Origin: Euglena gracilis
Taxonomy: Eukaryota
Assembly (NCBI GenBank): GCA_039621445.1
Contig: CP154954.1
Location: 3,229,715 to 3,293,714 of the forward strand
Direction of reading: 5' to 3'
DNA length: 64,000 nt
Under the pieces are notes generated by a model, which did no database searches, had not been told where the DNA came from, and worked only from the letters and a program-made list of their open reading frames with translations. This document shows positions 1-64,000 of this stretch, one piece after another. Made by a program: the position numbers and the translations under genes. Position 1 is the first letter of the stretch; each line of letters starts with the position of its first letter.

Positions 1-31
<31 letters not shown>

Positions 32-2341
32 TTCTTTCCCCCCTTGAGATTTTGTCGAGGCGCCCTCTCATGTCTTACATGTTTTATTCTGCAACAAGGC
101 CGGCAGACTGCCAAACGAGGCCTGGTGGAGTGGGCGGTTTATTTTCGGAGATCGTCATGAACATACTATGCATATTATATATTATTATAGACAATAGGGA
201 CGGCAATCACAGTGTTGGGGTGGGGGATGGAGACTCTTTAAACCAACAGTGTTCTAGAGAGAGGCCGGGCCCCACTGAGCGGTTTAAAACAAAACAAAAA
301 TGCGAAATGTATTGCACGCTGGAACAAATAATCTCCTGTTCAAAATTGCAAAAAAAAAATGACGAAGCGGCGTTTGACTGGACAGAATGTGACAATTATC
401 TCTTCTTCCTTGTTTCTTTTTTCAACACACTGAATCATTTTTTTGTGATTTATCCGGAGTTGATCAAGCTCGCATCTCCGAGGCAATAAACCCTCCCCAC
501 CCTCAGTTTTTTTTTGCCAACTGGAACCCACTTGTGGTGACACCCAGGTGGTCAACATCGCTGTCGTTTCAAAAGCACAACAGCATAGCAACGTGGCCAT
601 AACCAGCAGGTATCTCCTTTGCACGTCCCAAATTAAAATAAAACGAGCGATCCAGCAAACTTTGTATCTGCGCAGTTGGCAGCGGGCATGCTCTCACCAC
701 ATTGCACAACCTTCTTCCCAAAATTGCTTCTCTCACAAAATAATACACCTAAAAATCAAGGTACATAACAAGAAACCGATGAAAGGCATCACGGCAATCA
801 AGGCTTTAATCCTCCTTTGCTTGTGCCTTGGAATAAAGGGGAAAAACAAATGTAATTGAAAAGGTGAAATTGTTTTTTTGGTCACACCGTCTCATAAATC
901 TTCCAATGCAGACAATGTCCAGCATTTGAGACCACTGGATTCACTTAGTGAGCCCAGGGAGACATTTTCCTGCGCTCAAACCCACCCCCATCCAATTCTT
1001 TCTGAAAACACACCCAGCCCACCCAAGAATACATATCCAGGCAACCAACCAAAATTCCCAAAACTGGTCGCCGAGAACCGTTGAATTTACACTGGTTTTT
1101 TTCTGACCCATTACGGCAACCCAAACCCACCCACAGACTCAACCACCCGAGGGCGGTTAGACCCCCCCCCCAGTCCAGCGAACAATCAGGTGTCAAAATT
1201 TGCGGTCTGAACAGGGGGGTGTTCATGGGACCAGCATTCATTGGACACGGTGGGGTCTAACAAACTGCGGGGTGCATGTACTATGGGTTGTCTGCCCTTA
1301 GGAGGCACCCCCGCGGGGGGGGTCAGTTTTCAGTTCCAGTGCCAGCCGACCAGGCACCGATGGTCACGTCCCATTTTGGTGCCATGGTCGACCCTGATGA
1401 GCCCCGATCGCCCGGTCGCTCCTGGTTGGCCCTGGTCGGCCGCGGTCGGCAAATAATTGGGCACAGGTGGGGGGCATGACAAAGAAAATTAGGCATAAGC
1501 CATTTTTTGCCAACTTTTGCTCACATTTGGTCTCTTAATGGCCTCTTTTGAGCAGATTCCATCCATTTTGCCCAGTTTTTGCTGCTTTTGGCACTGTGGC
1601 CCACTTTGGGCCGCTTTAAGCCATTTTTGGTTGCCCTTTTTACCACGTTTGGCCATTAGAGGCCTACTTCTGCTACATTCTGGCCACTCTTGGCCGATTT
1701 TTGCCCACTTGAGGCTGCTTCTCCTGCTTTTGGCCACTTTTGCCCATTTAAGGCTGCTTTTGCTGATTTTTGGCCAGCCTTGTGCACTTTTGATAACCTT
1801 TGGCTGCTTTCTGCTGCTTTTTTGATTGTTTTTGTTTCCCTTTGACTGCTTTTGCTGCTTTCTTGACTGCGTTTGGCCACTTTTGATGACTTCCACCGCT
1901 CTTTGCTGCTTTTTGACGAATTTTGGTCACGTTTGGCGTCTTTTGACTGCTTTTTAGCCACTGTTGCCGACTGTTAATCACCTTTTGGTGCTTTTTTTGA
2001 CTGCACTTGGCCGTTGTTGCTGACTTTTGGCCACCTTTTGCCCACAACTTTTTGCCCACTTTGGGTTATTTCTGTTGCTGTGCACTCCTTTTGGTCTCTT
2101 TTGACTGCTTTTGCCACGTTTGGCCACTCTGCGGCCATTTTGGTCCACTTGGGACATATCCGGCCAACAAAAGCAGTGTCAGCCCTGGTCGGTCCTGGCG
2201 GCCATGGGTGCCTGTTGCCAACCCAGGCAAATTTCAAAATTGGCCAATTTGGACGGAGGGGGGGGGGTTGTTATACCACAACCCATCGCAAAACCCCCCG
2301 GGGTCGAAATGTCCAAACCCCTGTCTGCCCACAGCACCAGC

Positions 2342-2562
2342 CAGAGAATGACTTGGAGGGAGACGGCACCCCCTGGGGGGGGGGCACGGGAGGGCCTACT
2401 TGGGGTCCAAAATTTTTTTCAGCGCTTCACGCCAAAAAAAAAGAAGAAGACCACCCTGCCTCTGGCGGGGCACCCGCTCGGCCCCACCCCCCCCCCCGGG
2501 GGGGAGGGGCTTGGCCGGGACCCACCCCCCCCCGCATCACGAAACTTAAAAAAAAACATCTG
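2342..2562. mobile_element. Degenerate CAG...CTG MITE (duplicate near 29394-29618)
   Basis: Ends CTTAAAAAAAAACATCTG like 47448-47719; flanks GCACCAGC / CACCCAGC. Confidence 0.6.
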
Positions 2563-4507
2563 CACCCAGCCCCGTTCGGGAAACTTCCTGAAAGAACTCT
2601 GGTCCAAACTGTTTGGCAGATGAGAGGGTGGAGCCCCATGCCTAAACTCTGGGCACCCTATTATATCAGACTGAGACCAAACCTTCTGACAGCACTGCTT
2701 CAAAAACACAAATTATTGAAAAAACGGCTTCAAAATGAGTTGGGGGCAAAAAAATTGAAAAAAATTACAAAGTACAAATTAGGGGGCAAAAAAAAACACG
2801 ATAAAAAATGACCCGTGACACCCGGAAAGGCCTGCCTATTCCAAAATTCCAAAAACTGATACCCAGAGGGCTAGCTGGCTGGGCACTTTTGGAGAACAGG
2901 CCACTGGCAGGAAGCGGGGGAACCACGTTGGTGGATGTGCCGAAGCGCATCACTGCGGCTTCGGAGGGCAGCCCCCCACCGGGAACAGATCAGGAGGCAG
3001 TCGACCCCTGTAGAGCAAAGGGCCCTTGGTGTAACACGCAAATGCATGATGGCCTGACACCCACACACCGGAACAATATCACATACATTTAATGTCAGAG
3101 AATGCAAAAAAAAAAGTGAAAACTGAGCAACTGACCTGAAAATTTCAAAAAAAAAAACAAAAAAAACAAGGGTCAACAAGGCAAATGCATTGCCGCATTG
3201 AAAGCAATTTTTTGGCCATTTACTTACCACCAAACCCGAAGGAGGGTTCAAGAGCAGGTCACAGCTTTGTGACCCTTCCCCAGGGGGTAGAATTCAGAGG
3301 CCGGAAAATTTGGGCGGGCAGGAGAAAAACCACTGGCTGATTTTTGCTCTAAACCTCTTACGTTGTCTAATCTCACTTATTGTCAAGCTGGGAAAAAAAG
3401 CAGGTGGTGGAGGGGTGTTTTTTATTTGCAAATGACCCATTTGCAAATTTTTGACCCATTTTGCCGAAATGGGTAATAAAAATTGGGCTTTAACTGATGA
3501 ACTTCTTGCATAATTTGCAAATATTTGAACTTTTTTGCAGCTTCGAATTCTGGACACAATTCATCCGTCACAACTCATCCGTTGGCCCTGGTTGGAGCCA
3601 CACCACATAACAAATAAACACAGAGCACATACTCGGCATCACATTGCAGGGAGGGGGTCATGCCCAGACCGAGAGTGAATGGGTATGCTTGGATCTCAGG
3701 AGATTTTGCAAGGGAAAATCTAGGAAAGCAGTATGTTTTCACAAAGATGTTCTGGTCGTTTAGCCCCGGGGTTAATTGATATGATAGGATATAATATATC
3801 GGTTGATTTAAGAGCACCACCTTGCGCTGGTAGTTTGTGTGGCAGATTGGCCACATCATCTCATTTACATTGAGATTCTGTGCACCAATTTGGCAGCAAA
3901 ATCGATGTTCCTTCACACAACTGTGTAACGAAGCATTGTTTGTCTTTTTGCGCAGTTGTGCAAATGAGCAATTTCATAACCAACCAACAGCCTCCCATGC
4001 CAACGTGTTGTAGCTGGAAAACAAATGTTGGCTACATCATATGATCCCTTTGCTTGCTTTTTGGTTGCCTGCAACACTTTAGGGGATAAATGAAGTTTGT
4101 TGCGAAAGGAGTGTGTTTGGCAGGTGGAAGTAGACTGTTACAGACATTTGAGAATTCTCGAAAGGGTAAAGAGCAGGATGATTTCCACCAGTTGTCAATC
4201 AGAAAAATGTGGCGGATAATAGGGGGGTTTCACAAAAAATTTGTGTAATTCTGAGTTCCTGGGGATCAACGCAGGGGTTTTCACAACTCCGCACCATGTT
4301 TCGGAGGGACAAAAAAATTTCGGCTTTTCCTGCAGGTTTCACCCCTGCAAAACCACGCAAAATGCACACACAGAGGGCTGGCGTGCAAGGGACAGTTCAA
4401 AAACCTGGACTAACCTCTCTAAAAAATAAATAAATAAAAGTGTTCCTTTGTGCAAAGGCAAAGATAAACACATTTAACCGCCAGATCCGCCGACCAAAAA
4501 CAACAGC

Positions 4508-4717
4508 AGACAGACAAACCGACAGACTGACAGACAGACCGACAGACCGACCGACGGACAGACAGACCGACAGACAGACCGACAGACCGACCGACGGACA
4601 GACAGACCGACAGACAGACCGACAGACCGACAGACCGACAGACCGACAGACCGACCGACAGACCGACCGACCGACGGACAGACAGACCGACCGACAGACC
4701 GACCGACGGACAGACAA
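4508..4717 (+). repeat. Compound (GACA/GACC/GACG)n microsatellite (duplicate at 31506-31736)
   Basis: Direct reading. Confidence 0.95.
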
Positions 4718-4761
4718 ACAACAGCAGGGGTGCAGAGAACAGCAAGGGCGGACCTGCGGGG

Positions 4762-7700
4762 TCAGTAGTTGGAGTAGCCGCCGGCTCCGCCGCCGCCCGT
4801 CTTGAAGTTGCTGCGCTGCTTGCGGCCGCGGAACCCGGCGCGGGGGCCATAGCCGTACCCGACGCCAGGCGTCTGATTTTTAACCCGTGGGGCCCATATT
4901 GGGGAAACAATGAACCTTGTAATTGACCTGAAACGTAAATATGCGGAAAATATGCGGAAAAATGCGGGAAAATGCGGAATAATGCGGACCGCATATTCCC
5001 CCCCCCTGCGTGGGGTGGCCAGGAAACCTGTCTTGGTACCGAACACCGCCCGGCGAACCTGTCGACCCAACCACCCACCCAAAATCAGCCAAAACCAGCA
5101 CTTCAAAAAATATCACGGTCCGGCCTTTGGCTGATCAAAACTCATCCAACCCCTGGGGGTCCAGCAGCCCCAACCACCCACCCACTCTCGAAACCCACCC
5201 AGGGGAGGGGGGGTTACACAGGTGTTTTGTGACTCCAAGAAGCCGAACAAAACAAAACGTTGGGGTGTCATGGCTCCAAACCCCCCGGGGTCGGAAATGT
5301 CTTCCCCCTCCCCTGCCTGCCCATAGCCCCCATCCACCCTGGGGAGGTGTGACCCTCCCTCCTTAAAAGGAAGTCTGGTTGAAGCCCGCGCCAGCCTCCC
5401 CGAAGGTCTCGCGGTCCAGCTGCTTCTGCTGCTCCCGAAGCTCCTTGTCCACTTTCTGCGATGGGTCCAAGGACATGCAGACAGGGGTTCAGCAAAACGT
5501 CGTCGAATTCGACATCCTCGTTGCAAGCATGTGAGTGACGAATTGAGGAAACGGGGTTGGAGTCGGGGAAATGCAAACTGGTTTTTGTTCAAAAATGTTC
5601 ACCACAAGTTGAAAATTGAATTTTTCCCGAAAATTCATCCGATATTAAAATAGTAGGAAAAATGCAAAACGCGAAAAATTTTGGTGACAATTCCTTGTGA
5701 ATCATGCAAATCTCCATCAATGCAAAAAAGCAAAGGGTCCAGTGTGCCCAGCAAGAAGGGATTTTTTCAAATTTGCTTCTTCCAAGCTGCCAAGGGCATG
5801 CTAAAAATTCAATCCTTTTTAAATTTTTAAAAATTTAAACTTAACTTTTTATTTTTTTTTGTTCACCAGACACAAACGCCGAGGGTTCCTGAATTCCCTC
5901 GGATGGAACAGTCATCAAAGGAAGTCACTCTAAAATAAGCAAAGAAGAAAGGACAAGGGGAGATGCATGCCTCACCGCAGTCGCAGCCAAGGTGACAAAA
6001 GTAACGACAAAAATGGCACACATCACGTTCCATGATTATTAGAAATTCACACTTGACTGTGTATGACGACTTAAGCACCATTTGTGCATGACTATTTGGT
6101 TTTTCATTTTTTCATTCCCCCCTTGACTGCAATAATCAGTCGCTTGCTTAAATTATAATATCGGATGGTATGGGCTCAACAGCAGATTGAATTGGGACAG
6201 GGGGGGGGGGTGCATTCCCGCAATCACCAGAATCGTTAGGTAGCCCAACAAACAGAACTTTTGCCAGCCATTCTGTGATGGACATGCTGGGAAGTATGTT
6301 CTAACTTGCGATATGTCGCTTGTTTGTGCTGCTTGAGCGCGAACTGATGCTTGCACACAACCACCTGGAACTATGTGCTTGAAATATGTTTGAAGCACAT
6401 CGTGCAAAGTCGACTTTACCCGCCCCCCCCCCCAGAAAACGTTCCAAATCACAAATATTATGCGAATAAATTTTTTGTGGAGAGTTCATTTGGGAAATTT
6501 TCGATTGAGGAAATGCAAGAACCCAAATTATTTGTAGGCATGTGACACATAATATAATAAAATGCATAATATATACATCTATATAATAGTATATATCATA
6601 GACACACATGTGCATACATGGGTGTATATGTTTATATGTATACACACATGCAATATATACATGTAATGTTATATATACCATATAAAACATATACGTGTGT
6701 ACATAATGTATAAATATGTTATAATCATAATATTTTAAAATGTTTATCTAATCCGTAGGGGTACCCACTGGCTGGTGGCTGGACCCCCACCTGGGGGCAC
6801 CCCATCTCTGTCCCCACCCACCCACCCACCCACCACAGCAATGCAAGCAGTTATGCCCCCCCCCCTCAAGTTGTCACCCCCATCTGTGCCGGCCAACTCG
6901 TCACATTGGCGAGACGCCAAAAAGGACTGCTTTGGGATGCTTTTGCGACCTTGATCGATTCCACGTGGGAGGGGGGGGGGGGCAATTGACTGGGGGGCGG
7001 GTATCCTTCCAAAAGAATGCTGACTCCGGGCGGATTTGCACCTTGGGTTCAGGTCCGGTGATCTTCCGCTCCAGTGCCTCGCAGCTGATCTGGTCAAAGA
7101 AGCTCTCCTCCTTGTTGTACACCCCCTGTCGTAGGGAGAAGAAAGGGACATTAAAAATGGACTGTGCCCCTAAACCATTGCTTCCCTTAAACCCCTCCCC
7201 AAATATAACCCCCCAAACCCCCCAAATATAAAAACCCTGAGGACCTTGAAATCCCGCCGGAATATAAAACCCCCTCTGGCGCAAAGCACTGGAAGGGAAT
7301 TTTGTTGACAAAACATCTCCTCAAATTCGTCATTTTTGGCAGTTGGTAAAATTTTTTTTACCAAAAACGTGAAATTTGCTCCTTTGCCCGAAAAATGAAA
7401 ATTTCGGACCCCCAAGGGTGGGCGTATTTATGATTTTGGACCGAAAAAGTGACTACTGGATCCCGCCAGGAAGTTGATTTTTCCGACCGAATATAAACCC
7501 CCCAAATATAAAAACCCCCCTGGGAGTCTTGAAATTTCTGCCTCAATGTAAAACCGGGGGGTTTGGGGGGGTTTATTAACAGGTGGGCATTATTCCCCAG
7601 GCAATTATTTCTCACCAATTTTTGGGGGGAAAACATCAACACACGACTCCTGTTCTCAAAATGCAGAAATTATCCAAGTCCAAAATGTTTGCCACCCCGG

Positions 7701-10400
7701 GGGGGGGGCTCCAGCTTCAGAGGCTGGAAAACTTGGGCTGGCTTTAAAAGGCTGCTGGTTAACCCCCTGCCCCTCCCCCTTCAGAACACGGGGTAGAACC
7801 ACGTGCCCAGAAATCAAAAATACAAAAATTCCCCCAAAACTGCAAAACTTTACCATTTGCAAAATGGGGAGGGGGTTCTGGGTGCTGGCTGGGCAGACTT
7901 CTCCAGGGACGGTCAATTTCCTTGGAAAATTCACTTGGACTTTGGCTTATTGACACCCTGTTCCAAGCAGAAGCCAAAAAAAAAATCGCCGGGGAAAAAC
8001 ACAAAAATAACACACAAAAAACAAAATTTGCCTAATTCAAAAAACGTAACAAGCCACAAAAAGTGTTTCCCCCGTCTGAACAAATCCTCATCACAATCCT
8101 GCACCGACCCAAGCATGCATACAATGTACATTGCATTGCCAATGTCTGACTGAAAAAAACTGCACTACAGACCACAACCCCTTCCATATGAACATCCACG
8201 TTGCTGTGATATGTCTGGGGTCAGGGCATGACATATCAATGCACTCAAACTTCAGACCTGGGCATATATGATTTTTTGGCCCAATTTGTGAAGCAGGAAC
8301 AAACCTGCCCATTCCCCTTATTACCCTGTGGGTTTTGGGGTCACGTTTGCTTCGTGGAGGCAGGGTCGGCAACCACCCACCCACCCACCCGCCAGGCGCC
8401 AGGGGTGATTCTGGGAGTCAGTTTGGTCCGATATTTTCCGATCCCATTGTGTAGACAAAAGAGGAAACCCCCATTCTGGGGACTCGTCCCCCCCCCCCCG
8501 GGTCACTAACCATCAACAACCCCGATGTTGTTTGGGAGAATGAAACACAGCGTTTTTGCCGAGCTGCCCAATGGATAGCTCCCAGCCACACGAGACGGTA
8601 TTCAACTCAACTTGTTCGGCTGCACACAGAGGTGGTACCTTGGCGGCTGTGAACTGCAACTTGACCTTCTTGTCCTCCGCGGTCTCGGACTCACTTGCCT
8701 TCTCTTGGAACTCCTGTGCCACCTGTTGACCAGGGTCACTGACCTCACATGTGACATACACAATGCAGACTCATTCACCCAATCACCCACTCACATTCTC
8801 GCATGGCGCACTTGCATGGCACTCGATGCTGCACTACACATGCCACATGATGCTTCACATGACACACTCCACATCTCGCATAACACATTGCATCAGACGT
8901 CTCATACGACATACACAGGGTTTTGTGCCAATTGATCAGACATTGGCATCCAGCAAGAAATCTAAGAAATATCTCACCCAAAACAACGCTTATCAACGGA
9001 GGCCCACATATGTCCAGGGGCACCTTGGTGAGGTCCAGCTTCTTCAGGTTCTCCTCGAAGTTGAATTCCTCGGCGTACTGCTTCTTGGCCGCCCCGGAGT
9101 CATCCACCTTGAAGTTGCGGCCGGTGTGCTGGTCGGCATTCGAACGAACACTGAGAGGGCGGCAAGGGAGGGAGGTGTTTGCGTGTTTGAGCAGCAGCAT
9201 GAGAATGGATACTTAGAAGTAGTAATTAGATGGGGGACAAAGCCGTCATAGCACAGAAGGGCGAAGAAATGATACACACATGTCGATAGGCAGGGTATTA
9301 AATTATGTCTGGTTTTGAACGTTGCATTCACTTGCTCGACACTGCAAGCCACACAGCTTCAGCTTAAATGTGTGAATGTGCTTTTTTACTCGTTGAAACA
9401 AACATCGTTCATTCCGGCCGTTTCACTTCCTTCGCAGGTCATGCTTAAGAGGTAAATGAGGACTCGGCGAATTTGACCCCAAAATGCAGCCTCCCCGGCG
9501 CACACCTCTCGCTGCGGGGCTTCTTGCCCTCGGGGCGCCGCTCCGGGCGGCCCTCCTTCTGGTCCTTCTTCGCGGGGCGGCGGTCGTCCTTGCCCCGCTG
9601 GCGGTCGCCCTTGGCCGGCTGGCGGTCCCCCTTCCCGGTTCAGCAGCAGGGCGCAGTGGACCCTCCTCAAGAAAACACGGCCACGGGTTTGTAGGTGTTG
9701 TCCTCAAGCCAGCGTCCCTTCTCATTTGCCGTTCAAACACGCAACAGGGGGGGGAATTGATATCGGAGGCTTTCGGAAAAATTGCGGAAAAATTGCGGGA
9801 AAATTGCGGAAAATTGCGGAAAATTGCGGAAATTGCGGAAAAATTGCGGATATCAATTCCCCCCCCCCTTGCACGCAAGCACCCATGCAGCTTCAGCTTA
9901 AACCTGTGAACGTGCCTTTTTAATCGTGGAAACAAATGTGTTCGTTCCGGTTGGGACGATTCACTTCCTTTGCAAGTCATGTTTTATACATAAATGAGGA
10001 CTCGGCAACGAAATTTGACCTCGAAGTGCAGCCCGCTGACCACCCCTGGCTGGCCTCACCTCCCAGCAGGAATACGGGAATGTGCCGTTGGGGCATGCGA
10101 CAACGACACACTGTGCCACGATCACTGCCCTTGAAGAAAACGGAAGGTGCTGTCCCAAAATGTGCTGTTGACACATTGCGTTCGGGGGCAGGTACAAGAC
10201 GCGCTTCAACAGAATTTTTACCAAAAATTGCCCTGCCTAATCTGCATGGTGTTCACAGGCCCCCTGCTGCCCCTCCCGAGGAAGCGACCACTTCCAAACT
10301 GTCTACTGAACTCTGCGCGGCGGTCGTCCTTCCCACCGCCGCGGCGGTCGTCCTTGCCGCTGCCCCGACGATCATCCCGACGGTCGTCCCGGCCGGCCTT
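4762..10400 (-). CDS. LSM14: Duplicate 3' half (exons 6-12) of the Lsm14/Scd6 gene, truncated by the N-gap
   Basis: Exons 10312-10400, 9506-9634, 9024-9150, 8639-8722, 7042-7125, 5381-5455 and 4762-4860 match the copy at 31780-37424. Here the last exon is in frame ([32 protein letters not shown]). Exons 1-5 are absent because the contig ends at 10740. Confidence 0.85.
4894..5008. mobile_element. Short element with (AAATGCGG)n array nested in Lsm14 intron 11 (duplicate near 31913-32027)
   Basis: Ends CCCCCCCCCTG; flanks CGTGGGGC / CGTGGGGT. Confidence 0.55.
7190..7573. mobile_element. AACCCC...GGGGTT-ended element, TA TSD (duplicate near 34212-34595)
   Basis: TA|AACCCC...GGGGTT|TA with internal ccccaaatataaaaccc repeats. 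Confidence 0.6.
9745..9871. mobile_element. Short MITE with internal (AAAATTGCGG)n array (duplicate near 36770-36895)
   Basis: TIR CAGGGGGGGGAATTGATATC / GATATCAATTCCCCCCCC; CACGCAA repeated on both flanks. Confidence 0.8.
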
Positions 10401-10434
10401 GAGGGCATCCCCCCTTGGCTGCCCTATTCTGGAC

Positions 10435-10617
10435 CAGGCTGTTTTTTGTGCTAGGGCACTTTTGGCCGTGTGCCCTACCCCCCCCCCCCCCCGGGGGGTC
10501 GGATTGGGAGTGCCTTGGAGTGCCTGCCCAGGCAGGCACCCCCCCCCCCGGGGTGCCTGCCCAGGCAGGCACCCCCCCCCCGGGGTGGGGGTCGGCACCC
10601 GACTAAAATACAGCCTG
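10435..10617. mobile_element. CAG...CTG-ended MITE with perfect 8-bp TSD (duplicate of 37459-37635)
   Basis: TSD TTCTGGAC at 10427-10434 and 10618-10625. Confidence 0.85.
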
Positions 10618-10740
10618 TTCTGGACCCCCCCCGATTTCTGACCCCATGCAACTTATTGCATATGTGCAAGATATCTGGTACGGGGTACACCGACCAACCA
10701 CAGTACCGCACGAGGAAAAGAGGCAGGTCGCACCACCGGC

Positions 10741-10753
10741 NNNNNNNNNNNNN
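10741..10753. other. Assembly gap (13 N)
   Basis: Run of n characters. Confidence 1.
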
Positions 10754-11044
10754 CTCAAACAGCATTCCAAAGCAATAAGAGGAAATGAAATCTGCATTCT
10801 TCTAAATTTAAATTTAAATAAAAACTTAAATTATTATTATTATTTATTTATTAAAATTATTAAATTAAAACTTATTAAAATTCAAATTTAAAACAGTACA
10901 ATCCAATAATGACTCCAACCGCCACTGGGTGGCTGGCGGCCTTGTGATGCCGTTTCCTGAATTTGGCAAGACCGTACATGCGCAGATCCCGACTGCGGAT
11001 TTCCAAGTGGAGACCAAACGAGACAAATGCAGCAGCGGACATAC

Positions 11045-14000
11045 TGCTTTGCAGATCTGCTCGGGACTGGCAAGCAGGTTTAGGACCTGCGCGTAAACGG
11101 AGAGAGAAGAAAATATGCGACGGATACAGCGGACATCACACGGGACGGCGCGGACTGCCTCACACATCGGGAAAGAAAGAGTGGCACGCCTGCAGTAAGC
11201 CCTTCCAGTCGTCGGCGATGGACGTCCCCCGCACCTCTTGGATGAGGGCTGCCACGGAGGGCAGGAAGACCTGACGGGTCCGCGGTGGGCATAGCGCGGG
11301 GGAGGTCGTCGTTCATCCAAGGCAATCCAGGAACCTTGGGCACCAGGTAAAACCCCCCAAACACAACACCACCGCTGCCAATTTTCAGCAAAAATACAAA
11401 AAAAACTAAAACACCCGCAAAAGAACACCCCTCTGTGACTTTTAAACCTGAAGGGCAGGGTTTGGTAGAAGGGCAGGGGGGGTCCAGACCCCCACTCCTG
11501 GTCAAAGGAGGGACCCCTCCACACATCTGAGCAAAAGCCAAAAAGAGCGATTCTCGGCCCAGCCCACAAAAAAAAAATGAAAAAAAGGGATTTTTGGGAA
11601 GTTTTTGGGTAATTTTGCTCAAAAATTTTGGAGCAAAACTCCGGGAAATTTTTTGTGTAAAGCGCTGATTTAGGGGACGGTGGACATTCCCACCCTGAGG
11701 GACGGTGCGGACCCAACTCAGGGGGCGGGGGTTCAGACTCCCCCCATGGGTGGGGCATTTCCCCACACAAACCCCAATTGGCGTTCGTCCCTCGTGATAC
11801 TAACAATTTCTCAAAAATGCAGTGTTTCCCACTGCAGATGCGGCTTGCGACAAACAAAATCAAGGCAAAACAGTACATTTTCTCGTGTTCTCATTACAGA
11901 CCCTGAACACAAAACTTCCCAGAGGGGCTCCGGACGTCTGGGGTCTCCAAATAATAAAAAAACGGTAACGTGAAGACGTGTTTTTTTTTGCTTTCTGGTG
12001 TCTGATAAAACGACAACACACATGCACCAAGAAACAAGAAACAGCAAAATTTGCACAAAATTTACTTTTACATGTATGAGATCTGTCCATAAGTGTGTGT
12101 GCAAATATGTGCAAATATAAACGTACTGCACTCGTGTGGTGTTCATTCACCCGCAGCTGCGCCCCCCCCCCCCACACACCTGGGCCTGCTCCCCCGGGAC
12201 CCGCCCCAGGAGGTCGTCAAGGAGGTGGGCAGGCCTCGCACTGGTGCGGAGGCAGTCGACCAGCTTCGCCCCGCCACGCCGGCTGCAGGGAGGGCGGATG
12301 GGAAACCAAGCGGCACCCATGCCGGCGCAGTGCGTGGGGCATGATGTGTGGTGGTTGCAACGTCATAATGTGGCCTGGCTTTTGCTTGAGAACCCTGGGG
12401 GGGTCTAGCTGGGCATTTTGCCAGCCACTCAAAAAATATAATAATAATAATAATATAATATATAATATAATAATAATAATAATCAGACTAATCTGAATAC
12501 AGAATCAATCATAAATAAATACTAATAATATAATACCAATACTACTATAATAATAAGATAATAAGATCATAATAATAATAAAGACTACTAATAATAATAT
12601 AAAATAATAATAATATATAATAATAATAATAATCTCTAATAATAATAAAATATAATTCTAATAATACTAATCATAATAGCCACTTAATAATAAAAAAATC
12701 CCGCAGGGGCGGGTCACCTTGACCACCGCCCTTTTGCCGAGAGGCTTCGGCCGAAATTTTTCGACAATACGATGTGCGTTGAGGGGGGGGATATTTGGAT
12801 TCTTTTCAGCCTCCCCCAAATACAGTTATTTGGGATGAAGCAATGCATAAATCATGGGAGGTTATTTTGGGAGTCTTTGACAACACCCACATCAGAACGC
12901 AACCACAAACATTTGTGTCCAACGTCAACCTTCATAAATATTTTTCATTAGGGCGGGTCTACCTTGACCCACCCTGCCCTTTGCAGAGAGGCTTCGGCCG
13001 AAATTTTTCGACACGATTGTGCGGTGAGGGGGGGGGGGGATTATTTGGATTCTTTTCAGCCATCCCCCAAATACAGTTATTTGGGATGAAAGCAATGCAG
13101 AGTCATTTGGGAGGTTATTTTGGGAGTCTTTGAAAAACACCCACAGAACGCACCACAACATTTTGTTGTCCAACGTCAAAATTCAATAAACTATTTTTCA
13201 TTAAAAACAGATTTTGACACCAAATAACCTGTGGGGAAAACTGGCCCATTAACTTTGCATGAGGGTTATTTGGGGTTTACCATACACAATAGCACTCGCT
13301 GCGTGCCGAAGTGGAAATGGGATATTTCTTTTTTATTGCCTGGATTTATTCAAAAAACCAAAAAAAATACGAAAAATGGGCATTTTGCCCGATACTGGGG
13401 TCAAAAAATAACGGCTCCAACAGAACAGAGGTAACTTCAGCATTTGGGGGGGGACAGCCAGCCAGTCACCTGGCTAAACACCTTGGGGGGAGGGGCGTTG
13501 GCTTGAACAGCCCATGGGGAATCAGACCATTTGACTCCAACGCCGGCAGGGGCTACGAGCTGGAGGTGGGCAATCGCAGCAATTTCCCTCATGCAATATC
13601 ACGAAACATGAGATGCAAACCCTGCCCCAAAAAAATGAATTCCTTTGGAACATTTCCAAAGTTGACCAACTTCTGCTTGAAGGGACTTGGAAGAAAAATA
13701 ACTTTGTCTGGAGCTTTCCTCAATTAATCAAGCGTGGTCCATTGTGCACCAAAATTATGCATGCCTTCATCAAGCACTAACATTTCCTGGGCAAAAAAAA
13801 AACACAATGCACGACAAGCAAATGCCTGAAAACCTGTGGTTTTGTCAAAAGGTAAAAGTAAGAAAATGAGAAAAATGGCGAAAGCTGAACAAAATGCAAT
13901 CAACAACATCATTTGCAAACATATAAAAAAGCATTCAATATGCTGTGAACAGCTGCCCACCCCCAACCAGGTGGGGGAGGAATATATTGCAGAAAAACAT

Positions 14001-15398
14001 ACATTCCGGAAACATGTTTTTTTTACAAACAAACAGATTTTGGAATCCTGCAATTCTTTCGCCGCCCCAAAAGCAAAAAAAGGTGGCACCACGAGACCCA
14101 ATCCCCAACCCAGGAGGGTTGGCGGGTGGACATAACAATGTGCAGTATTGGCTCCCCTGAATTGCAATTAACGTGCATATTCTTAAAAGAACAAAAAAAG
14201 GTGTCGCTCTTCATAATGGGAAACCAAGCAACACATCCATATCGGACGCCGAGATGGAAATCCAAAGATAAGTCAAACAAGCTCTGCATTGCAAAGCAAC
14301 AATTCGAAGTGGCACCTGTCGGGGAATAGATCGTCGTTTGAGAAGTGGAGGAGGATGTAATTGGAGCACAATGCCAAACACTCCTTCAAGAAGGAAATGC
14401 GATGCTGGTGGGATTGAACCTGAAATAAAATGATGTATTTGTAAACACTGAACAGACTCATGTAAAGAACGTGGAAAAAAAACATTTCTCGAAACTGTGC
14501 TTTTTTGCTCGGAGGGCTGGTGGCTTTTTTGCCGGTTTGGTTTTGGGTTTGTGCAATGACAGACTTCATATCCAGACATTTCCTTTGTCTTGCACAATTT
14601 TGCCTCATTTTTTTGGATTTCAGACTTGCCTTTAACAACTCAGCCAGTGTACGACAGAGGACATTTTGTAAAAAGCATTCTAAATGAGGACGTGTACAAA
14701 GGATCTCCCAAAAGGCAATCCGATGGACCAGCATACCCCCCCCCCCGGGAAACCGTCACCTGACAGGTTGGCCAGTACCGGGGACCCTGACAACTTCCTA
14801 TACTGCCAGGTTGGCCGGTACCGGGGACCCTGACAGTTTCCCGGGCGGGACCCTGACAGGTTCTCGGGCATGACAGTTTCCCGGGGGGGGGGGGGTATGC
14901 CATTTCAAGCTATTTAGTGAGTTACTCACCAAATACACACATTGAAACCACAAAAAAAATGATCTCGTTTTGGTCTTTGAGGCATCTGGAAGCAGCGGCG
15001 ATAACCATTCCAACAAAATCCCCATAACACTTCCCACACGTCACCTGGGGCTCTTCGTCAAGCAGCTCTTTGCACCGCTGCCAACAGCCACACAGGTAAC
15101 TGGAGCTGTCACTTTGCCGCACAACGCTCTCCGCCAGCACCACTTCCATATTCTTCTCCGTCAACAAATGCCCACCTGCATTTTAGAGTGCTCACGTCGC
15201 AGAGCCAATGCATAGCACATCTTTGTGTTTCACAAATCACACCACACTGTGTTTGCACTCTGGTTCAATAAACCTTCTGTTGGTACTGCAACTCCTGAAA
15301 CCTTCAGTTTTCTCGGATAGGGGCTTTGTTATCAACCCCTGTGTTATTCAGAAGAAACAGGAGCGGAAACACAGGACAAATAATATATATATATATAT

Positions 15399-15449
<51 letters not shown>

Positions 15450-17564
15450 CATATATATAGAAATTATGAATGAGGTGCTTTTTGAAGACCAAGGGGAGGG
15501 GGTCCCAGGAGGGGGTTCACAGCACCGTTTTTGGCGGTCAATTTTGGGCTCAAAACATTTTTCAGCACTTCGCGCCAAAAAAAAAGGCGAAAATGAAAAA
15601 CCCCAGGACCCAAAGAATTTGGGGGCAGGGGTGTTTTTTTTAAGGCTACTTTAAAAAAACTTTAAAAATCCCTTAAAAGTTTTGGCCAAAAAGGCCTTAA
15701 AAAACCTTAAAAATACCTTGAAAACCCTTAAAAATCATTTTGGGAAAGCATTCAAATTTCGAAAAATAAAAAACATGATATATACATTCTACCACTGGAA
15801 TTGGAAATTGTTCCAGGATAGAGGTGATTTGGGTGACAGGTTGGTAACACCGTTGGGGTGCAGGGGCCCGCGCATAGTGCTGTCCAGGTCCTCCAGCACA
15901 ATGACGTTCCCAGAGGGCTTTGCCTGGAAGCAAAGGGGGAGACACACCAATCACAAGGCGGGGGAGAATGCAGTAATATGTTTTCCAAACTATGCGGTGG
16001 TTATATTCCATTTATTAATGCGGAATTATGCGAAAAAATGCTGACTTGATGCCTATGAAATTGGCCATAAATACTTGACTAAAATGCCCAAAGCAGCCCA
16101 CTGGTCTTGAATATGTCAGAAATAGCCCGATTGATCCAACGCGAATGAACTTAGTCCAAATTTGACAAAATAACCCCAAAAAGGCTGCATTTCCTAGTAG
16201 TATGGGGGTCTCAGATGCAATATAGGAGCAGCCCTGACGATACAAGGCATCAAAGAAATGGCACACAAAAAGCGATAAAAAAGTGCTGAAACTCTGAAAA
16301 ACAGTTGCCAAACTAGCCAAATTATCAAAATTGTCCAAAATTATGTATATGGCCAAAACTATACAAAAACGGGTGGCATCGTTTAAGATTGCACCAAACA
16401 GCCAAAAGTGGACTAAAGTGTCAAGGGGCTGAAACTAGCCAAAAAAAAAAAAGAAACAGCCAAGAATCCCATCTATTACCAATTAGTTGCTCACCTGCCA
16501 AACCACTTTTGGGCCATTTTTGGCCACTATTGGCCATTTTAATGCCACTTTTGGCCATTTTCAGCCAACTTTTCAAAGAGTTTTGGCCAGTTGGCGCAAT
16601 CCTGAAAAATCTCAAGTTGCTTTTTGAAATTACACCAATTTTAGCCATTTTGTGAAATTTGCAACTTTGTGGGGGTTATCAACCTTCCTTTTCGTGCCAT
16701 TTTTGGCATTATCAGCCATTTTTTTGCGGCTGCTGTCATTTTGGCATTTTTGTAACTTTTTTCTGTTAAAAAAATTAAAACAAAATTATTGTTTCTGCTT
16801 ACAGTTCATTCCAGTACTGAAGCCAACAAAAAAATATCGCATATGACAGGGGCATAATTTGAACTCTGACCTTTCTTTCTTTCATTATCAAAAACAACAC
16901 ACACATACACCAATCATACTTTCTTTGGATTTCTGCTGAAAATTGGCAGGGACCCACCCACCCACCCCCCTCCCCCCCGGGGGGGGGGGGTCAGGTGACT
17001 TAAAAAGAAGCCTGCCAGGGATCTTGCTTTGGAGGGAATGGTGATCTCCCTGGCTTTTTGAGAACACATGCCTCCCTTCCAGGATCATGAAATGTTGGTG
17101 AAAACACCCCAGCCCTGCCAAATGATAAACGTCTGCTGGAGGACGCCCAAAGTATCACCCCCTCCCACACCACAGCGAACCAAAGAACACCAAGAAGAGA
17201 TCACCAAAACAGGTGATATATTATATGTTATACAGGGTCATGCGAGATTGTGGGAGATAACGCAGTCAGAATCTTGCCCTCTGTGTAACCCTCAATCATA
17301 ATTGTTTAAAAAAAAGAAAAGATCCAGAAATATTTCTCAGACACCTGTGTCAAATGCCTTTCTAAATGTTTTTCTTGTTGCATTCCCCCTCCCTAAATAA
17401 AAAAATTGCACAGGATTATTTGGATCGCTGTTTTCTTCCCCCCTGCCTCTTGCAGCAGTTCCTTGTTGGACAAGTCATACCTGCCGTGAGAGGCAAGCTT
17501 CGAATACCGCTTGAATGGTGTCGTGGACCCAGCCATCGTGGGGGAGGAGGACCTCGCACTCCAT
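11045..17564 (-). CDS. UFD2: Ubiquitin conjugation factor E4 (Ufd2/UBE4-like), N-terminal 7 exons only (partial)
   Basis: Exons 17481-17564, 15851-15923, 15045-15175, 14316-14419, 12180-12282, 11190-11270 and 11045-11086 are phase-compatible, with GT-AG introns except one GC-AG (11087-11189). Translation: MECEVLLPHDGWVHDTIQAVFEACLSRQAKPSGNVIVLEDLDSTMRGPLHPNGGHLLTEKNMEVVLAESVVRQSDSSSYLCGCWQRCKELLDEEPQVQSHQHRISFLKECLALCSNYILLHFSNDDLFPDSRRGGAKLVDCLRTSARPAHLLDDLLGRVPGEQAQVFLPSVAALIQEVRGTSIADDWKGLLQVLNLLASPEQICKA. The motif order (W..IF..L; YL..C..R; Y....NxDxF; P..L..L; F.P....L....S...W...L..L..L) matches my recollection of the Ufd2 N-terminal helical region. No database search was run, and the Ufd2 core and U-box are not in the window. 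Confidence 0.7.
12436..12692 (+). repeat. Degenerate (AAT)n tract
   Basis: Direct reading. Confidence 0.9.
12707..13203 (+). repeat. Two tandem ~245-bp units
   Basis: gggcgggtc(t)accttgacc...tttttcatta occurs at 12707-12950 and 12951-13203. Confidence 0.9.
14736..14895. mobile_element. Poly-C/poly-G-ended MITE family B, TA TSD
   Basis: TA|CCCCCCCGGGAAACCGTCA...TGACAGTTTCCCGGGGGG|TA; near-identical copy at 57267-57424 and degenerate copies near 53440-53495 and 63482-63602. Confidence 0.88.
15382..15459 (+). repeat. (TA)n microsatellite
   Basis: Direct reading. Confidence 0.95.
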
Positions 17565-19034
17565 CCGGGGCAGGGGTCTTGTGGATGAGGGGTGAAAACA
17601 GCGGATGAAACTGAGATGGGCGGAAAATCTCATATCCTCAAAGTGAGTTGTTCTGGATCAAAAATTGACAATTGTTATCAAAATAACTCGAGTTTGTTGT
17701 CCTGTGCACCGTTTTGGCCACCCACACGCCTGGCCCTTCCAACGTCCTGGTATTTTGCAACGAACTTTCCTTCGCACAGGGGGGCCATCCCATCCAGGAA
17801 GACCCACTCCCATCATTTAGTATCCTAGCCCTGTCTGTTTCAAATTTGTTTCACCTGTCTGTATAAAAAATATTGACCCCTCCTGCAAAAAAAAGATTGA
17901 TTCCATACCCCACACCACTTTGCATTTTGTTTTATCTTCAGAAGTCAGGAGAAATACACAGGACAATCAAACTGGAGAAAAAATTGCCTCTTCTTTTTCG
18001 CAAAAAAAAAATGGTTTTGAAACAAAATGAACACTAGGGAAGATTATGTTTTGGGGCTCTGCTTACACAGAAATAATTCAATCAATACCAAGAAATATTT
18101 TTGCAGAATTTTTTGGCTGGCTGGAGAAAATAAAAAAAACCGAAAAACTGAAAAAAAGCTTTAAAAATTGGACCCACCTTCACAAAAATGTCCAATCAGG
18201 GGGAGAAACAGCGTTTGGGTTAGTGTTTGGGTTAGGGTTAAAATCCAGAATGGGGTTTAAGGGTTGGGATTAGGGTTTTCGTTCAGGGGATGGCTTTGAA
18301 AATGAAAAATGGTGGCCAACCACGCAAATTCACCGGAGACCCAACACTGAAGCCCATAAAAAGCCTTATTCAATGGCATTTTTGATTCCCCCGCCAGACC
18401 ACGAGACAGCAGCTGTTTGATGTATGCGGTTGCCGGTTGCCAGGTCAACCCTGCCAGGCGGCGGGCCACCGGCTGGGTAGCTGGGCAGCTGGCAGCCACA
18501 TGCTTCAAACAGCTGCTGTTTTGTGGGACCATCAGACACGTGAAGAGCTCAGCACTACACGACACCTGGTGCAATGTATGCATCTATCTTCAGCGCAGTC
18601 GTGCAGTTGCGGGGAAACCAAAATACCGTTAGATGGTGCGTTCCAAGGGCTTTGTTTTATGACACCGGACATTTCCTTTGATTTTGCTTCATCTCCAAGA
18701 TATTTTGAAGGCATCAATTTTTTTTACCACTTACAAGCTCGGGCTACACAAGGAGTTGGGAAAAAGTATGGTTGGATATTTAGATAAAGGCGCATTCCAA
18801 GGGCTTCAATTTTGGTCAGACAGTTTTCTTTTGCTCCATAGCACTGAGCTCCGCTGAGGGCTGGAACCAAATTCTACATGATTTGTACAACTCTCCAACT
18901 GATGTGGAAAGGAAAAAAACCAATTTCACATTACTAAGACAAAAATGCACCTGTAATGCGCAGTCAAAACTTAACACCAAAAAACTGCAAAATTCCTGTT
19001 CAATTTAATTTAACACCAAAAACAGCAAGACCCA

Positions 19035-19209
19035 GTATGTATGTATGTATGTATGTATGTATGTATGTATGTATGTATGTATGTATGTATGTATGTATGT
19101 ATGTATGTATGTATGTATGTATGTATGTATGTATGTATGTATGTATGTATGTATGTATGTATGTATGTATGTATGTATGTATGTATGTATGTATGTATGT
19201 CTATGTATG
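19035..19209 (+). repeat. (TATG)n microsatellite
   Basis: Direct reading; nearly perfect. Confidence 0.98.
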
Positions 19210-19220
19210 TGTCCTGGAAG

Positions 19221-19452
19221 TTAAAACCCAGGTTTTTGAACCTTTTTAAATGGTGCACAAGCCGAAAATTGGGCCTGTTCCCTGGGTCCCAACATCGGCA
19301 AATGATGCAAATGCCACCGTGGAGGGTTCCAAAGGAAACCAGAGCAGAGGGTCAAAAAGTTGGGTTTCACCGCCAGGTTGCAAAAATATTGCAACATTGC
19401 GCTTAGGCGCAATGCAAAAATCAAAACCTTAAGTGTGAGTTAGGCCGCTGAG
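19221..19452 (+). mobile_element. Diverged partial copy of the right end of the 47874-50598 element
   Basis: Colinear with ~50362-50598, ending ccttaagtgtgagttaggccgctgag. Confidence 0.8.
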
Positions 19453-19971
19453 ATCATTTCAATACCCCCCCAAAGAACTCTTGAAAACCCCGGGTGACAC
19501 CAGAGAAAGGACATCCGGTCCCCTTTTTCTTCTCCTGTCCCTCTGACGCCTTGGAAATGCACCCCCCAAAAGGATGGCAGGAATTAGGCCTATCAATCCT
19601 AACCTTAACCACTTCTTCACTAACGTTGAATATGTCCACGTCGATAACCTCCACTATCTAGGGTAGGGTATCTAGGGCATCTAGGATAGGGTATCCAAAG
19701 GTACACTTGCCATATTAAAGCACATTTACATATATCTGTATATGTTAGACAGGAAACCCATTGAAGAAATTTAACCACAGATGTAGGCCTTCATAAAATA
19801 TTAGCACTGAACTGAGTTTTTCCCCCTAGAAGGGTTTCTCCGGACAGTGTTGGAGAAAGCCATGCGGCTGACCTGCTTGGATCACGTGGGCAGCGGAAGT
19901 TATTTCAATAACAGATCCCAGTTTTAATTCTTCTGGCAGATCATGTGGTTTTTGTAATTGAAAATAGAGTT

Positions 19972-22900
19972 CTAGAGTGTCAATAAACAGCCCACATCAA
20001 TTGGATTTCGGTTCGAGGGGGTGCTTGGCACTTTGACGAAGACCTGGGACCACAGATCGCTGGAAAAGGGTGCCATCATGCATGCAATGACACAACATGA
20101 CAAACAATGAGCAACCACTGTGCGAGCAATACACAACGCTTTGCTAAACAGCGCGGCGTGCAGAAACGTTCCACAGGCCACCACTGGAGGTGCAGGTGAT
20201 GCAAGAAAACAATCCATCAAAAAAAAACAGGAAAATATTTTCGTAAAAAAATAAAATAAAGCAAAGCAAATTCAATTTAATAATCAGCAGGCTAAATAGC
20301 GAAACCACGTTTTTAATCGTCCTGGGTTCTTGTGATCGCCAAAAAGGCAAAAAGGAAGTTTAAAAACATCCAAAAACTTAAAAAAAAAGCATAAAATTGA
20401 ATTTTGGCATGTTTCAATTTCAATCATCGGGTGCTTGCTACACCCTGGAGAAAGCCAGCAACCCCAAACCGCAGCACCCGCGCCACGACACCAAATACCT
20501 GTCAGGAGGCCAGCGGCCCCCACCAGGTGGGTCCAGCGGTGGTACCGGATTGCTGGCCGGTGCATGACACCCAGCACAGCACGTCGAACAGGGATCGTCC
20601 GGCGAGACGACCTGGCCTTGGGGCAAGGCGGGGGTCAGGGCGGTCGGCAGCAAGGGCTCAGCCCTCCGTTGGAGGCGCTTGAGTGGCCCATGAGGAAAAG
20701 GGGGGGGGGGGGGGCTGTGAGAAAAATGCAATGCAAATATGCACAAAAGTGCAAAAGTGCCCCAAAAAAAATGCCAGCCAGCTTCAAAAAATGATGCGGT
20801 GCAGAAACAGCACTGTGCGCAGCCCTGTGTGTTGGTGTGGTGCAGCAGCTCCATTTTGTCGCTTTGGGTGGGGGGAGACAGGCAACAGCATTTGGGGATT
20901 GGGGGCGTTCCGTTGCCCCGCACATCCCCCCTCCCTGTACCACTTCCCACCGCCAATGGGAACGGAGGCAACTCACGCGGTGGGGGCCGGGGTCCGGGCC
21001 GGGCCGGGGGCCGCCAGCTGGGGCCCCCCAGGCCGAGCCGCCAGCCTCGGTGCGGCGCCAGGCCGCTGCGGGCGGCGTGTCATTGTCAAAAAACTGGCTA
21101 AAATGAAAAAACAAATACAAAATGAAAAAATACAAAGATAAAAAATTAATAAATAATATAAAAAAATATTATAATAATTAATTTTTAATATTTAAAACAA
21201 ATTTTTAATAATAATTTTTTGTGTTATCCTCGCCGGTTGTGTGTTTGTGTGATATTTCCCAGAAACACCGGAAATGCTGGGCTATACTTGCTTCTTCGCT
21301 GGGCCGTTGGTAGGATAATCCCGCCAATGTTTGGTGGGCCGTTTGTACAACTGCACAAACGGCATGCATCTTTGAATTCACCAAGCACCGAGAACCCGAG
21401 TGCACTTCATTAGGGTGTCATAGGTGTCCCAGGGACGTTGACAAGTTGGGGTCGTGGAGAGCTGGTCCCCCAGAGCATTTGAGGCCAGCCTGTGGGCGTT
21501 ATTGCCAGGCTCTGCGCTGCGGCCGATCCCTGGTCAATTGGACGATGAACTACTGGGCTACTGAACAAGCAAATACAATACAAACATGAAACATAATACA
21601 TAATATTTATAATATAATCAATTATTAATAATTAATTATAATAACTGCTAATAATTAATTATAATATTAATTAATAATCAATAATTGTTTATTAATATAT
21701 AATAAACACAGATAAATTAATAAAATAAAATTAATAGAAAAATAAAAAAAACAGAAAAAATAATATCCATATCAGAAACACCTACTTTGGAAATGCTGGG
21801 CTTAAAAAAAAAAGAAAATACTTGACTTCTTCGCTGGGCCGTTGGTAGGATAATCCCGCCAATGTTGTGTTCGCTTGGGCCGTTTGTACAACTGCACAAA
21901 CGGCATGTTTTCTGGCATTTCTTTGAATTCACCAAGCAGGCACCGAAACCTAGTGTCACTTCATTAGGGTGTCATAGGTGTCCCAGGGACGTTGACAAGT
22001 TGGGTGCAGCAGAGCAGAAGTCCCCCAGAGCATTTGAGGCACATGCTGGGGCCTAAGGTCTGCCTCATCAACAAGTCGTCCTGAGACGGAGCCCTACACC
22101 ATGCAACCAAAATGAAGAATGTGGGGTTTTTTCAAAAAAAAATCATCATCTATTTCAGCAAATTAAGGTATTTTTCGTAATAAAAATTGCTAAGATATTA
22201 ATGCCGTCCCACTCAGAAGTCATTGCTCAGCCTCCTGCTTGACAGGGAATCCATTCATGAAAAAAACATTCCAGAGGTACCTTCTCTCTGTTTGTTTACG
22301 ACCACTGACCTGCAACCGAGGGACAACAGGCACACAATGAAGAGAAAATTTTGATAACCTGACCGGTCAATGACCAGGGGGTCGCCCCAATGCATCCTGC
22401 GTTCTGCGGGGGTTACCATTGGACATGGGGTGGTCGTATGACAGTGGGTACAATGGGGAACGTGTCATGCAGAAAATACATTCAACAAAGCATACACTTT
22501 CGGAATGAACCAGAATTACAAGAAATGTTTGATGACTGTTGATGAAAACAGAAAATGCTCTTTTGGAAATGGGGGTAACCATTTTTTCAAAACGTTTTTG
22601 GATCCTTGAGAGGCAAATACTTTTTTTATAAAAAAAAAGCCCTTCCAAAGCCATGAATTTGACTTTCACAAAAGTTCCAGGGCTTCAAATAAATCGTTCA
22701 GCAACCCTGCAACGTGGGCTTCCACGGCGAAATCACCTGCTGGCCCTGGTCTGGTGGTCATGCCATTTCTTTCCCAGTGGTTGGGGATTTCTTTTGAAGA
22801 AATGGACGAGAACCAGCGGAAGGCCTGGGAATGGACCACGTGAGTGATGAATGCGGAGAGACTTTTGGGTGAAAACGCAGTCACCTTTCTTAAAAACTTG

Positions 22901-24771
22901 TCTGTGAGAGGGAGGCCTTTGAGAATGCGCCTGTGGCCAAACTTTGGCGCTCGAAATGGCGCCAGAATGACAAGAAAAAAAATTTGGGGCTCCCACACGT
23001 CGCTGCGCCAACCCAAAGAGGGTGACAATGGTGGCGGAGTGGGGAAATACATACCCTCACAGATAATCCAGATCACCCCTTTTTTTTTTTAAAAAAAAAA
23101 TTGGCGTGCCGAACCAGGCAGCCTGCCTTTGCCAGGCAGGCCCAAACTTCATTTCAGATGCCTTGCGATCTAGCTGGACGGAGCTAGCCTGGACCCCCCC
23201 TCCCGAGGTGGGGGTTCAGGGAGAGGGTCCAGCCGGCTGGCAGCTGGACCTGGAAGGGGCAAAAAAGGACAATGCCAGCCAGATTTTTCAGCAAAAAAAA
23301 TATCAGGTGGAAAACCAAAAACCACTCAAAAATGCTATTTTGACCCCCTTTTTTAAAAAAAATTGGCGCTTTGCACCAGCCTGGCTTTGCCAGGCAGGCC
23401 CAAACTTCATTTCAGCGGACTCCGGGGGTGGGGGGGGTGGGGCTGGAAAAAAAGGTGCTGGCTGGCTAGACCGGGGTCGCCTCCAGCTCAAGAAAAACCC
23501 TGGCACCAAGCAATCCCTATCCAACAGCGAGGCATGTCAGGGGAGGAGCGGCGCAAGCCAGAGGGAAGGAGGCAGTGACAGTGGGGTCGTCAAAAGGCAC
23601 AGCTGCCCCCCAACTCTGGAAACAGGTACAGTCTACGAGTGTACGACGCACAAACACAAAAAACCTGGTGGTGGGAAGGAATATATTGTGCCGATATATC
23701 CATATATGTGTGTACATATACGTGTAAATGTACACATATATGTCGATATATATGTGTGTGTATGTACATATGAGAGTGTGTTTGCATGTATATACAGACA
23801 TATATGAAAAAATATATATTTGTATTTATGTGTACATATGTCGATATATATACATATATATACTTATATATATATATATATATATATATTACGTGTGTCC
23901 ATGCACATAAATATGCCGATATATATGTACACATATTTGTATATGTCGACAGAGGGTGGAGGGACAACCATACAGTACACAGCAGTTTTCCGCTGAGACG
24001 GCACTGTCGTCAATACGACGCGGAGGAGGTCACTGGAAGCCTGCACCTGTCCAGCAGCTGGCCTTGGGTGGATGTAGCCACGCCAGCCGGCCAGAAAAGA
24101 ACGGCTGGGGAGACCAGAGACGGGCGAAGGGCCTGATGGGGTTGGGCAAGACAAGCGTGGCTGGTGCAGGTCCAGGCAGCCGAGGACATGGACTCACTAA
24201 GTGACCCAATGAGCGACCAGGCAGCTTTTACATAAGACAAAACCCACACATCCACTTTTTTTGTGAAAACCCCACCCATCCAGGTTTTCACAAGCAAAGA
24301 GACCTGTGTTCACTTGAAAAAAAAATAGTCAACAATATTTGATGGGGAGGGCACGTTGTGTTGTATTTTTACATCTGTAAAAATACAACAATAAAAATAC
24401 AACAATGTTACATTTTGCCTACCTACACATTCCTTGCAACTGGACTGTTGTTTGGAATTACCCACCCCACTCTGACCGTTCAGTACCCGGGAGCAAGCAC
24501 AGAGCACCGCAGAACCCTCCCAAAGGTCGAAATTACTGGTAAATCGCTCACTATACCTGAACACAATTCTGCAAGTGGAAGGGGGGGACGACCATGTTTT
24601 CATTTCTCCTTCCAGCAGCCTCCCCGGGGGCTTAACACACTGCCAGTTGGGAAGCCTCGACCTTGCCAGCGGGTGGAGAGGGAGCGGGGCTGGCTCTGCC
24701 TGTGGGAGGGCGGCAGCGCAGGGTGTTGGCCGACCCCACAGCACCGGAGCAAAGCGACAGCGCGGAGCCAT
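19972..24771 (-). CDS. Hypothetical small protein with basic, acid-poor N-terminus and a hydrophobic segment near the C-terminus
   Basis: Candidate exons 24662-24771 (ATG), 24047-24132, 20977-21065, 20499-20616, and 20183 down to the stop at 19972 (possibly with one more short intron). All junctions are GT-AG and phase-compatible: MAPRCRFAPVLWGRPTPCAAALPQAEPAPLPLHPLARPFARLWSPQPFFSGRLAWLHPPKASCWTAAWRRTEAGGSAWGAPAGGPRPGPDPGPHRARSSRRTIPVRRAVLGVMHRPAIRYHRWTHLVGAAGLLTVVACGTFLHAALFSK... No recognised homology. Confidence 0.42.
21270..22040 (+). repeat. Dispersed direct repeat of ~220-250 bp (21270-21487 and 21789-22040)
   Basis: Shared cttcttcgctgggccgttggtaggataatcccgccaatgtt...cccccagagcatttgaggc. 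Confidence 0.9.
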
Positions 24772-25989
24772 CGGTGAGCTCGTCAGACGGGCGACTGGGG
24801 ACCGAAACCCCCAAACTACCGCACATGCAGAAAAATACACAAAGAATGAAGCACTTGCAATTTGTGTGCAATGCGAAGGACCGAAGGAAATCTTGTGAGT
24901 CCTTTGAATCAGACAGATGATGGTTTTTAGCCCATTGGGTGACACATGCACACATAATCACAACACAGAGTTAGCATATTCCGAAACGTGCTGTAATTAA
25001 ATGAAGATAGCCCTCCAAAAGAGTGCCAGCATTCAATGCTGCGGGGGCTGTACCCACAGCAACAGCTTGGGTCTAAGGTATGGTACAGACGGGGGTGGGC
25101 TGGCATAAATGGCTGAGGAGTGGCCCAAATTGCCCAACCCCTCCATCTTGGGCCAGACGCTGATCCCACCCTGCAGGACGCCACCGTCCGCTCGTTTTGG
25201 CGGTCTGGAAGCGGGGTAAATGGTAATGGGGATAATGTCTGTGAGTGCCTGTTCTTTGTATTTAATCGTGCAAATGAAAAAAAAAGAGTGGTGAACTGTG
25301 TGGCATCAAAACTGTTATTTTGTGCGCATGGCCAGACATTTTTGCTGGAGGCGCTGCCGTAATTGATTTAAATTTAAATTTACTAGAAAAAATACCTCAA
25401 CGTCTAACAATTTCCTGGTTTCTTGTTCACTGCGACTTTGCTTACCCCCAATGTGAAAAGAAAATGTGAATAATAAATATTTTAAAACGCTCCAAGCAAT
25501 AAAATAACTTGGAAAATCAACTGGAATAACAGCGGGGAAAACTAGATTCAACATTGAAGATAATAAAAGGGTTTTTTTTGCACCTTCAATTGCCCTTTTA
25601 CAGAAAGAGCTCTTCCAACAATTTTTCCGAAAAATGGGTTTTGGGGCCACCTATGCCGGCTCCACCACCACCCACACCCTGATGAGGCCTTTCCTTGGAA
25701 ATGGCGGAGGGGTTGGGCTGGGCAGTCTCAAGGGTCAGGCCACTGTTCCCCAGCCAGCCTTGGGAGAGGGGGGGAGGGCAGCCACACTGTTGTCACCCGC
25801 ATGTTGCTGGCTCGAGCAATAGGGTATACTGGCTTTTGTTTCAGGGCCATTTCTTCCAGTGTCCAGCAAAACGCCCAGCCAGTGGACCCCCCCCCCCCGG
25901 GAGTCCACTGGCCCGGTCCAAAGATGTTTGGACCAAAAATTGACCGCCTGTTCATAGATTTTTGCAGATTTGGCAGTTTCTCCATTTTA

Positions 25990-27083
25990 GATAAGATATA
26001 TATATATATATATAGAGATATGATAGATATAGAGAGATAGAGATAGAAGATATAGAGAGAGATAGTATGATCATATATATATATAAAATAAAAGATATAG
26101 AAGATACATATCTAGAAAATATACATAGACATATATAGATAAATAAAATATTATATATATGATATGTATATGGATATATATATAAATCATTATATGTATA
26201 TATATATATATGTAGTATACAATAATTTACATTATATATATATACATTATACATATATATATAATATATATATAGTCTAATATATATTATATCATATAAA
26301 CTCACTAACTCAATGCCCCCCCCCGGGAGGGGGTCACAGTAGTTGTACCTACCGGGGACTTCGGCCGTCCAGGTGAAACTACTGGGACCCCCCTTGGGTT
26401 TTCCCTGGGGAAACCGACCCACCGCCGGGAACTTTTTCCGCCGGCGGGGGTATTTTCGGGTTATTTTTGGGAATAGGGTTAAGGTTCGGATTCGGGTTAG
26501 GGTTGGGGTTAGGGTTAGGGTCGGGGTTCGGGGGAAATTAGCCAGTGGGGCCATAATTTCGGCCGAACTTAGGCCGAATTTCCGAGACAGTTTTATACCT
26601 GAATTTCAACCCGATTTCGGCCTGACTGTTTTCCCAAATCGTAATCCTAACCCTACCCCTTATTTTAACCCCAACCCCGATCCCGTAACCAACGGAAATA
26701 CGGCGCGTCGGGGCGCGAAAACCAAAATTTGGAGTTGGTGAAAGAAGGGGGACCCCCGCCCCCAGGTTAAACTACTGGGACCCCCCCGGGGGGGGGGCAG
26801 TGAGTTAGTCTTGCCATATATATATAATATGTATATGTATATATACATATACATATATACATATATACATATATACATACATATATGTACATATATATAC
26901 ATACAGATATGATATAATAATGTATATAATATATACATATATATATACTATATATACATATATCTATATATATTATACATATTACATATTATATTATATA
27001 TATATTTATAAATTTTATATTTATATTTATAAATTTTATAAATTATAAATTTTATATTTATATATATATATATATATATATAT
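25990..27083 (+). repeat. Long degenerate TA-rich simple-sequence tract interrupted by the 26304-26809 element
   Basis: Direct reading. Confidence 0.9.
26304..26809. mobile_element. TIR element carrying telomere-like hexamers, embedded in TA-rich simple sequence
   Basis: ~40-bp imperfect TIR ACTAACTCA(A/C)TGCCCCCCCCCGGG..GGGTC(A/C)CAGTAGTT; internal GGGTTA-like array at 26475-26533 and CCCTAA-like array at 26640-26690. Confidence 0.75.
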
Positions 27084-30000
27084 TGTTTCTTTCCCCCCTT
27101 GAGATTTTGTCGAGGCGCCTCTCATGTCTTACATGTTTTATTCTGCAACAAGGCCGGAGCTGCCAACGAGAGGCCTGGTGGAGTGGGCGGTTTATTTTCG
27201 GAGATCGTCATGAACATACTATGCATATTATATATTATTATAGACAATAGGGACGGCAATCACAGTGTTGGGGTGGGGGATGGAGACTCTTTAAACCAAC
27301 AGTGTTCTAGAGAGAGGCCGGGCCCCACTGAGCGGTTTAAAACAAAACAAAAATGCGAAATGTATTGCACGCTGGAACAAATAATCTCCTGTTCAAAATT
27401 GCAAAAAAAAATGACGAAGCGGCGTTTGACTGGACAGAATGTGACAATTATCTCTTCTTCCTTGTTTCTTTTTTCAACACACTGAATCATTTTTTTGTGA
27501 TTTATCCGGAGTTGATCAAGCTCGCATCTCCGAGGCAATAAACCCTCCCCACCCTCAGTTTTTTTTTGCCAACTGGAACCCACTTGTGGTGACACCCAGG
27601 TGGTCAACATCGCTGTCGTTTCAAAAGCACAACAGCATAGCAACGTGGCCATAACCAGCAGGTATCTCCTTTGCACGTCCCAAATTAAAATAAAACGAGC
27701 GATCCAGCAAACTTTGTATCTGCGCAGTTGGCAGCGGGCATGCTCTCACCACATTGCACAACCTTCTTCCCAAAATTGCTTCTCTCACAAAATAATACAC
27801 CTAAAAATCAAGGTACATAACAAGAAACCGATGAAAGGCATCACGGCAATCAAGGCTTTAATCCTCCTTTGCTTGTGCCTTGGAATAAAGGGGAAAAACA
27901 AATGTAATTGAAAAGGTGAAATTGTTTTTTTGGTCACACCGTCTCATAAATCTTCCAATGCAGACAATGTCCAGCATTTGAGACCACTGGATTCACTTAG
28001 TGAGCCCAGGGAGACATTTTCCTGCGCTCAAACCCACCCCCATCCAATTCTTTCTGAAAACACACCCAGCCCACCCAAGAATACATATCCAGGCAACCAA
28101 CCAAAATTCCCAAAACTGGTCGCCGAGAACCGTTGAATTTACACTGGTTTTTTTCTGACCCATTACGGCAACCCAAACCCACCCACAGACTCAACCACCC
28201 GAGGGCGGTTAGACCCCCCCCCCAGTCCAGCGAACAATCAGGTGTCAAAATTTGCGGTCTGAACAGGGGGGTGTTCATGGGACCAGCATTCATTGGACAC
28301 GGTGGGGTCTAACAAACTGCGGGGTGCATGTACTATGGGTTGTCTGCCCTTAGGAGGCACCCCCGCGGGGGGGGTCAGTTTTCAGTTCCAGTGCCAGCCG
28401 ACCAGGCACCGATGGTCACGTCCCATTTTGGTGCCATGGTCGACCCTGATGAGCCCCGATCGCCCGGTCGCTCCTGGTTGGCCCTGGTCGGCCGCGGTCG
28501 GCAAATAATTGGGCACAGGTGGGGGGCATGACAAAGAAAATTAGGCATAAGCCATTTTTTGCCAACTTTTGCTCACATTTGGTCTCTTAATGGCCTCTTT
28601 TGAGCAGATTCCATCCATTTTGCCCAGTTTTTGCTGCTTTTGGCACTGTGGCCCACTTTGGGCCGCTTTAAGCCATTTTTGGTTGCCCTTTTTACCACGT
28701 TTGGCCATTAGAGGCCTACTTCTGCTACATGCTGGCCACTCTTGGCCGATTTTTGCCCACTTGAGGCTGCTTCTCCTGCTTTTGGCCACTTTTGCCCATT
28801 TAAGGCTGCTTTTGCTGATTTTTGGCCAGCCTTGTGCACTTTTGATAACCTTTGGCTGCTTTCTGCTGCTTTTTTGATTGTTTTTGTTTCCCTTTGACTG
28901 CTTTTGCTGCTTTCTTGACTGCGTTTGGCCACTTTTGATGACTTCCACCGCTCTTTGCTGCTTTTTGACGAATTTTGGTCACGTTTGGCGTCTTTTGACT
29001 GCTTTTTAGCCACTGTTGCCGACTGTTAGTCACCTTTTGGTGCTTTTTTTGACTGCATTTGGCCGTTGTTGCTGACTTTTGGCCACCTTTTGCCCACGAC
29101 TTTTTGCCCACTTTGGGTTATTTCTGTTGCTGTGCACTCCTTTTGGTCTCTTTTGACTGCTTTTGCCACGTTTGGCCACTCTGCGGCCATTTTGGTCCAC
29201 TTGGGACATATCCGGCCAACAAAAGCAGTGTCAGCCCTGGTCGGTCCTGGCGGCCATGGGTGCCTGTTGCCAACCCAGGCAAATTTCAAAATTGGCCAAT
29301 TTGGACGGAGGGGGGGGGGGTTGTTATACCACAACCCATCGCAAAACCCCCCGGGGTCGAAATGTCCAAACCCCTGTCTGCCCACAGCACCAGCCAGAGA
29401 ATGAATTGGAGGGAGACGGCACCCCCTGGGGGGGGGGGGGCACGGGAGGGCCTACTTGGGGTCCAAAATTTTTCTCAGCGCTTCACGCCAAAAAAAAAGA
29501 AGAAGAACACCCTGCCTCTGGCGGGGCACCCGCTCGGCCCGACCCCCCCCCCCCCGGGGGGACGGGCTTGGCCGGGACCCACCCCCCCCGCATCACGAAA
29601 CTTAAAAAAAAACATCTGCACCCAGCCCCGTTCGGGAAACTTCCTGAAAGAACTCTGGTCCAAACTGTTTGGCAGATGAGAGGGTGGAGCCCCATGCCTA
29701 AACTCTGGGCACCCTATTATATCAGACTGAGACCAAACCTTCTGACAGCACTGCTTCAAAAACACAAATTAATTGAAAAAATTACAAATTAGTTGGGGGC
29801 AAAAAAAACACGATAAAAAATGACCCGTGACACCCGGAAAGGCCTGCCTATTCCAAAATTCCAAAAACTGATACCCAGAGGGCTTGCTGGCTGGGCACTT
29901 TTGGAGAACAGGCCACTGGCAGGAAGCGGGGGACCACGTTGGTGGATGTGCCGAAGCGCATCACTGCGGCTTCGGAGGGCAGCCCCCCACCGGGAACAGA

Positions 30001-31779
30001 TCAGGAGGCAGTCGACCCCTGTAGAGCAAAGGGCCCTTGGTGTAACACGCAAATGCATGATGGCCTGACACCCACACACCGGAACAATATCACATACATT
30101 TAATGTCAGAGAATGCAAAAAAAAAGTGAAAACTGAGCAACTGACCTGAAAATTTCAAAAAAAAAAAGGTCAACAATGCAAATGCATTGCCGCATTGAAA
30201 GCAATTTTTTGGCCATTTACTTACCACCAAACCCGAAGGAGGGTTCAAGAGCAGGTCACAGCTTTGTGACCCTTCCCCAGGGGGTAGAATTCAGAGGCCG
30301 GAAAATTTGGGCGGGCAGGAGAAAAACCACTGGCTGATTTTTGCTCTAAACCTCTTACGTTGTCTAATCTCACTTATTGTCAAGCTGGGAAAAAAAGCAG
30401 GTGGTGGAGGGGTGTTTTTTATTTGCAAATGACCCATTTGCAAATTTTTGACCCATTTTGCCGAATTGGGTAATAAATAATTGGGCTTTAACTGATGAAC
30501 TTCTTGCATAATTTGCAAATATTTGAACTTTTTTGCAGCTTCGAATTCTGGACACAATTCATCCGTCACAACTCATCCGTTGGCCCTGGTTGGAGCCACA
30601 CCACATAACAAATAAACACAGAGCACATACTCGGCATCACATTGCAGGGAGGGGGTCATGCCCAGACCGAGAGTGAATGGGTATGCTTGGATCTCAGGAG
30701 ATTTTGCAAGGGAAAATCTAGGAAAGCAGTATGTTTTCACAAAGATGTTCTGGTCGTTTAGCCCCGGGGTTAATTGATATGATAGGATATAATATATCGG
30801 TTGATTTAAGAGCACCACCTTGCGCTGGTAGTTTGTGTGGCAGATTGGCCACATCATCTCATTTACATTGAGATTCTGTGCACCAATTTGGCAGCAAAAT
30901 CGATGTTCCTTCACACAACTGTGTAACGAAGCATTGTTTGTCTTTTTGCGCAGTTGTGCAAATGAGCAATTTCATAACCAACCAACAGCCTCCCATGCCA
31001 ACGTGTTGTAGCTGGAAAACAAATGTTGGCTACATCATATGATCCCTTTGCTTGCTTTTTGGTTGCCTGCAACACTTTAGGGGATAAATGAAGTTTGTTG
31101 CGAAAGGAGTGTGTTTGGCAGGTGGAAGTAGACTGTTACAGACATTTGAGAATTCTCGAAAGGGTAAAGAGCAGGATGATTTCCACCAGTTGTCAATCAG
31201 AAAAATGTGGCGGATAATAGGGGGGTTTCACAAAAAAATTGTGTAATTCTGAGTTCCTGGGGATCAACGCAGGGGTTTTCACAACTCCGCACCATGTTTC
31301 GGAGGGACAAAAAAATTTCGGCTTTTCCTGCAGGTTTCACCCCTGCAAAACCACGCAAAATGCACACACAGAGGGCTGGCGTGCAAGGGACAGTTCAAAA
31401 ACCTGGACTAACCTCTCTAAAAAATAAATAAATAAAAGTGTTCCTTTGTGCAAAGGCAAAGATAAACACATTTAACCGCCAGATCCGCCGACCAAAAACA
31501 ACAGCAGACAGACAAACCGACAGACTGACAGACAGACCGACAGACCGACCGACGGACAGACAGACCGACAGACAGACCGACAGACCGACCGACGGACAGA
31601 CAGACCGACAGACAGACCGACAGACCGACAGACCGACAGACCGAGAGACCGACCGACAGACCGACAGACCGACCGACAGACCGACCGACCGACGGACAGA
31701 CAGACCGACCGACAGACCGACCGACGGACAGACAAACAACAGCAGGGGTGCAGAGAACAGCAAGGGCGGACCTGCGGGG

Positions 31780-34700
31780 TCAGTAGTTGGAGTAGCCGCC
31801 GGCTCCGCCGCCGCCCGTCTTGAAAGTTGCTGCGCTGCTTGCGGCCGCGGAACCCGGCGCGGGGGCCATAGCCGTACCCGACGCCAGGCGTCTGATTTTT
31901 AACCCGTGGGGCCCATATTGGGGAAACAATGAACCTTGTAATTGACCTGAAACGTAAATATGCGGAAAATATGCGGAAAAATGCGGGAAAATGCGGAATA
32001 ATGCGGACCGCATATTCCCCCCCCCTGCGTGGGGTGGCCAGGAAACCTGTCTTGGTACCGAACACCGCCCGGCGAACCTGTCGACCCAACCACCCACCCA
32101 AAATCAGCCAAAACCAGCACTTCAAAAAATATCACGGTCCGGCCTTTGGCTGATCAAAACTCATCCAACCCCTGGGGGTCCAGCAGCCCCAACCACCCAC
32201 CCACTCTCGAAACCCACCCAGGGGAGGGGGGGTTACACAGGTGTTTTGTGACTCCAAGAAGCCGAACAAAACAAAACGTTGGGGTGTCATGGCTCCAAAC
32301 CCCCCGGGGTCGGAAATGTCTTCCCCCTCCCCTGCCTGCCCATAGCCCCCATCCACCCTGGGGAGGTGTGACCCTCCCTCCTTAAAAGGAAGTCTGGTTG
32401 AAGCCCGCGCCAGCCTCCCCGAAGGTCTCGCGGTCCAGCTGCTTCTGCTGCTCCCGAAGCTCCTTGTCCACTTTCTGCGATGGGTCCAAGGACATGCAGA
32501 CAGGGGTTCAGCAAAACGTCGTCGAATTCGACATCCTCGTTGCAAGCATGTGAGTGACGAATTGAGGAAACGGGGTTGGAGTCGGGGAAATGCAAACTGG
32601 TTTTTGTTCAAAAATGTTCACCACAAGTTGAAAATTGAATTTTTCCCGAAAATTCATCCGATATTAAAATAGTAGGAAAAATGCAAAACGCGAAAAATTT
32701 TGGTGACAATTCCTTGTGAATCATGCAAATCTCCATCAATGCAAAAAAGCAAAGGGTCCAGTGTGCCCAGCAAGAAGGGATTTTTTCAAATTTGCTTCTT
32801 CCAAGCTGCCAAGGGCATGCTAAAAATTCAATCCTTTTTAAATTTTTAAAAATTTAAACTTAACTTTTTATTTTTTTTGTTCACCAGACACAAACGCCGA
32901 GGGTTCCTGAATTCCCTCGGATGGAACAGTCATCAAAGGAAGTCACTCTAAAATAAGCAAAGAAGAAAGGACAAGGGGAGATGCATGCCTCACCGCAGTC
33001 GCAGCCAAGGTGACAAAAGTAACGACAAAAATGGCACACATCACGTTCCATGATTATTAGAAATTCACACTTGACTGTGTATGACGACTTAAGCACCATT
33101 TGTGCATGACTATTTGGTTTTTCATTTTTTCATTCCCCCCCTCCCTATTTCCCTCGGTCGCTTGCTTAAATTATAATATCGGATGGTATGGGCTCAACAG
33201 CAGATTGAATTGGGACAGGGGGGGGGGGTGCATTCCCGCAATCACCAGAATCGTTAGGTAGCCCAACAAACAGAACTTTTGCCAGCCATTCTGTGATGGA
33301 CATGCTGGGAAGTATGTTCTAACTTGCGATATGTCGCTTGTTTGTGCTGCTTGAGCGCGAACTGATGCTTGCACACAACCACCTGGAACTATGTGCTTGA
33401 AATATGTTTGAAGCACATCGTGCAAAGTCGACTTTACCCGCCCCCCCCCCCAGAAAACGTTCCAAATCACAAATATTATGCGAATAAATTTTTTGTGGAG
33501 AGTTCATTTGGGAAATTTTCGATTGAGGAAATGCAAGAACCCAAATTATTTGTAGGCATGTGACACATAATATAATAAAATGCATAATATATACATCTAT
33601 ATAATAGTATATATCATAGACACACATGTGCATACATGGGTGTATATGTTTATATGTATACACACATGCAATATATACATGTAATGTTATATATACCATA
33701 TAAAACATATACGTGTGTACATAATGTATAAATATGTTATAATCATAATATTTTAAAATGTTTATCTAATCCGTAGGGGTACCCACTGGCTGGTGGCTGG
33801 ACCCCCACCTGGGGGCACCCCATCTCTGTCCCCACCCACCCACCCACCCACCACAGCAATGCAAGCAGTTATGCCCCCCCCCCCCCTCAAGTTGTCACCC
33901 CCATCTGTGCCGGCCAACTCGTCACATTGGCGAGACGCCAAAAAGGACTGCTTTGGGATGCTTTTGCGACCTTGATCGATTCCACGTGGGAGGGGGGGGG
34001 GGGGCAATTGACTGGGGGGCGGGTATCCTTCCAAAAGAATGCTGACTCCGGGCGGATTTGCACCTTGGGTTCAGGTCCGGTGATCTTCCGCTCCAGTGCC
34101 TCGCAGCTGATCTGGTCAAAGAAGCTCTCCTCCTTGTTGTACACCCCCTGTCGTAGGGAGAAGAAAGGGACATTAAAAATGGACTGTGCCCCTAAACCAT
34201 TGCTTCCCTTAAACCCCTCCCCAAATATAACCCCCCAAACCCCCCAAATATAAAAACCCTGAGGACCTTGAAATCCCGCCGGAATATAAAACCCCCTCTG
34301 GCGCAAAGCACTGGAAGGGAATTTTGTTGACAAAACATCTCCTCAAATTCGTCATTTTTGGCAGTTGGTAAAATTTTTTTTACCAAAAACGTGAAATTTG
34401 CTCCTTTGCCCGAAAAATGAAAATTTCGGACCCCCAAGGGTGGGCGTATTTATGATTTTGGACCGAAAAAGTGACTACTGGATCCCGCCAGGAAGTTGAT
34501 TTTTCCGACCGAATATAAACCCCCCAAATATAAAAACCCCCCTGGGAGTCTTGAAATTTCTGCCTCAATGTAAAACCAGGGGGTTTGGGGGGGTTTATTA
34601 ACAGGTGGGCATTATTCCCCAGGCAATTATTTCTCACCAATTTTTGGGGGGAAAACATCAACACACGACTCCTGTTCTCAAAATGCAGAAATTATCCAAG

Positions 34701-37700
34701 TCCAAAATGTTTGCCACCCCGGGGGGGGGGGGGGCTCCAGCTTCAGAGGCTGGAAAACTTGGGCTGGCTTTAAAAGGCTGCTGGTTAACCCCCTGCCCCT
34801 CCCCCTTCAGAACACGGGGTAGAACCACGTGCCCAGAAATCAAAAATACAAAAATTCCCCCAAAACTGCAAAACTTTACCATTTGCAAAATGGGGAGGGG
34901 GTTCTGGGTGCTGGCTGGGCAGACTTCTCCAGGGACGGTCAATTTCCTTGGAAAATTCACTTGGACTTTGGCTTATTGACACCCTGTTCCAAGCAGAAGC
35001 CAAAAAAAAATCGCCGTGGAAAAACACAAAAATAACACACAAAAAACAAAATTTGCCTAATTCAAAAAACGTAACAAGCCACAAAAAGTGTTTCCCCCGT
35101 CTGAACAAATCCTCATCACAATCCTGCACCGACCCAAGCATGCATACAATGTACATTGCATTGCCAATGTCTGACTGAAAAAAACTGCACTACAGACCAC
35201 AACCCCTTCCATATGAACATCCACGTTGCTGTGATATGTCTGGGGTCAGGGCATGACATATCAATGCACTCAAACTTCAGACCTGGGCATATATGATTTT
35301 TTGGCCCAATTTGTGAAGCAGGAACAAACCTGCCCATTCCCCTTATTACCCTGTGGGTTTTGGGGTCACGTTTGCTTCGTGGAGGCAGGGTCGGCAACCA
35401 CCCACCCACCCACCCGCCAGGCGCCAGGGGTGATTCTGGGAGTCAGTTTGGTCCGATATTTTCCGATCCCATTGTGTAGACAAAAGAGGAAACCCCCATT
35501 CTGGGGACTCGTCCCCCCCCCCCCGGGTCACTAACCATCAACAACCCCGATGTTGTTTGGGAGAATGAAACACAGCGTTTTTGCCGAGCTGCCCAATGGA
35601 TAGCTCCCAGCCACACGAGACGGTATTCAACTCAACTTGTTCGGCTGCACACAGAGGTGGTACCTTGGCGGCTGTGAACTGCAACTTGACCTTCTTGTCC
35701 TCCGCGGTCTCGGACTCACTTGCCTTCTCTTGGAACTCCTGTGCCACCTGTTGACCAGGGTCACTGACCTCACATGTGACATACACAATGCAGACTCATT
35801 CACCCAATCACCCACTCACATTCTCGCATGGCGCACTTGCATGGCACTCGATGCTGCACTACACATGCCACATGATGCTTCACATGACACACTCCACATC
35901 TCGCATAACACATTGCATCAGACGTCTCATACGACATACACAGGGTTTTGTGCCAATTGATCAGACATTGGCATCCAGCAAGAAATCTAAGAAATATCTC
36001 ACCCAAAACAACGCTTATCAACGGAGGCCCACATATGTCCAGGGGCACCTTGGTGAGGTCCAGCTTCTTCAGGTTCTCCTCGAAGTTGAATTCCTCGGCG
36101 TACTGCTTCTTGGCCGCCCCGGAGTCATCCACCTTGAAGTTGCGGCCGGTGTGCTGGTCGGCATTCGAACGAACACTGAGAGGGCGGCAAGGGAGGGAGG
36201 TGTTTGCGTGTTTGAGCAGCAGCATGAGAATGGATACTTAGAAGTAGTAATTAGATGGGGGACAAAGCCGTCATAGCACAGAAGGGCGAAGAAATGATAC
36301 ACACATGTCGATAGGCAGGGTATTAAATTATGTCTGGTTTTGAACGTTGCATTCACTTGCTCGACACTGCAAGCCACACAGCTTCAGCTTAAATGTGTGA
36401 ATGTGCTTTTTTACTCGTTGAAACAAACATCGTTCATTCCGGCCGTTTCACTTCCTTCGCAGGTCATGCTTAAGAGGTAAATGAGGACTCGGCGAATTTG
36501 ACCCCAAAATGCAGCCTCCCCGGCGCACACCTCTCGCTGCGGGGCTTCTTGCCCTCGGGGCGCCGCTCCGGGCGGCCCTCCTTCTGGTCCTTCTTCGCGG
36601 GGCGGCGGTCGTCCTTGCCCCGCTGGCGGTCGCCCTTGGCCGGCTGGCGGTCCCCCTTCCCGGTTCAGCAGCAGGGCGCAGTGGACCCTCCTCAAGAAAA
36701 CACGGCCACGGGTTTGTAGGTGTTGTCCTCAAGCTAGCGTCCCTTCTCATTTGCCGTTCAAACACGCAACAGGGGGGGGGAATTGATATCGGAGGCTTTC
36801 GGAAAAATTGCGGAAAAATTGCGGGAAAATTGCGGAAAATTGCGGAAAATTGCGGAAATTGCGGAAAAATTGCGGATATCAATTCCCCCCCCTTGCACGC
36901 AAGCACCCATGCAGCTTCAGCTTAAACCTGTGAACGTGCCTTTTTAATCGTGGAAACAAATGTGTTCGTTCCGGTTGGGACGATTCACTTCCTTTGCAAG
37001 TCATGTTTTATACATAAATGAGGACTCGGCAACGAAATTTGACCTCGAAGTGCAGCCCGCTGACCACCCCTGGCTGGCCTCACCTCCCAGCAGGAATACG
37101 GGAATGTGCCGTTGGGGCATGCGACAACGACACACTGTGCCACGATCACTGCCCTTGAAGAAAACGGAAGGTGCTGTCCCAAAATGTGCTGTTGACACAT
37201 TGCGTTCGGGGGCAGGTACAAGACGCGCTTCAACAGAATTTTTACCAAAAATTGCCCTGCCTAATCTGCATGGTGTTCACAGGCCCCCTGCTGCCCCTCC
37301 CGAGGAAGCGACCACTTCCAAACTGTCTACTGAACTCTGCGCGGCGGTCGTCCTTCCCACCGCCGCGGCGGTCGTCCTTGCCGCTGCCCCGACGATCATC
37401 CCGACGGTCGTCCCGGCCGGCCTTGAGGGCATCCCCCCTTGGCTGCCCTATTCTGGACCAGGCTGTTTTTTGTGCTAGGGCACTTTTGGCCGTGTGCCCT
37501 ACCCCCCCCCCCCGGGGGCGTCGGATAGTGCCTTGGAGTGCCTGCCCAGGCAGGCACCCCCCTCCCCGGGTGCCTGCCCCGGCAGGCCCCCCCCCCCCCG
37601 GGGTGGGGGTCGGCACCCGACTAAAATACAGCCTGTTCTGGACCCCCCCCGATTTCTGACCCCATGCAACTTATTGCATATGTGCAAGATATCTGGTACG

Positions 37701-40700
37701 GGGTACACCGACCAACCACAGTACCGCACGAGGAAAAGAGGCAGGTCGCACCACCGGCCACCAAATCAACGCATGGCATCCCATTGGGATTCAGTTCTCA
37801 TAAACCCCCCTCAAAAACAAGACCCGGGTCTTATTTTTGGGTCCGTTGCTGGAAGCCTCTAGGGGAGGTCTTATTTGGGGGGGGGGGGTTGCTTTATCGA
37901 CATGGGACCGAAAAAAAAAACCATTTTTCAGGTTACAAAGAACACAAATATGTTTCTTCGGCGCTTTGCGCCATGTGTAAATTGGTGTAAATTGACATTT
38001 ACCATGTTTTTTTGCACTTCAAAAATCTGAAATTTTTTGAAATTTCATCATTTCTGTGTATGAAATTGTGATTTTTTGTAACTTTTCGGGAAAAATTTTC
38101 ACCGTCCCCGGCGCTTCGCGCCGTCAGGGGGGTCTTATTTATGGGGGGTCTTATTTTTGGATTTTTGCTTGATCAGCCCAGGGGGGTCTTATTTTTGGGG
38201 GGGTCTTATTTTGGGGGGGGGGGGTTAGTCAAAACACAAAGTCTTGAGTTTCACAACCGAAATCCGACAAACTCCCATTTGACACGTTAGATGCTCACTA
38301 TGGAATGCCCTTGGTGGTCCGGGGGATACAAAAAAAATAAAAACAATACAAATAAAAATGTAATAAAAAATTGTAAAATAATAATAATACTCGCATGGCG
38401 GGGTGTCCCACAGGAGGAGATGGGCGCCGCCGCGCGGGGGCTCCCAGTCACGGTCGCGGCGGTCGGGACCACCATACGACCCGCGGTCGTTGTAGCGCGC
38501 GCCGCCGTACGACCCGCGGTCGTTGTAGCCGCCGCGGGGCTGCCAGCCGCGGTCCTGGTAGTCCCGGCCGCCGCCGTAGCGCTGGTCCCTGCGCGGCGAC
38601 AGCGGCGTGGCCACCGCGCCATAGTCAGTCAGGCAGGAATCAACCCCCCCCCCCCCCGAATAGTGGTCCCTGCCCCGCTACCGTTAGTAGCTCCGGGGCT
38701 GAATTTGACCAACCGCAGGGGGGAATGGGGTCTCCGAGTGCCCTGGAGTGCCTGGGCAGGCGATGCCTCCCTGGCTGTGGGAGCATGGCGTGGCATAAAA
38801 AAGGGCCCTCATCCGGACTTTTGGTGCCGGAGTAAGCTCTCGCTTTCGTGCCTTTGGTACTTTTGGTCGTGTGCCCTGCCCCTGGGTGGGGGTTGGATCC
38901 AGACACACCCCCATGGTTGGGGTCAGGCCCACCTTCCAACCCTGTACAGCCCCCCTGGGGATATTGACTCAAATGCCGATCAGTAGCTCCCCCCCCTCCC
39001 CTGTGCAGAGGACAAACTTGACTAAAGCTCGTGCATGCACCTGATAGAAGCCCCACCCCGGAGAACTTGACCAACGCGCATGGCAGTAGCCCAATCAGGT
39101 GGCCGTTCCCGCCGGCAATCATCGAGGAACAGGACCCGCACCAGACACACCGATCGTCCCGCCCGCCGTAGCGGGCCCCGCGGTCCCGGTCCTCGCGGCG
39201 GTCGTCCCAGCGGTTGTCGGGGCGGTCGCGGCGGTCGTAGCCGTAGCGGTCCTGGTCGTAGCCGTAGCGATCCCGGGGGGGCCCGCGGGGGGCCGGCCGG
39301 CCAAGGTACTCGTCCCGAGGGGGGCCGCGGGAGGCGAACTGCGCGGAAAGGCGCCGCGGTGCAGGCGTGCAGCCATTCATGGGAAATCTGGTACTGCTTT
39401 GGGCTTTTGGCAATGCTTTGCTATCATTCCAGGTTGGTTCGACCCCCCGGGGGGGGGGGGCATGGTACTGGCCAGGGAATCGACCGCTGACCCGGGCAAA
39501 GCCGCACAACTGCACAACGCGCACCGTGATGGGTGGCCCCTGCCAGCCGCTGCTCGGGGCGCTGGGGGCGGAGGGCGCCTGCCAGGCGTTGAGGATGGCC
39601 GGGTCCGGCGGCTGCGCCGTCTGCTTCTGCACCGCGTCGAACACCGTCAGGTCCTGCAGGCCCGAGCCAACTCAGGGTGAACCCCCCAAAACGAACATTC
39701 CCCCCTTCGATGTTCAGCAAAAATGCAAAACCAGACACCCCCCAAAACAAGAACCCCTCGGGATTTTCGGGGAAAACCCAAAAATATTACCCTCCCCCCC
39801 TGTAAAACTGTGAAAATGCCCCCCAAATAGGTGATTTTTGACATTTTTCATTTTGCTCATTTTTGCATCCATTAAATTGGCATTTCTTGCGACACTTTTT
39901 ACTCGTTGCCAAAAAATCGCTCTTTTCAAACAGATTTTTGTACCCTCCCGCAGGAAGACTGAAGACTTTGCAGTCGAATAATTCAGCGAAAATCCAAAAA
40001 GAAAACCTTGAAGTTTCAGCAGTGGACCCAAAGAGTAAGGGCCTAATTGGGCTAGCTACTGCCCACTCGTGGCACAGGGTGGATGGCCCAACAGGGGATG
40101 ACACCCCCCCGCGGGCTGACCTGTTGGGCCATCCACCCTGTGCCACGAGTGGGCAGTAGCTGCCACTGGGGAATTCACAGCCAAAGGAAAAAGAAGGCAC
40201 CAAAAATAACACGCCTTTTTCTGTGTCGATGGTTTACTTTTTGCTGTTTAAAAAAAAAGTTCCAACCCGTGATTTTTGCACTTTTGAGGCGATTACTTCA
40301 TACACTTGCAAAAACGCAATTGCCCAGTCAAAGAAAACATGACCAAATTCACAAAAAAGAGCAATGAAAAATTTTAATTAAAGAATGAAAAAATTTGGGC
40401 TGGTGTTGTTTCACAGCAATAAAAAGTGGAGAGTAACAAAAAAACACAAAATTTTCCAGAGCCAAACTACCGGGGGGGGGGAAATTGAAGCTAGATAAAA
40501 TTAGACCCGACAAAATTGGAAGCCGAAAAAATTGGTGCCAAACCTGAAAACTGCCCGGAAAAAATTGGCAGGTTTTGTTTGCAAGATGACTGGAAAAAAG
40601 GTGATTTTGAAAATTTTGAGGCAGGATTTTCAAAAAAGGTCCGGAAAAATTTGGCAGGATTTCTGTACGCCAATTTTTCCCAATCAATTTTTTCAGCCTC

Positions 40701-43333
40701 CAATTCCCCCCCGGTAAAACGTATAGAAATGCACCTCCACACCCCCCACTCACCCAATGATATTGTTCAGTGAGTTATGCTTATCCACAGTTGGGGGTTT
40801 TTATTCTGCAGTTGTCGGTAATTATTTGCAGGTAGCCGCAAATGCAAAAAATACCGGTATTGAGGGCAAAGCATCCAAAAAAAATGTTGAAGAACAAGGA
40901 ATAATAATAGATGTAATGGAAATAATATAACATTAAAAGAATAATAAGTATTGATGGAAACATATTGGGAAGGTTAGATTGAGAGAAATGCAACTTCTGA
41001 AAATGTCTGAACTTACCAAATACCCAGATAGAAAAAGGAATATGACCTCCATCCAACCCAGGTGAATGCTCCCTTGGTAAAAAAAACATGTCCACCATGC
41101 CAGACCGCAATGACCATGCCAGACCGCAATGACCAGCTGTTATCCACAGTTGTTTGTACCTGGAGGTTTCAGGCTAATCCGTCGTTATCCGTAATGATCC
41201 GTATCCTGATGTGCACAAATGCTTGGATTACCCCCCCCCTATGTCCAATGACCGGCAACCTCTGCCCTCTGACCGGGGGGGGGTGGTCGTTGGACATAGG
41301 GTAGTGACCAAAAAGGTGTCCTCTGACCGGGGGGGGGGGGTGGTCGTTGGACATGGGGTCGAAAGAAAGTTGGTGGGTACCCGGGTCCCTACCCACCCAA
41401 AAATGCAAAAAAATTCCCTTCCGGCGCTTTGCGCCGAAAATTTTGGGCAATTTTGACAAATTTTTGTCCAAAAAGTGACAAAAATGGCATTTTGGCCACA
41501 CGCCGGGACGAAAAATTTGGTCAAACCTCCGAAAAGGTGTCCTCTGACCGGGGGGGGGTCATTGGAAATAGGGGGGGGGTAACACCAACCAGCTGGCTGA
41601 AGCTGCCACCGGTGCTGGATGTCGTCTGGCATTGGGAAATGTAGGTCTGCTTGAGGAAATTGGCACTGCGACTTGTAGTTGTTAACTTCCCACCCCCAGC
41701 ACGGGGGAAAGGAGTACCTTGATGTCGGAGCCCCGGAAGATGATGAACTCGTACAGCTGGTCCGCTGGGGGGATCTGGGGCCCCTCCTTCTTGCGCCCTG
41801 TGTCAGAGACGAGTGCACACGGCCGTGTTTTTGGTCTTCATTTCTTAAAAACTCAAAAATTTTTCTTAAAAACTCAAACCGCAAACGTTTCTCCTTTTTG
41901 GGGTCCGTTTCTCGCAACAGCTGAGGCAACCAAAATGGACCTGAGCCTCCCAAAAATGGAGGGGTTCTTTTTGCTCGGTCGGCCCAAAGGAGAGCTTGGG
42001 TTCAGTGTCCTGCGAATGCGCCACAACTTTATTGCAACTGTTCACAATCCCGACCCATCGGGAAAATTCACGTAAACAACATTCCGGGTTTGTAATATGG
42101 AAACTTTTGGGGTCCCCGATGCAGCTGAACTACCCCCCCCCCCCTAGTCGTATGACCGGGTTCCTGCAACCTGTGACCGGGGGGGGTGGTCATAACACCC
42201 CCATAACCTGCAACCTGTGACCGGGGGGTGGTCATAGATGAGGGGGTGGTCGTAGAAGCGTGTGAAAAGTGTCCCAAAATGGCATTTTTTACCCCCCCCA
42301 AAATGCCCCATTTTTCAAAAATCCGGCGCTTCGCGCCGGCAGGGGGAACCTTATTTTGGGGGGCCCACTTCATGGCATTTTGCACGGAACGGCCAGTGGG
42401 TGGACGTCATATGGGGGTTAAATTTTTTTCGCAACCGGCAACCTGTGACCAGGGGGGGTGGTCATAACACCCCCATGACCTGCAACCTGTGACCGGGGGG
42501 TGGTCATAGATGAGGGGTGGTCGTACGACTAGGGGGGGGGGGGGTACCTCGGGAACAGCAAAATCGTCCGGTATTGGCCAAAAGAATTCAGGCTGTCAGG
42601 TGACTGTTTCCCGGGTGGGGAGGGTTAGCACCGAGTCCTCCTCTTGTACCTCAAATATGAGAAACTGCCAAGTAACATCCACCCCCCCCCAAAATCCCGG
42701 TGCGCCTTTCGATGAAATTTGACTCAAAAATAAAAGAGTTAAATCTTTATTTTCTGAGATTTTTTTGTGCTTGCATTGCAAAGAGGCTGGGTTCGGACAC
42801 TCTCTGGCGTCACCCCCCCCCCCTTTGTCCAATTACCGATTACCTCTGTCCTTCGAGCAGGGGGCGGTCGTTGGACAACGGGTTAAAAAAATTGGCGGGC
42901 ACCTGGGACCCTACCTCACAAAAAAGGTCAAATCTTTTTTTACGGAGTTTCGCGCCTTGGACAATTTCAACAAATTTTTGCCAAAAAGTGTCAAAAATGG
43001 CATTTTGGCCAATTTTTTAGCTGATTTTGATGGCAAAACATTTCGGCCCGGCGCTTTGTGCTGGGCCAAAAATTCGGACAAACCTCCGAAAAGGTGTCAT
43101 CCGACTGGGGGGGGGGGTTGGTCGTTGGACATAGGGGGGGTTACTTTGAGATCGGCACAGCGGACAGCATCGGAAACATTCGGGGTGGAACCTTCGGTGC
43201 CAAACATGCGGACGTTCCGCAGCGCGACGGTGTTCTCATCCGGGTTGATGCTGTAGAGGAAGCCCTCGTAGCGGATCTCGCTCTTGCTGATGAGGCTGAT
43301 GCGGCTGCCCTGGAGGCCTCCGATGCCGGCCAT
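31780..43333 (-). CDS. LSM14: Lsm14/Scd6 (RAP55/Trailer hitch family) mRNA decapping activator and translational repressor, 12 exons, about 462 aa
   Basis: Exons in minus-strand order: 43192-43333, 41718-41797, 39525-39653, 39151-39338, 38426-38588, 37336-37424, 36531-36659, 36049-36175, 35664-35747, 34064-34147, 32400-32474, 31780-31879. All junctions are phase-compatible. The translation shows an LSm14 domain ([21 protein letters not shown]...VRMFGTEGR...[23 protein letters not shown]), an RG/RD/YG-rich middle, an FDF-like box ([13 protein letters not shown]), an FFD box ([14 protein letters not shown]), a TFG box (QLDRETFG) and an RG/G-rich tail. Eight introns are GT-AG; introns 5, 6 and 11 are non-canonical, and the ends of 5 and 6 are uncertain by a few nt. 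One extra base at 31823-31825 shifts the last exon in this copy. Confidence 0.93.
31880..32399 (-). other. Euglenid-type nonconventional intron (Lsm14 intron 11); duplicate at 4861-5380
   Basis: Junctions TTC|AACCAGAC...GCCTGGCGTC|GGG: CAG at +4..+6, CTG at -8..-6, pyrimidine|purine at both junctions, no GT or AG. Removal joins the TFG exon in frame to an RG/YG-rich terminal exon. Confidence 0.8.
36660..37335 (-). other. Probable intermediate/nonconventional intron (Lsm14 intron 6); duplicate at ~9635-10311
   Basis: GA|GTTCAGTAG...CTGCTGAACCGG|G. GT start with CAG at +4..+6 and a 9-bp terminal stem (GTTCAGTAG/CTGCTGAAC); non-AG 3' end. An in-frame TGA just upstream of exon 7 forces the acceptor into this window. 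Confidence 0.55.
37459..37635. mobile_element. CAG...CTG-ended MITE with perfect 8-bp TSD, inside Lsm14 intron 5
   Basis: CAGGCTGTTTTT...AAAATACAGCCTG flanked on both sides by TTCTGGAC. Confidence 0.88.
37803..38226. mobile_element. AACCCC...GGGGTT-ended element in Lsm14 intron 5
   Basis: CCCCCCTCAAAAACAAGACCC at left, repeated GGGTCTTATTTTGGGG at right. Confidence 0.65.
41231..41579. mobile_element. Poly-C/poly-G-ended MITE family A, TA TSD
   Basis: TA|CCCCCCCCCTATGTCCAATGACC...GGTCATTGGAAATAGGGGGGGGG|TA; homologous copies at 42813-43140, 47801-51135 and 62235-62648. Confidence 0.88.
42133..42544. mobile_element. Poly-C/poly-G-ended MITE family C, TA TSD
   Basis: TA|CCCCCCCCCCCCTAGTCGTATGACC...GGTCGTACGACTAGGGGGG|TA; internal direct repeats of gcaacctgtgaccggggggtggtcata. 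Confidence 0.88.
42813..43140. mobile_element. MITE family A, diverged copy in Lsm14 intron 1
   Basis: Colinear with 41231-41579; ends GTCGTTGGACATAGGGGGGG. Confidence 0.8.
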
Positions 43334-43339
43334 GGCAAG

Positions 43340-43380
43340 ATCGAACAGGAACGCTGCGAGGAACGGGACGTCACTTGTTT
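43340..43380 (-). promoter_or_regulatory. Candidate spliced-leader trans-splice (or 5'UTR intron) acceptor upstream of the Lsm14 ATG
   Basis: Pyrimidine-rich tcccgttcctcgcAG ends at 43354, 20 nt upstream of the ATG at 43333. SL trans-splicing is established for Euglenozoa; use of this site is inference. Confidence 0.35.
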
Positions 43381-45468
43381 GGAAGAACGTGATGTGTGCA
43401 TAGTGTGATGTATGTGGGCCATGGTGTGATGTATGGGTCCAACACACGTCCAGGTGTAAACAGCAAAAAATACAATAACATCACCTTTGGTCTTTTGGAA
43501 ATGAACAAAAATTTTAGAAAAATGACGGGAAAAAAATTGCAAATGGTTTGGTTCGAAAAAGCCTGGTTTCAAATGCGAATATTTCTAACATGAAAAAATT
43601 TCCTGGCAGAACACAAAATTCCAGAAGAAAAGAACAAAGAGAAAAAAGAGAAGCACAAAATTGAGAAAATTTGCCCAAGAAACACAAAAAAAAGAGAGAA
43701 ACAGTGCTTGCGCCACCCCCCTATTTTTCGATACTGTGAAAAATCATCTACTGCACAATTTCAGCCGCCAAACAGAGCCACCTCTCCAACCACTTCCTCG
43801 CCATGGGGAATACCAGGCCCCCATCACCGGAGAATTTTCTTTAAAAAGAAGAATCTAAATGTAGCCCAAATTATGAGGGTGCTTGTTTGCACAGCAGCTG
43901 CCCCCCCCCAGTAAGAAAATGGTTTCGGACAGTTTCGAGTGCACGATAGGGGAGGAAGCCCCATACGGCCCGATTGGCGAATGCAGGCCTGCCAGCCTGC
44001 AGGTCTGGGGCGGGGGGGGGGGGGGGGCGAACTGCCCTGCTGCCACCCGAGAAACCCCCAAGTTTAGGCAAGAAGGTTCAAAATAATTTTGGAGGCACGG
44101 GACAGAAAAAATGAATCAGTCAGTTATTCGGCACATGGCCAAAATACCTGGTACGCAAACTGGTGGGTGCTGAGAGGAGTCAAGCCAGAAGTTTTTTCAG
44201 GGCGGCGGGGGTGCCCGCGCACCCACCTTCAAAGGGCAGGGGGTGCTCTGAGGGGGGTACCTACTTTGGGGTGCAAAATTTGGATTTTTTTCCGGCACTT
44301 TGGACCGAAAAAATAGAGGGATACCCAGCCTATGAGGCACAGGGTGATGACGACGGCGGTGGAGCCACCACACCACACCCCACGCCACCTCAACCTTCGA
44401 CCAAAGAAAAACCCACCGCAAAATAGGCTAGCCGGGCTAACAGCACCCCTCCCCCCCGGGGTGCCGCTGTGGCTGGTCTGGGCCAAAATCGGCGCTGGCT
44501 GCAGCAGCCCTGGGGTCTGCAAAACCTTAAACAGATGTTGGGCTGCGTACCGAGGTGGTAATTAGGTTTTTGATGGGGCTTGGCGTTGCTGCCTTGCAAG
44601 CCAGCTGGTATTAGATCAGCTGCTCCCAAGGAGGAGCCTTAGTGGACTGCCCAACATGACAGATCAGCCGGTTCGGGTCCAATGTGAGAGCTTCCGGGGG
44701 GGGGGGGGATGAGGAAAGTTCGAAATCCGCGTTAATGCCTAAAATCTCAGGGTTTTTTTTCAGAGATTGTTTGTTATTTAAAACCGGAACCTCCAAATTG
44801 TGCACAGGGACCGTGATTGGGCTCTGTGGTTCGGTTTCGGGGGTGGGAATTTCGACCCCTACATGGGATCATGCCCACCTGATGCCAGGGCGCTAATCTG
44901 GGGGTGCTTTATGGAATGGGTGGTTCAGCAGAAAATTGCCCACAAGCAATGGGGGGGGGAGGCGTCCCCTGCTCTTGGACTGGGAGGCTGGCACCCCCCC
45001 AATCTAGTGATTCGCCCTCTGCGGGTGTAAAAAGGAGGCCTGAGATCCGGGGAGAGAAATTTTGAGCATTTTTGTGCGAAAACAGTGTGAAAAGGAGGTT
45101 TCTTACGCTCTCACACTGCTGAATAGGGGTAAAAACCAACAAAAGCCGCATGCAGAACTTTGGCAATAACATCTGCCTTTGTCCCTGGACCTCTTCTGCC
45201 CTAACCGACGATGTCCACAAGGCTAGTTAGTAAACATTGGTAAGGAACAGTTTCCCATAATTTTTACAGAAGGTGGCTCCCTCCCGCATTAATGAGACAC
45301 ACAAAGCGCCGTGGCAGAATGGGTGGCAACGGGACAGCGGTCACGATTGGTTTGGCATGCAGGGTGAATGGATGGAGAGTGCAGGGCGGTGCTGTCGCAG
45401 AGCATGGGGTGCAGCTCAATGAGCGCCGCTCCGGGAATGGGGCGACGTGCTGGAAGAAATCTCACATA

Positions 45469-46438
45469 ACCCCCCCAAATAACACCCCCCGGTGTGTTTT
45501 TTGGGCACCCGAATGGGACCCCGGGGGGGGGTGTTATTTGGGGGGGTGTTATTTTTACATGGAAAACAGGAGGGGGTGTTAAACCCCCCCAAAAACACCC
45601 CCCCAAATAATACCCCCCCCTCTTGGGGTCTAACTTCGGCCGCCGAAATAATACCCCCCCCCCTCGGTCTCGGGCCGAAGGCCCCATTCAGGCTTCTTTT
45701 TAAGACCCTGGGGGGGGGAGGGGGGTCCCCCCCACCCACCCAGGGTGGCGCGGGACCCCCCCCGGGGGGGGGACCCCCCAAAATCGGGCCCGCTAAAGGC
45801 AATTTTCAAAAATTTTCGGCGCTTCGCGCCGAAAAGGTATACCCGGCGCCTCCGGCGCGGGACCCCCCCCACCGGGGGTCCGGCCCGGACACAACCCCTC
45901 CGGGGGGGGGGGGGGGGTCAGGTGTCTTAAAAAGAAGCCTGGCCCGGATTTTAACCTGAAAATGTAGGTAAAAATCACAATCTCTGACAACAAATTACGA
46001 AAAAAAAATCAATTTTTCTGGATCATCTGACCTCCAAAAAATGGTAAATTTCACAAGAAAGTGCAAAAAAAATGACCCCAAAGGGGGTTTTGGGTGCCAT
46101 TTTCGGTTTTACGGGACTTCGAAAAATTTCGAAAATTTTGGAAAAATAATACCCCCCCCCAAAATAATACCCCCCCTCGGGCCGGAACTTCGGGCGAAAA
46201 AATAAATACCCGGGGGGGAATTATTTGGGGGGGGGGTTATTTGGGCGCGCGAAATCGGCCCCCGAGGGGGGGGCGTTATTTGGGGGGAGTTATTTGGGGG
46301 GGTGTTATTTGGGGGAGTATTATTGGGGGGGGGGGTGTTATTTGGGGGTGTTATTTGGGGGGTGTTATTTGGGGGTGTTATTTGGGGGGCTGTCGTTTGG
46401 GGGGGGTGTTATTTGGGGGGGTGTTATTTGGGGGGGTT
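45469..46438. mobile_element. ACCCC...GGGGTT-ended element with (GGGGGTGTTATTT)n subterminal arrays
   Basis: CCCCCCAAATAACACCCC repeats at left, inverted GGGGTGTTATTTGGGG repeats at right, TA on both flanks. Similar architecture at 7190-7573, 37803-38226 and 61155-61568. Confidence 0.75.
45689..45941. mobile_element. CAG...CTG-ended MITE nested in the 45469-46438 element
   Basis: 18-bp TIR CAGGCTTCTTTTTAAGAC / GTCTTAAAAAGAAGCCTG; degenerate TSD GCCCCATT / GCCCGGATT. Confidence 0.8.
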
Positions 46439-47447
46439 TACTTGATTCTTGTGCTTGACCATCCACACCTCCCCCTTAGTTGCACTGAGGCTTCTTGTCT
46501 GTTTATGGCCGCGGTAACTTCGCTTCTGGACCAGTTTGTGTGGTGAGTGGACCCCTTGCACCAGTGCTCTTGTGTTGCTCCCCCAGCTGGTGAGCAACTC
46601 TGGTGTGATTCCAGCGCTGTGAGGACATACACGCACCTTGGGTGGTTGCCAGGGCGGTCCCTAAGCAAAAAAAAAATCCTGTCCCCATACACTTCAACCG
46701 AAAAATAAGGAAAAGGGGATTTTGGCCAGGGAAAATTTTGAAAATTATTTTGAAAAATGAACCCAAAATACACAATTTTTTTGATGGAAAACCACATTTT
46801 CCCCAAAAAAAACTCAAAATTTTAGAGTTGAAAATTGTTAGTTTTTAGGAGGGCGTTCAAAAAAATGCAGGTCAAAAAAAAGGGACCAAATTTTGGAACA
46901 TTCAAACTCTTGGAAATTTTTTGGATTTTCAATGGCTTTTTTTGCTTCAAAAAACTCTCAAACCCAAATTTTTGAGAAAATATTCAATTTTTGGAAGGTG
47001 TGAAAAAATGGGGTTTTGAGGGGTTTTTGGGGAGACCTCTCATATGGGTCCCAAAATGGGTCAAAAAAAAAGTTGGTGGCCGAAGGCGCCGGAAAAATTT
47101 TTCGGGTCCAATTTTTCGGGTTTCTGTGTATTGGGGGGGGGGGCGGTCCTTAAGGGGCGGTCCTTAACTAAAAAAAAATCCCGTCCCTTATGGCCCGCCC
47201 TGGTGGTTGGTGTGGTTGGTGGATTTATACCCTTGCACCTCCCACCCTCCCACCCCCACGTGGCAATAGAAATGACAGGGGTGCAACAAACTACGCACAA
47301 AAAGGTGGTGATGGACAGGCTCCTTTTTCACAATCCCGAAGGGGGGGCAGGTGCCTTGTTCTCTGGGAGATCTGTATGGGTCCTAGCTCTTCTGTTCCCT
47401 AGAAAATGACCTTTTTCTGGCTCTCAGTGCCTTTTCTGCCTGGGGGT

Positions 47448-47719
47448 CAGGGGTTTTTTTAAGACCGGGGGGAGGGGGGGGTCCCCCCACCCACCCACCC
47501 CCTGGGGGGGCCCCCCTGGGGGGGGGTCCGGGGGACCCACAAAAAATGGCCGAAAAATCGCAAAAAGTGCTAAAAATAGATTTTTTCGGCGCCTGCGGCG
47601 CCGAAAACTATATCCCACCCCCCTCCGGGGGGGACCCCCCCGGGGGGGAGGGGGTCCGGCGGACCCACCCACCCTACCCCCCCCTCCCCCCCGGGGGTCC
47701 AAACTTAAAAAAATCCCTG
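47448..47719. mobile_element. CAG...CTG-ended MITE with 8-bp TSD
   Basis: CAGGGGTTTTTTTAAG...CTTAAAAAAATCCCTG; flanks CTGGGGGT / CTGGGGGGT (one-base homopolymer difference). Confidence 0.82.
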
Positions 47720-48279
47720 CTGGGGGGTGTAACATGGCACTAATTCGAAAAATGCCTTCCCCTCCTCTGCCTGACCACGACACCCTGTCCCTCGACATTA
47801 CCCTCCCCTCTCCCCTATGTCCAACGACCGGTAACCTCTGTCCTCTGACCGGGGGGGGGGGGGGGCGGTCGTTCTTAGGCGGCCTAACTCGCACTTAGCT
47901 TTGAAAGTGACTGTAAATTTGCGCCAACGCGCAAATCCCAAAAAAAGTTTGGTTTTCGACCACCGTGGCCTGAGACTCGAGACAGTCTGAAAATAGTGTC
48001 TCCCTGCACCCGAGGGCCTGGGGACGAAACCAACGACTAGGAACTCCACGGTCCACGGGCACAGCGCTCCCAGGTCCCAGTGTGCATGAACACAAGGCGG
48101 CGGGTGATGAAACGAGGGTACTCCTCTTACTCATTTGCGCTTTGGCGCAAATTTTTGAAATTAAAAAAAAACCATTTGCGCTTTGGCGCAAATTTTTGAC
48201 TTTTTTGTAATTAAACACGTGGGTGACCACTGCCGCACTTGAACAATGATAACAACTTTTGAGTCAAGATGTGTTTCCA

Positions 48280-48676
48280 TTTGCGCCAAAGCGCAAGGGG
48301 TAGGCCCATGAAGGATGGAAATTTACGAGTTACCTTGCGCCAAAGCGCAAGTAGAAATACAATTTTTAAAATTGCAAAAGCAACATGGCTTGCGCCGAAG
48401 CGCAAATATAACTGTTTAAAACTTATCTCACAACGCAGGGAGAGAACGGCCCTGGTAGAGTAACAACACCAGAGGGGATGGAGCACAAAAATGTAGAACA
48501 GGGGGACGGAAGCCTACTCTCAGTCGCGTTGACTTAAAACTGGTCAACATTGCGCGTCGGCGCAAGAGCCACGTTGCTTTGACAATTTTAAAAGTGTATT
48601 TCTACTTGCGCTTTGGCGCAATACAACTCTTAAATTTCCATTCTTCATGAGCCTACCCATTGCGCTTTGGCGCAAC
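48280..48676. mobile_element. Older foldback element with ~130-bp inverted arms
   Basis: 48280-48410 is the imperfect reverse complement of 48550-48676, with three TTGCGCNNNNGCGCAA palindromes per arm. Confidence 0.7.
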
Positions 48677-49495
48677 AGCCATCAAGTTGTATTTTCCATT
48701 TTTATCACTGCGGGTGGAGAGAGCAGTCCTGGGAGCATCTCATCACCAGAGCGGACAGAGCTCAGATGGAGGGAAGCCTTGCCTGGGACAGGAAGCCAAC
48801 CACCTGGTCTGTGAAAACAACCACCAACTTCTTGATAGCCAGACGTGTCTTGTCCTATGCGTTGTAAACCCAACTTCCAGTGCCGGAGGTTCCTCCCACT
48901 TGCCTCGCAGTTAAGCGTGCCTGAGGGGCCCTTCTCTTTGGCCGACTTTTAAAAGTCGGAAAAATTCTGTTTGGAAAAGAACAGGTACCAGATAAACCCT
49001 GGGAATCACAGCCGAGGAAACAGTTTTAGGCGTCGAAAGGGTGTTTTAAAGAAGCTTGTCACCCCCCTTTCCTCGCCCAGGATTTGAAGCACAGAACTTT
49101 GGGGATGAGCGAATGGAATTGAGAAATTGAAAGCGCCCATCAACAACGGCGGAGAAGGGAAGACATGCTGACACGCCTTTTTTCGGTAATTTGCAACCCA
49201 CCAGACAGCCACATGCAACGAGGCAGATGGAGGCATTGTTCAGCAGAAAAAGCCTTTCTGTCAACGTCCCCAAAAACCCCACTTTGTGCACCGAGTGCAA
49301 GGTCACTGAGGCACCACAGCCTACCACCCACCATTCGTCTTATTGTAACAACCACTTCCTCCCCAGCACCTGAATAATTCAAAAGCACCAACCCAGCTTC
49401 TGGCACAGCAGCGCACAAACCCTCCTCACCATTCTCCCCTATCCCCCACCTTCTCACACAGCACGAATGCATTCAAATACATCTGCCATTTAAAA

Positions 49496-49965
49496 GGACA
49501 TTTGCGCTTAAGCGCAAATTTTTAGCTTGCGCTTAAGCGCAAATTAAAAATTTGCGCTTAAGCGCAAGCTAAAACAGAAGCCGCTGAGTTTGTGGGAGTC
49601 CCTCTGATGTGTTACGGTGTGTCGGGGGCCCCTCTCTGCATGGCCAGTGTACGGGCTTGGTGAGGAAATACATTTGCGCCGAAGCGCAAGGGACATGCCT
49701 ACATAATGCACTGCTTGTTCATCCACATTACACGTCAGCCGCGTGTTTGCACTTCTTAGTTTTTTGTATGATGGTTTGCGCTTCGGCGCAAGGTATTTCC
49801 TCACCAAGCCCGCACTCTGGCCATGCAGAGAGGGGCCCGACACACCGTAACACATCAGAGGGACTCCCACAAACTCAGCGGCTTCTGTTTTAGCTTGCGC
49901 TTAAGCGCAAATTTTTAATTTGCGCTTAAGTGCAAGCTAAAAATTTGCGCTTAAGCGCAAATGTC
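49496..49965. mobile_element. Foldback element with ~190-bp inverted arms
   Basis: GGACATTTGCGCTTAAGCGCAAA...TTTGCGCTTAAGCGCAAATGTCC; arms are near-perfect reverse complements around a short spacer. Confidence 0.88.
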
Positions 49966-52900
49966 CATAACCATTGCCTTCTGTGCCCGGCAGTGTGGGG
50001 CCTGGCGTTGCTCACCAGACGTTGGGAGAGGTCCCTAGGCTTGCCCTCAGTCCCCCCAACCCCCCCCACCAGGGTGGTTCCCGCTGTACCGCTCCTCACG
50101 CTTCAAGCACCCAGGGATCACAACTCTGTGGCATGCCGTTTTTTCCAACTTTTCACAACGTGCATGTAGAGTCCACCCTCTGGATGCCTCAGCAGCCAAA
50201 CTCTTCACGGACATATCACAGAGCCAAAAAAACAGCAAAAAGGGCCAATTGTCACCTGGACTGTGTGACACCATCCGGGGAACACAGCCGAGGCTTCAAA
50301 AACGAGGGACTCACAACGGGGGTTTCGGCCCATTTTTGGGAAAATTCACGTGTCCCGGCGGTCAAACCCAGGGTTTTGGACCTTTTTCAAAATGGTGCAC
50401 AGGCCGAAAAACATCAAAATTGGGCCTGTTCCCCGGGTCCCAACATCGGAAAATGATGCACACGCCACCGTGGAGGGTCTCCGCGGAACCAGAGGGTCAA
50501 AAGGGTGGGTTCTACCGCCGGGTCTCAAAGAAATCGAAAATTTGCGCCAAAGCGCAAGCTAAAAATGAAAACCTTAAGTGCGAGTTAGGCCGCCTAAGTC
50601 GTTGGACATAGGGTAGTGACCAAAAAGGTGTCCTCTGACCGGGGGGGGGGGTCGTTGGACAAGGGGTCGGGAAAAAAAAGTTTGCCAAAAAACCCCCCAA
50701 ACAGTCAAACTTTTCCTTTCCGTTTCCAGCCCTCTCAACAAATATTTCATCAAATAGCACCCAAAACGTACCTTCACGCCGCGGGATTTCACAAAAAAAA
50801 AACAAAGATACCCAGTCGACAATCCCTGCATTCCATCAACCATCTTCACTCCATCTACAACCTAGCAAACACCCGAAAATGTCATGGCGTAATGTTGGGA
50901 GTGTGGTGAAGCCCCTTCAACAACCGCAAGCACTATCTCCCCGGTGGAGCGCTCGTAATGCACAAAACTCCCCAGAGGGAACATTTTAATGGACGATGGG
51001 CTGCTGGGTAGAGGACAAGGGCGGAAGAAAAGCCTTTCAGGGCTGGCAAACCTCCGGTTTTCACGCACCTACAAAAAAACCTCCGAAAAGGTGTCCTCTG
51101 ATCGGGGGGGGGGGTTGTCGTTGGACATAGGGGGGTAACTGAAAGGAGTTCTGATCGTGGATATAGACCATGGATACGACCAAACATCAGAAAATACAAA
51201 AAAAATTAAACCGTTAAAAATGCTAAACGGTAATAAATGCAGACGTAAAACTTGCAGCAGATTTCCCCTCCCACAATGGAGCACAACGGAAGTATACAAT
51301 GGAAATTGAGGAGTGGGACGTGTTCACCGCTCGACAGGAATTGCGAGGAGGTCAGGGCTGCAGTCAGCACTTTTGGCCTTTGCTGGTGCTGCACATTGTG
51401 AACACTGGCAGCCTCGTCTCTCATTGCGTACATGAAATGTTTGCTGAGGTTGAAGGTGATATGTTCCACAAGAGATTTCTTGGGCAGGAGAGCAGCCTGG
51501 CGCGTGTCTGGATCCACGTACTCCACATTTTGACATATCGGCCAACGTCCAGCGTCGAAGGTTCCCCTGATTTCGCAAATCAGCGTGCAGGAGGAACTCG
51601 CCTGTTTTGCAACATTTTAAAACCCCATTCTTTTCCATTTCTTGCCATTTTGGCCAAACTGCATCAGGGCAACCCAGCAAAGTCACCAATACTCCAGGCC
51701 AAGTGAGTAATACCCCTGCCCCCGACAGAGAGGGACCAAAGAGACACTGGGATCGCCAACGTGCATAATTTGTTGGTCCCTGACTTTGCCCAGTGTGCAT
51801 TTTCAAAGATTTTTGACAAATTGTCGGGCAGAACTCACGTCGAACTGCAACCGGGAGGGGGGTGCAAAACGCTGGATCCTGTTGGACCTTTCTGACGAAA
51901 AAACAATGCAAACGCTCCTGATGCCAGACCCAGCAGGTGCCTTGGAGCACCTTCCTTGTCAACAGGGTGACTCCTGACCGAGAAGGGGGCTGGGTGCTTG
52001 GGTGCTGGGAAAGCACTCGGTCAGACAAACACACACAAATACCCCGGGAGCAGGACGGTGGGGCTGGCCAAACTGGGGCCAGTCCCTGTACGAGGGGGCC
52101 GTGTGGCTTTGACAGAAGACAAACTCACCCATGTGCAAACGTAGGCTTGAACCTCCTCCTCCTCCTCTTGTCTGAGCACCGGAAAATATGGGTCAGAACT
52201 GGGGGGGGGGGTGCTTATTTTGCCAAAATATGGGTAAGAACCAGGGGGGTGGTGCTTAGACAAGGGGGAAAGCTTTGACTGCAAAAAAAATCCGGCGCTT
52301 CGCGCCGAAAAGGAAAAACTCCCCTTATTTTGGAGGTCCACTGTTGAACTCACACACATTTGGATGCAGAAATCAACAATACCTCACCAAATCAGGTGTC
52401 AGAAGTTGCAAAAATTTCGAAATTTTTGAGAAATTTCCCTTAAAAATGCACACAAAATAATCATCCCCGTGACGATGACCTTTAAAAAGATGGGTAAGAA
52501 TCGGGGGGGGGGGGGGCTTAGACAAGGGGGGGGGAGGTAGGCTTGTAGGCTTGAACCTCCTCCTCCTCTTGCCTCAGCACCGGAAAATATGGGTCAGAAC
52601 TGGGGGGATGCCTGTTTTGCCGAAATTTGGGGAAACCCCCCTCCCAACGTCACACCCCTGAGGGGCCAAAAGTGAAGCCTAAAAAAGTGCAAACCCCCCA
52701 AAGAGCTACTGAACCGCTTTCGGGCGGTGCCCAAATAAGTGTCGCATCCCTGAAAGTCTGAAACCATGGTCCAATAATTTGCGCAGTCCGTGGGCGGGGG
52801 TTGCCCGGGTCGTTGTGCAGTCCGGGGGGGGGGGGGGACAGGACAGGGGAAAAGAAAAGATTGGCCCTTCGCAGTCAGAAGGTTAAAAAAAAATACTTCA

Positions 52901-54094
52901 TTTTAGAAATGTGTCCAGGCATTAAGAAGCAAAAACTAACAATTTGCAACATCGAATATTTTGAGCCACGAGTCATAAAAATGCATGAGAAAAAATGCCT
53001 CCTGTGGGGAAGAACCAGGACAGTGGCGATCATACAGTTCCCCTAGTAGGCTGGGTTACAACGTTTTTGTTGTACCCACAAACAAGAACAAACAATCAAG
53101 AACAACAGCCTAAAGCTCGATGTGAAACAAATTGTTCGATTTCGCCCAAAAGATCCACGCCGTCAGACAGAATTGTATATTTGACTGGAACCACATAAGG
53201 CTTTTTTTTTGTTTCCTCGTTTTTCTTTCTCAGTGTCACTCAAGAAGCACACCTCCCCAACAAGAAACTGTCATGACCCAAAACCTGCCAGGGGCCTTGG
53301 TGCTGGCATTCATACAACGTTTGTCGCATTGGCATCAAACTTCTGACCGAAAAGGCCCTACCACCCGAGAAGTGCAAACCAGGGTTCGCAATACCACCCA
53401 GGAAGTACCCACCCCCCAGCCACGGGCTTTGTCGGGTTGGTCAGCAGGAAGAACCCTGACAGTTTCCAGAGCGGGCACCTGACAGGTTCTCGGGGGTCGG
53501 ACATTAGCACAAATTCTCAATACATGTTCAAGTGCAAAACCAAAAGCATTTTCATCAGCACTCAGCAGGGCAGTCCTTAACGGAAAAAAAATTCCCGTCC
53601 CAGCACATTCAATGAAAAATTCATAAGAAATAATGGAAGAAAAAATGGCCATATTTTGGCGAAAATGGGTCGACTCTGAGAAAAAAGCTATTTCTGGCAT
53701 CCTTGGACCATCCCTTGGGCCAAATGGCGGTCCTGTAGGGGTGGTGCTAAAGGGAAAAGAAGACTTCCCATCCCTTTTGGACCGCCCTGGCACTCAGGAA
53801 GTTGTTGCATAACTGTTGGGACACCAGAGTTGGAAAAACGGAACAGGAAGAGAAAGGAGTCATGAAAAAAAACAAATTCAATGAAACAGAACAAAGGTTT
53901 GTCTCCGCAACAAATTTCTACCCTGTCAATATCCCGTTTCCAAAATGTCACCACACGCCTGGAAGCATTCAAAATTGGAAAAATTGCTAAATTGCAGAAC
54001 ACTCTGAACAAACAAGGCACCCTTTCGAAGAAATTGTCGGTGACCACGGCGGTCAACCGAGGATGCAAAGGTAAAACGCGTGCGTGCACAGTAG

Positions 54095-54242
54095 TGAGTG
54101 AGTGTGGAGTGTGGAGTGTGGAGTGAGTGGTGCGTGTGTACATGTGTGTCTGTGTGTATGTGTGTACGTGAGTGTGGGTGGGTGGGTAGGTGGGCAGGCA
54201 TGTTCATGCACACGTGCAAATAGTCCTGTTTGTGTGTGCGTG

Positions 54243-54283
<41 letters not shown>

Positions 54284-54312
54284 ACATGCGTATGTGTGTG
54301 TGTGTGTGTGTG
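54095..54312 (+). repeat. (TG)n-rich simple repeat
   Basis: Direct reading. Confidence 0.9.
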
Positions 54313-55104
54313 TCATTAACACAGTGAAAAGGCAGACCAGAGATCAGCCAGTGATATGCAACTTGTGGGGCCAAGATGACTCGCCGGGAACCTTAGCATG
54401 GGAAGGTTGACGGGATTAAGAGGAGATCTGCAAAGCATGATGGTTCAGTACGACAGGAGGTAATCAAAAATCCGGTTTGGGGCATTGGCATTTGAGGCGG
54501 TGTAACCGCCCAGTCTGACACGCAACAGATTGTTTGGCACTTCCTCCCGTCCAATGATAAAGACACAAATACATTGCGCTGCCAGAGGGCTGGCACAGGA
54601 AGGTTCGTGACCCGCGTGAGTCACCAGCAAGCACCCATAGCCTCAGCAACTTTTAGGTAGGCCCCGAACAGGCGGCAGAAAATGGATCCTTCAAAGAAAA
54701 AGTCCTCAAATGCGTTCCACTGGGACCCTGTTTTTCGGGTAAAAAGTTATTTCGAATTTGTCGACTTTTTGACCCAGAAATGATCCGAAATCCATGGGTT
54801 TCGGGACAAATCCATGGGTTTGGACAAAACACTCAGTTTCGGCTCAGAAACAATTTTTCCGGGTCCGGGAGGCCAAAAAACATCGTTTCAAGCAACTTAC
54901 CCTCATGTTATTTTATTTTAAATTGTTACCTCAAGAGGCAATAACTTGGGAAAACATCTACCGACGAGACGTCAGCATGGACAAACTGGTTTTATTTGAA
55001 TCAATTGTATTCATGGGATCTCAGGGGACGTCAACTTTCCAGCCTCAGACGACTGACCCTTGAGAAGAGCTGCGCAAAAGTAAAACGTGGAAACTGTATG
55101 GAGG

Positions 55105-55208
55105 TACAATACAATACAATACAATACAATACAATACAATACAATACAATACAATACAATACAATACAATACAATACAATACAATACAACACAATACAAT
55201 ACAATACA
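55105..55208 (+). repeat. (TACAA)n pentanucleotide microsatellite
   Basis: Direct reading. Confidence 0.98.
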
Positions 55209-56092
55209 GGCTTGGTGGCTCGGCCAACAATAGGAAATCAAGGGAGTGGATCAAAAAAAAATCGGTTCCATGGGAAGGCACATCTCAACGTTGCATGATC
55301 TCGGATGGACGTTTGTCCCCTAGGCTGAGGGCCTCTCGTTGGAGTCACCATAGATCAGAGGCACTTCACATGGGTGCTTGCCCACGGACGACGACTGCGC
55401 GACACGCTGGCGTATGGCGAGCACTTTGCCATGCGTGGCAGGAGGGAATGGGGCGATGCCAGCCGACATGCAGTGGTAGCGCGACGAGAGTGCTCGTGTG
55501 CAAGTGCATGGGTGACAAGTCCACGGATGGACATGGTTGCGGTTGGTATGCGTGTGGTTGCAGAAAAAGGGAGGGGATTGGTCGGCACTGACCGGCTCAG
55601 TGAGAAACCACAGGGATGCGTATAACTGCAGCTGATGCGGCCTGCAGCCTGCTGGCTTCTGTTTCCTTCTGGGCTGCAACGTGCACCATTCCCATCCGTC
55701 TCAATCGTGATGTGTGGGCTTTTAGAACTGGGTGTGCATCGCCGCCTTCAAATCAAAGCCAAGTCCCCTGGGGTTGATGATTGGCACACCAGAACATCCA
55801 AATGCTGATCGGCAAAAACGCACTCCGATGATCACCCAGAGGCGCAGAAAAGGCAAAATTTAGGCTTAAACTGCTTGGCCCAGGCACCCCAAAGTCCCAG
55901 GCATAATTTGAAAAAAACAACGGACAGAGAGCAGGGGGGTGGCCTTCCATCGAACGCTGAAAAAAACGTGCCTCTTGTTGTCCCTTGTCAAACATTGTTC
56001 TCCGGGCACAGGTTGCTCGGCCGAGTGCTATTGAGCAGAGACAGAATGAGAGAAGCCGAAAAAATTGGGGGGCTGAGGAAGGGGGTCTACAA

Positions 56093-59000
56093 CGGCGAAA
56101 GGGGCCCTTGTAGCCCACACTTCCTTGCCGGAACCACTTGGGCGGAGGGAAAGCACTCGGTTGGAGGAGGGTTAGAGAGAACAGCATGGGGACTGGCCGG
56201 TGCTGACCGAACCTTGTTTCCACTTTCCGGCATAAACCTTGGCGTGCGGGCACAGCGAAAACAGCCTCTGAAGCCTGAGCCACAACCAGCAGAAGGCCGG
56301 AGATGGGTTGGGCTGAGATGCCTGAGCTCACACCTGGCCCTCGGGAGACTCCCGCCTCGCAGGTTTGCCAGCACCGGGGGCCCGAACAGTTCCCCGCAGG
56401 CTTTTTTTTTACCGACCGGGGGGGTGCTATGGGGTGCCTGCCCATAGCAGGCACACCCCCGGGGGGGGGGGGGCAGCCCGGGGTACCCAGGGTCGGCTGG
56501 GTCCTTGCCAACAGGGTAAAGAAAACGGGATCGTTTCCCGGACAGGGGTGCCTGTCCACCCACCCCCCGTGGAGTAGGCACCCAACTAAAAAAAAAAAGC
56601 CTGGTTCTCCGGTGTCACGACCTCGTGGGCCCACAGCACGCAACCCCCCTTCCCTGGGGGGGGCCGGCTGTGGAGGGAGGGTTGGGTCGGGTCGATCGGG
56701 GCTGCAACGACCGCACCGCAGAATTGCCCTTTAGCATCTTATTTGACAGCTGTGAATTCTGGGTCAAAGTAGAAAGCAAAGAACTCGTACTTTGTCACGC
56801 AATCCTGAAAATGCATGGGCAAGGAACCTTCCTCTTCAGAAATGTGCACCGAAACCAGCTTGGAGGTCAATCAGACAAGAAAGAAGAATGGAGTGCTTTG
56901 TGTCGAGCTCCTGCAAGCTGTGGACACTTTCCAATGCGGGATGATGAAAGACTTCGTAAAGAGGTAGTTAGTGGGAAGGTGGCGTATGGTGAGACCCCCT
57001 GATCTTTTTTTTTGGTCGGGCTTTTCCGCCATCAGATCTATTTACGTGTTTTCCGCTGTTGCAGACACTCTTACACACTTGTTTACACTCACTGTCACGC
57101 ACACGGTCACACCGGGCATCCCCACCCAACAACACCAGCAACCCCTTACCAACCCCAGAGTTGGCTACCCAAAAACTGAACAGTTCATCCACCACAAAAC
57201 CATAAAGGAATCAAAAATGCGAGGTGAATCTGCCTTGTGCCCCAAGGTCGGGGTTGGAAATTACAACCCCCCCCGGGAAACTGTCACCTGACAGGTTGGC
57301 CAGTACTGGGGACCCTGACAACTTCCTATCATGACAGGTTGGCCGGTACCAGGGACCCTGACAGTTTCCCGGGCGGGTCCCTGACAGGCTCTCGGGCATG
57401 ACAGTTTCCCGGGGGGGGGGGGGGTAATCGCAGGGCGGTCCTTCAGAAAGAAGAAAAACGCTGCCCCAGCCAGGCTGTTTTTACCACCCCCCGGGGGAGG
57501 GGGGTCCGGACTTGAGTGCCTACCCCGGGGGGGGGTCGGATTTCAGCGTGTGCCCAGGAACTTTCCTCAGAAAATAGGCCATTTTCCTTGAAAATAGGCT
57601 TTGTTTGAGCCTTCCGCGCCTTCGGCGCAGGAGTGCCTGCTAGGCACTTTTGACCGAGTGCCCTTCCCCCAACCGGGGGGTCGGATTTTTGTGCCTTGGA
57701 GTGCCTGCCCAGGCAGGCACCCCCCCCCTCCGGGGTGGGGTCGGCACCCGACTAACATACGGCCTGGCCCCAGTACATTCAACTGAAAATCCACAAAGGA
57801 AAAATGGCCAAAAAAAAAATGGCAAAAAAAAAGACTTTTCGGCAAAAACAGGTCGAAATCATGGGGGGAATTGATTTCTGGCATCCTTAGACCTTTGCCA
57901 AACCAGCCAAAACATCAAAAAAAATAATTTGAACACTTTCGACCCCGTTCAAGCCCTAGACTGACTGTTCAAGCCAGACCAGCACTTGGTCGACCCTTTG
58001 GCCCGGGGGGGGGGGTCCATTTAAAAAAAAATCCCGTCCCTTGCGGACTACCCTCGACAATTGCGGATTATCACCAAGAGCCCCAGCCCTGAACTGCTAT
58101 TTGTTTCCCAATCCCGACCGACTGAATCCTGGCTTTCTGGGACACCCCTGTTTGTGACACTGTGAAACTCCCAGACAGGCCAAGGTATTCAACCGACCAG
58201 GAGTCCAAACTGGGTGGGATTCGCCACCCCCCTACTCCACTTCTACGGGAGAGGCGTCCCTTCCCAATCAGACAGCAGTCCGGCGAAGCCTGGGCCAAAT
58301 TTTCCGGTTCCCTCACTTCTCTGTGAAGTAGAACACGCCGTCCCACGGCCGGCCGGCCTCCGCGTGCTCCAGCTGGGCGCAGGGCTGTGCGGGAAGGCCT
58401 GGTGGGGAGGGTCGACCTCGACCCCAGGGGTTTTTTTTAAAGACCGGGGGGAGGGGGCCCCCACCCACCCACCCCCTGGGGGCCCCCGGGGGGGGGGGGT
58501 CCCGCCCACTAAAGCCGCGAAAAATTCCAAACATAGCACCTTTTCAAAAAATTTCGGCGCCTCCTCGACCCACAGGGTTGCGGGGATTCCCATAGAGCCC
58601 TGGCTGGGCAGCCAGAGCGGCCCACGCCTTGTCCGGCGGGGCCAGCAGCGGGTTGGCCGCCAGCAGCTGCCGCGCCCGTTGGTGGTCCCCGGCAGACCGC
58701 CGTGCCTTGGAAATGAGCAAACGTGCAAGCCGGGCTATTTCAGAGTTGGGAGAAGCTGAAAACACGGAGTGCCGGAGAATCGGGAGCATACCCCCCCCTT
58801 GTCTAAGCACTGGAAAACATTGGTAAGCATCAGAGGGCTGGTGCTTGGACAACGGGGAAATTTTGACTTGCAAAAAAAATCCGGCGCTTCACGCCAAAAA
58901 GGAAAAATTACCCCCCCCCCCAATTGAAGCACGGGTGCGCTTCTATTTGGGCCGTACCTGCGCGATTTTTGTTGATTTCCTTTAGAAATCCTATCAAAAT

Positions 59001-62000
59001 GGGGGGTGCGCTTGTAGCAGACCGCCGCCTTCGGCGGTGGGGGGGTGCGCTTTTATTTGGACCCTGCGCTTGTAGCGGCCCCGTGCTTCTATTAGGGGGG
59101 GTTACCCTTATTTTGGAGGTCCACTGTTGCACTCACAGGCATTTGGATGCAAAAATCAACAATGTCTCACCATATCAGGCTGCAGAGGTTTCAATAATTT
59201 TCAAACTCTCGAGAAAATTTTCTAAAAATGCACCCAAAAAAAAAGCTTCCGCAAGAAGATGACCTTTAAAAAGATGGGTCATCACCGGGGAGGGGGGGGG
59301 CTTAGACAAGGGGGGGAACAGTGTAGGTGTAGAGTCCACCCTCTGGATGACTTGGCAGGAACCCTATACATGCCACAGCACTTCACAAAGCAACACAAAG
59401 GGCAGAAGTTTCACCTGGCTTGCACAGGAGGGACAGAAATAGATTGAGGGGCACAACGTGGGACTGAGCACGGGTGTTTTGTCCCATTTCAAGGAATTTC
59501 GGAATTGGATTTAAAACTGGACAAAACAAGGAACATGGCGTGGAGACACAAGACACGTGGAACTTAGGCTATTCCCTGGACATGATGCAGATTTCAAAAT
59601 AAAGGGTTGCCACAGGGCTAAAGAACCAAAAGGGTGGGTTTGCAGGACAGCGAATGCTGAGCGCATGCGCAATGGCATGCAAAACAGATTGAGTGCAAGT
59701 TAGGTCGCCTGGGTGTCTGTCTCAACTGAACATCTCATCAGAGCATTCCATCAGGCATCGGAATGGCACAATTTGGCCCAGTTCATCCAGTTCCGAAACA
59801 CACAACATCCGACACCTGGGTGAGAGCACACATTAAAACCAGCCGGCACAGCACGGCATGGCACGGCACAGCGGACTGGCCGCCAACCACCATGGCGGCA
59901 TACGCCTCCTCGTACCCCTCGGCTGACTGCAGGAGCACCGCACGGTCCACGAGTGTCCAGTGATAGGTCACCTGGCCGGGGGCAGGCCGGGGACAACTCC
60001 TACCTGGTGTTGGTTGCTCAAGCCCAGCGAAGGAAAGCACATGGCTCAGAGATGAAATTATCGAAATCGTGAGCAACGTTTCGCGAGTTCGTGCCATGAC
60101 GCTTTTTTTATAATAAAAAAACTTGTTACGCGAGGAAATAAATATCTCGAGCAGAATTGCCCTGTCAAAAAAATAGGCATGCTTCCCACAAGGGAAAAGA
60201 AAAGTGTATGATGGTGCGTAACATATTAGCCAAATGCATGGCAATGTGTGTGCTTGTTTTTTGAATGTGTCCGTGAGTGCAATATGCTACATGTACGTAT
60301 GCGTGTATGTCTGTCTGTCTGTCTGTCTGTCTGTCGTTCTGCCTGCCTGCCTGTCTGTCTGTTTGTCTATCTGTCTGCCTGTCTGTCTGTCTGTTGTATG
60401 CATATACGTATGGACGCATGTATGCATGCATGTGTGCATGTTTGTGTGTATGTATGCGTGCATGCATGTTGGGGGGGGGATGCTCTGGACGGCCCTCGGA
60501 AAAAAAAAACGAGCAAAAAATTCGCTGAGTTTGTACATTCATAAGGGAAAAAGGACTCAGAAAAATTTCCAACAATAAGCCCAAAATTAAACCAAAATCA
60601 TCAAAAACAGCTGAAAAAAAGGCATTTTTGGTATATATATAAAAAAATGCACGAGCAAGGCGTCACTCTCTGTTCACCATAACCAACAGTGTCAGCCATG
60701 GTTGCCCCTTACTTATGACCAGGGGAGTAGGATTCGATGTGGGGTCTCTGAAAACCCCAGTGTCCTCATCATCATTGGATGAGTACCCACACCTCATCAC
60801 CCAAGGGATTTTTTTCTTGAGGCGGGTCCCTTGGGTGGAAAAAAAAGTGCGGAAATGGGTCCGTTGGTTATAGAAATGGGTTACTTGAACGTGGGCAAAA
60901 TTCGGTGAGCATGTGGTTTGATTCGTGCTGAAGAACGGTGTGGAATAACACCAATGTCAAGTTTGTTTTTGACATATGGACAATGTGGAAAACATGGGCA
61001 ATATGGACAAAATGCCTCCAAAAAGTGTAAAAAAAAGTGGGAAAATGGGAAAAATGCGCAAAAAAAAATGCGCAAAAAATGCGCATTTTTTGAAAAATTG
61101 ACAAAAATGCGCAAAACTGCGCAGCGCATCCCCCCCCCCCCTGATGCATGTGTAAACCCCTCCCCCCACTTAAAAAATGCCCGGGGTTTATAGGATCCGG
61201 TTTAGTTGGTCGGCCCGGGGGGGGGGGGGGGTTATAGGTGGGGGGGTTATAGGATACGGAATTGTTGGTCAAAATCCGACGCCCAAAAATGCCCTCGAAA
61301 CCCCCCAAAATTGGCAATTTTTTGGCAAATTTGGTCAAAAATGGCAGTTTTGATGATGGTCGGTCTCAAAAAATTGCCAAAAAATCAGTTTTTCAGTGGT
61401 TTGCGGCTGAAAAAAATAGTCCCCGGCGGTTTCCATTTTTCTTCCCCGGGGGGGGGGTTATAGGATCGATCCGGTTTGGCTGATCGGCCCGAGGGGGGGG
61501 TTTATAAATGGGGGGGGGTATAAGTGGGGGGGTTATAAGTGGGGGGGTTATAAGTGGGGGGTGGGGTTTATGTATGCATATGTTATTCTGTATATGCATG
61601 TATGTGTGTATATGTATACAGATATCTGGCAGCCTCACTCTACTTTCTCCCCTCCTGGGGGGGAAATTAGAATGATCAGGGGGGGTCATACCGGGGGGAA
61701 AATAACAGCAACAAATGCCGATGGGAAAAATTGTGCCCGTATTAATTATTGGACGCTCGCTTATTTATTATTTACTAATTGCTCGCTGAAAAGCGGGCCC
61801 CCAGGGAAGATTCTGAACGAAAAAAAAATCTTGTGAACCAACTTTTCAGGGAAACACAAGAGAAATCACACCAAAATTCGAGGTTGTCACAACTCCAAAA
61901 AAAATTGTTAAAATCCTAAACTCCAAAATGCAAAATAAGGCAAAAAATTCTTTTATTTTGAATTGACGGAGTGCCGAAAATTTATATTTCGCAAAATTTG

Positions 62001-63883
62001 TGTGGATAATCCTAAACAAAAATTTGTCCTGAATTTTTCCACAGCAATTTTTCCTGTTTGAGTCCCCCCCCCCCTGGTATGGGGGACCCAGATCCAAATT
62101 TCTGTTTTTTTTTGGCCCCACGGCGCTGGGAAACACGCGGTTTCAGGGAAACCGGCAGTGGATTCAAGGAGGATTCCCCCGAAATTGTTGGCATAGGGTT
62201 AGGGTTGGGATTGCCCCGAAAACTGGTCCATTTACCCCCCCCCCCTATGCCCCTATGTCCAATGACCGACAACCTATGTCCTCTGACCGCGGGGGTGGTC
62301 GTTGGACATAGGGTAGTGACCAAAAAGGTGCCCTCTGACCGGGGGGGTGGTCGTCGGACATGGGGTCACAAGAAAGTTGGTGGGCACCCGGGTCCCTACC
62401 CACCCAAAAATGCCCAAATTTTCCCTTTCGGCGCTTTGCGCCGAAAATTTTGGGCAATTTTGACAAATTTTTGTCCAAAAAGTGTCAAAAATGGCATTTT
62501 GGCCAAATTTTTGGCCAATTTTTGGGCAAAATTTTTCGTCCCGGTGCTTCACGCCGGGACCAAAAATTTGGTCAAACCTCCGAAAAGGTGTCCTCTGACC
62601 GGGGGGGTCATTGGACATAGGGGGGTCGTTGGACATAGGGGGGGGGGGTAGGACGAAGGCCAGCAATTAGGTCCCATTTTCGGAAGATTTTTGAATACAT
62701 GTCTTACCAAAAAGAACTCCCCTGAATTCGGTCCACTGGCTCCCATATGCGGCCTGACGTCCGCCTAAATTCCTAAAAATGTACATCCTTTGGGTATCTG
62801 GTTGGAACCCTAGACCTAACACTAGACCCAACTTTCCCCGAAGGTCGGACACGGGTCCCTCCACACGACCCCCCCCCCCCGTTGATCACTCTGCTTGCCC
62901 CCCCCGGGGGGGGGGGCAAATAGACCGAGGCTGCCATGTATTTGCATAATTATATACACACAGACTTACATATGTACACAGTTGCCCATACAACCACCTC
63001 CTTTAATACTCCTAAAATGATAACAGGGGAATGCCATAACTCGGATTTTTGCATCGAAGAAATGATTATCTTTGAAAAACCTGAAAAGTATCATTGCCAA
63101 CCACGCGACTTTTCTGTTTGTATCTCCCTTCGATGACGGTGGGATTAATGAATCATTTCTCACCCCCCCCAAAAAAAATTCAAAATGCAGCAGATTCAGT
63201 GGGGAAAGCCACACCATTCACCGTCCGTGCTTCGCATGGGCAGGCTTGAAGGGGGGACCATTCAGGGACTGGTCCGCCGGTTTGTTCCCAGCCTTGGTGG
63301 GGACACGCAACAGCAGGCCGTCCGCCACGCTGACCCGCTGCGCCGGGGAGTACCGCCGCTCCTTGGGCGGAGGCAATGAGTGTCCGCCGATCGCACGCAT
63401 TAAGCCGCATTCCATCAAACAAAAAAAAAGTTTGCGAAACGAAACCAGAGAACAGCAGCAGAATAAGCACCTGCCTAACACCCCCCTCCCCGAGGAAGCT
63501 GTTAACTCGACAGGTCGGCCAGTGCCAGGACCCTGGAAACTTCCTCTCGTGACTGGTTGGCCACTCCCACCTTCTGCGACAGTTTCCCGGGAGGGGGAGG
63601 GGTGGGCACCCTGAACATCGGCATTGCAACTTCAGAGGTTGGTCACTGATCTGACTTGGGAATGTGCACTGGATGAACAAAAACGTTGGACCCCATGCAG
63701 GTTGAGAGAGTAGTCCGGAGTTCAAATTGGGGGACCACAAGCCAGACTTGACACCGATTGGCCGGCTTCACAGGCTCCCTCTGCATGTCGACGCCAACTG
63801 TTCCAGGAAGGTCTGCGGCCTTGGGGGTCCGTGTCTCGACGCCTCCCGCCTCGCACAGCACCTCGTACACCGGAAGCACCTCT
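56093..63883 (-). CDS. Hypothetical multi-exon protein (5' end outside the window, 3' end unresolved)
   Basis: Candidate exons ~63820-63883, 63293-63361, 59891-59971, 58628-58705, 58317-58372, 56607-56701, 56334-56391, 56238-56274 and ~56093-56136 are GC-rich islands. All have AG acceptors and GT/GC donors except the nonconventional junction at 56392-56606, and all are phase-compatible: ...EVLPVYEVLCEAGGVETRTPK|ERRYSPAQRVSVADGLLLRVPTK|VTYHWTLVDRAVLLQSAEGYEEAYAAM|ARRSAGDHQRARQLLAANPLLAPPDK|LEHAEAGRPWDGVFYFTEN|PDRPDPTLPPQPAPPREGGLRAVGPRGRDTGE|LFGPPVLANLRGGSLPRAR|LQRLFSLCPHAK|WFRQGSVGYKGPFR. Family not recognised. Confidence 0.6.
56397..56603. mobile_element. CAG...CTG-ended MITE (hAT-like) with 8-bp TSD, inserted in a putative exon
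   Basis: TIR CAGGCTTTTTTTTT / AAAAAAAAAGCCTG; flanks GTTCCCCG (56389-56396) and GTTCTCCG (56604-56611), 7/8 identical. Confidence 0.85.
57267..57424. mobile_element. MITE family B copy
   Basis: Colinear with 14736-14895 over its full length. Confidence 0.88.
57471..57766. mobile_element. CAG...CTG-ended MITE, same family as 37459-37635
   Basis: CAGGCTGTTT...ATACGGCCTG; TSD GCCCCAGC/GCCCCAGT; shares the internal gtgccttggagtgcctgcccaggcaggcaccccc motif. Confidence 0.85.
58425..58563. mobile_element. One-ended CAG MITE still bounded by an 8-bp direct repeat
   Basis: Left TIR CAGGGGTTTTTTTTAAAGACC, right TIR missing; CTCGACCC at 58417-58424 and 58564-58571. Confidence 0.65.
58791..59317. mobile_element. 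Poly-C/poly-G-ended MITE family D with nested element at 58911-59101
   Basis: TIR CCCCCCTTGTCTAAGC / GCTTAGACAAGGGGGG; homologous to ~52186-52533, which lacks the nested CCCCCCAATTGAAGCACGGG...CCCGTGCTTCTATTAGGGGG insert. Confidence 0.78.
60308..60392 (+). repeat. (TCTG/CCTG)n microsatellite
   Basis: Direct reading. Confidence 0.9.
61155..61568. mobile_element. AACCCC...GGGGTT-ended element, TA TSD
   Basis: TA|AACCCC...GGGGTT|TA with tandem GGGGGGGTTATAAGT units. Confidence 0.6.
62235..62648. mobile_element. MITE family A copy, TA TSD
   Basis: TA|CCCC...CCTATGTCCAATGACC...GTCGTTGGACATAGGGG|TA; colinear with 41231-41579. Confidence 0.88.
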
Positions 63884-64000
63884 CTGGCAGGGCTGAGCAA
63901 ACGAACGCCTTTGTAGCACGACCCAGAAAACCAACTGCGCCAACTCCCCCTCCCTCACCATCCAAAGTTTGTGTGGTTTAGAATTTTATTGACCAACAGG

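Follow-up and report, generated by a model that had tools for sequence, protein, structure and literature searches.

CAG...CTG MITEs with 8-bp target-site duplications in Euglena gracilis and their fit to the nonconventional splice code

The origin of the euglenid nonconventional introns and the mechanism of their removal have been in question since the 1990s. A MITE origin of these introns is already published; in 2014, the proposers of this idea noted that euglenid genomes had so far yielded no transposable elements (PMC3935182), and the origin is still called unclear in a 2025 paper on the splice code (PMC12501133). The question raised by the present locus is whether the geometry of such elements and the geometry of this splicing are related. 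The window (the whole analysed stretch of 64,000 nucleotides) offers concrete MITE families, with termini and a duplication length that fit the code base for base, and this match supplies a rationale for the 3+5 spacing and makes the origin question directly testable. Should the link prove real, Euglena would join the lineages in which DNA transposons made introns on a genomic scale, and would be the first case of an excision machinery keyed to transposon ends rather than to spliceosomal signals.

MITE families and their 8-bp duplications

The elements are given below with their coordinates in the window and, in brackets, the coordinates including the flanks; no strand is assigned to any of them.

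37459-37635 (with the duplication 37451-37643), no strand: focal MITE, family A, 177 bp; flanks TTCTGGAC / TTCTGGAC, 8/8; within the probable nonconventional intron 37425-38425
10427-10625, no strand: copy of the focal MITE within the block 3-10740 = 27059-37758
57471-57766 (57463-57774), no strand: family A MITE; flanks GCCCCAGC / GCCCCAGT, 7/8
56397-56603 (56389-56611), no strand: MITE; flanks GTTCCCCG / GTTCTCCG, 7/8; ends CAGGCTTTTTTTTT..., inverted repeat 12/12; within the nonconventional intron 56187-56860
45689-45941 (45681-45949), no strand: family B MITE; degenerate flanks, 5/8; inverted repeat 19/20; within the intron 45432-51269
47448-47719 (47440-47728), no strand: family B MITE; flanks CTGGGGGT / CTGGGGGG (= CTGGGGG(G)T), 7/8 with one extra G; ends CAGGGGTTTTTTTAAG...; within the intron 45432-51269
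46650-47202 (46642-47210), no strand: family C MITE; flanks GTGGTTGC / GTGGTTGG; ends CAGGGCGGTCC...; within the intron 45432-51269
53566-53789 (53558-53797), no strand: family C MITE; flanks GCACTCAG, 8/8; within the intron 52086-54025
58380-58602 (58372-58610), no strand: MITE; flanks GCTGGGCG / GCTGGGCA; ends CAGGGCTSTRYGGGAA

The MITEs of the window, non-autonomous DNA transposons without recognisable coding capacity, belong to four or more families, into which the copies can be grouped within it. Direct reading gave a CAGG start and a CCTG end in all eight elements, which are 177-553 bp long and have inverted-repeat matches at 9-12 of 12 positions (n = 8). The inverted termini of the families are CAGGCTGT, CAGGCTT/CAGGGGT leading into a T run, CAGGGCRGTCC, and CAGGGCT. 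Inside, the elements are not AT-rich but have a very high GC content and contain poly-C/poly-G hairpins. The family A MITE at 57471-57766 and the focal MITE have the right end and internal blocks in common, and no Pfam match was obtained for the ORFs overlapping the elements. Both junctions of the MITE 56397-56603 are spanned by independent contigs of the DNA run. The summed word depth of the MITE-holding bins in the same run was ~3,000-320,000 versus ~60-70 for single-copy bins; this value is not a copy number, and its height suggests many copies.

In each case, insertion led to a duplication of 8 bp at the target. In the non-duplicated region, 10741-64000, the 8-nt flanks match at 7/8 or 8/8 positions at seven independent CAG...CTG inverted-repeat elements. 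Flank identity of at least 7/8 was reached by 7 of the 261 CAG...CTG pairs in this region with an inverted repeat of at least 9/12 and, at the exact register, by 5 of the 43 pairs with an inverted repeat of at least 10/12. When the register was shifted for the latter 43 pairs, no such case was found at 14 of 15 registers and two were found at the remaining one, and in mononucleotide shuffles (n = 200) the count averaged 0.01 and never exceeded 1. The CAG...CTG MITEs with 8-bp flanking repeats reported in a preliminary description of this DNA were thus confirmed, with seven independent cases at the exact register. An unbiased scan for inverted repeats with flanking repeats was set aside, since palindromes and AT-rich low-complexity sequence dominated its output, and it was not used for the statistics because the reversed-sequence control was equal to it (12 hits each).

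Two other parts of the preliminary description had to be revised. The copy at 10435-10617, listed there as a separate duplicate, is not independent, because it lies inside a block of ~10.7 kb (3-10740 = 27059-37758) that is 98.6% identical in its two copies and ends at a 13-N gap, 10741-10753; it represents either one insertion that was counted a second time or a duplicate of allelic or assembly origin. This paralogous block, the sole one, has the element in both copies, and no empty site was seen in it. As for the degenerate cases, 45689-45941 has an inverted repeat of 19/20 and flanks of 5/8, 2342-2562 proved weak (inverted repeat 6/12, flanks 5/8), and 9745-9871, with the ends CAGGGG.../...CCCCTTG, has a 7-nt repeat, CACGCAA, shifted by one base.

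RNA-supported introns and the location of the MITEs

The genes and introns against which the elements could be placed are as follows.

38426-43309, minus strand: LSM14/Scd6-like gene with three GT-AG introns
~43178-43309, minus strand: Sm-domain exon of this gene
39525-39652, 39150-39338 and 38426-38587, minus strand: RG/RD-rich exons of this gene
37425-38425, minus strand: probable nonconventional intron in the LSM14/Scd6-like coding region, GCC|CATCTCC...GGGGATG|CCCTC
45432-56860, minus strand: spliced transcript with seven RNA-supported nonconventional introns
45432-51269, 51404-51995, 52086-54025 and 54447-54555, minus strand: introns within the span of this transcript
54622-55382, 55633-56026 and 56187-56860, minus strand: further introns of this transcript
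51404-51995, minus strand: among these, a textbook nonconventional intron, ACC CAG...CTG CCAGT, with an RNA-only joint in a single-copy DNA bin

The junction of intron 37425-38425, which has a 9-bp stem from +4/-6, was inferred from the loose end of an RNA contig and from an in-frame RD-rich continuation. No long ORF was obtained when the spliced transcript at 45-57 kb was translated in both orientations, so the strand was set by intron geometry alone; the RNA status of the sequencing runs taken as RNA is itself a guess. All six MITEs that could be placed with RNA (37459, 45689, 46650, 47448, 53566, and 56397) are located inside larger introns, and MITE boundaries occur at none of the 15 joints listed, among 1108, where a MITE-sized joint may lie unseen. 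As far as the listed joints show, the MITE copies of the window are not themselves introns but passengers within older, larger introns.

Unlike the MITEs, the real nonconventional introns of the window rely for the most part on different C..G triplets, and they retain no repeat of 8 nt. CAG/CTG is used by one of the eight, the other seven having CAT/ATG, CAA/TTG, CGG/CCG or CTG/CAG, or no clear +4/-6 stem, and a stem of 5 bp or more begins exactly at +4/-6 in five of the eight. A leftover 8-nt duplication was absent at these eight introns in the 3/5 register, where 20 of 64 positions match, that is, 2.5 per intron versus 2.46 for mismatched intron pairs. The comparison suggested in the preliminary description, when made within the window, therefore gave no excess of 8-nt identity. 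Three introns are large enough or so placed as to fill a depth bin, 51404-51995, 54447-54555, and 55633-56026; they have single-copy DNA depth and so are not recent family members.

Fit to the splice code and a possible mechanism

The nonconventional splice code was defined experimentally by Nomura et al. (2025) as 5'-N3CDG...CH'GN5-6|R, with a 5' spacer of exactly 3 nt, a 3' spacer of 5 nt (6 being tolerated) and a purine opening the downstream exon (PMC12501133). According to the same report, fully synthetic 50-bp inserts, given no features other than the CAG/CTG triplets, complementarity over 12 bp, spacers of 3 and 5 nt and a purine as the first exon base, were correctly spliced after genomic knock-in (PMC12501133). 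The eight elements with their flanks read N8-CAGG...CCTG-N8, which matches N3-CAG...CTG-N5, and in 15 of 16 RNA minimum-energy folds (eight elements, both strands, 8-nt flanks included) the CAG:CTG stem is closed by a pair between the terminal C and G. A MITE with its duplication thus resembles the euglenid nonconventional introns (see also Milanowski et al. 2014 and 2016) in supplying the 3-nt spacer, the CAG and CTG triplets with their terminal stem, and the 5-nt spacer, and differs from them in that the MITE copies here were not seen cut from RNA as units. The proposal of the preliminary description that splice code and transposon geometry would be one and the same is partly supported, by termini, stem, and spacing, and no element was observed as its own intron among the joints listed.

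A scarless-removal step can be deduced from this published rule. A transcribed element with both copies of the duplication would read N8-CAG-[stem]-CTG-N8, and cuts placed 3 nt upstream of CAG and 5 nt downstream of CTG would both fall after base 5 of the identical 8-mers, so that excision of the element plus exactly 8 nt would restore the pre-insertion mRNA in either orientation, on the condition that base 6 of the duplication, becoming the first base of the downstream exon, is a purine. The 3+5=8 arithmetic of the preliminary description, by which the element and exactly one duplication are removed in either orientation, was in this way found to be correct under the 3/5 rule reported in PMC12501133, and this register argument was not found in the literature searched. 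A purine is present at duplication base 6 in four of seven cases in the plus orientation and in four of seven in the minus orientation; removal of the element and one duplication in silico from seven MITEs restored no convincing coding ORF. The asymmetric 3+5 spacing would be tied to the 8-bp duplication either through a cutting system tuned to that length or, alternatively, through a filter that lets no families become established in exons other than CAG...CTG ones with an 8-bp duplication.

Published features of the introns are consistent with such a step. Euglenid nonconventional introns are reported to share a pyrimidine|purine consensus at their two ends and to have "TSD-like" repeats (PMC11282704), and both features are expected if both junctions copy one 8-mer. 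The recently gained, strain-specific gapC intron 4 of E. agilis ACOI 323 is described as having eight-nucleotide direct repeats at its junction, exceeding those of the other introns in that study (PMC4770533); this repeat is likened here to the MITE duplications by length, and not by register relative to CAG/CTG.

On balance, we somewhat favour the conclusion that such MITEs are a source of euglenid nonconventional introns, with the 3+5 spacing linked to the 8-bp duplication. Held more tentatively, and leaning slightly toward doubt, is the wider proposal that nonconventional splicing amounts to excision at the RNA level, matched to a single class of DNA transposon, recognising the CAG...CTG helix and cutting after base 5 of each duplication copy, by which exonic insertions would be erased scarlessly in either orientation. 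If true, this would account for the 3/5 asymmetry, the pyrimidine|purine junctions and the plentiful junction repeats, and would explain how a genome can contain 70% nonconventional introns.

The alternative that survives best, although we regard it as unlikely, is coincidence: ordinary high-copy MITEs would gather in introns and intergenic DNA, an unrelated enzyme would measure from a C...G-closed helix, and both the sum 8 = 3+5 and the CAG termini would be due to chance. Many DNA transposons have termini that start with CA and make duplications of 8 bp, and the intron data above point the same way, with six of six placeable MITEs inside larger introns and none as its own intron (15 joints listed of 1108), no excess 8-nt identity at the eight real introns, CAG/CTG unused in seven of them and three in single-copy bins. 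Nonconventional introns are also reported in diplonemids (PMC12621601), which would make the system old, whereas MITE families are usually young. Coincidence would nevertheless have to bring together three features, namely CAG/CTG at the extreme termini, a terminal stem and a duplication equal to the sum of the spacers, when inserts with just these features are reported to be spliced (PMC12501133) and the sole documented recent intron gain is described as bearing an 8-nt repeat (PMC4770533).

Transposon superfamily and related intron systems

The transposase mobilising the MITEs is most likely hAT-like, as the preliminary description had assumed, and this assignment is unproven because no transposase was found in the window. 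A Pfam search of the region 10741-64000, covering 121 ORFs with a length of 120 aa or more, detected no transposase domain, the matches being one LSM14 + SM-ATX and one PT, and the 10 largest ORFs likewise gave 0 matches. The termini of hAT elements follow the motif YARNG, the fifth base of which fits CAGGG in four of the eight elements and does not fit CAGGC in the other four. The target consensus of Ac-type hAT elements is nTnnnnAn; in the small sample of seven duplications, T is present at position 2 in four, A at position 7 in two, and both in one. Short TIRs of 5-27 bp are reported for hAT elements and the target consensus nnnTAnnn for the Buster type (PMC3517528), and TA occurs at positions 4-5 in none of the same small sample. 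The 8-bp duplication has a length that suits hAT as well as Merlin (8-9 bp).

The hAT MITEs, such as Mar of Drosophila willistoni, are reported to start with CAG(G/A)GG and to have 8-bp duplications (PMC3517528). The elements described here are like Mar in their 8-bp duplications, short inverted repeats, lack of coding capacity and high copy number, and unlike it in the CAGGC start of half of them, in their GC-rich rather than AT-rich interiors and in the absence of a hAT transposase from the window. A first pattern scan of metagenomes for the MITE-end motif gave 0 matches; the one match of a second scan was rejected as chance, having no MITE-like surroundings and an apparent protein-coding stretch adjoining it.

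Mobilisation by Merlin (IS1595-like) or another 8-bp-duplicating superfamily instead of hAT seems rather improbable, and it would change only the family label and leave the intron link untouched. Two Merlin families with 8-bp duplications and a conserved DDE motif are reported from the E. gracilis draft genome (PMC8101967), so that an 8-bp-duplicating DNA transposon is at hand in the same genus, and no hAT domain was found in the window. The Merlin inverted repeats, compared here by description, have a conserved terminal 5'-GG-3' (PMC8101967), however, whereas all eight elements start with CA, more exactly CAGG, and the CAGGG start of four of them recalls the Mar-type start (PMC3517528). Least probable, and quite unlikely in our view, is the reading given by the gapC authors to the 8-nt repeat, by which double-strand-break repair with filler DNA would yield the new introns and their repeats without MITEs, by analogy with Daphnia intron gains and strong euglenid break-rejoining (PMC4770533), since it would give neither a fixed repeat length nor CAG...CTG termini, and the same 8-nt length at seven inverted-repeat elements in repeat families is the signature of a transposase-made duplication.

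The favoured route, from a non-autonomous DNA transposon to an intron, with splicing that removes the element and one copy of the duplication, would be like that of the introners. The duplications of introners are 3-5 nt, unlike the 8 nt found here. The introner elements of Micromonas and Aureococcus, reportedly described by Huff, Zilberman and Roy in 2016, are removed by the normal spliceosome at a splice site co-opted from the duplication. The introners of Amoebophrya have inverted repeats of 8-20 nt, and their exon/intron boundaries are overlapped by direct repeats (PMC7789003). In the system considered here, by contrast, the cuts would be made 3 and 5 nt from the helix by a probably non-spliceosomal machinery, and the euglenid nonconventional introns are reported to be released as circles (PMC11282704).

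Three of the MITEs, 46650-47202, 53566-53789, and 58380-58602, are additions to the list of the preliminary description, and the last of them contains a nested partial family B piece, ~58425-58563, bordered by CTCGACCC.

Elements with CAGG...CCTG ends and 8-bp flanking repeats

The focal MITE (37459-37635; 177 bp, 72% GC) carries a terminal inverted repeat matching at 11/12 positions within a perfect 8-bp flanking direct repeat, and the stretch 37451-37643, read directly from the sequence, runs TTCTGGAC, CAGGCTGTTTTTTG ... CTAAAATACAGCCTG, TTCTGGAC. The preliminary description had reported several elements beginning with CAG and ending with CTG between 8-bp target-site duplications; by direct reading, those at 37459, 57471, 47448, 56397 and 45689 (named by start coordinate) are as described, and others absent from it are added.

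Elements besides the focal MITE
57471-57766, flanks GCCCCAGC/GCCCCAGT, match 7/8
47448-47719, flanks CTGGGGGT/CTGGGGG(G)T, match 7/8
56397-56603, flanks GTTCCCCG/GTTCTCCG, match 7/8
45689-45941, inverted repeat 19/20, flank match 5/8
46650-47202, flanks GTGGTTGC/GTGGTTGG, added by a CAG...CTG pair scan
53566-53789, flanks GCACTCAG, match 8/8, added by the same scan
58380-58602, flanks GCTGGGCG/GCTGGGCA, added; encloses part of an element from a different family

All eight elements start with CAGG and end with CCTG, and both junctions of 56397-56603 are crossed by DNA contigs. The occurrence of CAG...CTG elements with 8-nt flank repeats is thus confirmed and extended. Among the cases originally called degenerate, 45689-45941 held, and two are weak: the inverted repeat of 2342-2562 matches at 6/12 positions, and 9745-9871 (CAGGGG.../...CCCCTTG) has a 7-nt flanking repeat, CACGCAA, at a one-base offset. 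The latter, with its copy within 27059-37758, has CAGGGGGGGGAATTGATATC-type inverted ends around tandem AAATTGCGG-like 9-mers.

The copy at 10435-10617, previously taken as a second instance of the focal MITE, is a dependent one, lying in a block (3-10740) that repeats 27059-37758 with 98.6% identity over 10.7-10.8 kb and stops exactly at a 13-N scaffold gap (10741-10753). This block resembles a second allelic haplotype or a duplicate made in assembly, set in tandem, and would represent no more than one segmental duplication, so that features in the first 10.7 kb do not count as independent; the heterozygosity of E. gracilis has been estimated at 2.2-2.6% (PMC6366073).

The chance test was confined to 10741-64000, so that no element was counted twice. 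Flank identity of at least 7/8 was found for 7 of 261 CAG...CTG pairs with an inverted repeat of at least 9/12, and for 5 of 43 pairs at the exact register when the inverted repeat was at least 10/12; for the latter pairs, 14 of 15 shifted registers gave none and the remaining shift gave two. In 200 mononucleotide shuffles the mean was 0.01 and the maximum 1, but such shuffles keep base composition only, so that more weight lies on the register control. An unbiased scan, open to inverted repeats of every kind, was flooded by AT-rich low-complexity DNA and palindromes and was kept out of the statistics; its clean outermost matches with flanks of at least 7/8 all start with CAGG.

Families grouped by alignment and self-BLAST
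Family A: 37459 and 57471; left end CAGGCTGT..., common right end GGCACCCGACTAA
Family B: 45689, 47448 and the nested piece at 58425, with 56397 as a looser member; CAGGCTT or CAGGGGT, then a T run and AAGACC; interiors with poly-G/poly-C hairpins
Family C: 46650 and 53566; CAGGGCRGTCC
Ungrouped: 58380, alone; CAGGGCT

The nested family B piece (58425-58571, within 58380-58602) begins on the left with CAGGGGTTTTTTTTAAAGACC, lacks a right end in CCTG and has the direct repeat CTCGACCC on both sides; it may have arisen as a truncated insertion or by deletion. Summed word depth in the DNA run, a figure that is not a copy number, is ~3,000 to 320,000 in MITE bins against ~60-70 in single-copy bins, which fits a high copy number.

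Assignment to hAT, at roughly even odds, is our best guess. Elements of this superfamily have 8-bp duplications and inverted repeats of 5-27 bp, and the Drosophila hAT MITE Mar starts with CAG(G/A)GG (PMC3517528). Four of the eight window elements start with CAGGG and the other four with CAGGC, and none of the seven duplications fits the Buster target consensus. The Ac-type consensus is fully matched by only one of the seven. No transposase domain was found among 121 ORFs of at least 120 aa in 10741-64000 or among the 10 largest ORFs. Merlin elements of E. gracilis share the 8-bp duplication length but have 5'-GG termini (PMC8101967), against CAGG here.

Transcripts and the introns that hold the elements

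The stretch 37440-57439 was compared with two presumed RNA contig sets (X1, X4), a raw RNA-seq run (X20) and a DNA run (X15); 10 of the 15 joints listed, from 1108, were confined to the RNA runs. An LSM14/Scd6-like gene (38426-43309, minus strand) has its Sm-domain half in ORF 43100-43480 (Pfam LSM14, E = 2.7e-17). Its C-terminal exons are rich in RG/RD, and besides three introns of the GT-AG type it has a probable nonconventional one. The LSM14 match covers positions 4-46 of the 75 in the profile, which means that the Sm domain is split by an intron. A second spliced transcript (45.4-56.9 kb, within 45200-57000) contains seven nonconventional introns, spliced identically in the two RNA contig sets; its minus strand was assigned by intron geometry. 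No long ORF was found in it, and it may be a UTR or non-coding RNA; exon 54026-54446 contains a (CA)n-like run. An RNA contig has a loose end at 38426 matching 37395-37424, which points to an eighth nonconventional intron (37425-38425), past which the coding frame stays open in similar RD-rich style.

Introns of the LSM14/Scd6-like gene and introns containing MITEs
38588-39149, 39339-39524 and 39653-41716, minus strand, GT-AG introns with RNA-only joints
37425-38425, minus strand, inferred nonconventional junction absent from the listed joints, GCC-CATCTCC...GGGGATG-CCCTC; contains the focal MITE
45432-51269, minus strand; contains 45689, 46650 and 47448
52086-54025, minus strand; contains 53566
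56187-56860, minus strand; contains 56397

All six placeable MITEs are therefore passengers in larger introns (57471 and 58380 lie outside the compared stretch), and none formed its own intron among the 15 joints listed of 1108. At 44007-44029, 45900 and 47868, 81-183 raw RNA reads per site terminate in loose ends of long poly-G; these probably reflect an artefact of sequencing, or come from other copies whose MITE poly-G/poly-C tracts contain longer runs of G.

Register of the duplication and the splice code

Knock-in experiments defined the splice code of euglenid nonconventional introns as 5'-N3CDG...CH'GN5-6/R: a 1-bp change of the 5' spacer abolished splicing, a 3' spacer of 5 nt worked, one extra nucleotide reduced splicing and three abolished it (PMC12501133). 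Synthetic 50-bp inserts with only those features and 12 bp of complementarity were spliced precisely, and removal of the complementarity broke splicing (PMC12501133). Together with its duplication, a MITE has the form N8-CAGG...CCTG-N8, and in 15 of the 16 RNA folds of minimum energy (eight elements, both strands) its first C pairs with its last G. Cuts made 3 nt upstream of CAG and 5 nt downstream of CTG would fall after base 5 in both duplication copies, and excision of the element plus 8 nt would restore the target in either orientation; the arithmetic (3+5=8) by which the preliminary description had explained the intron cuts is correct. Base 6 of the duplication is a purine in four of seven elements on each strand. 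Scarless removal of an exonic insertion with such a purine is a strong deduction, because it joins the register arithmetic to the published sufficiency experiment (PMC12501133). Under this register the two junctions would be copies of one dinucleotide, which accounts for the pyrimidine/purine consensus reported at both (PMC11282704).

Intron 4 of gapC, confined to strain ACOI 323 of E. agilis and therefore recent, has all nonconventional features; its junction has "eight nucleotide direct repeats", longer than in the other introns of that study, which places the junction sequences in a supplement and whose authors suggested double-strand-break repair (PMC4770533). With these experiments and this recent gain behind it, the mechanistic register argument is sound.

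Among the real nonconventional introns of the window, stems of at least 5 bp start exactly at +4/-6 in five of eight (9, 5, 12, 5 and 6 bp, minus strand), closed by CAT/ATG, CAG/CTG, CAA/TTG, CGG/CCG and CTG/CAG; only 51404-51995 has the textbook ACC-CAG...CTG-CCAGT, and it lies, like 54447-54555 and 55633-56026, in single-copy DNA bins. When, in the 3/5 register, five exon and three intron bases were compared with five intron and three exon bases, the predicted excess of 8-nt identity did not appear (20/64 positions, 2.5 per intron against 2.46 in mismatched intron pairs), with little power in eight old-looking introns. The preliminary description had named this outcome as one that would refute its proposal, and the comparison lends the link no support here. 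Direct examples of a MITE serving as an intron are absent from the window (15 joints listed of 1108), as is a residual duplication at the eight introns. We lean slightly towards a link between the MITEs and nonconventional introns; plain coincidence of MITE geometry and intron cuts is rather unlikely.

A MITE origin was proposed in 2014, when no euglenid transposable element had been identified (PMC3935182), and is restated in work on diplonemids (PMC12621601); the 2024 review draws "TSD-like" repeats, giving no euglenid duplication length and no mention of hAT (PMC11282704), and in 2025 the paper on the code described the origin as unclear (PMC12501133). In the main text of open full-text papers we found neither a description of MITE families from euglenids that combine CAG...CTG ends with 8-bp duplications nor a statement that the spacers sum to the duplication length. 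Splicing reportedly takes out the transposon and one duplication copy in the Micromonas and Aureococcus introners of Huff et al. 2016. Amoebophrya introners are removed likewise, with 8-20-nt inverted and 3-5-nt direct repeats (PMC7789003), and this general principle is already known.

Other repeats in the window

A 470-bp near-perfect palindrome (49496-49966; 87% self-inverted over 480 nt) composed of GCGCTTAAGCGCAA and AAATTTTT motifs may represent one more family, foldback or MITE, that lacks CAG ends; related GCGCAAATTT inverted repeats occur at 47915-48195 and 48281-48675. Between them, 4461-4854, 31459-31872, 23700-23940 and 25990-27090 hold tandem arrays spaced at 8 and 12 nt, with related sequence at ~60305-60470, and long AT-rich TATA/TGTA low-complexity blocks, which produce many spurious inverted-repeat matches. 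Dispersed repeats without obvious CAG...CTG ends pair 41236-41576 with 62250-62625 (82%), 52322-52532 with 59105-59316 (83%) and 14739-14895 with 57267-57423 (95%); this last copy lies a short way upstream of the 57471 MITE, where the DNA bin has very high depth.

Follow-up and report, generated by a model that had tools for sequence, protein, structure and literature searches.

The terminal structure, flanking repeats and splice-code geometry presented here indicate that the 207-bp element at positions 56397-56603 of the window (the whole stretch of DNA analysed, 64 kb in length) is a real MITE, apparently pre-adapted to be a nonconventional intron and predicted to be spliced. Our preferred reading, to which we assign a probability of roughly 0.7, is that it represents a young non-autonomous MITE of the Euglena gracilis nuclear genome, belonging to a CAGG...CCTG class, lying in a non-coding context and predicted to be splice-competent. 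The window contains seven or more independent insertions of the class, which makes 8-bp TSDs (Table 1).

The inverted arms of the element (56397-56410 and 56590-56603) are complementary at 14/14 positions (CAGGCTTTTTTTTT / AAAAAAAAAGCCTG). Flush with these termini stand two repeats of fixed length, GTTCCCCG (56389-56396) and GTTCTCCG (56604-56611), which match at seven of eight positions; the probability of a flanking 8-mer match of at least 7/8 is 3.8e-4 per pair. The size of the element and its lack of coding capacity (207 bp, GC 0.63) are likewise those of a MITE. A BLAST search within the 64-kb window returned the element itself as the sole full-length match; related members recur there by internal motifs, which they have in common with 56397-56603 together with the termini. 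Nesting of the MITE inside an older repeat was considered and is unsupported, both flanks being unique in the window. Rfam and tRNA scans of the window gave no matches, and a metagenome scan with a 24-nt unique flank of the element gave none either. Four metagenome loci carrying both termini at the right spacing were rejected as relatives because each is a long, AT-rich palindrome with parts resembling a tRNA, in which the inverted repeat outruns the supposed termini and the flanking 8-mers match at only 0-1 of 8 positions.

The class stands out from controls. Flush 8-bp repeats matching at 7/8 or better accompany 7 of the 280 CAG...CTG pairs in the window (TIR of at least 10/14). Seven shifted registers give 0-1 of 280, and 50 shuffles average 0.04 with a maximum of 1; when the pairs are narrowed to CAGG...CCTG, the proportion is 7/34. 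All 64 terminal trinucleotides were scanned (34,833 pairs), and among the matches listed CAG...CTG was the sole terminal class with repeats of complex sequence, the repeats of the other classes listed being AT microsatellite, runs of G/C or a single long palindrome. As for variant termini with TSDs in the window, CGG...CCG gave none and CGG...CTG a single low-complexity match. The preliminary description had proposed a transposon insertion with its target-site duplication still visible, and this is borne out by the TIR (14/14), the TSD (7/8) and the excess of the class over controls. The region at 56-60 kb is dense in similar elements, with 580 element-like bases.

Table 1. Coordinates of the features in the 64-kb window. 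A slash marks a splice junction.
Feature	Coordinates	Strand	Basis or remark
Family member, 183 bp, TSD TTCTGGAC 8/8	10435..10617		Copy of 37459-37635 within a segmental duplication
LSm14/SCD6 gene, 12 coding segments, 8 GT-AG and 3 nonconventional introns	31783..43333	-	Protein mapped exon by exon
Transcript-anchored nonconventional intron 11, 520 nt, AAC-CAG...CTG-GCGTC/g	31880..32399	-	TIR 8/14, flanking 8-mers 4/8
Transcript-anchored nonconventional intron 6, 676 nt, GCG-CAG...CTG-CTGCT/g	36667..37342	-	TIR 10/14, flanking 8-mers 4/8
Nonconventional intron 5, 1001 nt, GCC-CAT...ATG-CCCTC/a	37425..38425	-	Hosts element 37459-37635
Family member, 177 bp, TSD TTCTGGAC 8/8	37459..37635		Inside LSm14 nonconventional intron 5
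Family member, 253 bp, TIR 14/14 (CAGGCTTCTTTTTA), flanking 8-mers just 5/8	45689..45941		
CAGGGC...GCCCTG element, 553 bp, TSD 7/8	46650..47202		Both ends resemble 53566-53789
CAGGGG(T)7...(A)7TCCCTG element, 272 bp, TIR 13/14, TSD 7/8	47448..47719		
CAGGGC...GCCCTG element, 224 bp, TSD GCACTCAG 8/8	53566..53789		
Putative exon of the preliminary description, unsupported as coding	56334..56701	-	GC3, codon score, homology searches
Left 8-bp TSD copy, GTTCCCCG	56389..56396	+	7/8 identical to 56604-56611
Predicted excised RNA, 215 nt, AAC-CAG...CTG-CGGGG, next base A	56392..56606	-	Code check and fold
MITE-like element, 207 bp	56397..56603		Sequence search
Left TIR, CAGGC(T)9	56397..56410	+	14 nt, 100% complementary to 56590-56603
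Right TIR, (A)9GCCTG	56590..56603	+	Pairs with left TIR
Right 8-bp TSD copy, GTTCTCCG	56604..56611	+	7/8 against left copy
Degenerate relative of 10435-10617, 296 bp, TIR 9/14, TSD GCCCCAGC/GCCCCAGT 7/8	57471..57766		
CAGGGC...GCCCTG element, 223 bp, TSD 7/8	58380..58602		Second element-like start near 58425

An origin without any transposon, by double-strand-break repair or local duplication, would also produce inverted ends and an 8-nt repeat. PMC4770533 explains in this way the 8-nt repeats at one recently acquired intron of gapC, and the window yielded neither a transposase (16 of its ORFs contained no transposase family in Pfam) nor a second identical copy of the element. However, seven or more independent loci have CAGG...CCTG termini in common, together with internal motifs and 8-bp repeats flush with the ends, and such a common architecture is a signature of transposition that would not be expected from independent repair events. 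We therefore regard an origin by repair as extremely improbable.

The hAT superfamily has the terminal motif YARNG, and its MITEs have 8-bp TSDs and short TIRs, as does the class described here. The motif fits the members ending in CAGGG (46650, 47448, 53566 and 58380), whereas 56397-56603, 10435 and 45689 end in CAGGC. Near-perfect TIRs and 8-bp TSDs also characterize the Merlin transposons of E. gracilis as described in PMC8101967, and the repeat length here agrees with the 8-9-bp TSDs of that group; by its described terminus, however, Merlin differs, having a conserved 5'-GG where the repeat here abuts CA/TG and the termini are CAGG/CCTG. Introners and introner-like MITEs (Micromonas, dinoflagellates, Fritillaria; PMC11282704) are likewise short TIR elements with a TSD, whose insertion, together with the host splicing machinery, could yield an intron with the splice register set by the TSD. 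They differ in being present as many near-identical copies in introns of unrelated genes and in mostly using GT/GC-AG sites, while the pathway here would be non-GT-AG. A comparable single case is the recently gained fourth gapC intron of Euglena agilis ACOI 323, a young insertion whose junctions carry direct repeats of eight nucleotides, as long as the duplication here (PMC4770533). That intron belongs to a known gene, varies between strains and is known to be spliced, whereas splicing of 56397-56603 is predicted; its repeats are put down by the authors to break repair rather than to a repeated mobile family.

Euglenid nonconventional introns follow the code 5'-N3-CDG...CHG-N5-6/R according to PMC12501133 and PMC3935182; the former source puts them at ~72% of the introns in a Euglena genome and reports the splicing of synthetic 50-bp introns with just these code features, a 12-bp A/T pairing among them. 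At the element, the minus-strand junctions read ...ACCGGAG/AAC CAG GC(T)n ... (A)nGC CTG CGGGG/AACTGTTC, which puts CAG at +4..+6 and CTG at -8..-6, with A following the junction; on the plus strand the corresponding base is C and the purine rule fails. The segment 56392-56606 comprises 215 nt (5+207+3), that is, the element plus exactly one TSD. The predicted 215-nt RNA folds with an MFE of -106.9 kcal/mol (z = -2.67), none of 200 shuffles being as stable, and the 14-bp TIR stem closes the fold, so that its two ends pair. In CAG/CTG register, following purine and pairing beside CAG/CTG, the element on its minus strand is thus like the euglenid nonconventional introns; membership of that class requires removal from a transcript, whereas for 56397-56603 such removal is predicted, at a place where no gene is demonstrable. 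From the fit to the code we infer that this copy would be spliced. Across the elements of the window, the purine rule holds for 9 of 16 element-strands (with the duplicated pair counted twice), which is about chance and thus gives no hint that insertion sites are selected.

The code operates in this genome, since two introns of a gene in the same window fit N3-CAG...CTG-N5/purine exactly. This gene encodes an LSm14/SCD6 protein (PF12701, the LSM14 domain, at 63 and 31.1 bits against a cut-off of 30). Its exon 1 is 100% identical to a 462-aa protein whose source name is EG_transcript_4567, with Eutreptiella gymnastica and Bodo saltans providing the next relatives, and the EG_transcript_4567 protein aligns exon by exon on 43333-31783; this match identifies the window as Euglena gracilis. 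The view of the preliminary description that the DNA is euglenid, that nonconventional introns of the claimed register are real, that the element has their geometry and that 215 nt correspond to the element and one TSD therefore holds on all these points. Introns 6 and 11 show identity at 8 of 16 positions of their flanking 8-mers (p about 0.03-0.07); comparison of the proven nonconventional introns with the MITE families found no similarity beyond the termini. The sister element 37459-37635 sits inside an intron of this gene, not as an intron.

The preliminary description further placed the element inside a coding exon, 56701..56334 on the minus strand, from which it would be spliced as a nonconventional intron, with a junction between 56607 and 56391. 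Several observations agree with this. The element geometry matches the code exactly, removal of the 215 nt gives an open frame of 142 codons, and the lone TSD mismatch would be synonymous (GGA/GGG) in the proposed frame. As to the flanking canonical exons held to be in phase, AG- and GT-like motifs do bound the segment (acceptor-like TTGCAG/ at 56702; donor-like /GTGTGAG at 56333, resembling the donors of real introns 4 and 7), and an upstream donor ACAAA/GTACGAG would join in phase, but the exons themselves are unconfirmed, and the proposed upstream donor has A at -1 where 8/8 real donors of the window have G. At the restored site, five of the six frames, on both strands, are open for at least 92 codons, so that an open frame is uninformative there. 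Read in the proposed frame, the 5' part of the putative exon has a GC3 of 0.58, below the GC of its first and second codon positions; GC3 of the 3' part is 0.83, which falls inside the range of 0.81-1.00 seen in 11/11 real exons. The codon score per codon is -0.29 and -0.07 in the two parts and -1.01 in the putative upstream exon, against +0.70 to +1.96 in real exons, the yardstick being one compositionally odd (RD/RG-rich) gene used without cross-validation.

Searches for a coding signal point the same way. A six-frame scan of 56334-56870 revealed no exon-like segment, and ten ORFs submitted to Pfam, including a 325-aa ORF through the site, contained no family above cut-off. The 175-aa ORF at 56090-56614(-), which overlaps the putative exon by just 20 residues (its 31-aa 5' half formed no separate query), had none of 167 candidates scored among proteins of 96-307 aa. 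For the upstream segment, the 43-aa ORF at 56742-56870(-) had 0/3 candidates scored among proteins of 77-2000 aa; against 1.84 billion representatives it gave seven weak matches spread over several stretches, with a best E of 3e-7 and identities of 26-58%, which were judged spurious. An exon of the window used as a control did retrieve transcript-derived proteins, at 100% identity, although the protein collections may be without weakly expressed genes. Neither the upstream segment nor the ORF with the 3' part therefore has a credible protein match, and codon-position GC, codon usage, the six-frame scan and the Pfam and protein searches all fail to support insertion into a coding exon. The element probably does not lie in an exon, and we consider the coding-exon scheme very unlikely.

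A transcribed non-coding context on the minus strand (intron, UTR, outron or ncRNA), from which the element is excised as a nested nonconventional intron, appears unlikely to us, if less markedly so. It is consistent with the code, which is satisfied on that strand, and with the sister 37459-37635, whose place within intron 5 of an expressed gene shows that nesting does occur; the synthetic introns of PMC12501133 also show that cis-features suffice for splicing. It is weighed down by the 580 element-like bases of the 56-60 kb region and by a neighbourhood without exon-like sequence.

In our preferred reading, that of a young MITE predicted to be splice-competent, an element of the CAGG...CCTG class would have inserted and made an 8-bp TSD, here ~13 kb upstream of the LSm14/SCD6 gene in transposon-rich DNA without coding signs. 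The nonconventional pathway of Euglena makes its cuts 3 nt ahead of a CAG and 5 nt beyond the CTG paired with it. Since 3+5 equals the 8 bp of the TSD, the predicted excision removes the element and exactly one duplication; a minus-strand transcript through the element is thus predicted to lose 56392-56606 (215 nt), and the pre-insertion sequence would be restored.

That MITEs with TSD-like repeats give rise to nonconventional introns has been published before as a hypothesis (PMC3935182, PMC4770533, PMC11282704 and PMC12501133). Proposals of a MITE origin go back to 2013, to a paper which noted that euglenids had so far yielded no identified transposable element. Our literature search found no paper that names the family, describes an 8-bp TSD as characteristic of the class or points out that 3+5 = 8; a further search, for genome papers on euglenids with annotated DNA transposons, gave no relevant result.

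More broadly, and tentatively, at somewhat short of even odds, CAGG...CCTG MITEs with 8-bp TSDs may be the mobile source of Euglena nonconventional introns, with the 3/5 register existing because 3+5 = 8 and with precise excision at the RNA level making landings in exons harmless. If this is true, the window displays a series from free young copies such as 56397-56603 through the intron-nested copy to introns 6 and 11 of LSm14, which would represent the old stage, their termini still the same, their TIRs degraded and their 8-mers half decayed. The origin and the excision machinery of nonconventional introns are long-standing questions on which this class bears. A class that has the termini of these introns, is mobile, as intact 8-bp TSDs attest, and has a TSD equal to the summed splice offsets would make the MITE hypothesis testable genome-wide, with 56397-56603, a predicted rather than demonstrated intron, as its clean, young reference copy. 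If true, the same scheme explains why the splice sites lie 3 and 5 nt outside CAG and CTG and why 'slidable' direct repeats are found at most intron junctions, and it would suggest that the excision machinery evolved as an RNA-level defence neutralising CAGG...CCTG transposons.

The 207-bp element at 56397-56603 is found by reading both strands and by a repeat finder, and its termini, CAGGCTTTTTTTTT and AAAAAAAAAGCCTG, are complementary at 14/14 positions. Directly next to it stand the 8-mers GTTCCCCG (56389-56396) and GTTCTCCG (56604-56611), identical at 7/8 positions, as the preliminary description had proposed for the target-site duplication (TSD); the minus-strand junctions drawn there are exact (...ACCGGAG/AAC-CAG-GC(T)n ... 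(A)nGC-CTG-CGGGG/AACTGTTC, slashes marking the proposed boundaries), as is the 215-nt length of 56392-56606 (5+207+3). With at most one mismatch, the terminal 12-mer occurs 11 times in the window (mean 1.85 in shuffled sequence; 0/100 shuffles reach 11). The flanks of the element are single-copy within the window, and its neighbourhood is rich in transposons: element-like bases number 580 between 56 and 60 kb, and 1101 between 44 and 48 kb. We propose, with a probability of roughly 0.7, that the element is a MITE lying in non-coding DNA.

Over the whole window, 34 CAGG...CCTG pairs 60-1500 bp apart have terminal inverted repeats (TIRs) matching at least 11/14, and flush 8-bp repeats matching at least 7/8 border seven of them; a scan relaxed to CAG...CTG with TIRs of at least 10/14 yielded 280 pairs and the identical seven matches. 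With the register shifted by 1, 2, 3, 4, 5, 8 and 12 nt, such repeats bordered 0, 0, 0, 1, 0, 0 and 1 of the 280 pairs, while 50 windows shuffled locally averaged 0.04 flush-repeat pairs (maximum 1); the chance of a repeat of at least 7/8 is 3.8e-4 per pair. Six of the seven matches are independent, since 10435-10617 and 37459-37635 are a single insertion copied by segmental duplication, and a seventh independent member (57471-57766; TIR 9/14, TSD 7/8) was found by similarity. At 45689-45941, the TIRs are perfect (14/14) and the flanking 8-mers match at merely 5/8 positions. When all 64 terminal-trinucleotide classes were scanned in the window (34,833 pairs), CAG...CTG was, among the matches listed, the sole class with complex-sequence repeats; the other multi-match classes among them trace to the palindrome in the 49.5-50 kb region, to AT microsatellite or to runs of G/C, and the matches listed include no CGG...CCG element. 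The members have terminal and internal motifs in common (C-runs, G-runs, GGGGTGCCTG-like hairpins), yet are heterogeneous. Both the element and the class are real.

Inside 58380-58602, a second element-like start (from 58425, CAGGGG(T)8AAAGACC) shares ~86% identity with 47448-47719 over the initial 82 nt of the latter, a sequence likeness that suggests nested or adjacent insertions. Metagenome contigs also carry palindromic units, ~200 bp long, that have CAGGC(T)n/(A)nGCCTG at their ends and tRNA-like segments inside (four loci, L001-L004); despite the same two termini, these are unrelated AT-rich palindromes without TSD and were rejected as family.

The excerpted text of PMC12501133 defines the nonconventional splicing code genetically as 5'-N3-CDG...CHG-N5-6/R, with pairing after CAG and before CTG, and reports splicing of wholly synthetic 50-bp introns that have these features, including one with a 12-bp poly-A/poly-T pairing. 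The minus strand of the 207-bp element reads N3 = AAC, CAG, a 14-bp stem, CTG and N5 = CGGGG, followed by A; the plus strand has C in that last position, a base that the same excerpts describe as unfavourable. In the predicted 215-nt RNA the TIR stem closes the fold (MFE -106.9 kcal/mol, z = -2.67, 0/200 shuffles as stable). Because the element combines CAG/CTG termini with an 8-bp duplication, cuts 3 nt and 5 nt outside it remove the element and exactly one duplication. These offsets are arithmetic from the sequence, from which we would infer 3/5 excision at the 56397-56603 locus; that the element is excised within a non-coding transcript seems to us unlikely.

The preliminary description had gone further, with the element interrupting a coding exon (56334-56701, minus strand) and acting as an intron. 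The junctions are indeed as it wrote them, but the coding exon is unsupported, and this full claim appears very improbable. After removal of 56392-56606, five of six frames are open for at least 92 codons across the junction, on both strands (plus 236, 153 and 92 codons; minus 142 and 242), so that a restored open frame carries no weight. As a codon-usage yardstick we took one gene, without cross-validation: an LSm14 gene of the same window, whose 11 real exons have a GC3 of 0.81-1.00 (pooled 0.91) and score +0.70 to +1.96 per codon in the true frame, the other two frames scoring lower (highest +0.20). Read in the proposed frame, the putative exon scores -0.29 in its 5' part (GC by codon position 0.87/0.74/0.58) and -0.07 in its 3' part (0.78/0.61/0.83), and the putative upstream exon scores -1.01 (GC3 0.62). 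When all six frames were scanned with the codon score, every LSm14 exon came up in each of the two copies, together with a few GC-rich patches, and nothing at 56334-56870. Pfam gave no match in the 325-aa ORF running through the site, and a collection including E. gracilis transcript proteins gave none to the ORF with the 3' part or to the upstream segment; these searches took in those two queries, the 31-aa 5' half not on its own, and weakly expressed genes may be absent from the collections. The window contains no Rfam families or tRNAs, and most of its long ORFs are low-complexity. On the negative codon scores, the protein searches and the blank scan, the site is probably not a coding exon.

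Ranking ORFs by GC3-GC2 brought the LSm domain to light. Two minus-strand ORFs match Pfam PF12701 (LSM14; cut-off 30 bits), 43100-43480 at 63 bits (profile positions 4-46) and 41685-41837 at 31.1 bits (positions 41-70), and both also match the solved LSm14 N-domains 2vxe, 6f9w and 2fb7. Exon 1 as query retrieved 54 proteins at E <= 1e-5 among 66 candidates; its best full-length match, P0010 (462 aa, EG_transcript_4567, EukProt), is 100% identical, and close relatives are found in Eutreptiella gymnastica (97%) and Bodo saltans (85%). The transcript maps exon by exon onto a complete LSm14/SCD6 gene (31783-43333, minus strand) of 12 coding segments and 11 introns, eight GT-AG and three nonconventional, which were called from an exhaustive list of the donor/acceptor pairs that yield the protein sequence, introns 4 and 6 being permitted one mismatch. 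We take the EG prefix to stand for Euglena gracilis, and with this agreement along the exons it is nearly certain that the DNA comes from that species or one very close to it. The GT-AG introns have C-rich tracts, and position -1 of the donor is G in all eight. The register of introns 6 and 11 is exactly that of the published code; intron 5 is a variant beyond the CDG/CHG rule, evidently removed from the transcript despite its CAT...ATG. The perfect-TSD 177-bp MITE 37459-37635 sits within intron 5, 26 nt from its 3' end.

Introns of the LSm14 gene and dispersed repeats in the window
Feature	Coordinates	Strand	Remarks
Intron 1	43191..41798	minus	GT-AG
Intron 2	41717..39654	minus	GT-AG
Intron 3	39524..39339	minus	GT-AG; 186 nt, without stop, in frame
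Intron 4	39150..38589	minus	GT-AG
Intron 5	38425..37425	minus	nonconventional, 1001 nt; CAT...ATG at +4..+6 and -8..-6 offsets
Intron 6	37342..36667	minus	nonconventional, 676 nt; GCG-CAG...CTG-CTGCT/g
Intron 7	36530..36176	minus	GT-AG
Intron 8	36048..35748	minus	GT-AG
Intron 9	35663..34148	minus	GT-AG
Intron 10	34063..32475	minus	GT-AG
Intron 11	32399..31880	minus	nonconventional, 520 nt; AAC-CAG...CTG-GCGTC/g
Dispersed repeat (150-260 bp, 83-95% identity)	14739-14895 ~ 57267-57423		
Dispersed repeat (same ranges)	41236-41498 ~ 62250-62505		
Dispersed repeat (same ranges)	52322-52532 ~ 59105-59316		

The TIRs match at 10/14 positions in intron 6, a level (at least 10/14) reached by 280 of the 29,413 CAG...CTG pairs in the window (0.95%), at 9/14 in intron 5 and at 8/14 in intron 11. 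The 8-mers flanking CAG...CTG in introns 6 and 11 match at 4/8 positions each, or 8/16 jointly (p = 0.027 at a per-site rate of 0.25; 0.074 at 0.30), which is suggestive, no more, of decayed duplications. Past the termini, the proven nonconventional introns have no similarity to the MITE families.

The segmental duplication (3-10740 / 27059-37758, ~98.85% identity) carries LSm14 exons 6-12. Copy 1 ends at a 13-N run (10741-10753), so that the duplication may have arisen artefactually, from scaffolding or as a haplotig. Its MITE is more diverged than the flanks of that MITE (92.9% between copies, 183 vs 177 bp). In the last LSm14 exon, copy 2 (31783-31885) has a 1-nt insertion (TT to TTT) relative to copy 1 (4765-4866) that puts it out of frame with the transcript, with which copy 1 agrees; either the assembly is in error here or copy 2 is broken. 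A long near-perfect palindrome at 49496-49966 (arms 49496-49689 / 49776-49966, 96% identical) contains GCTTAAGC motifs and is a source of spurious TIR-plus-TSD matches. The sequence 26330-26784 (TIR 13/14, GGGGTCACAGTAGT / ACTACTGGGACCCC; flanks CCCGGGAG/CCCGGGGG, 7/8) is possibly a different MITE, uncertain because its flanks are low-complexity. A motif translating '...PPPGQRTPF...' recurs in several places in the window.

In the excerpts available of the sources cited here, a MITE origin of these introns was proposed in 2013 (PMC3935182), when euglenids had no known transposable element; it is called likely in a 2024 review that also speaks of 'TSD-like' repeats (PMC11282704), suggested again in a 2025 paper reporting that 84.4% of introns have direct repeats (PMC12501133), and merely cited in a diplonemid paper (PMC12621601) and an E. 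gracilis intron survey (PMC11170887). A newly gained strain-specific gapC intron of E. agilis has eight-nucleotide direct repeats, ascribed to break repair (PMC4770533, 2016). The Merlin transposons of E. gracilis (PMC8101967) likewise have 8-bp TSDs, but their 5'-GG terminus is lacking in the CAGG...CCTG elements. In the main texts as excerpted, we found no name for a mobile family behind nonconventional introns and no mention of an 8-bp TSD as a class property or of 3+5 = 8; the supplements may bear on both. Free copies that are still young, a copy nested within an intron and introns of greater age occur together in the window, and the CAGG...CCTG class provides what we see as the best concrete candidates for the transposons behind the nonconventional introns of Euglena.
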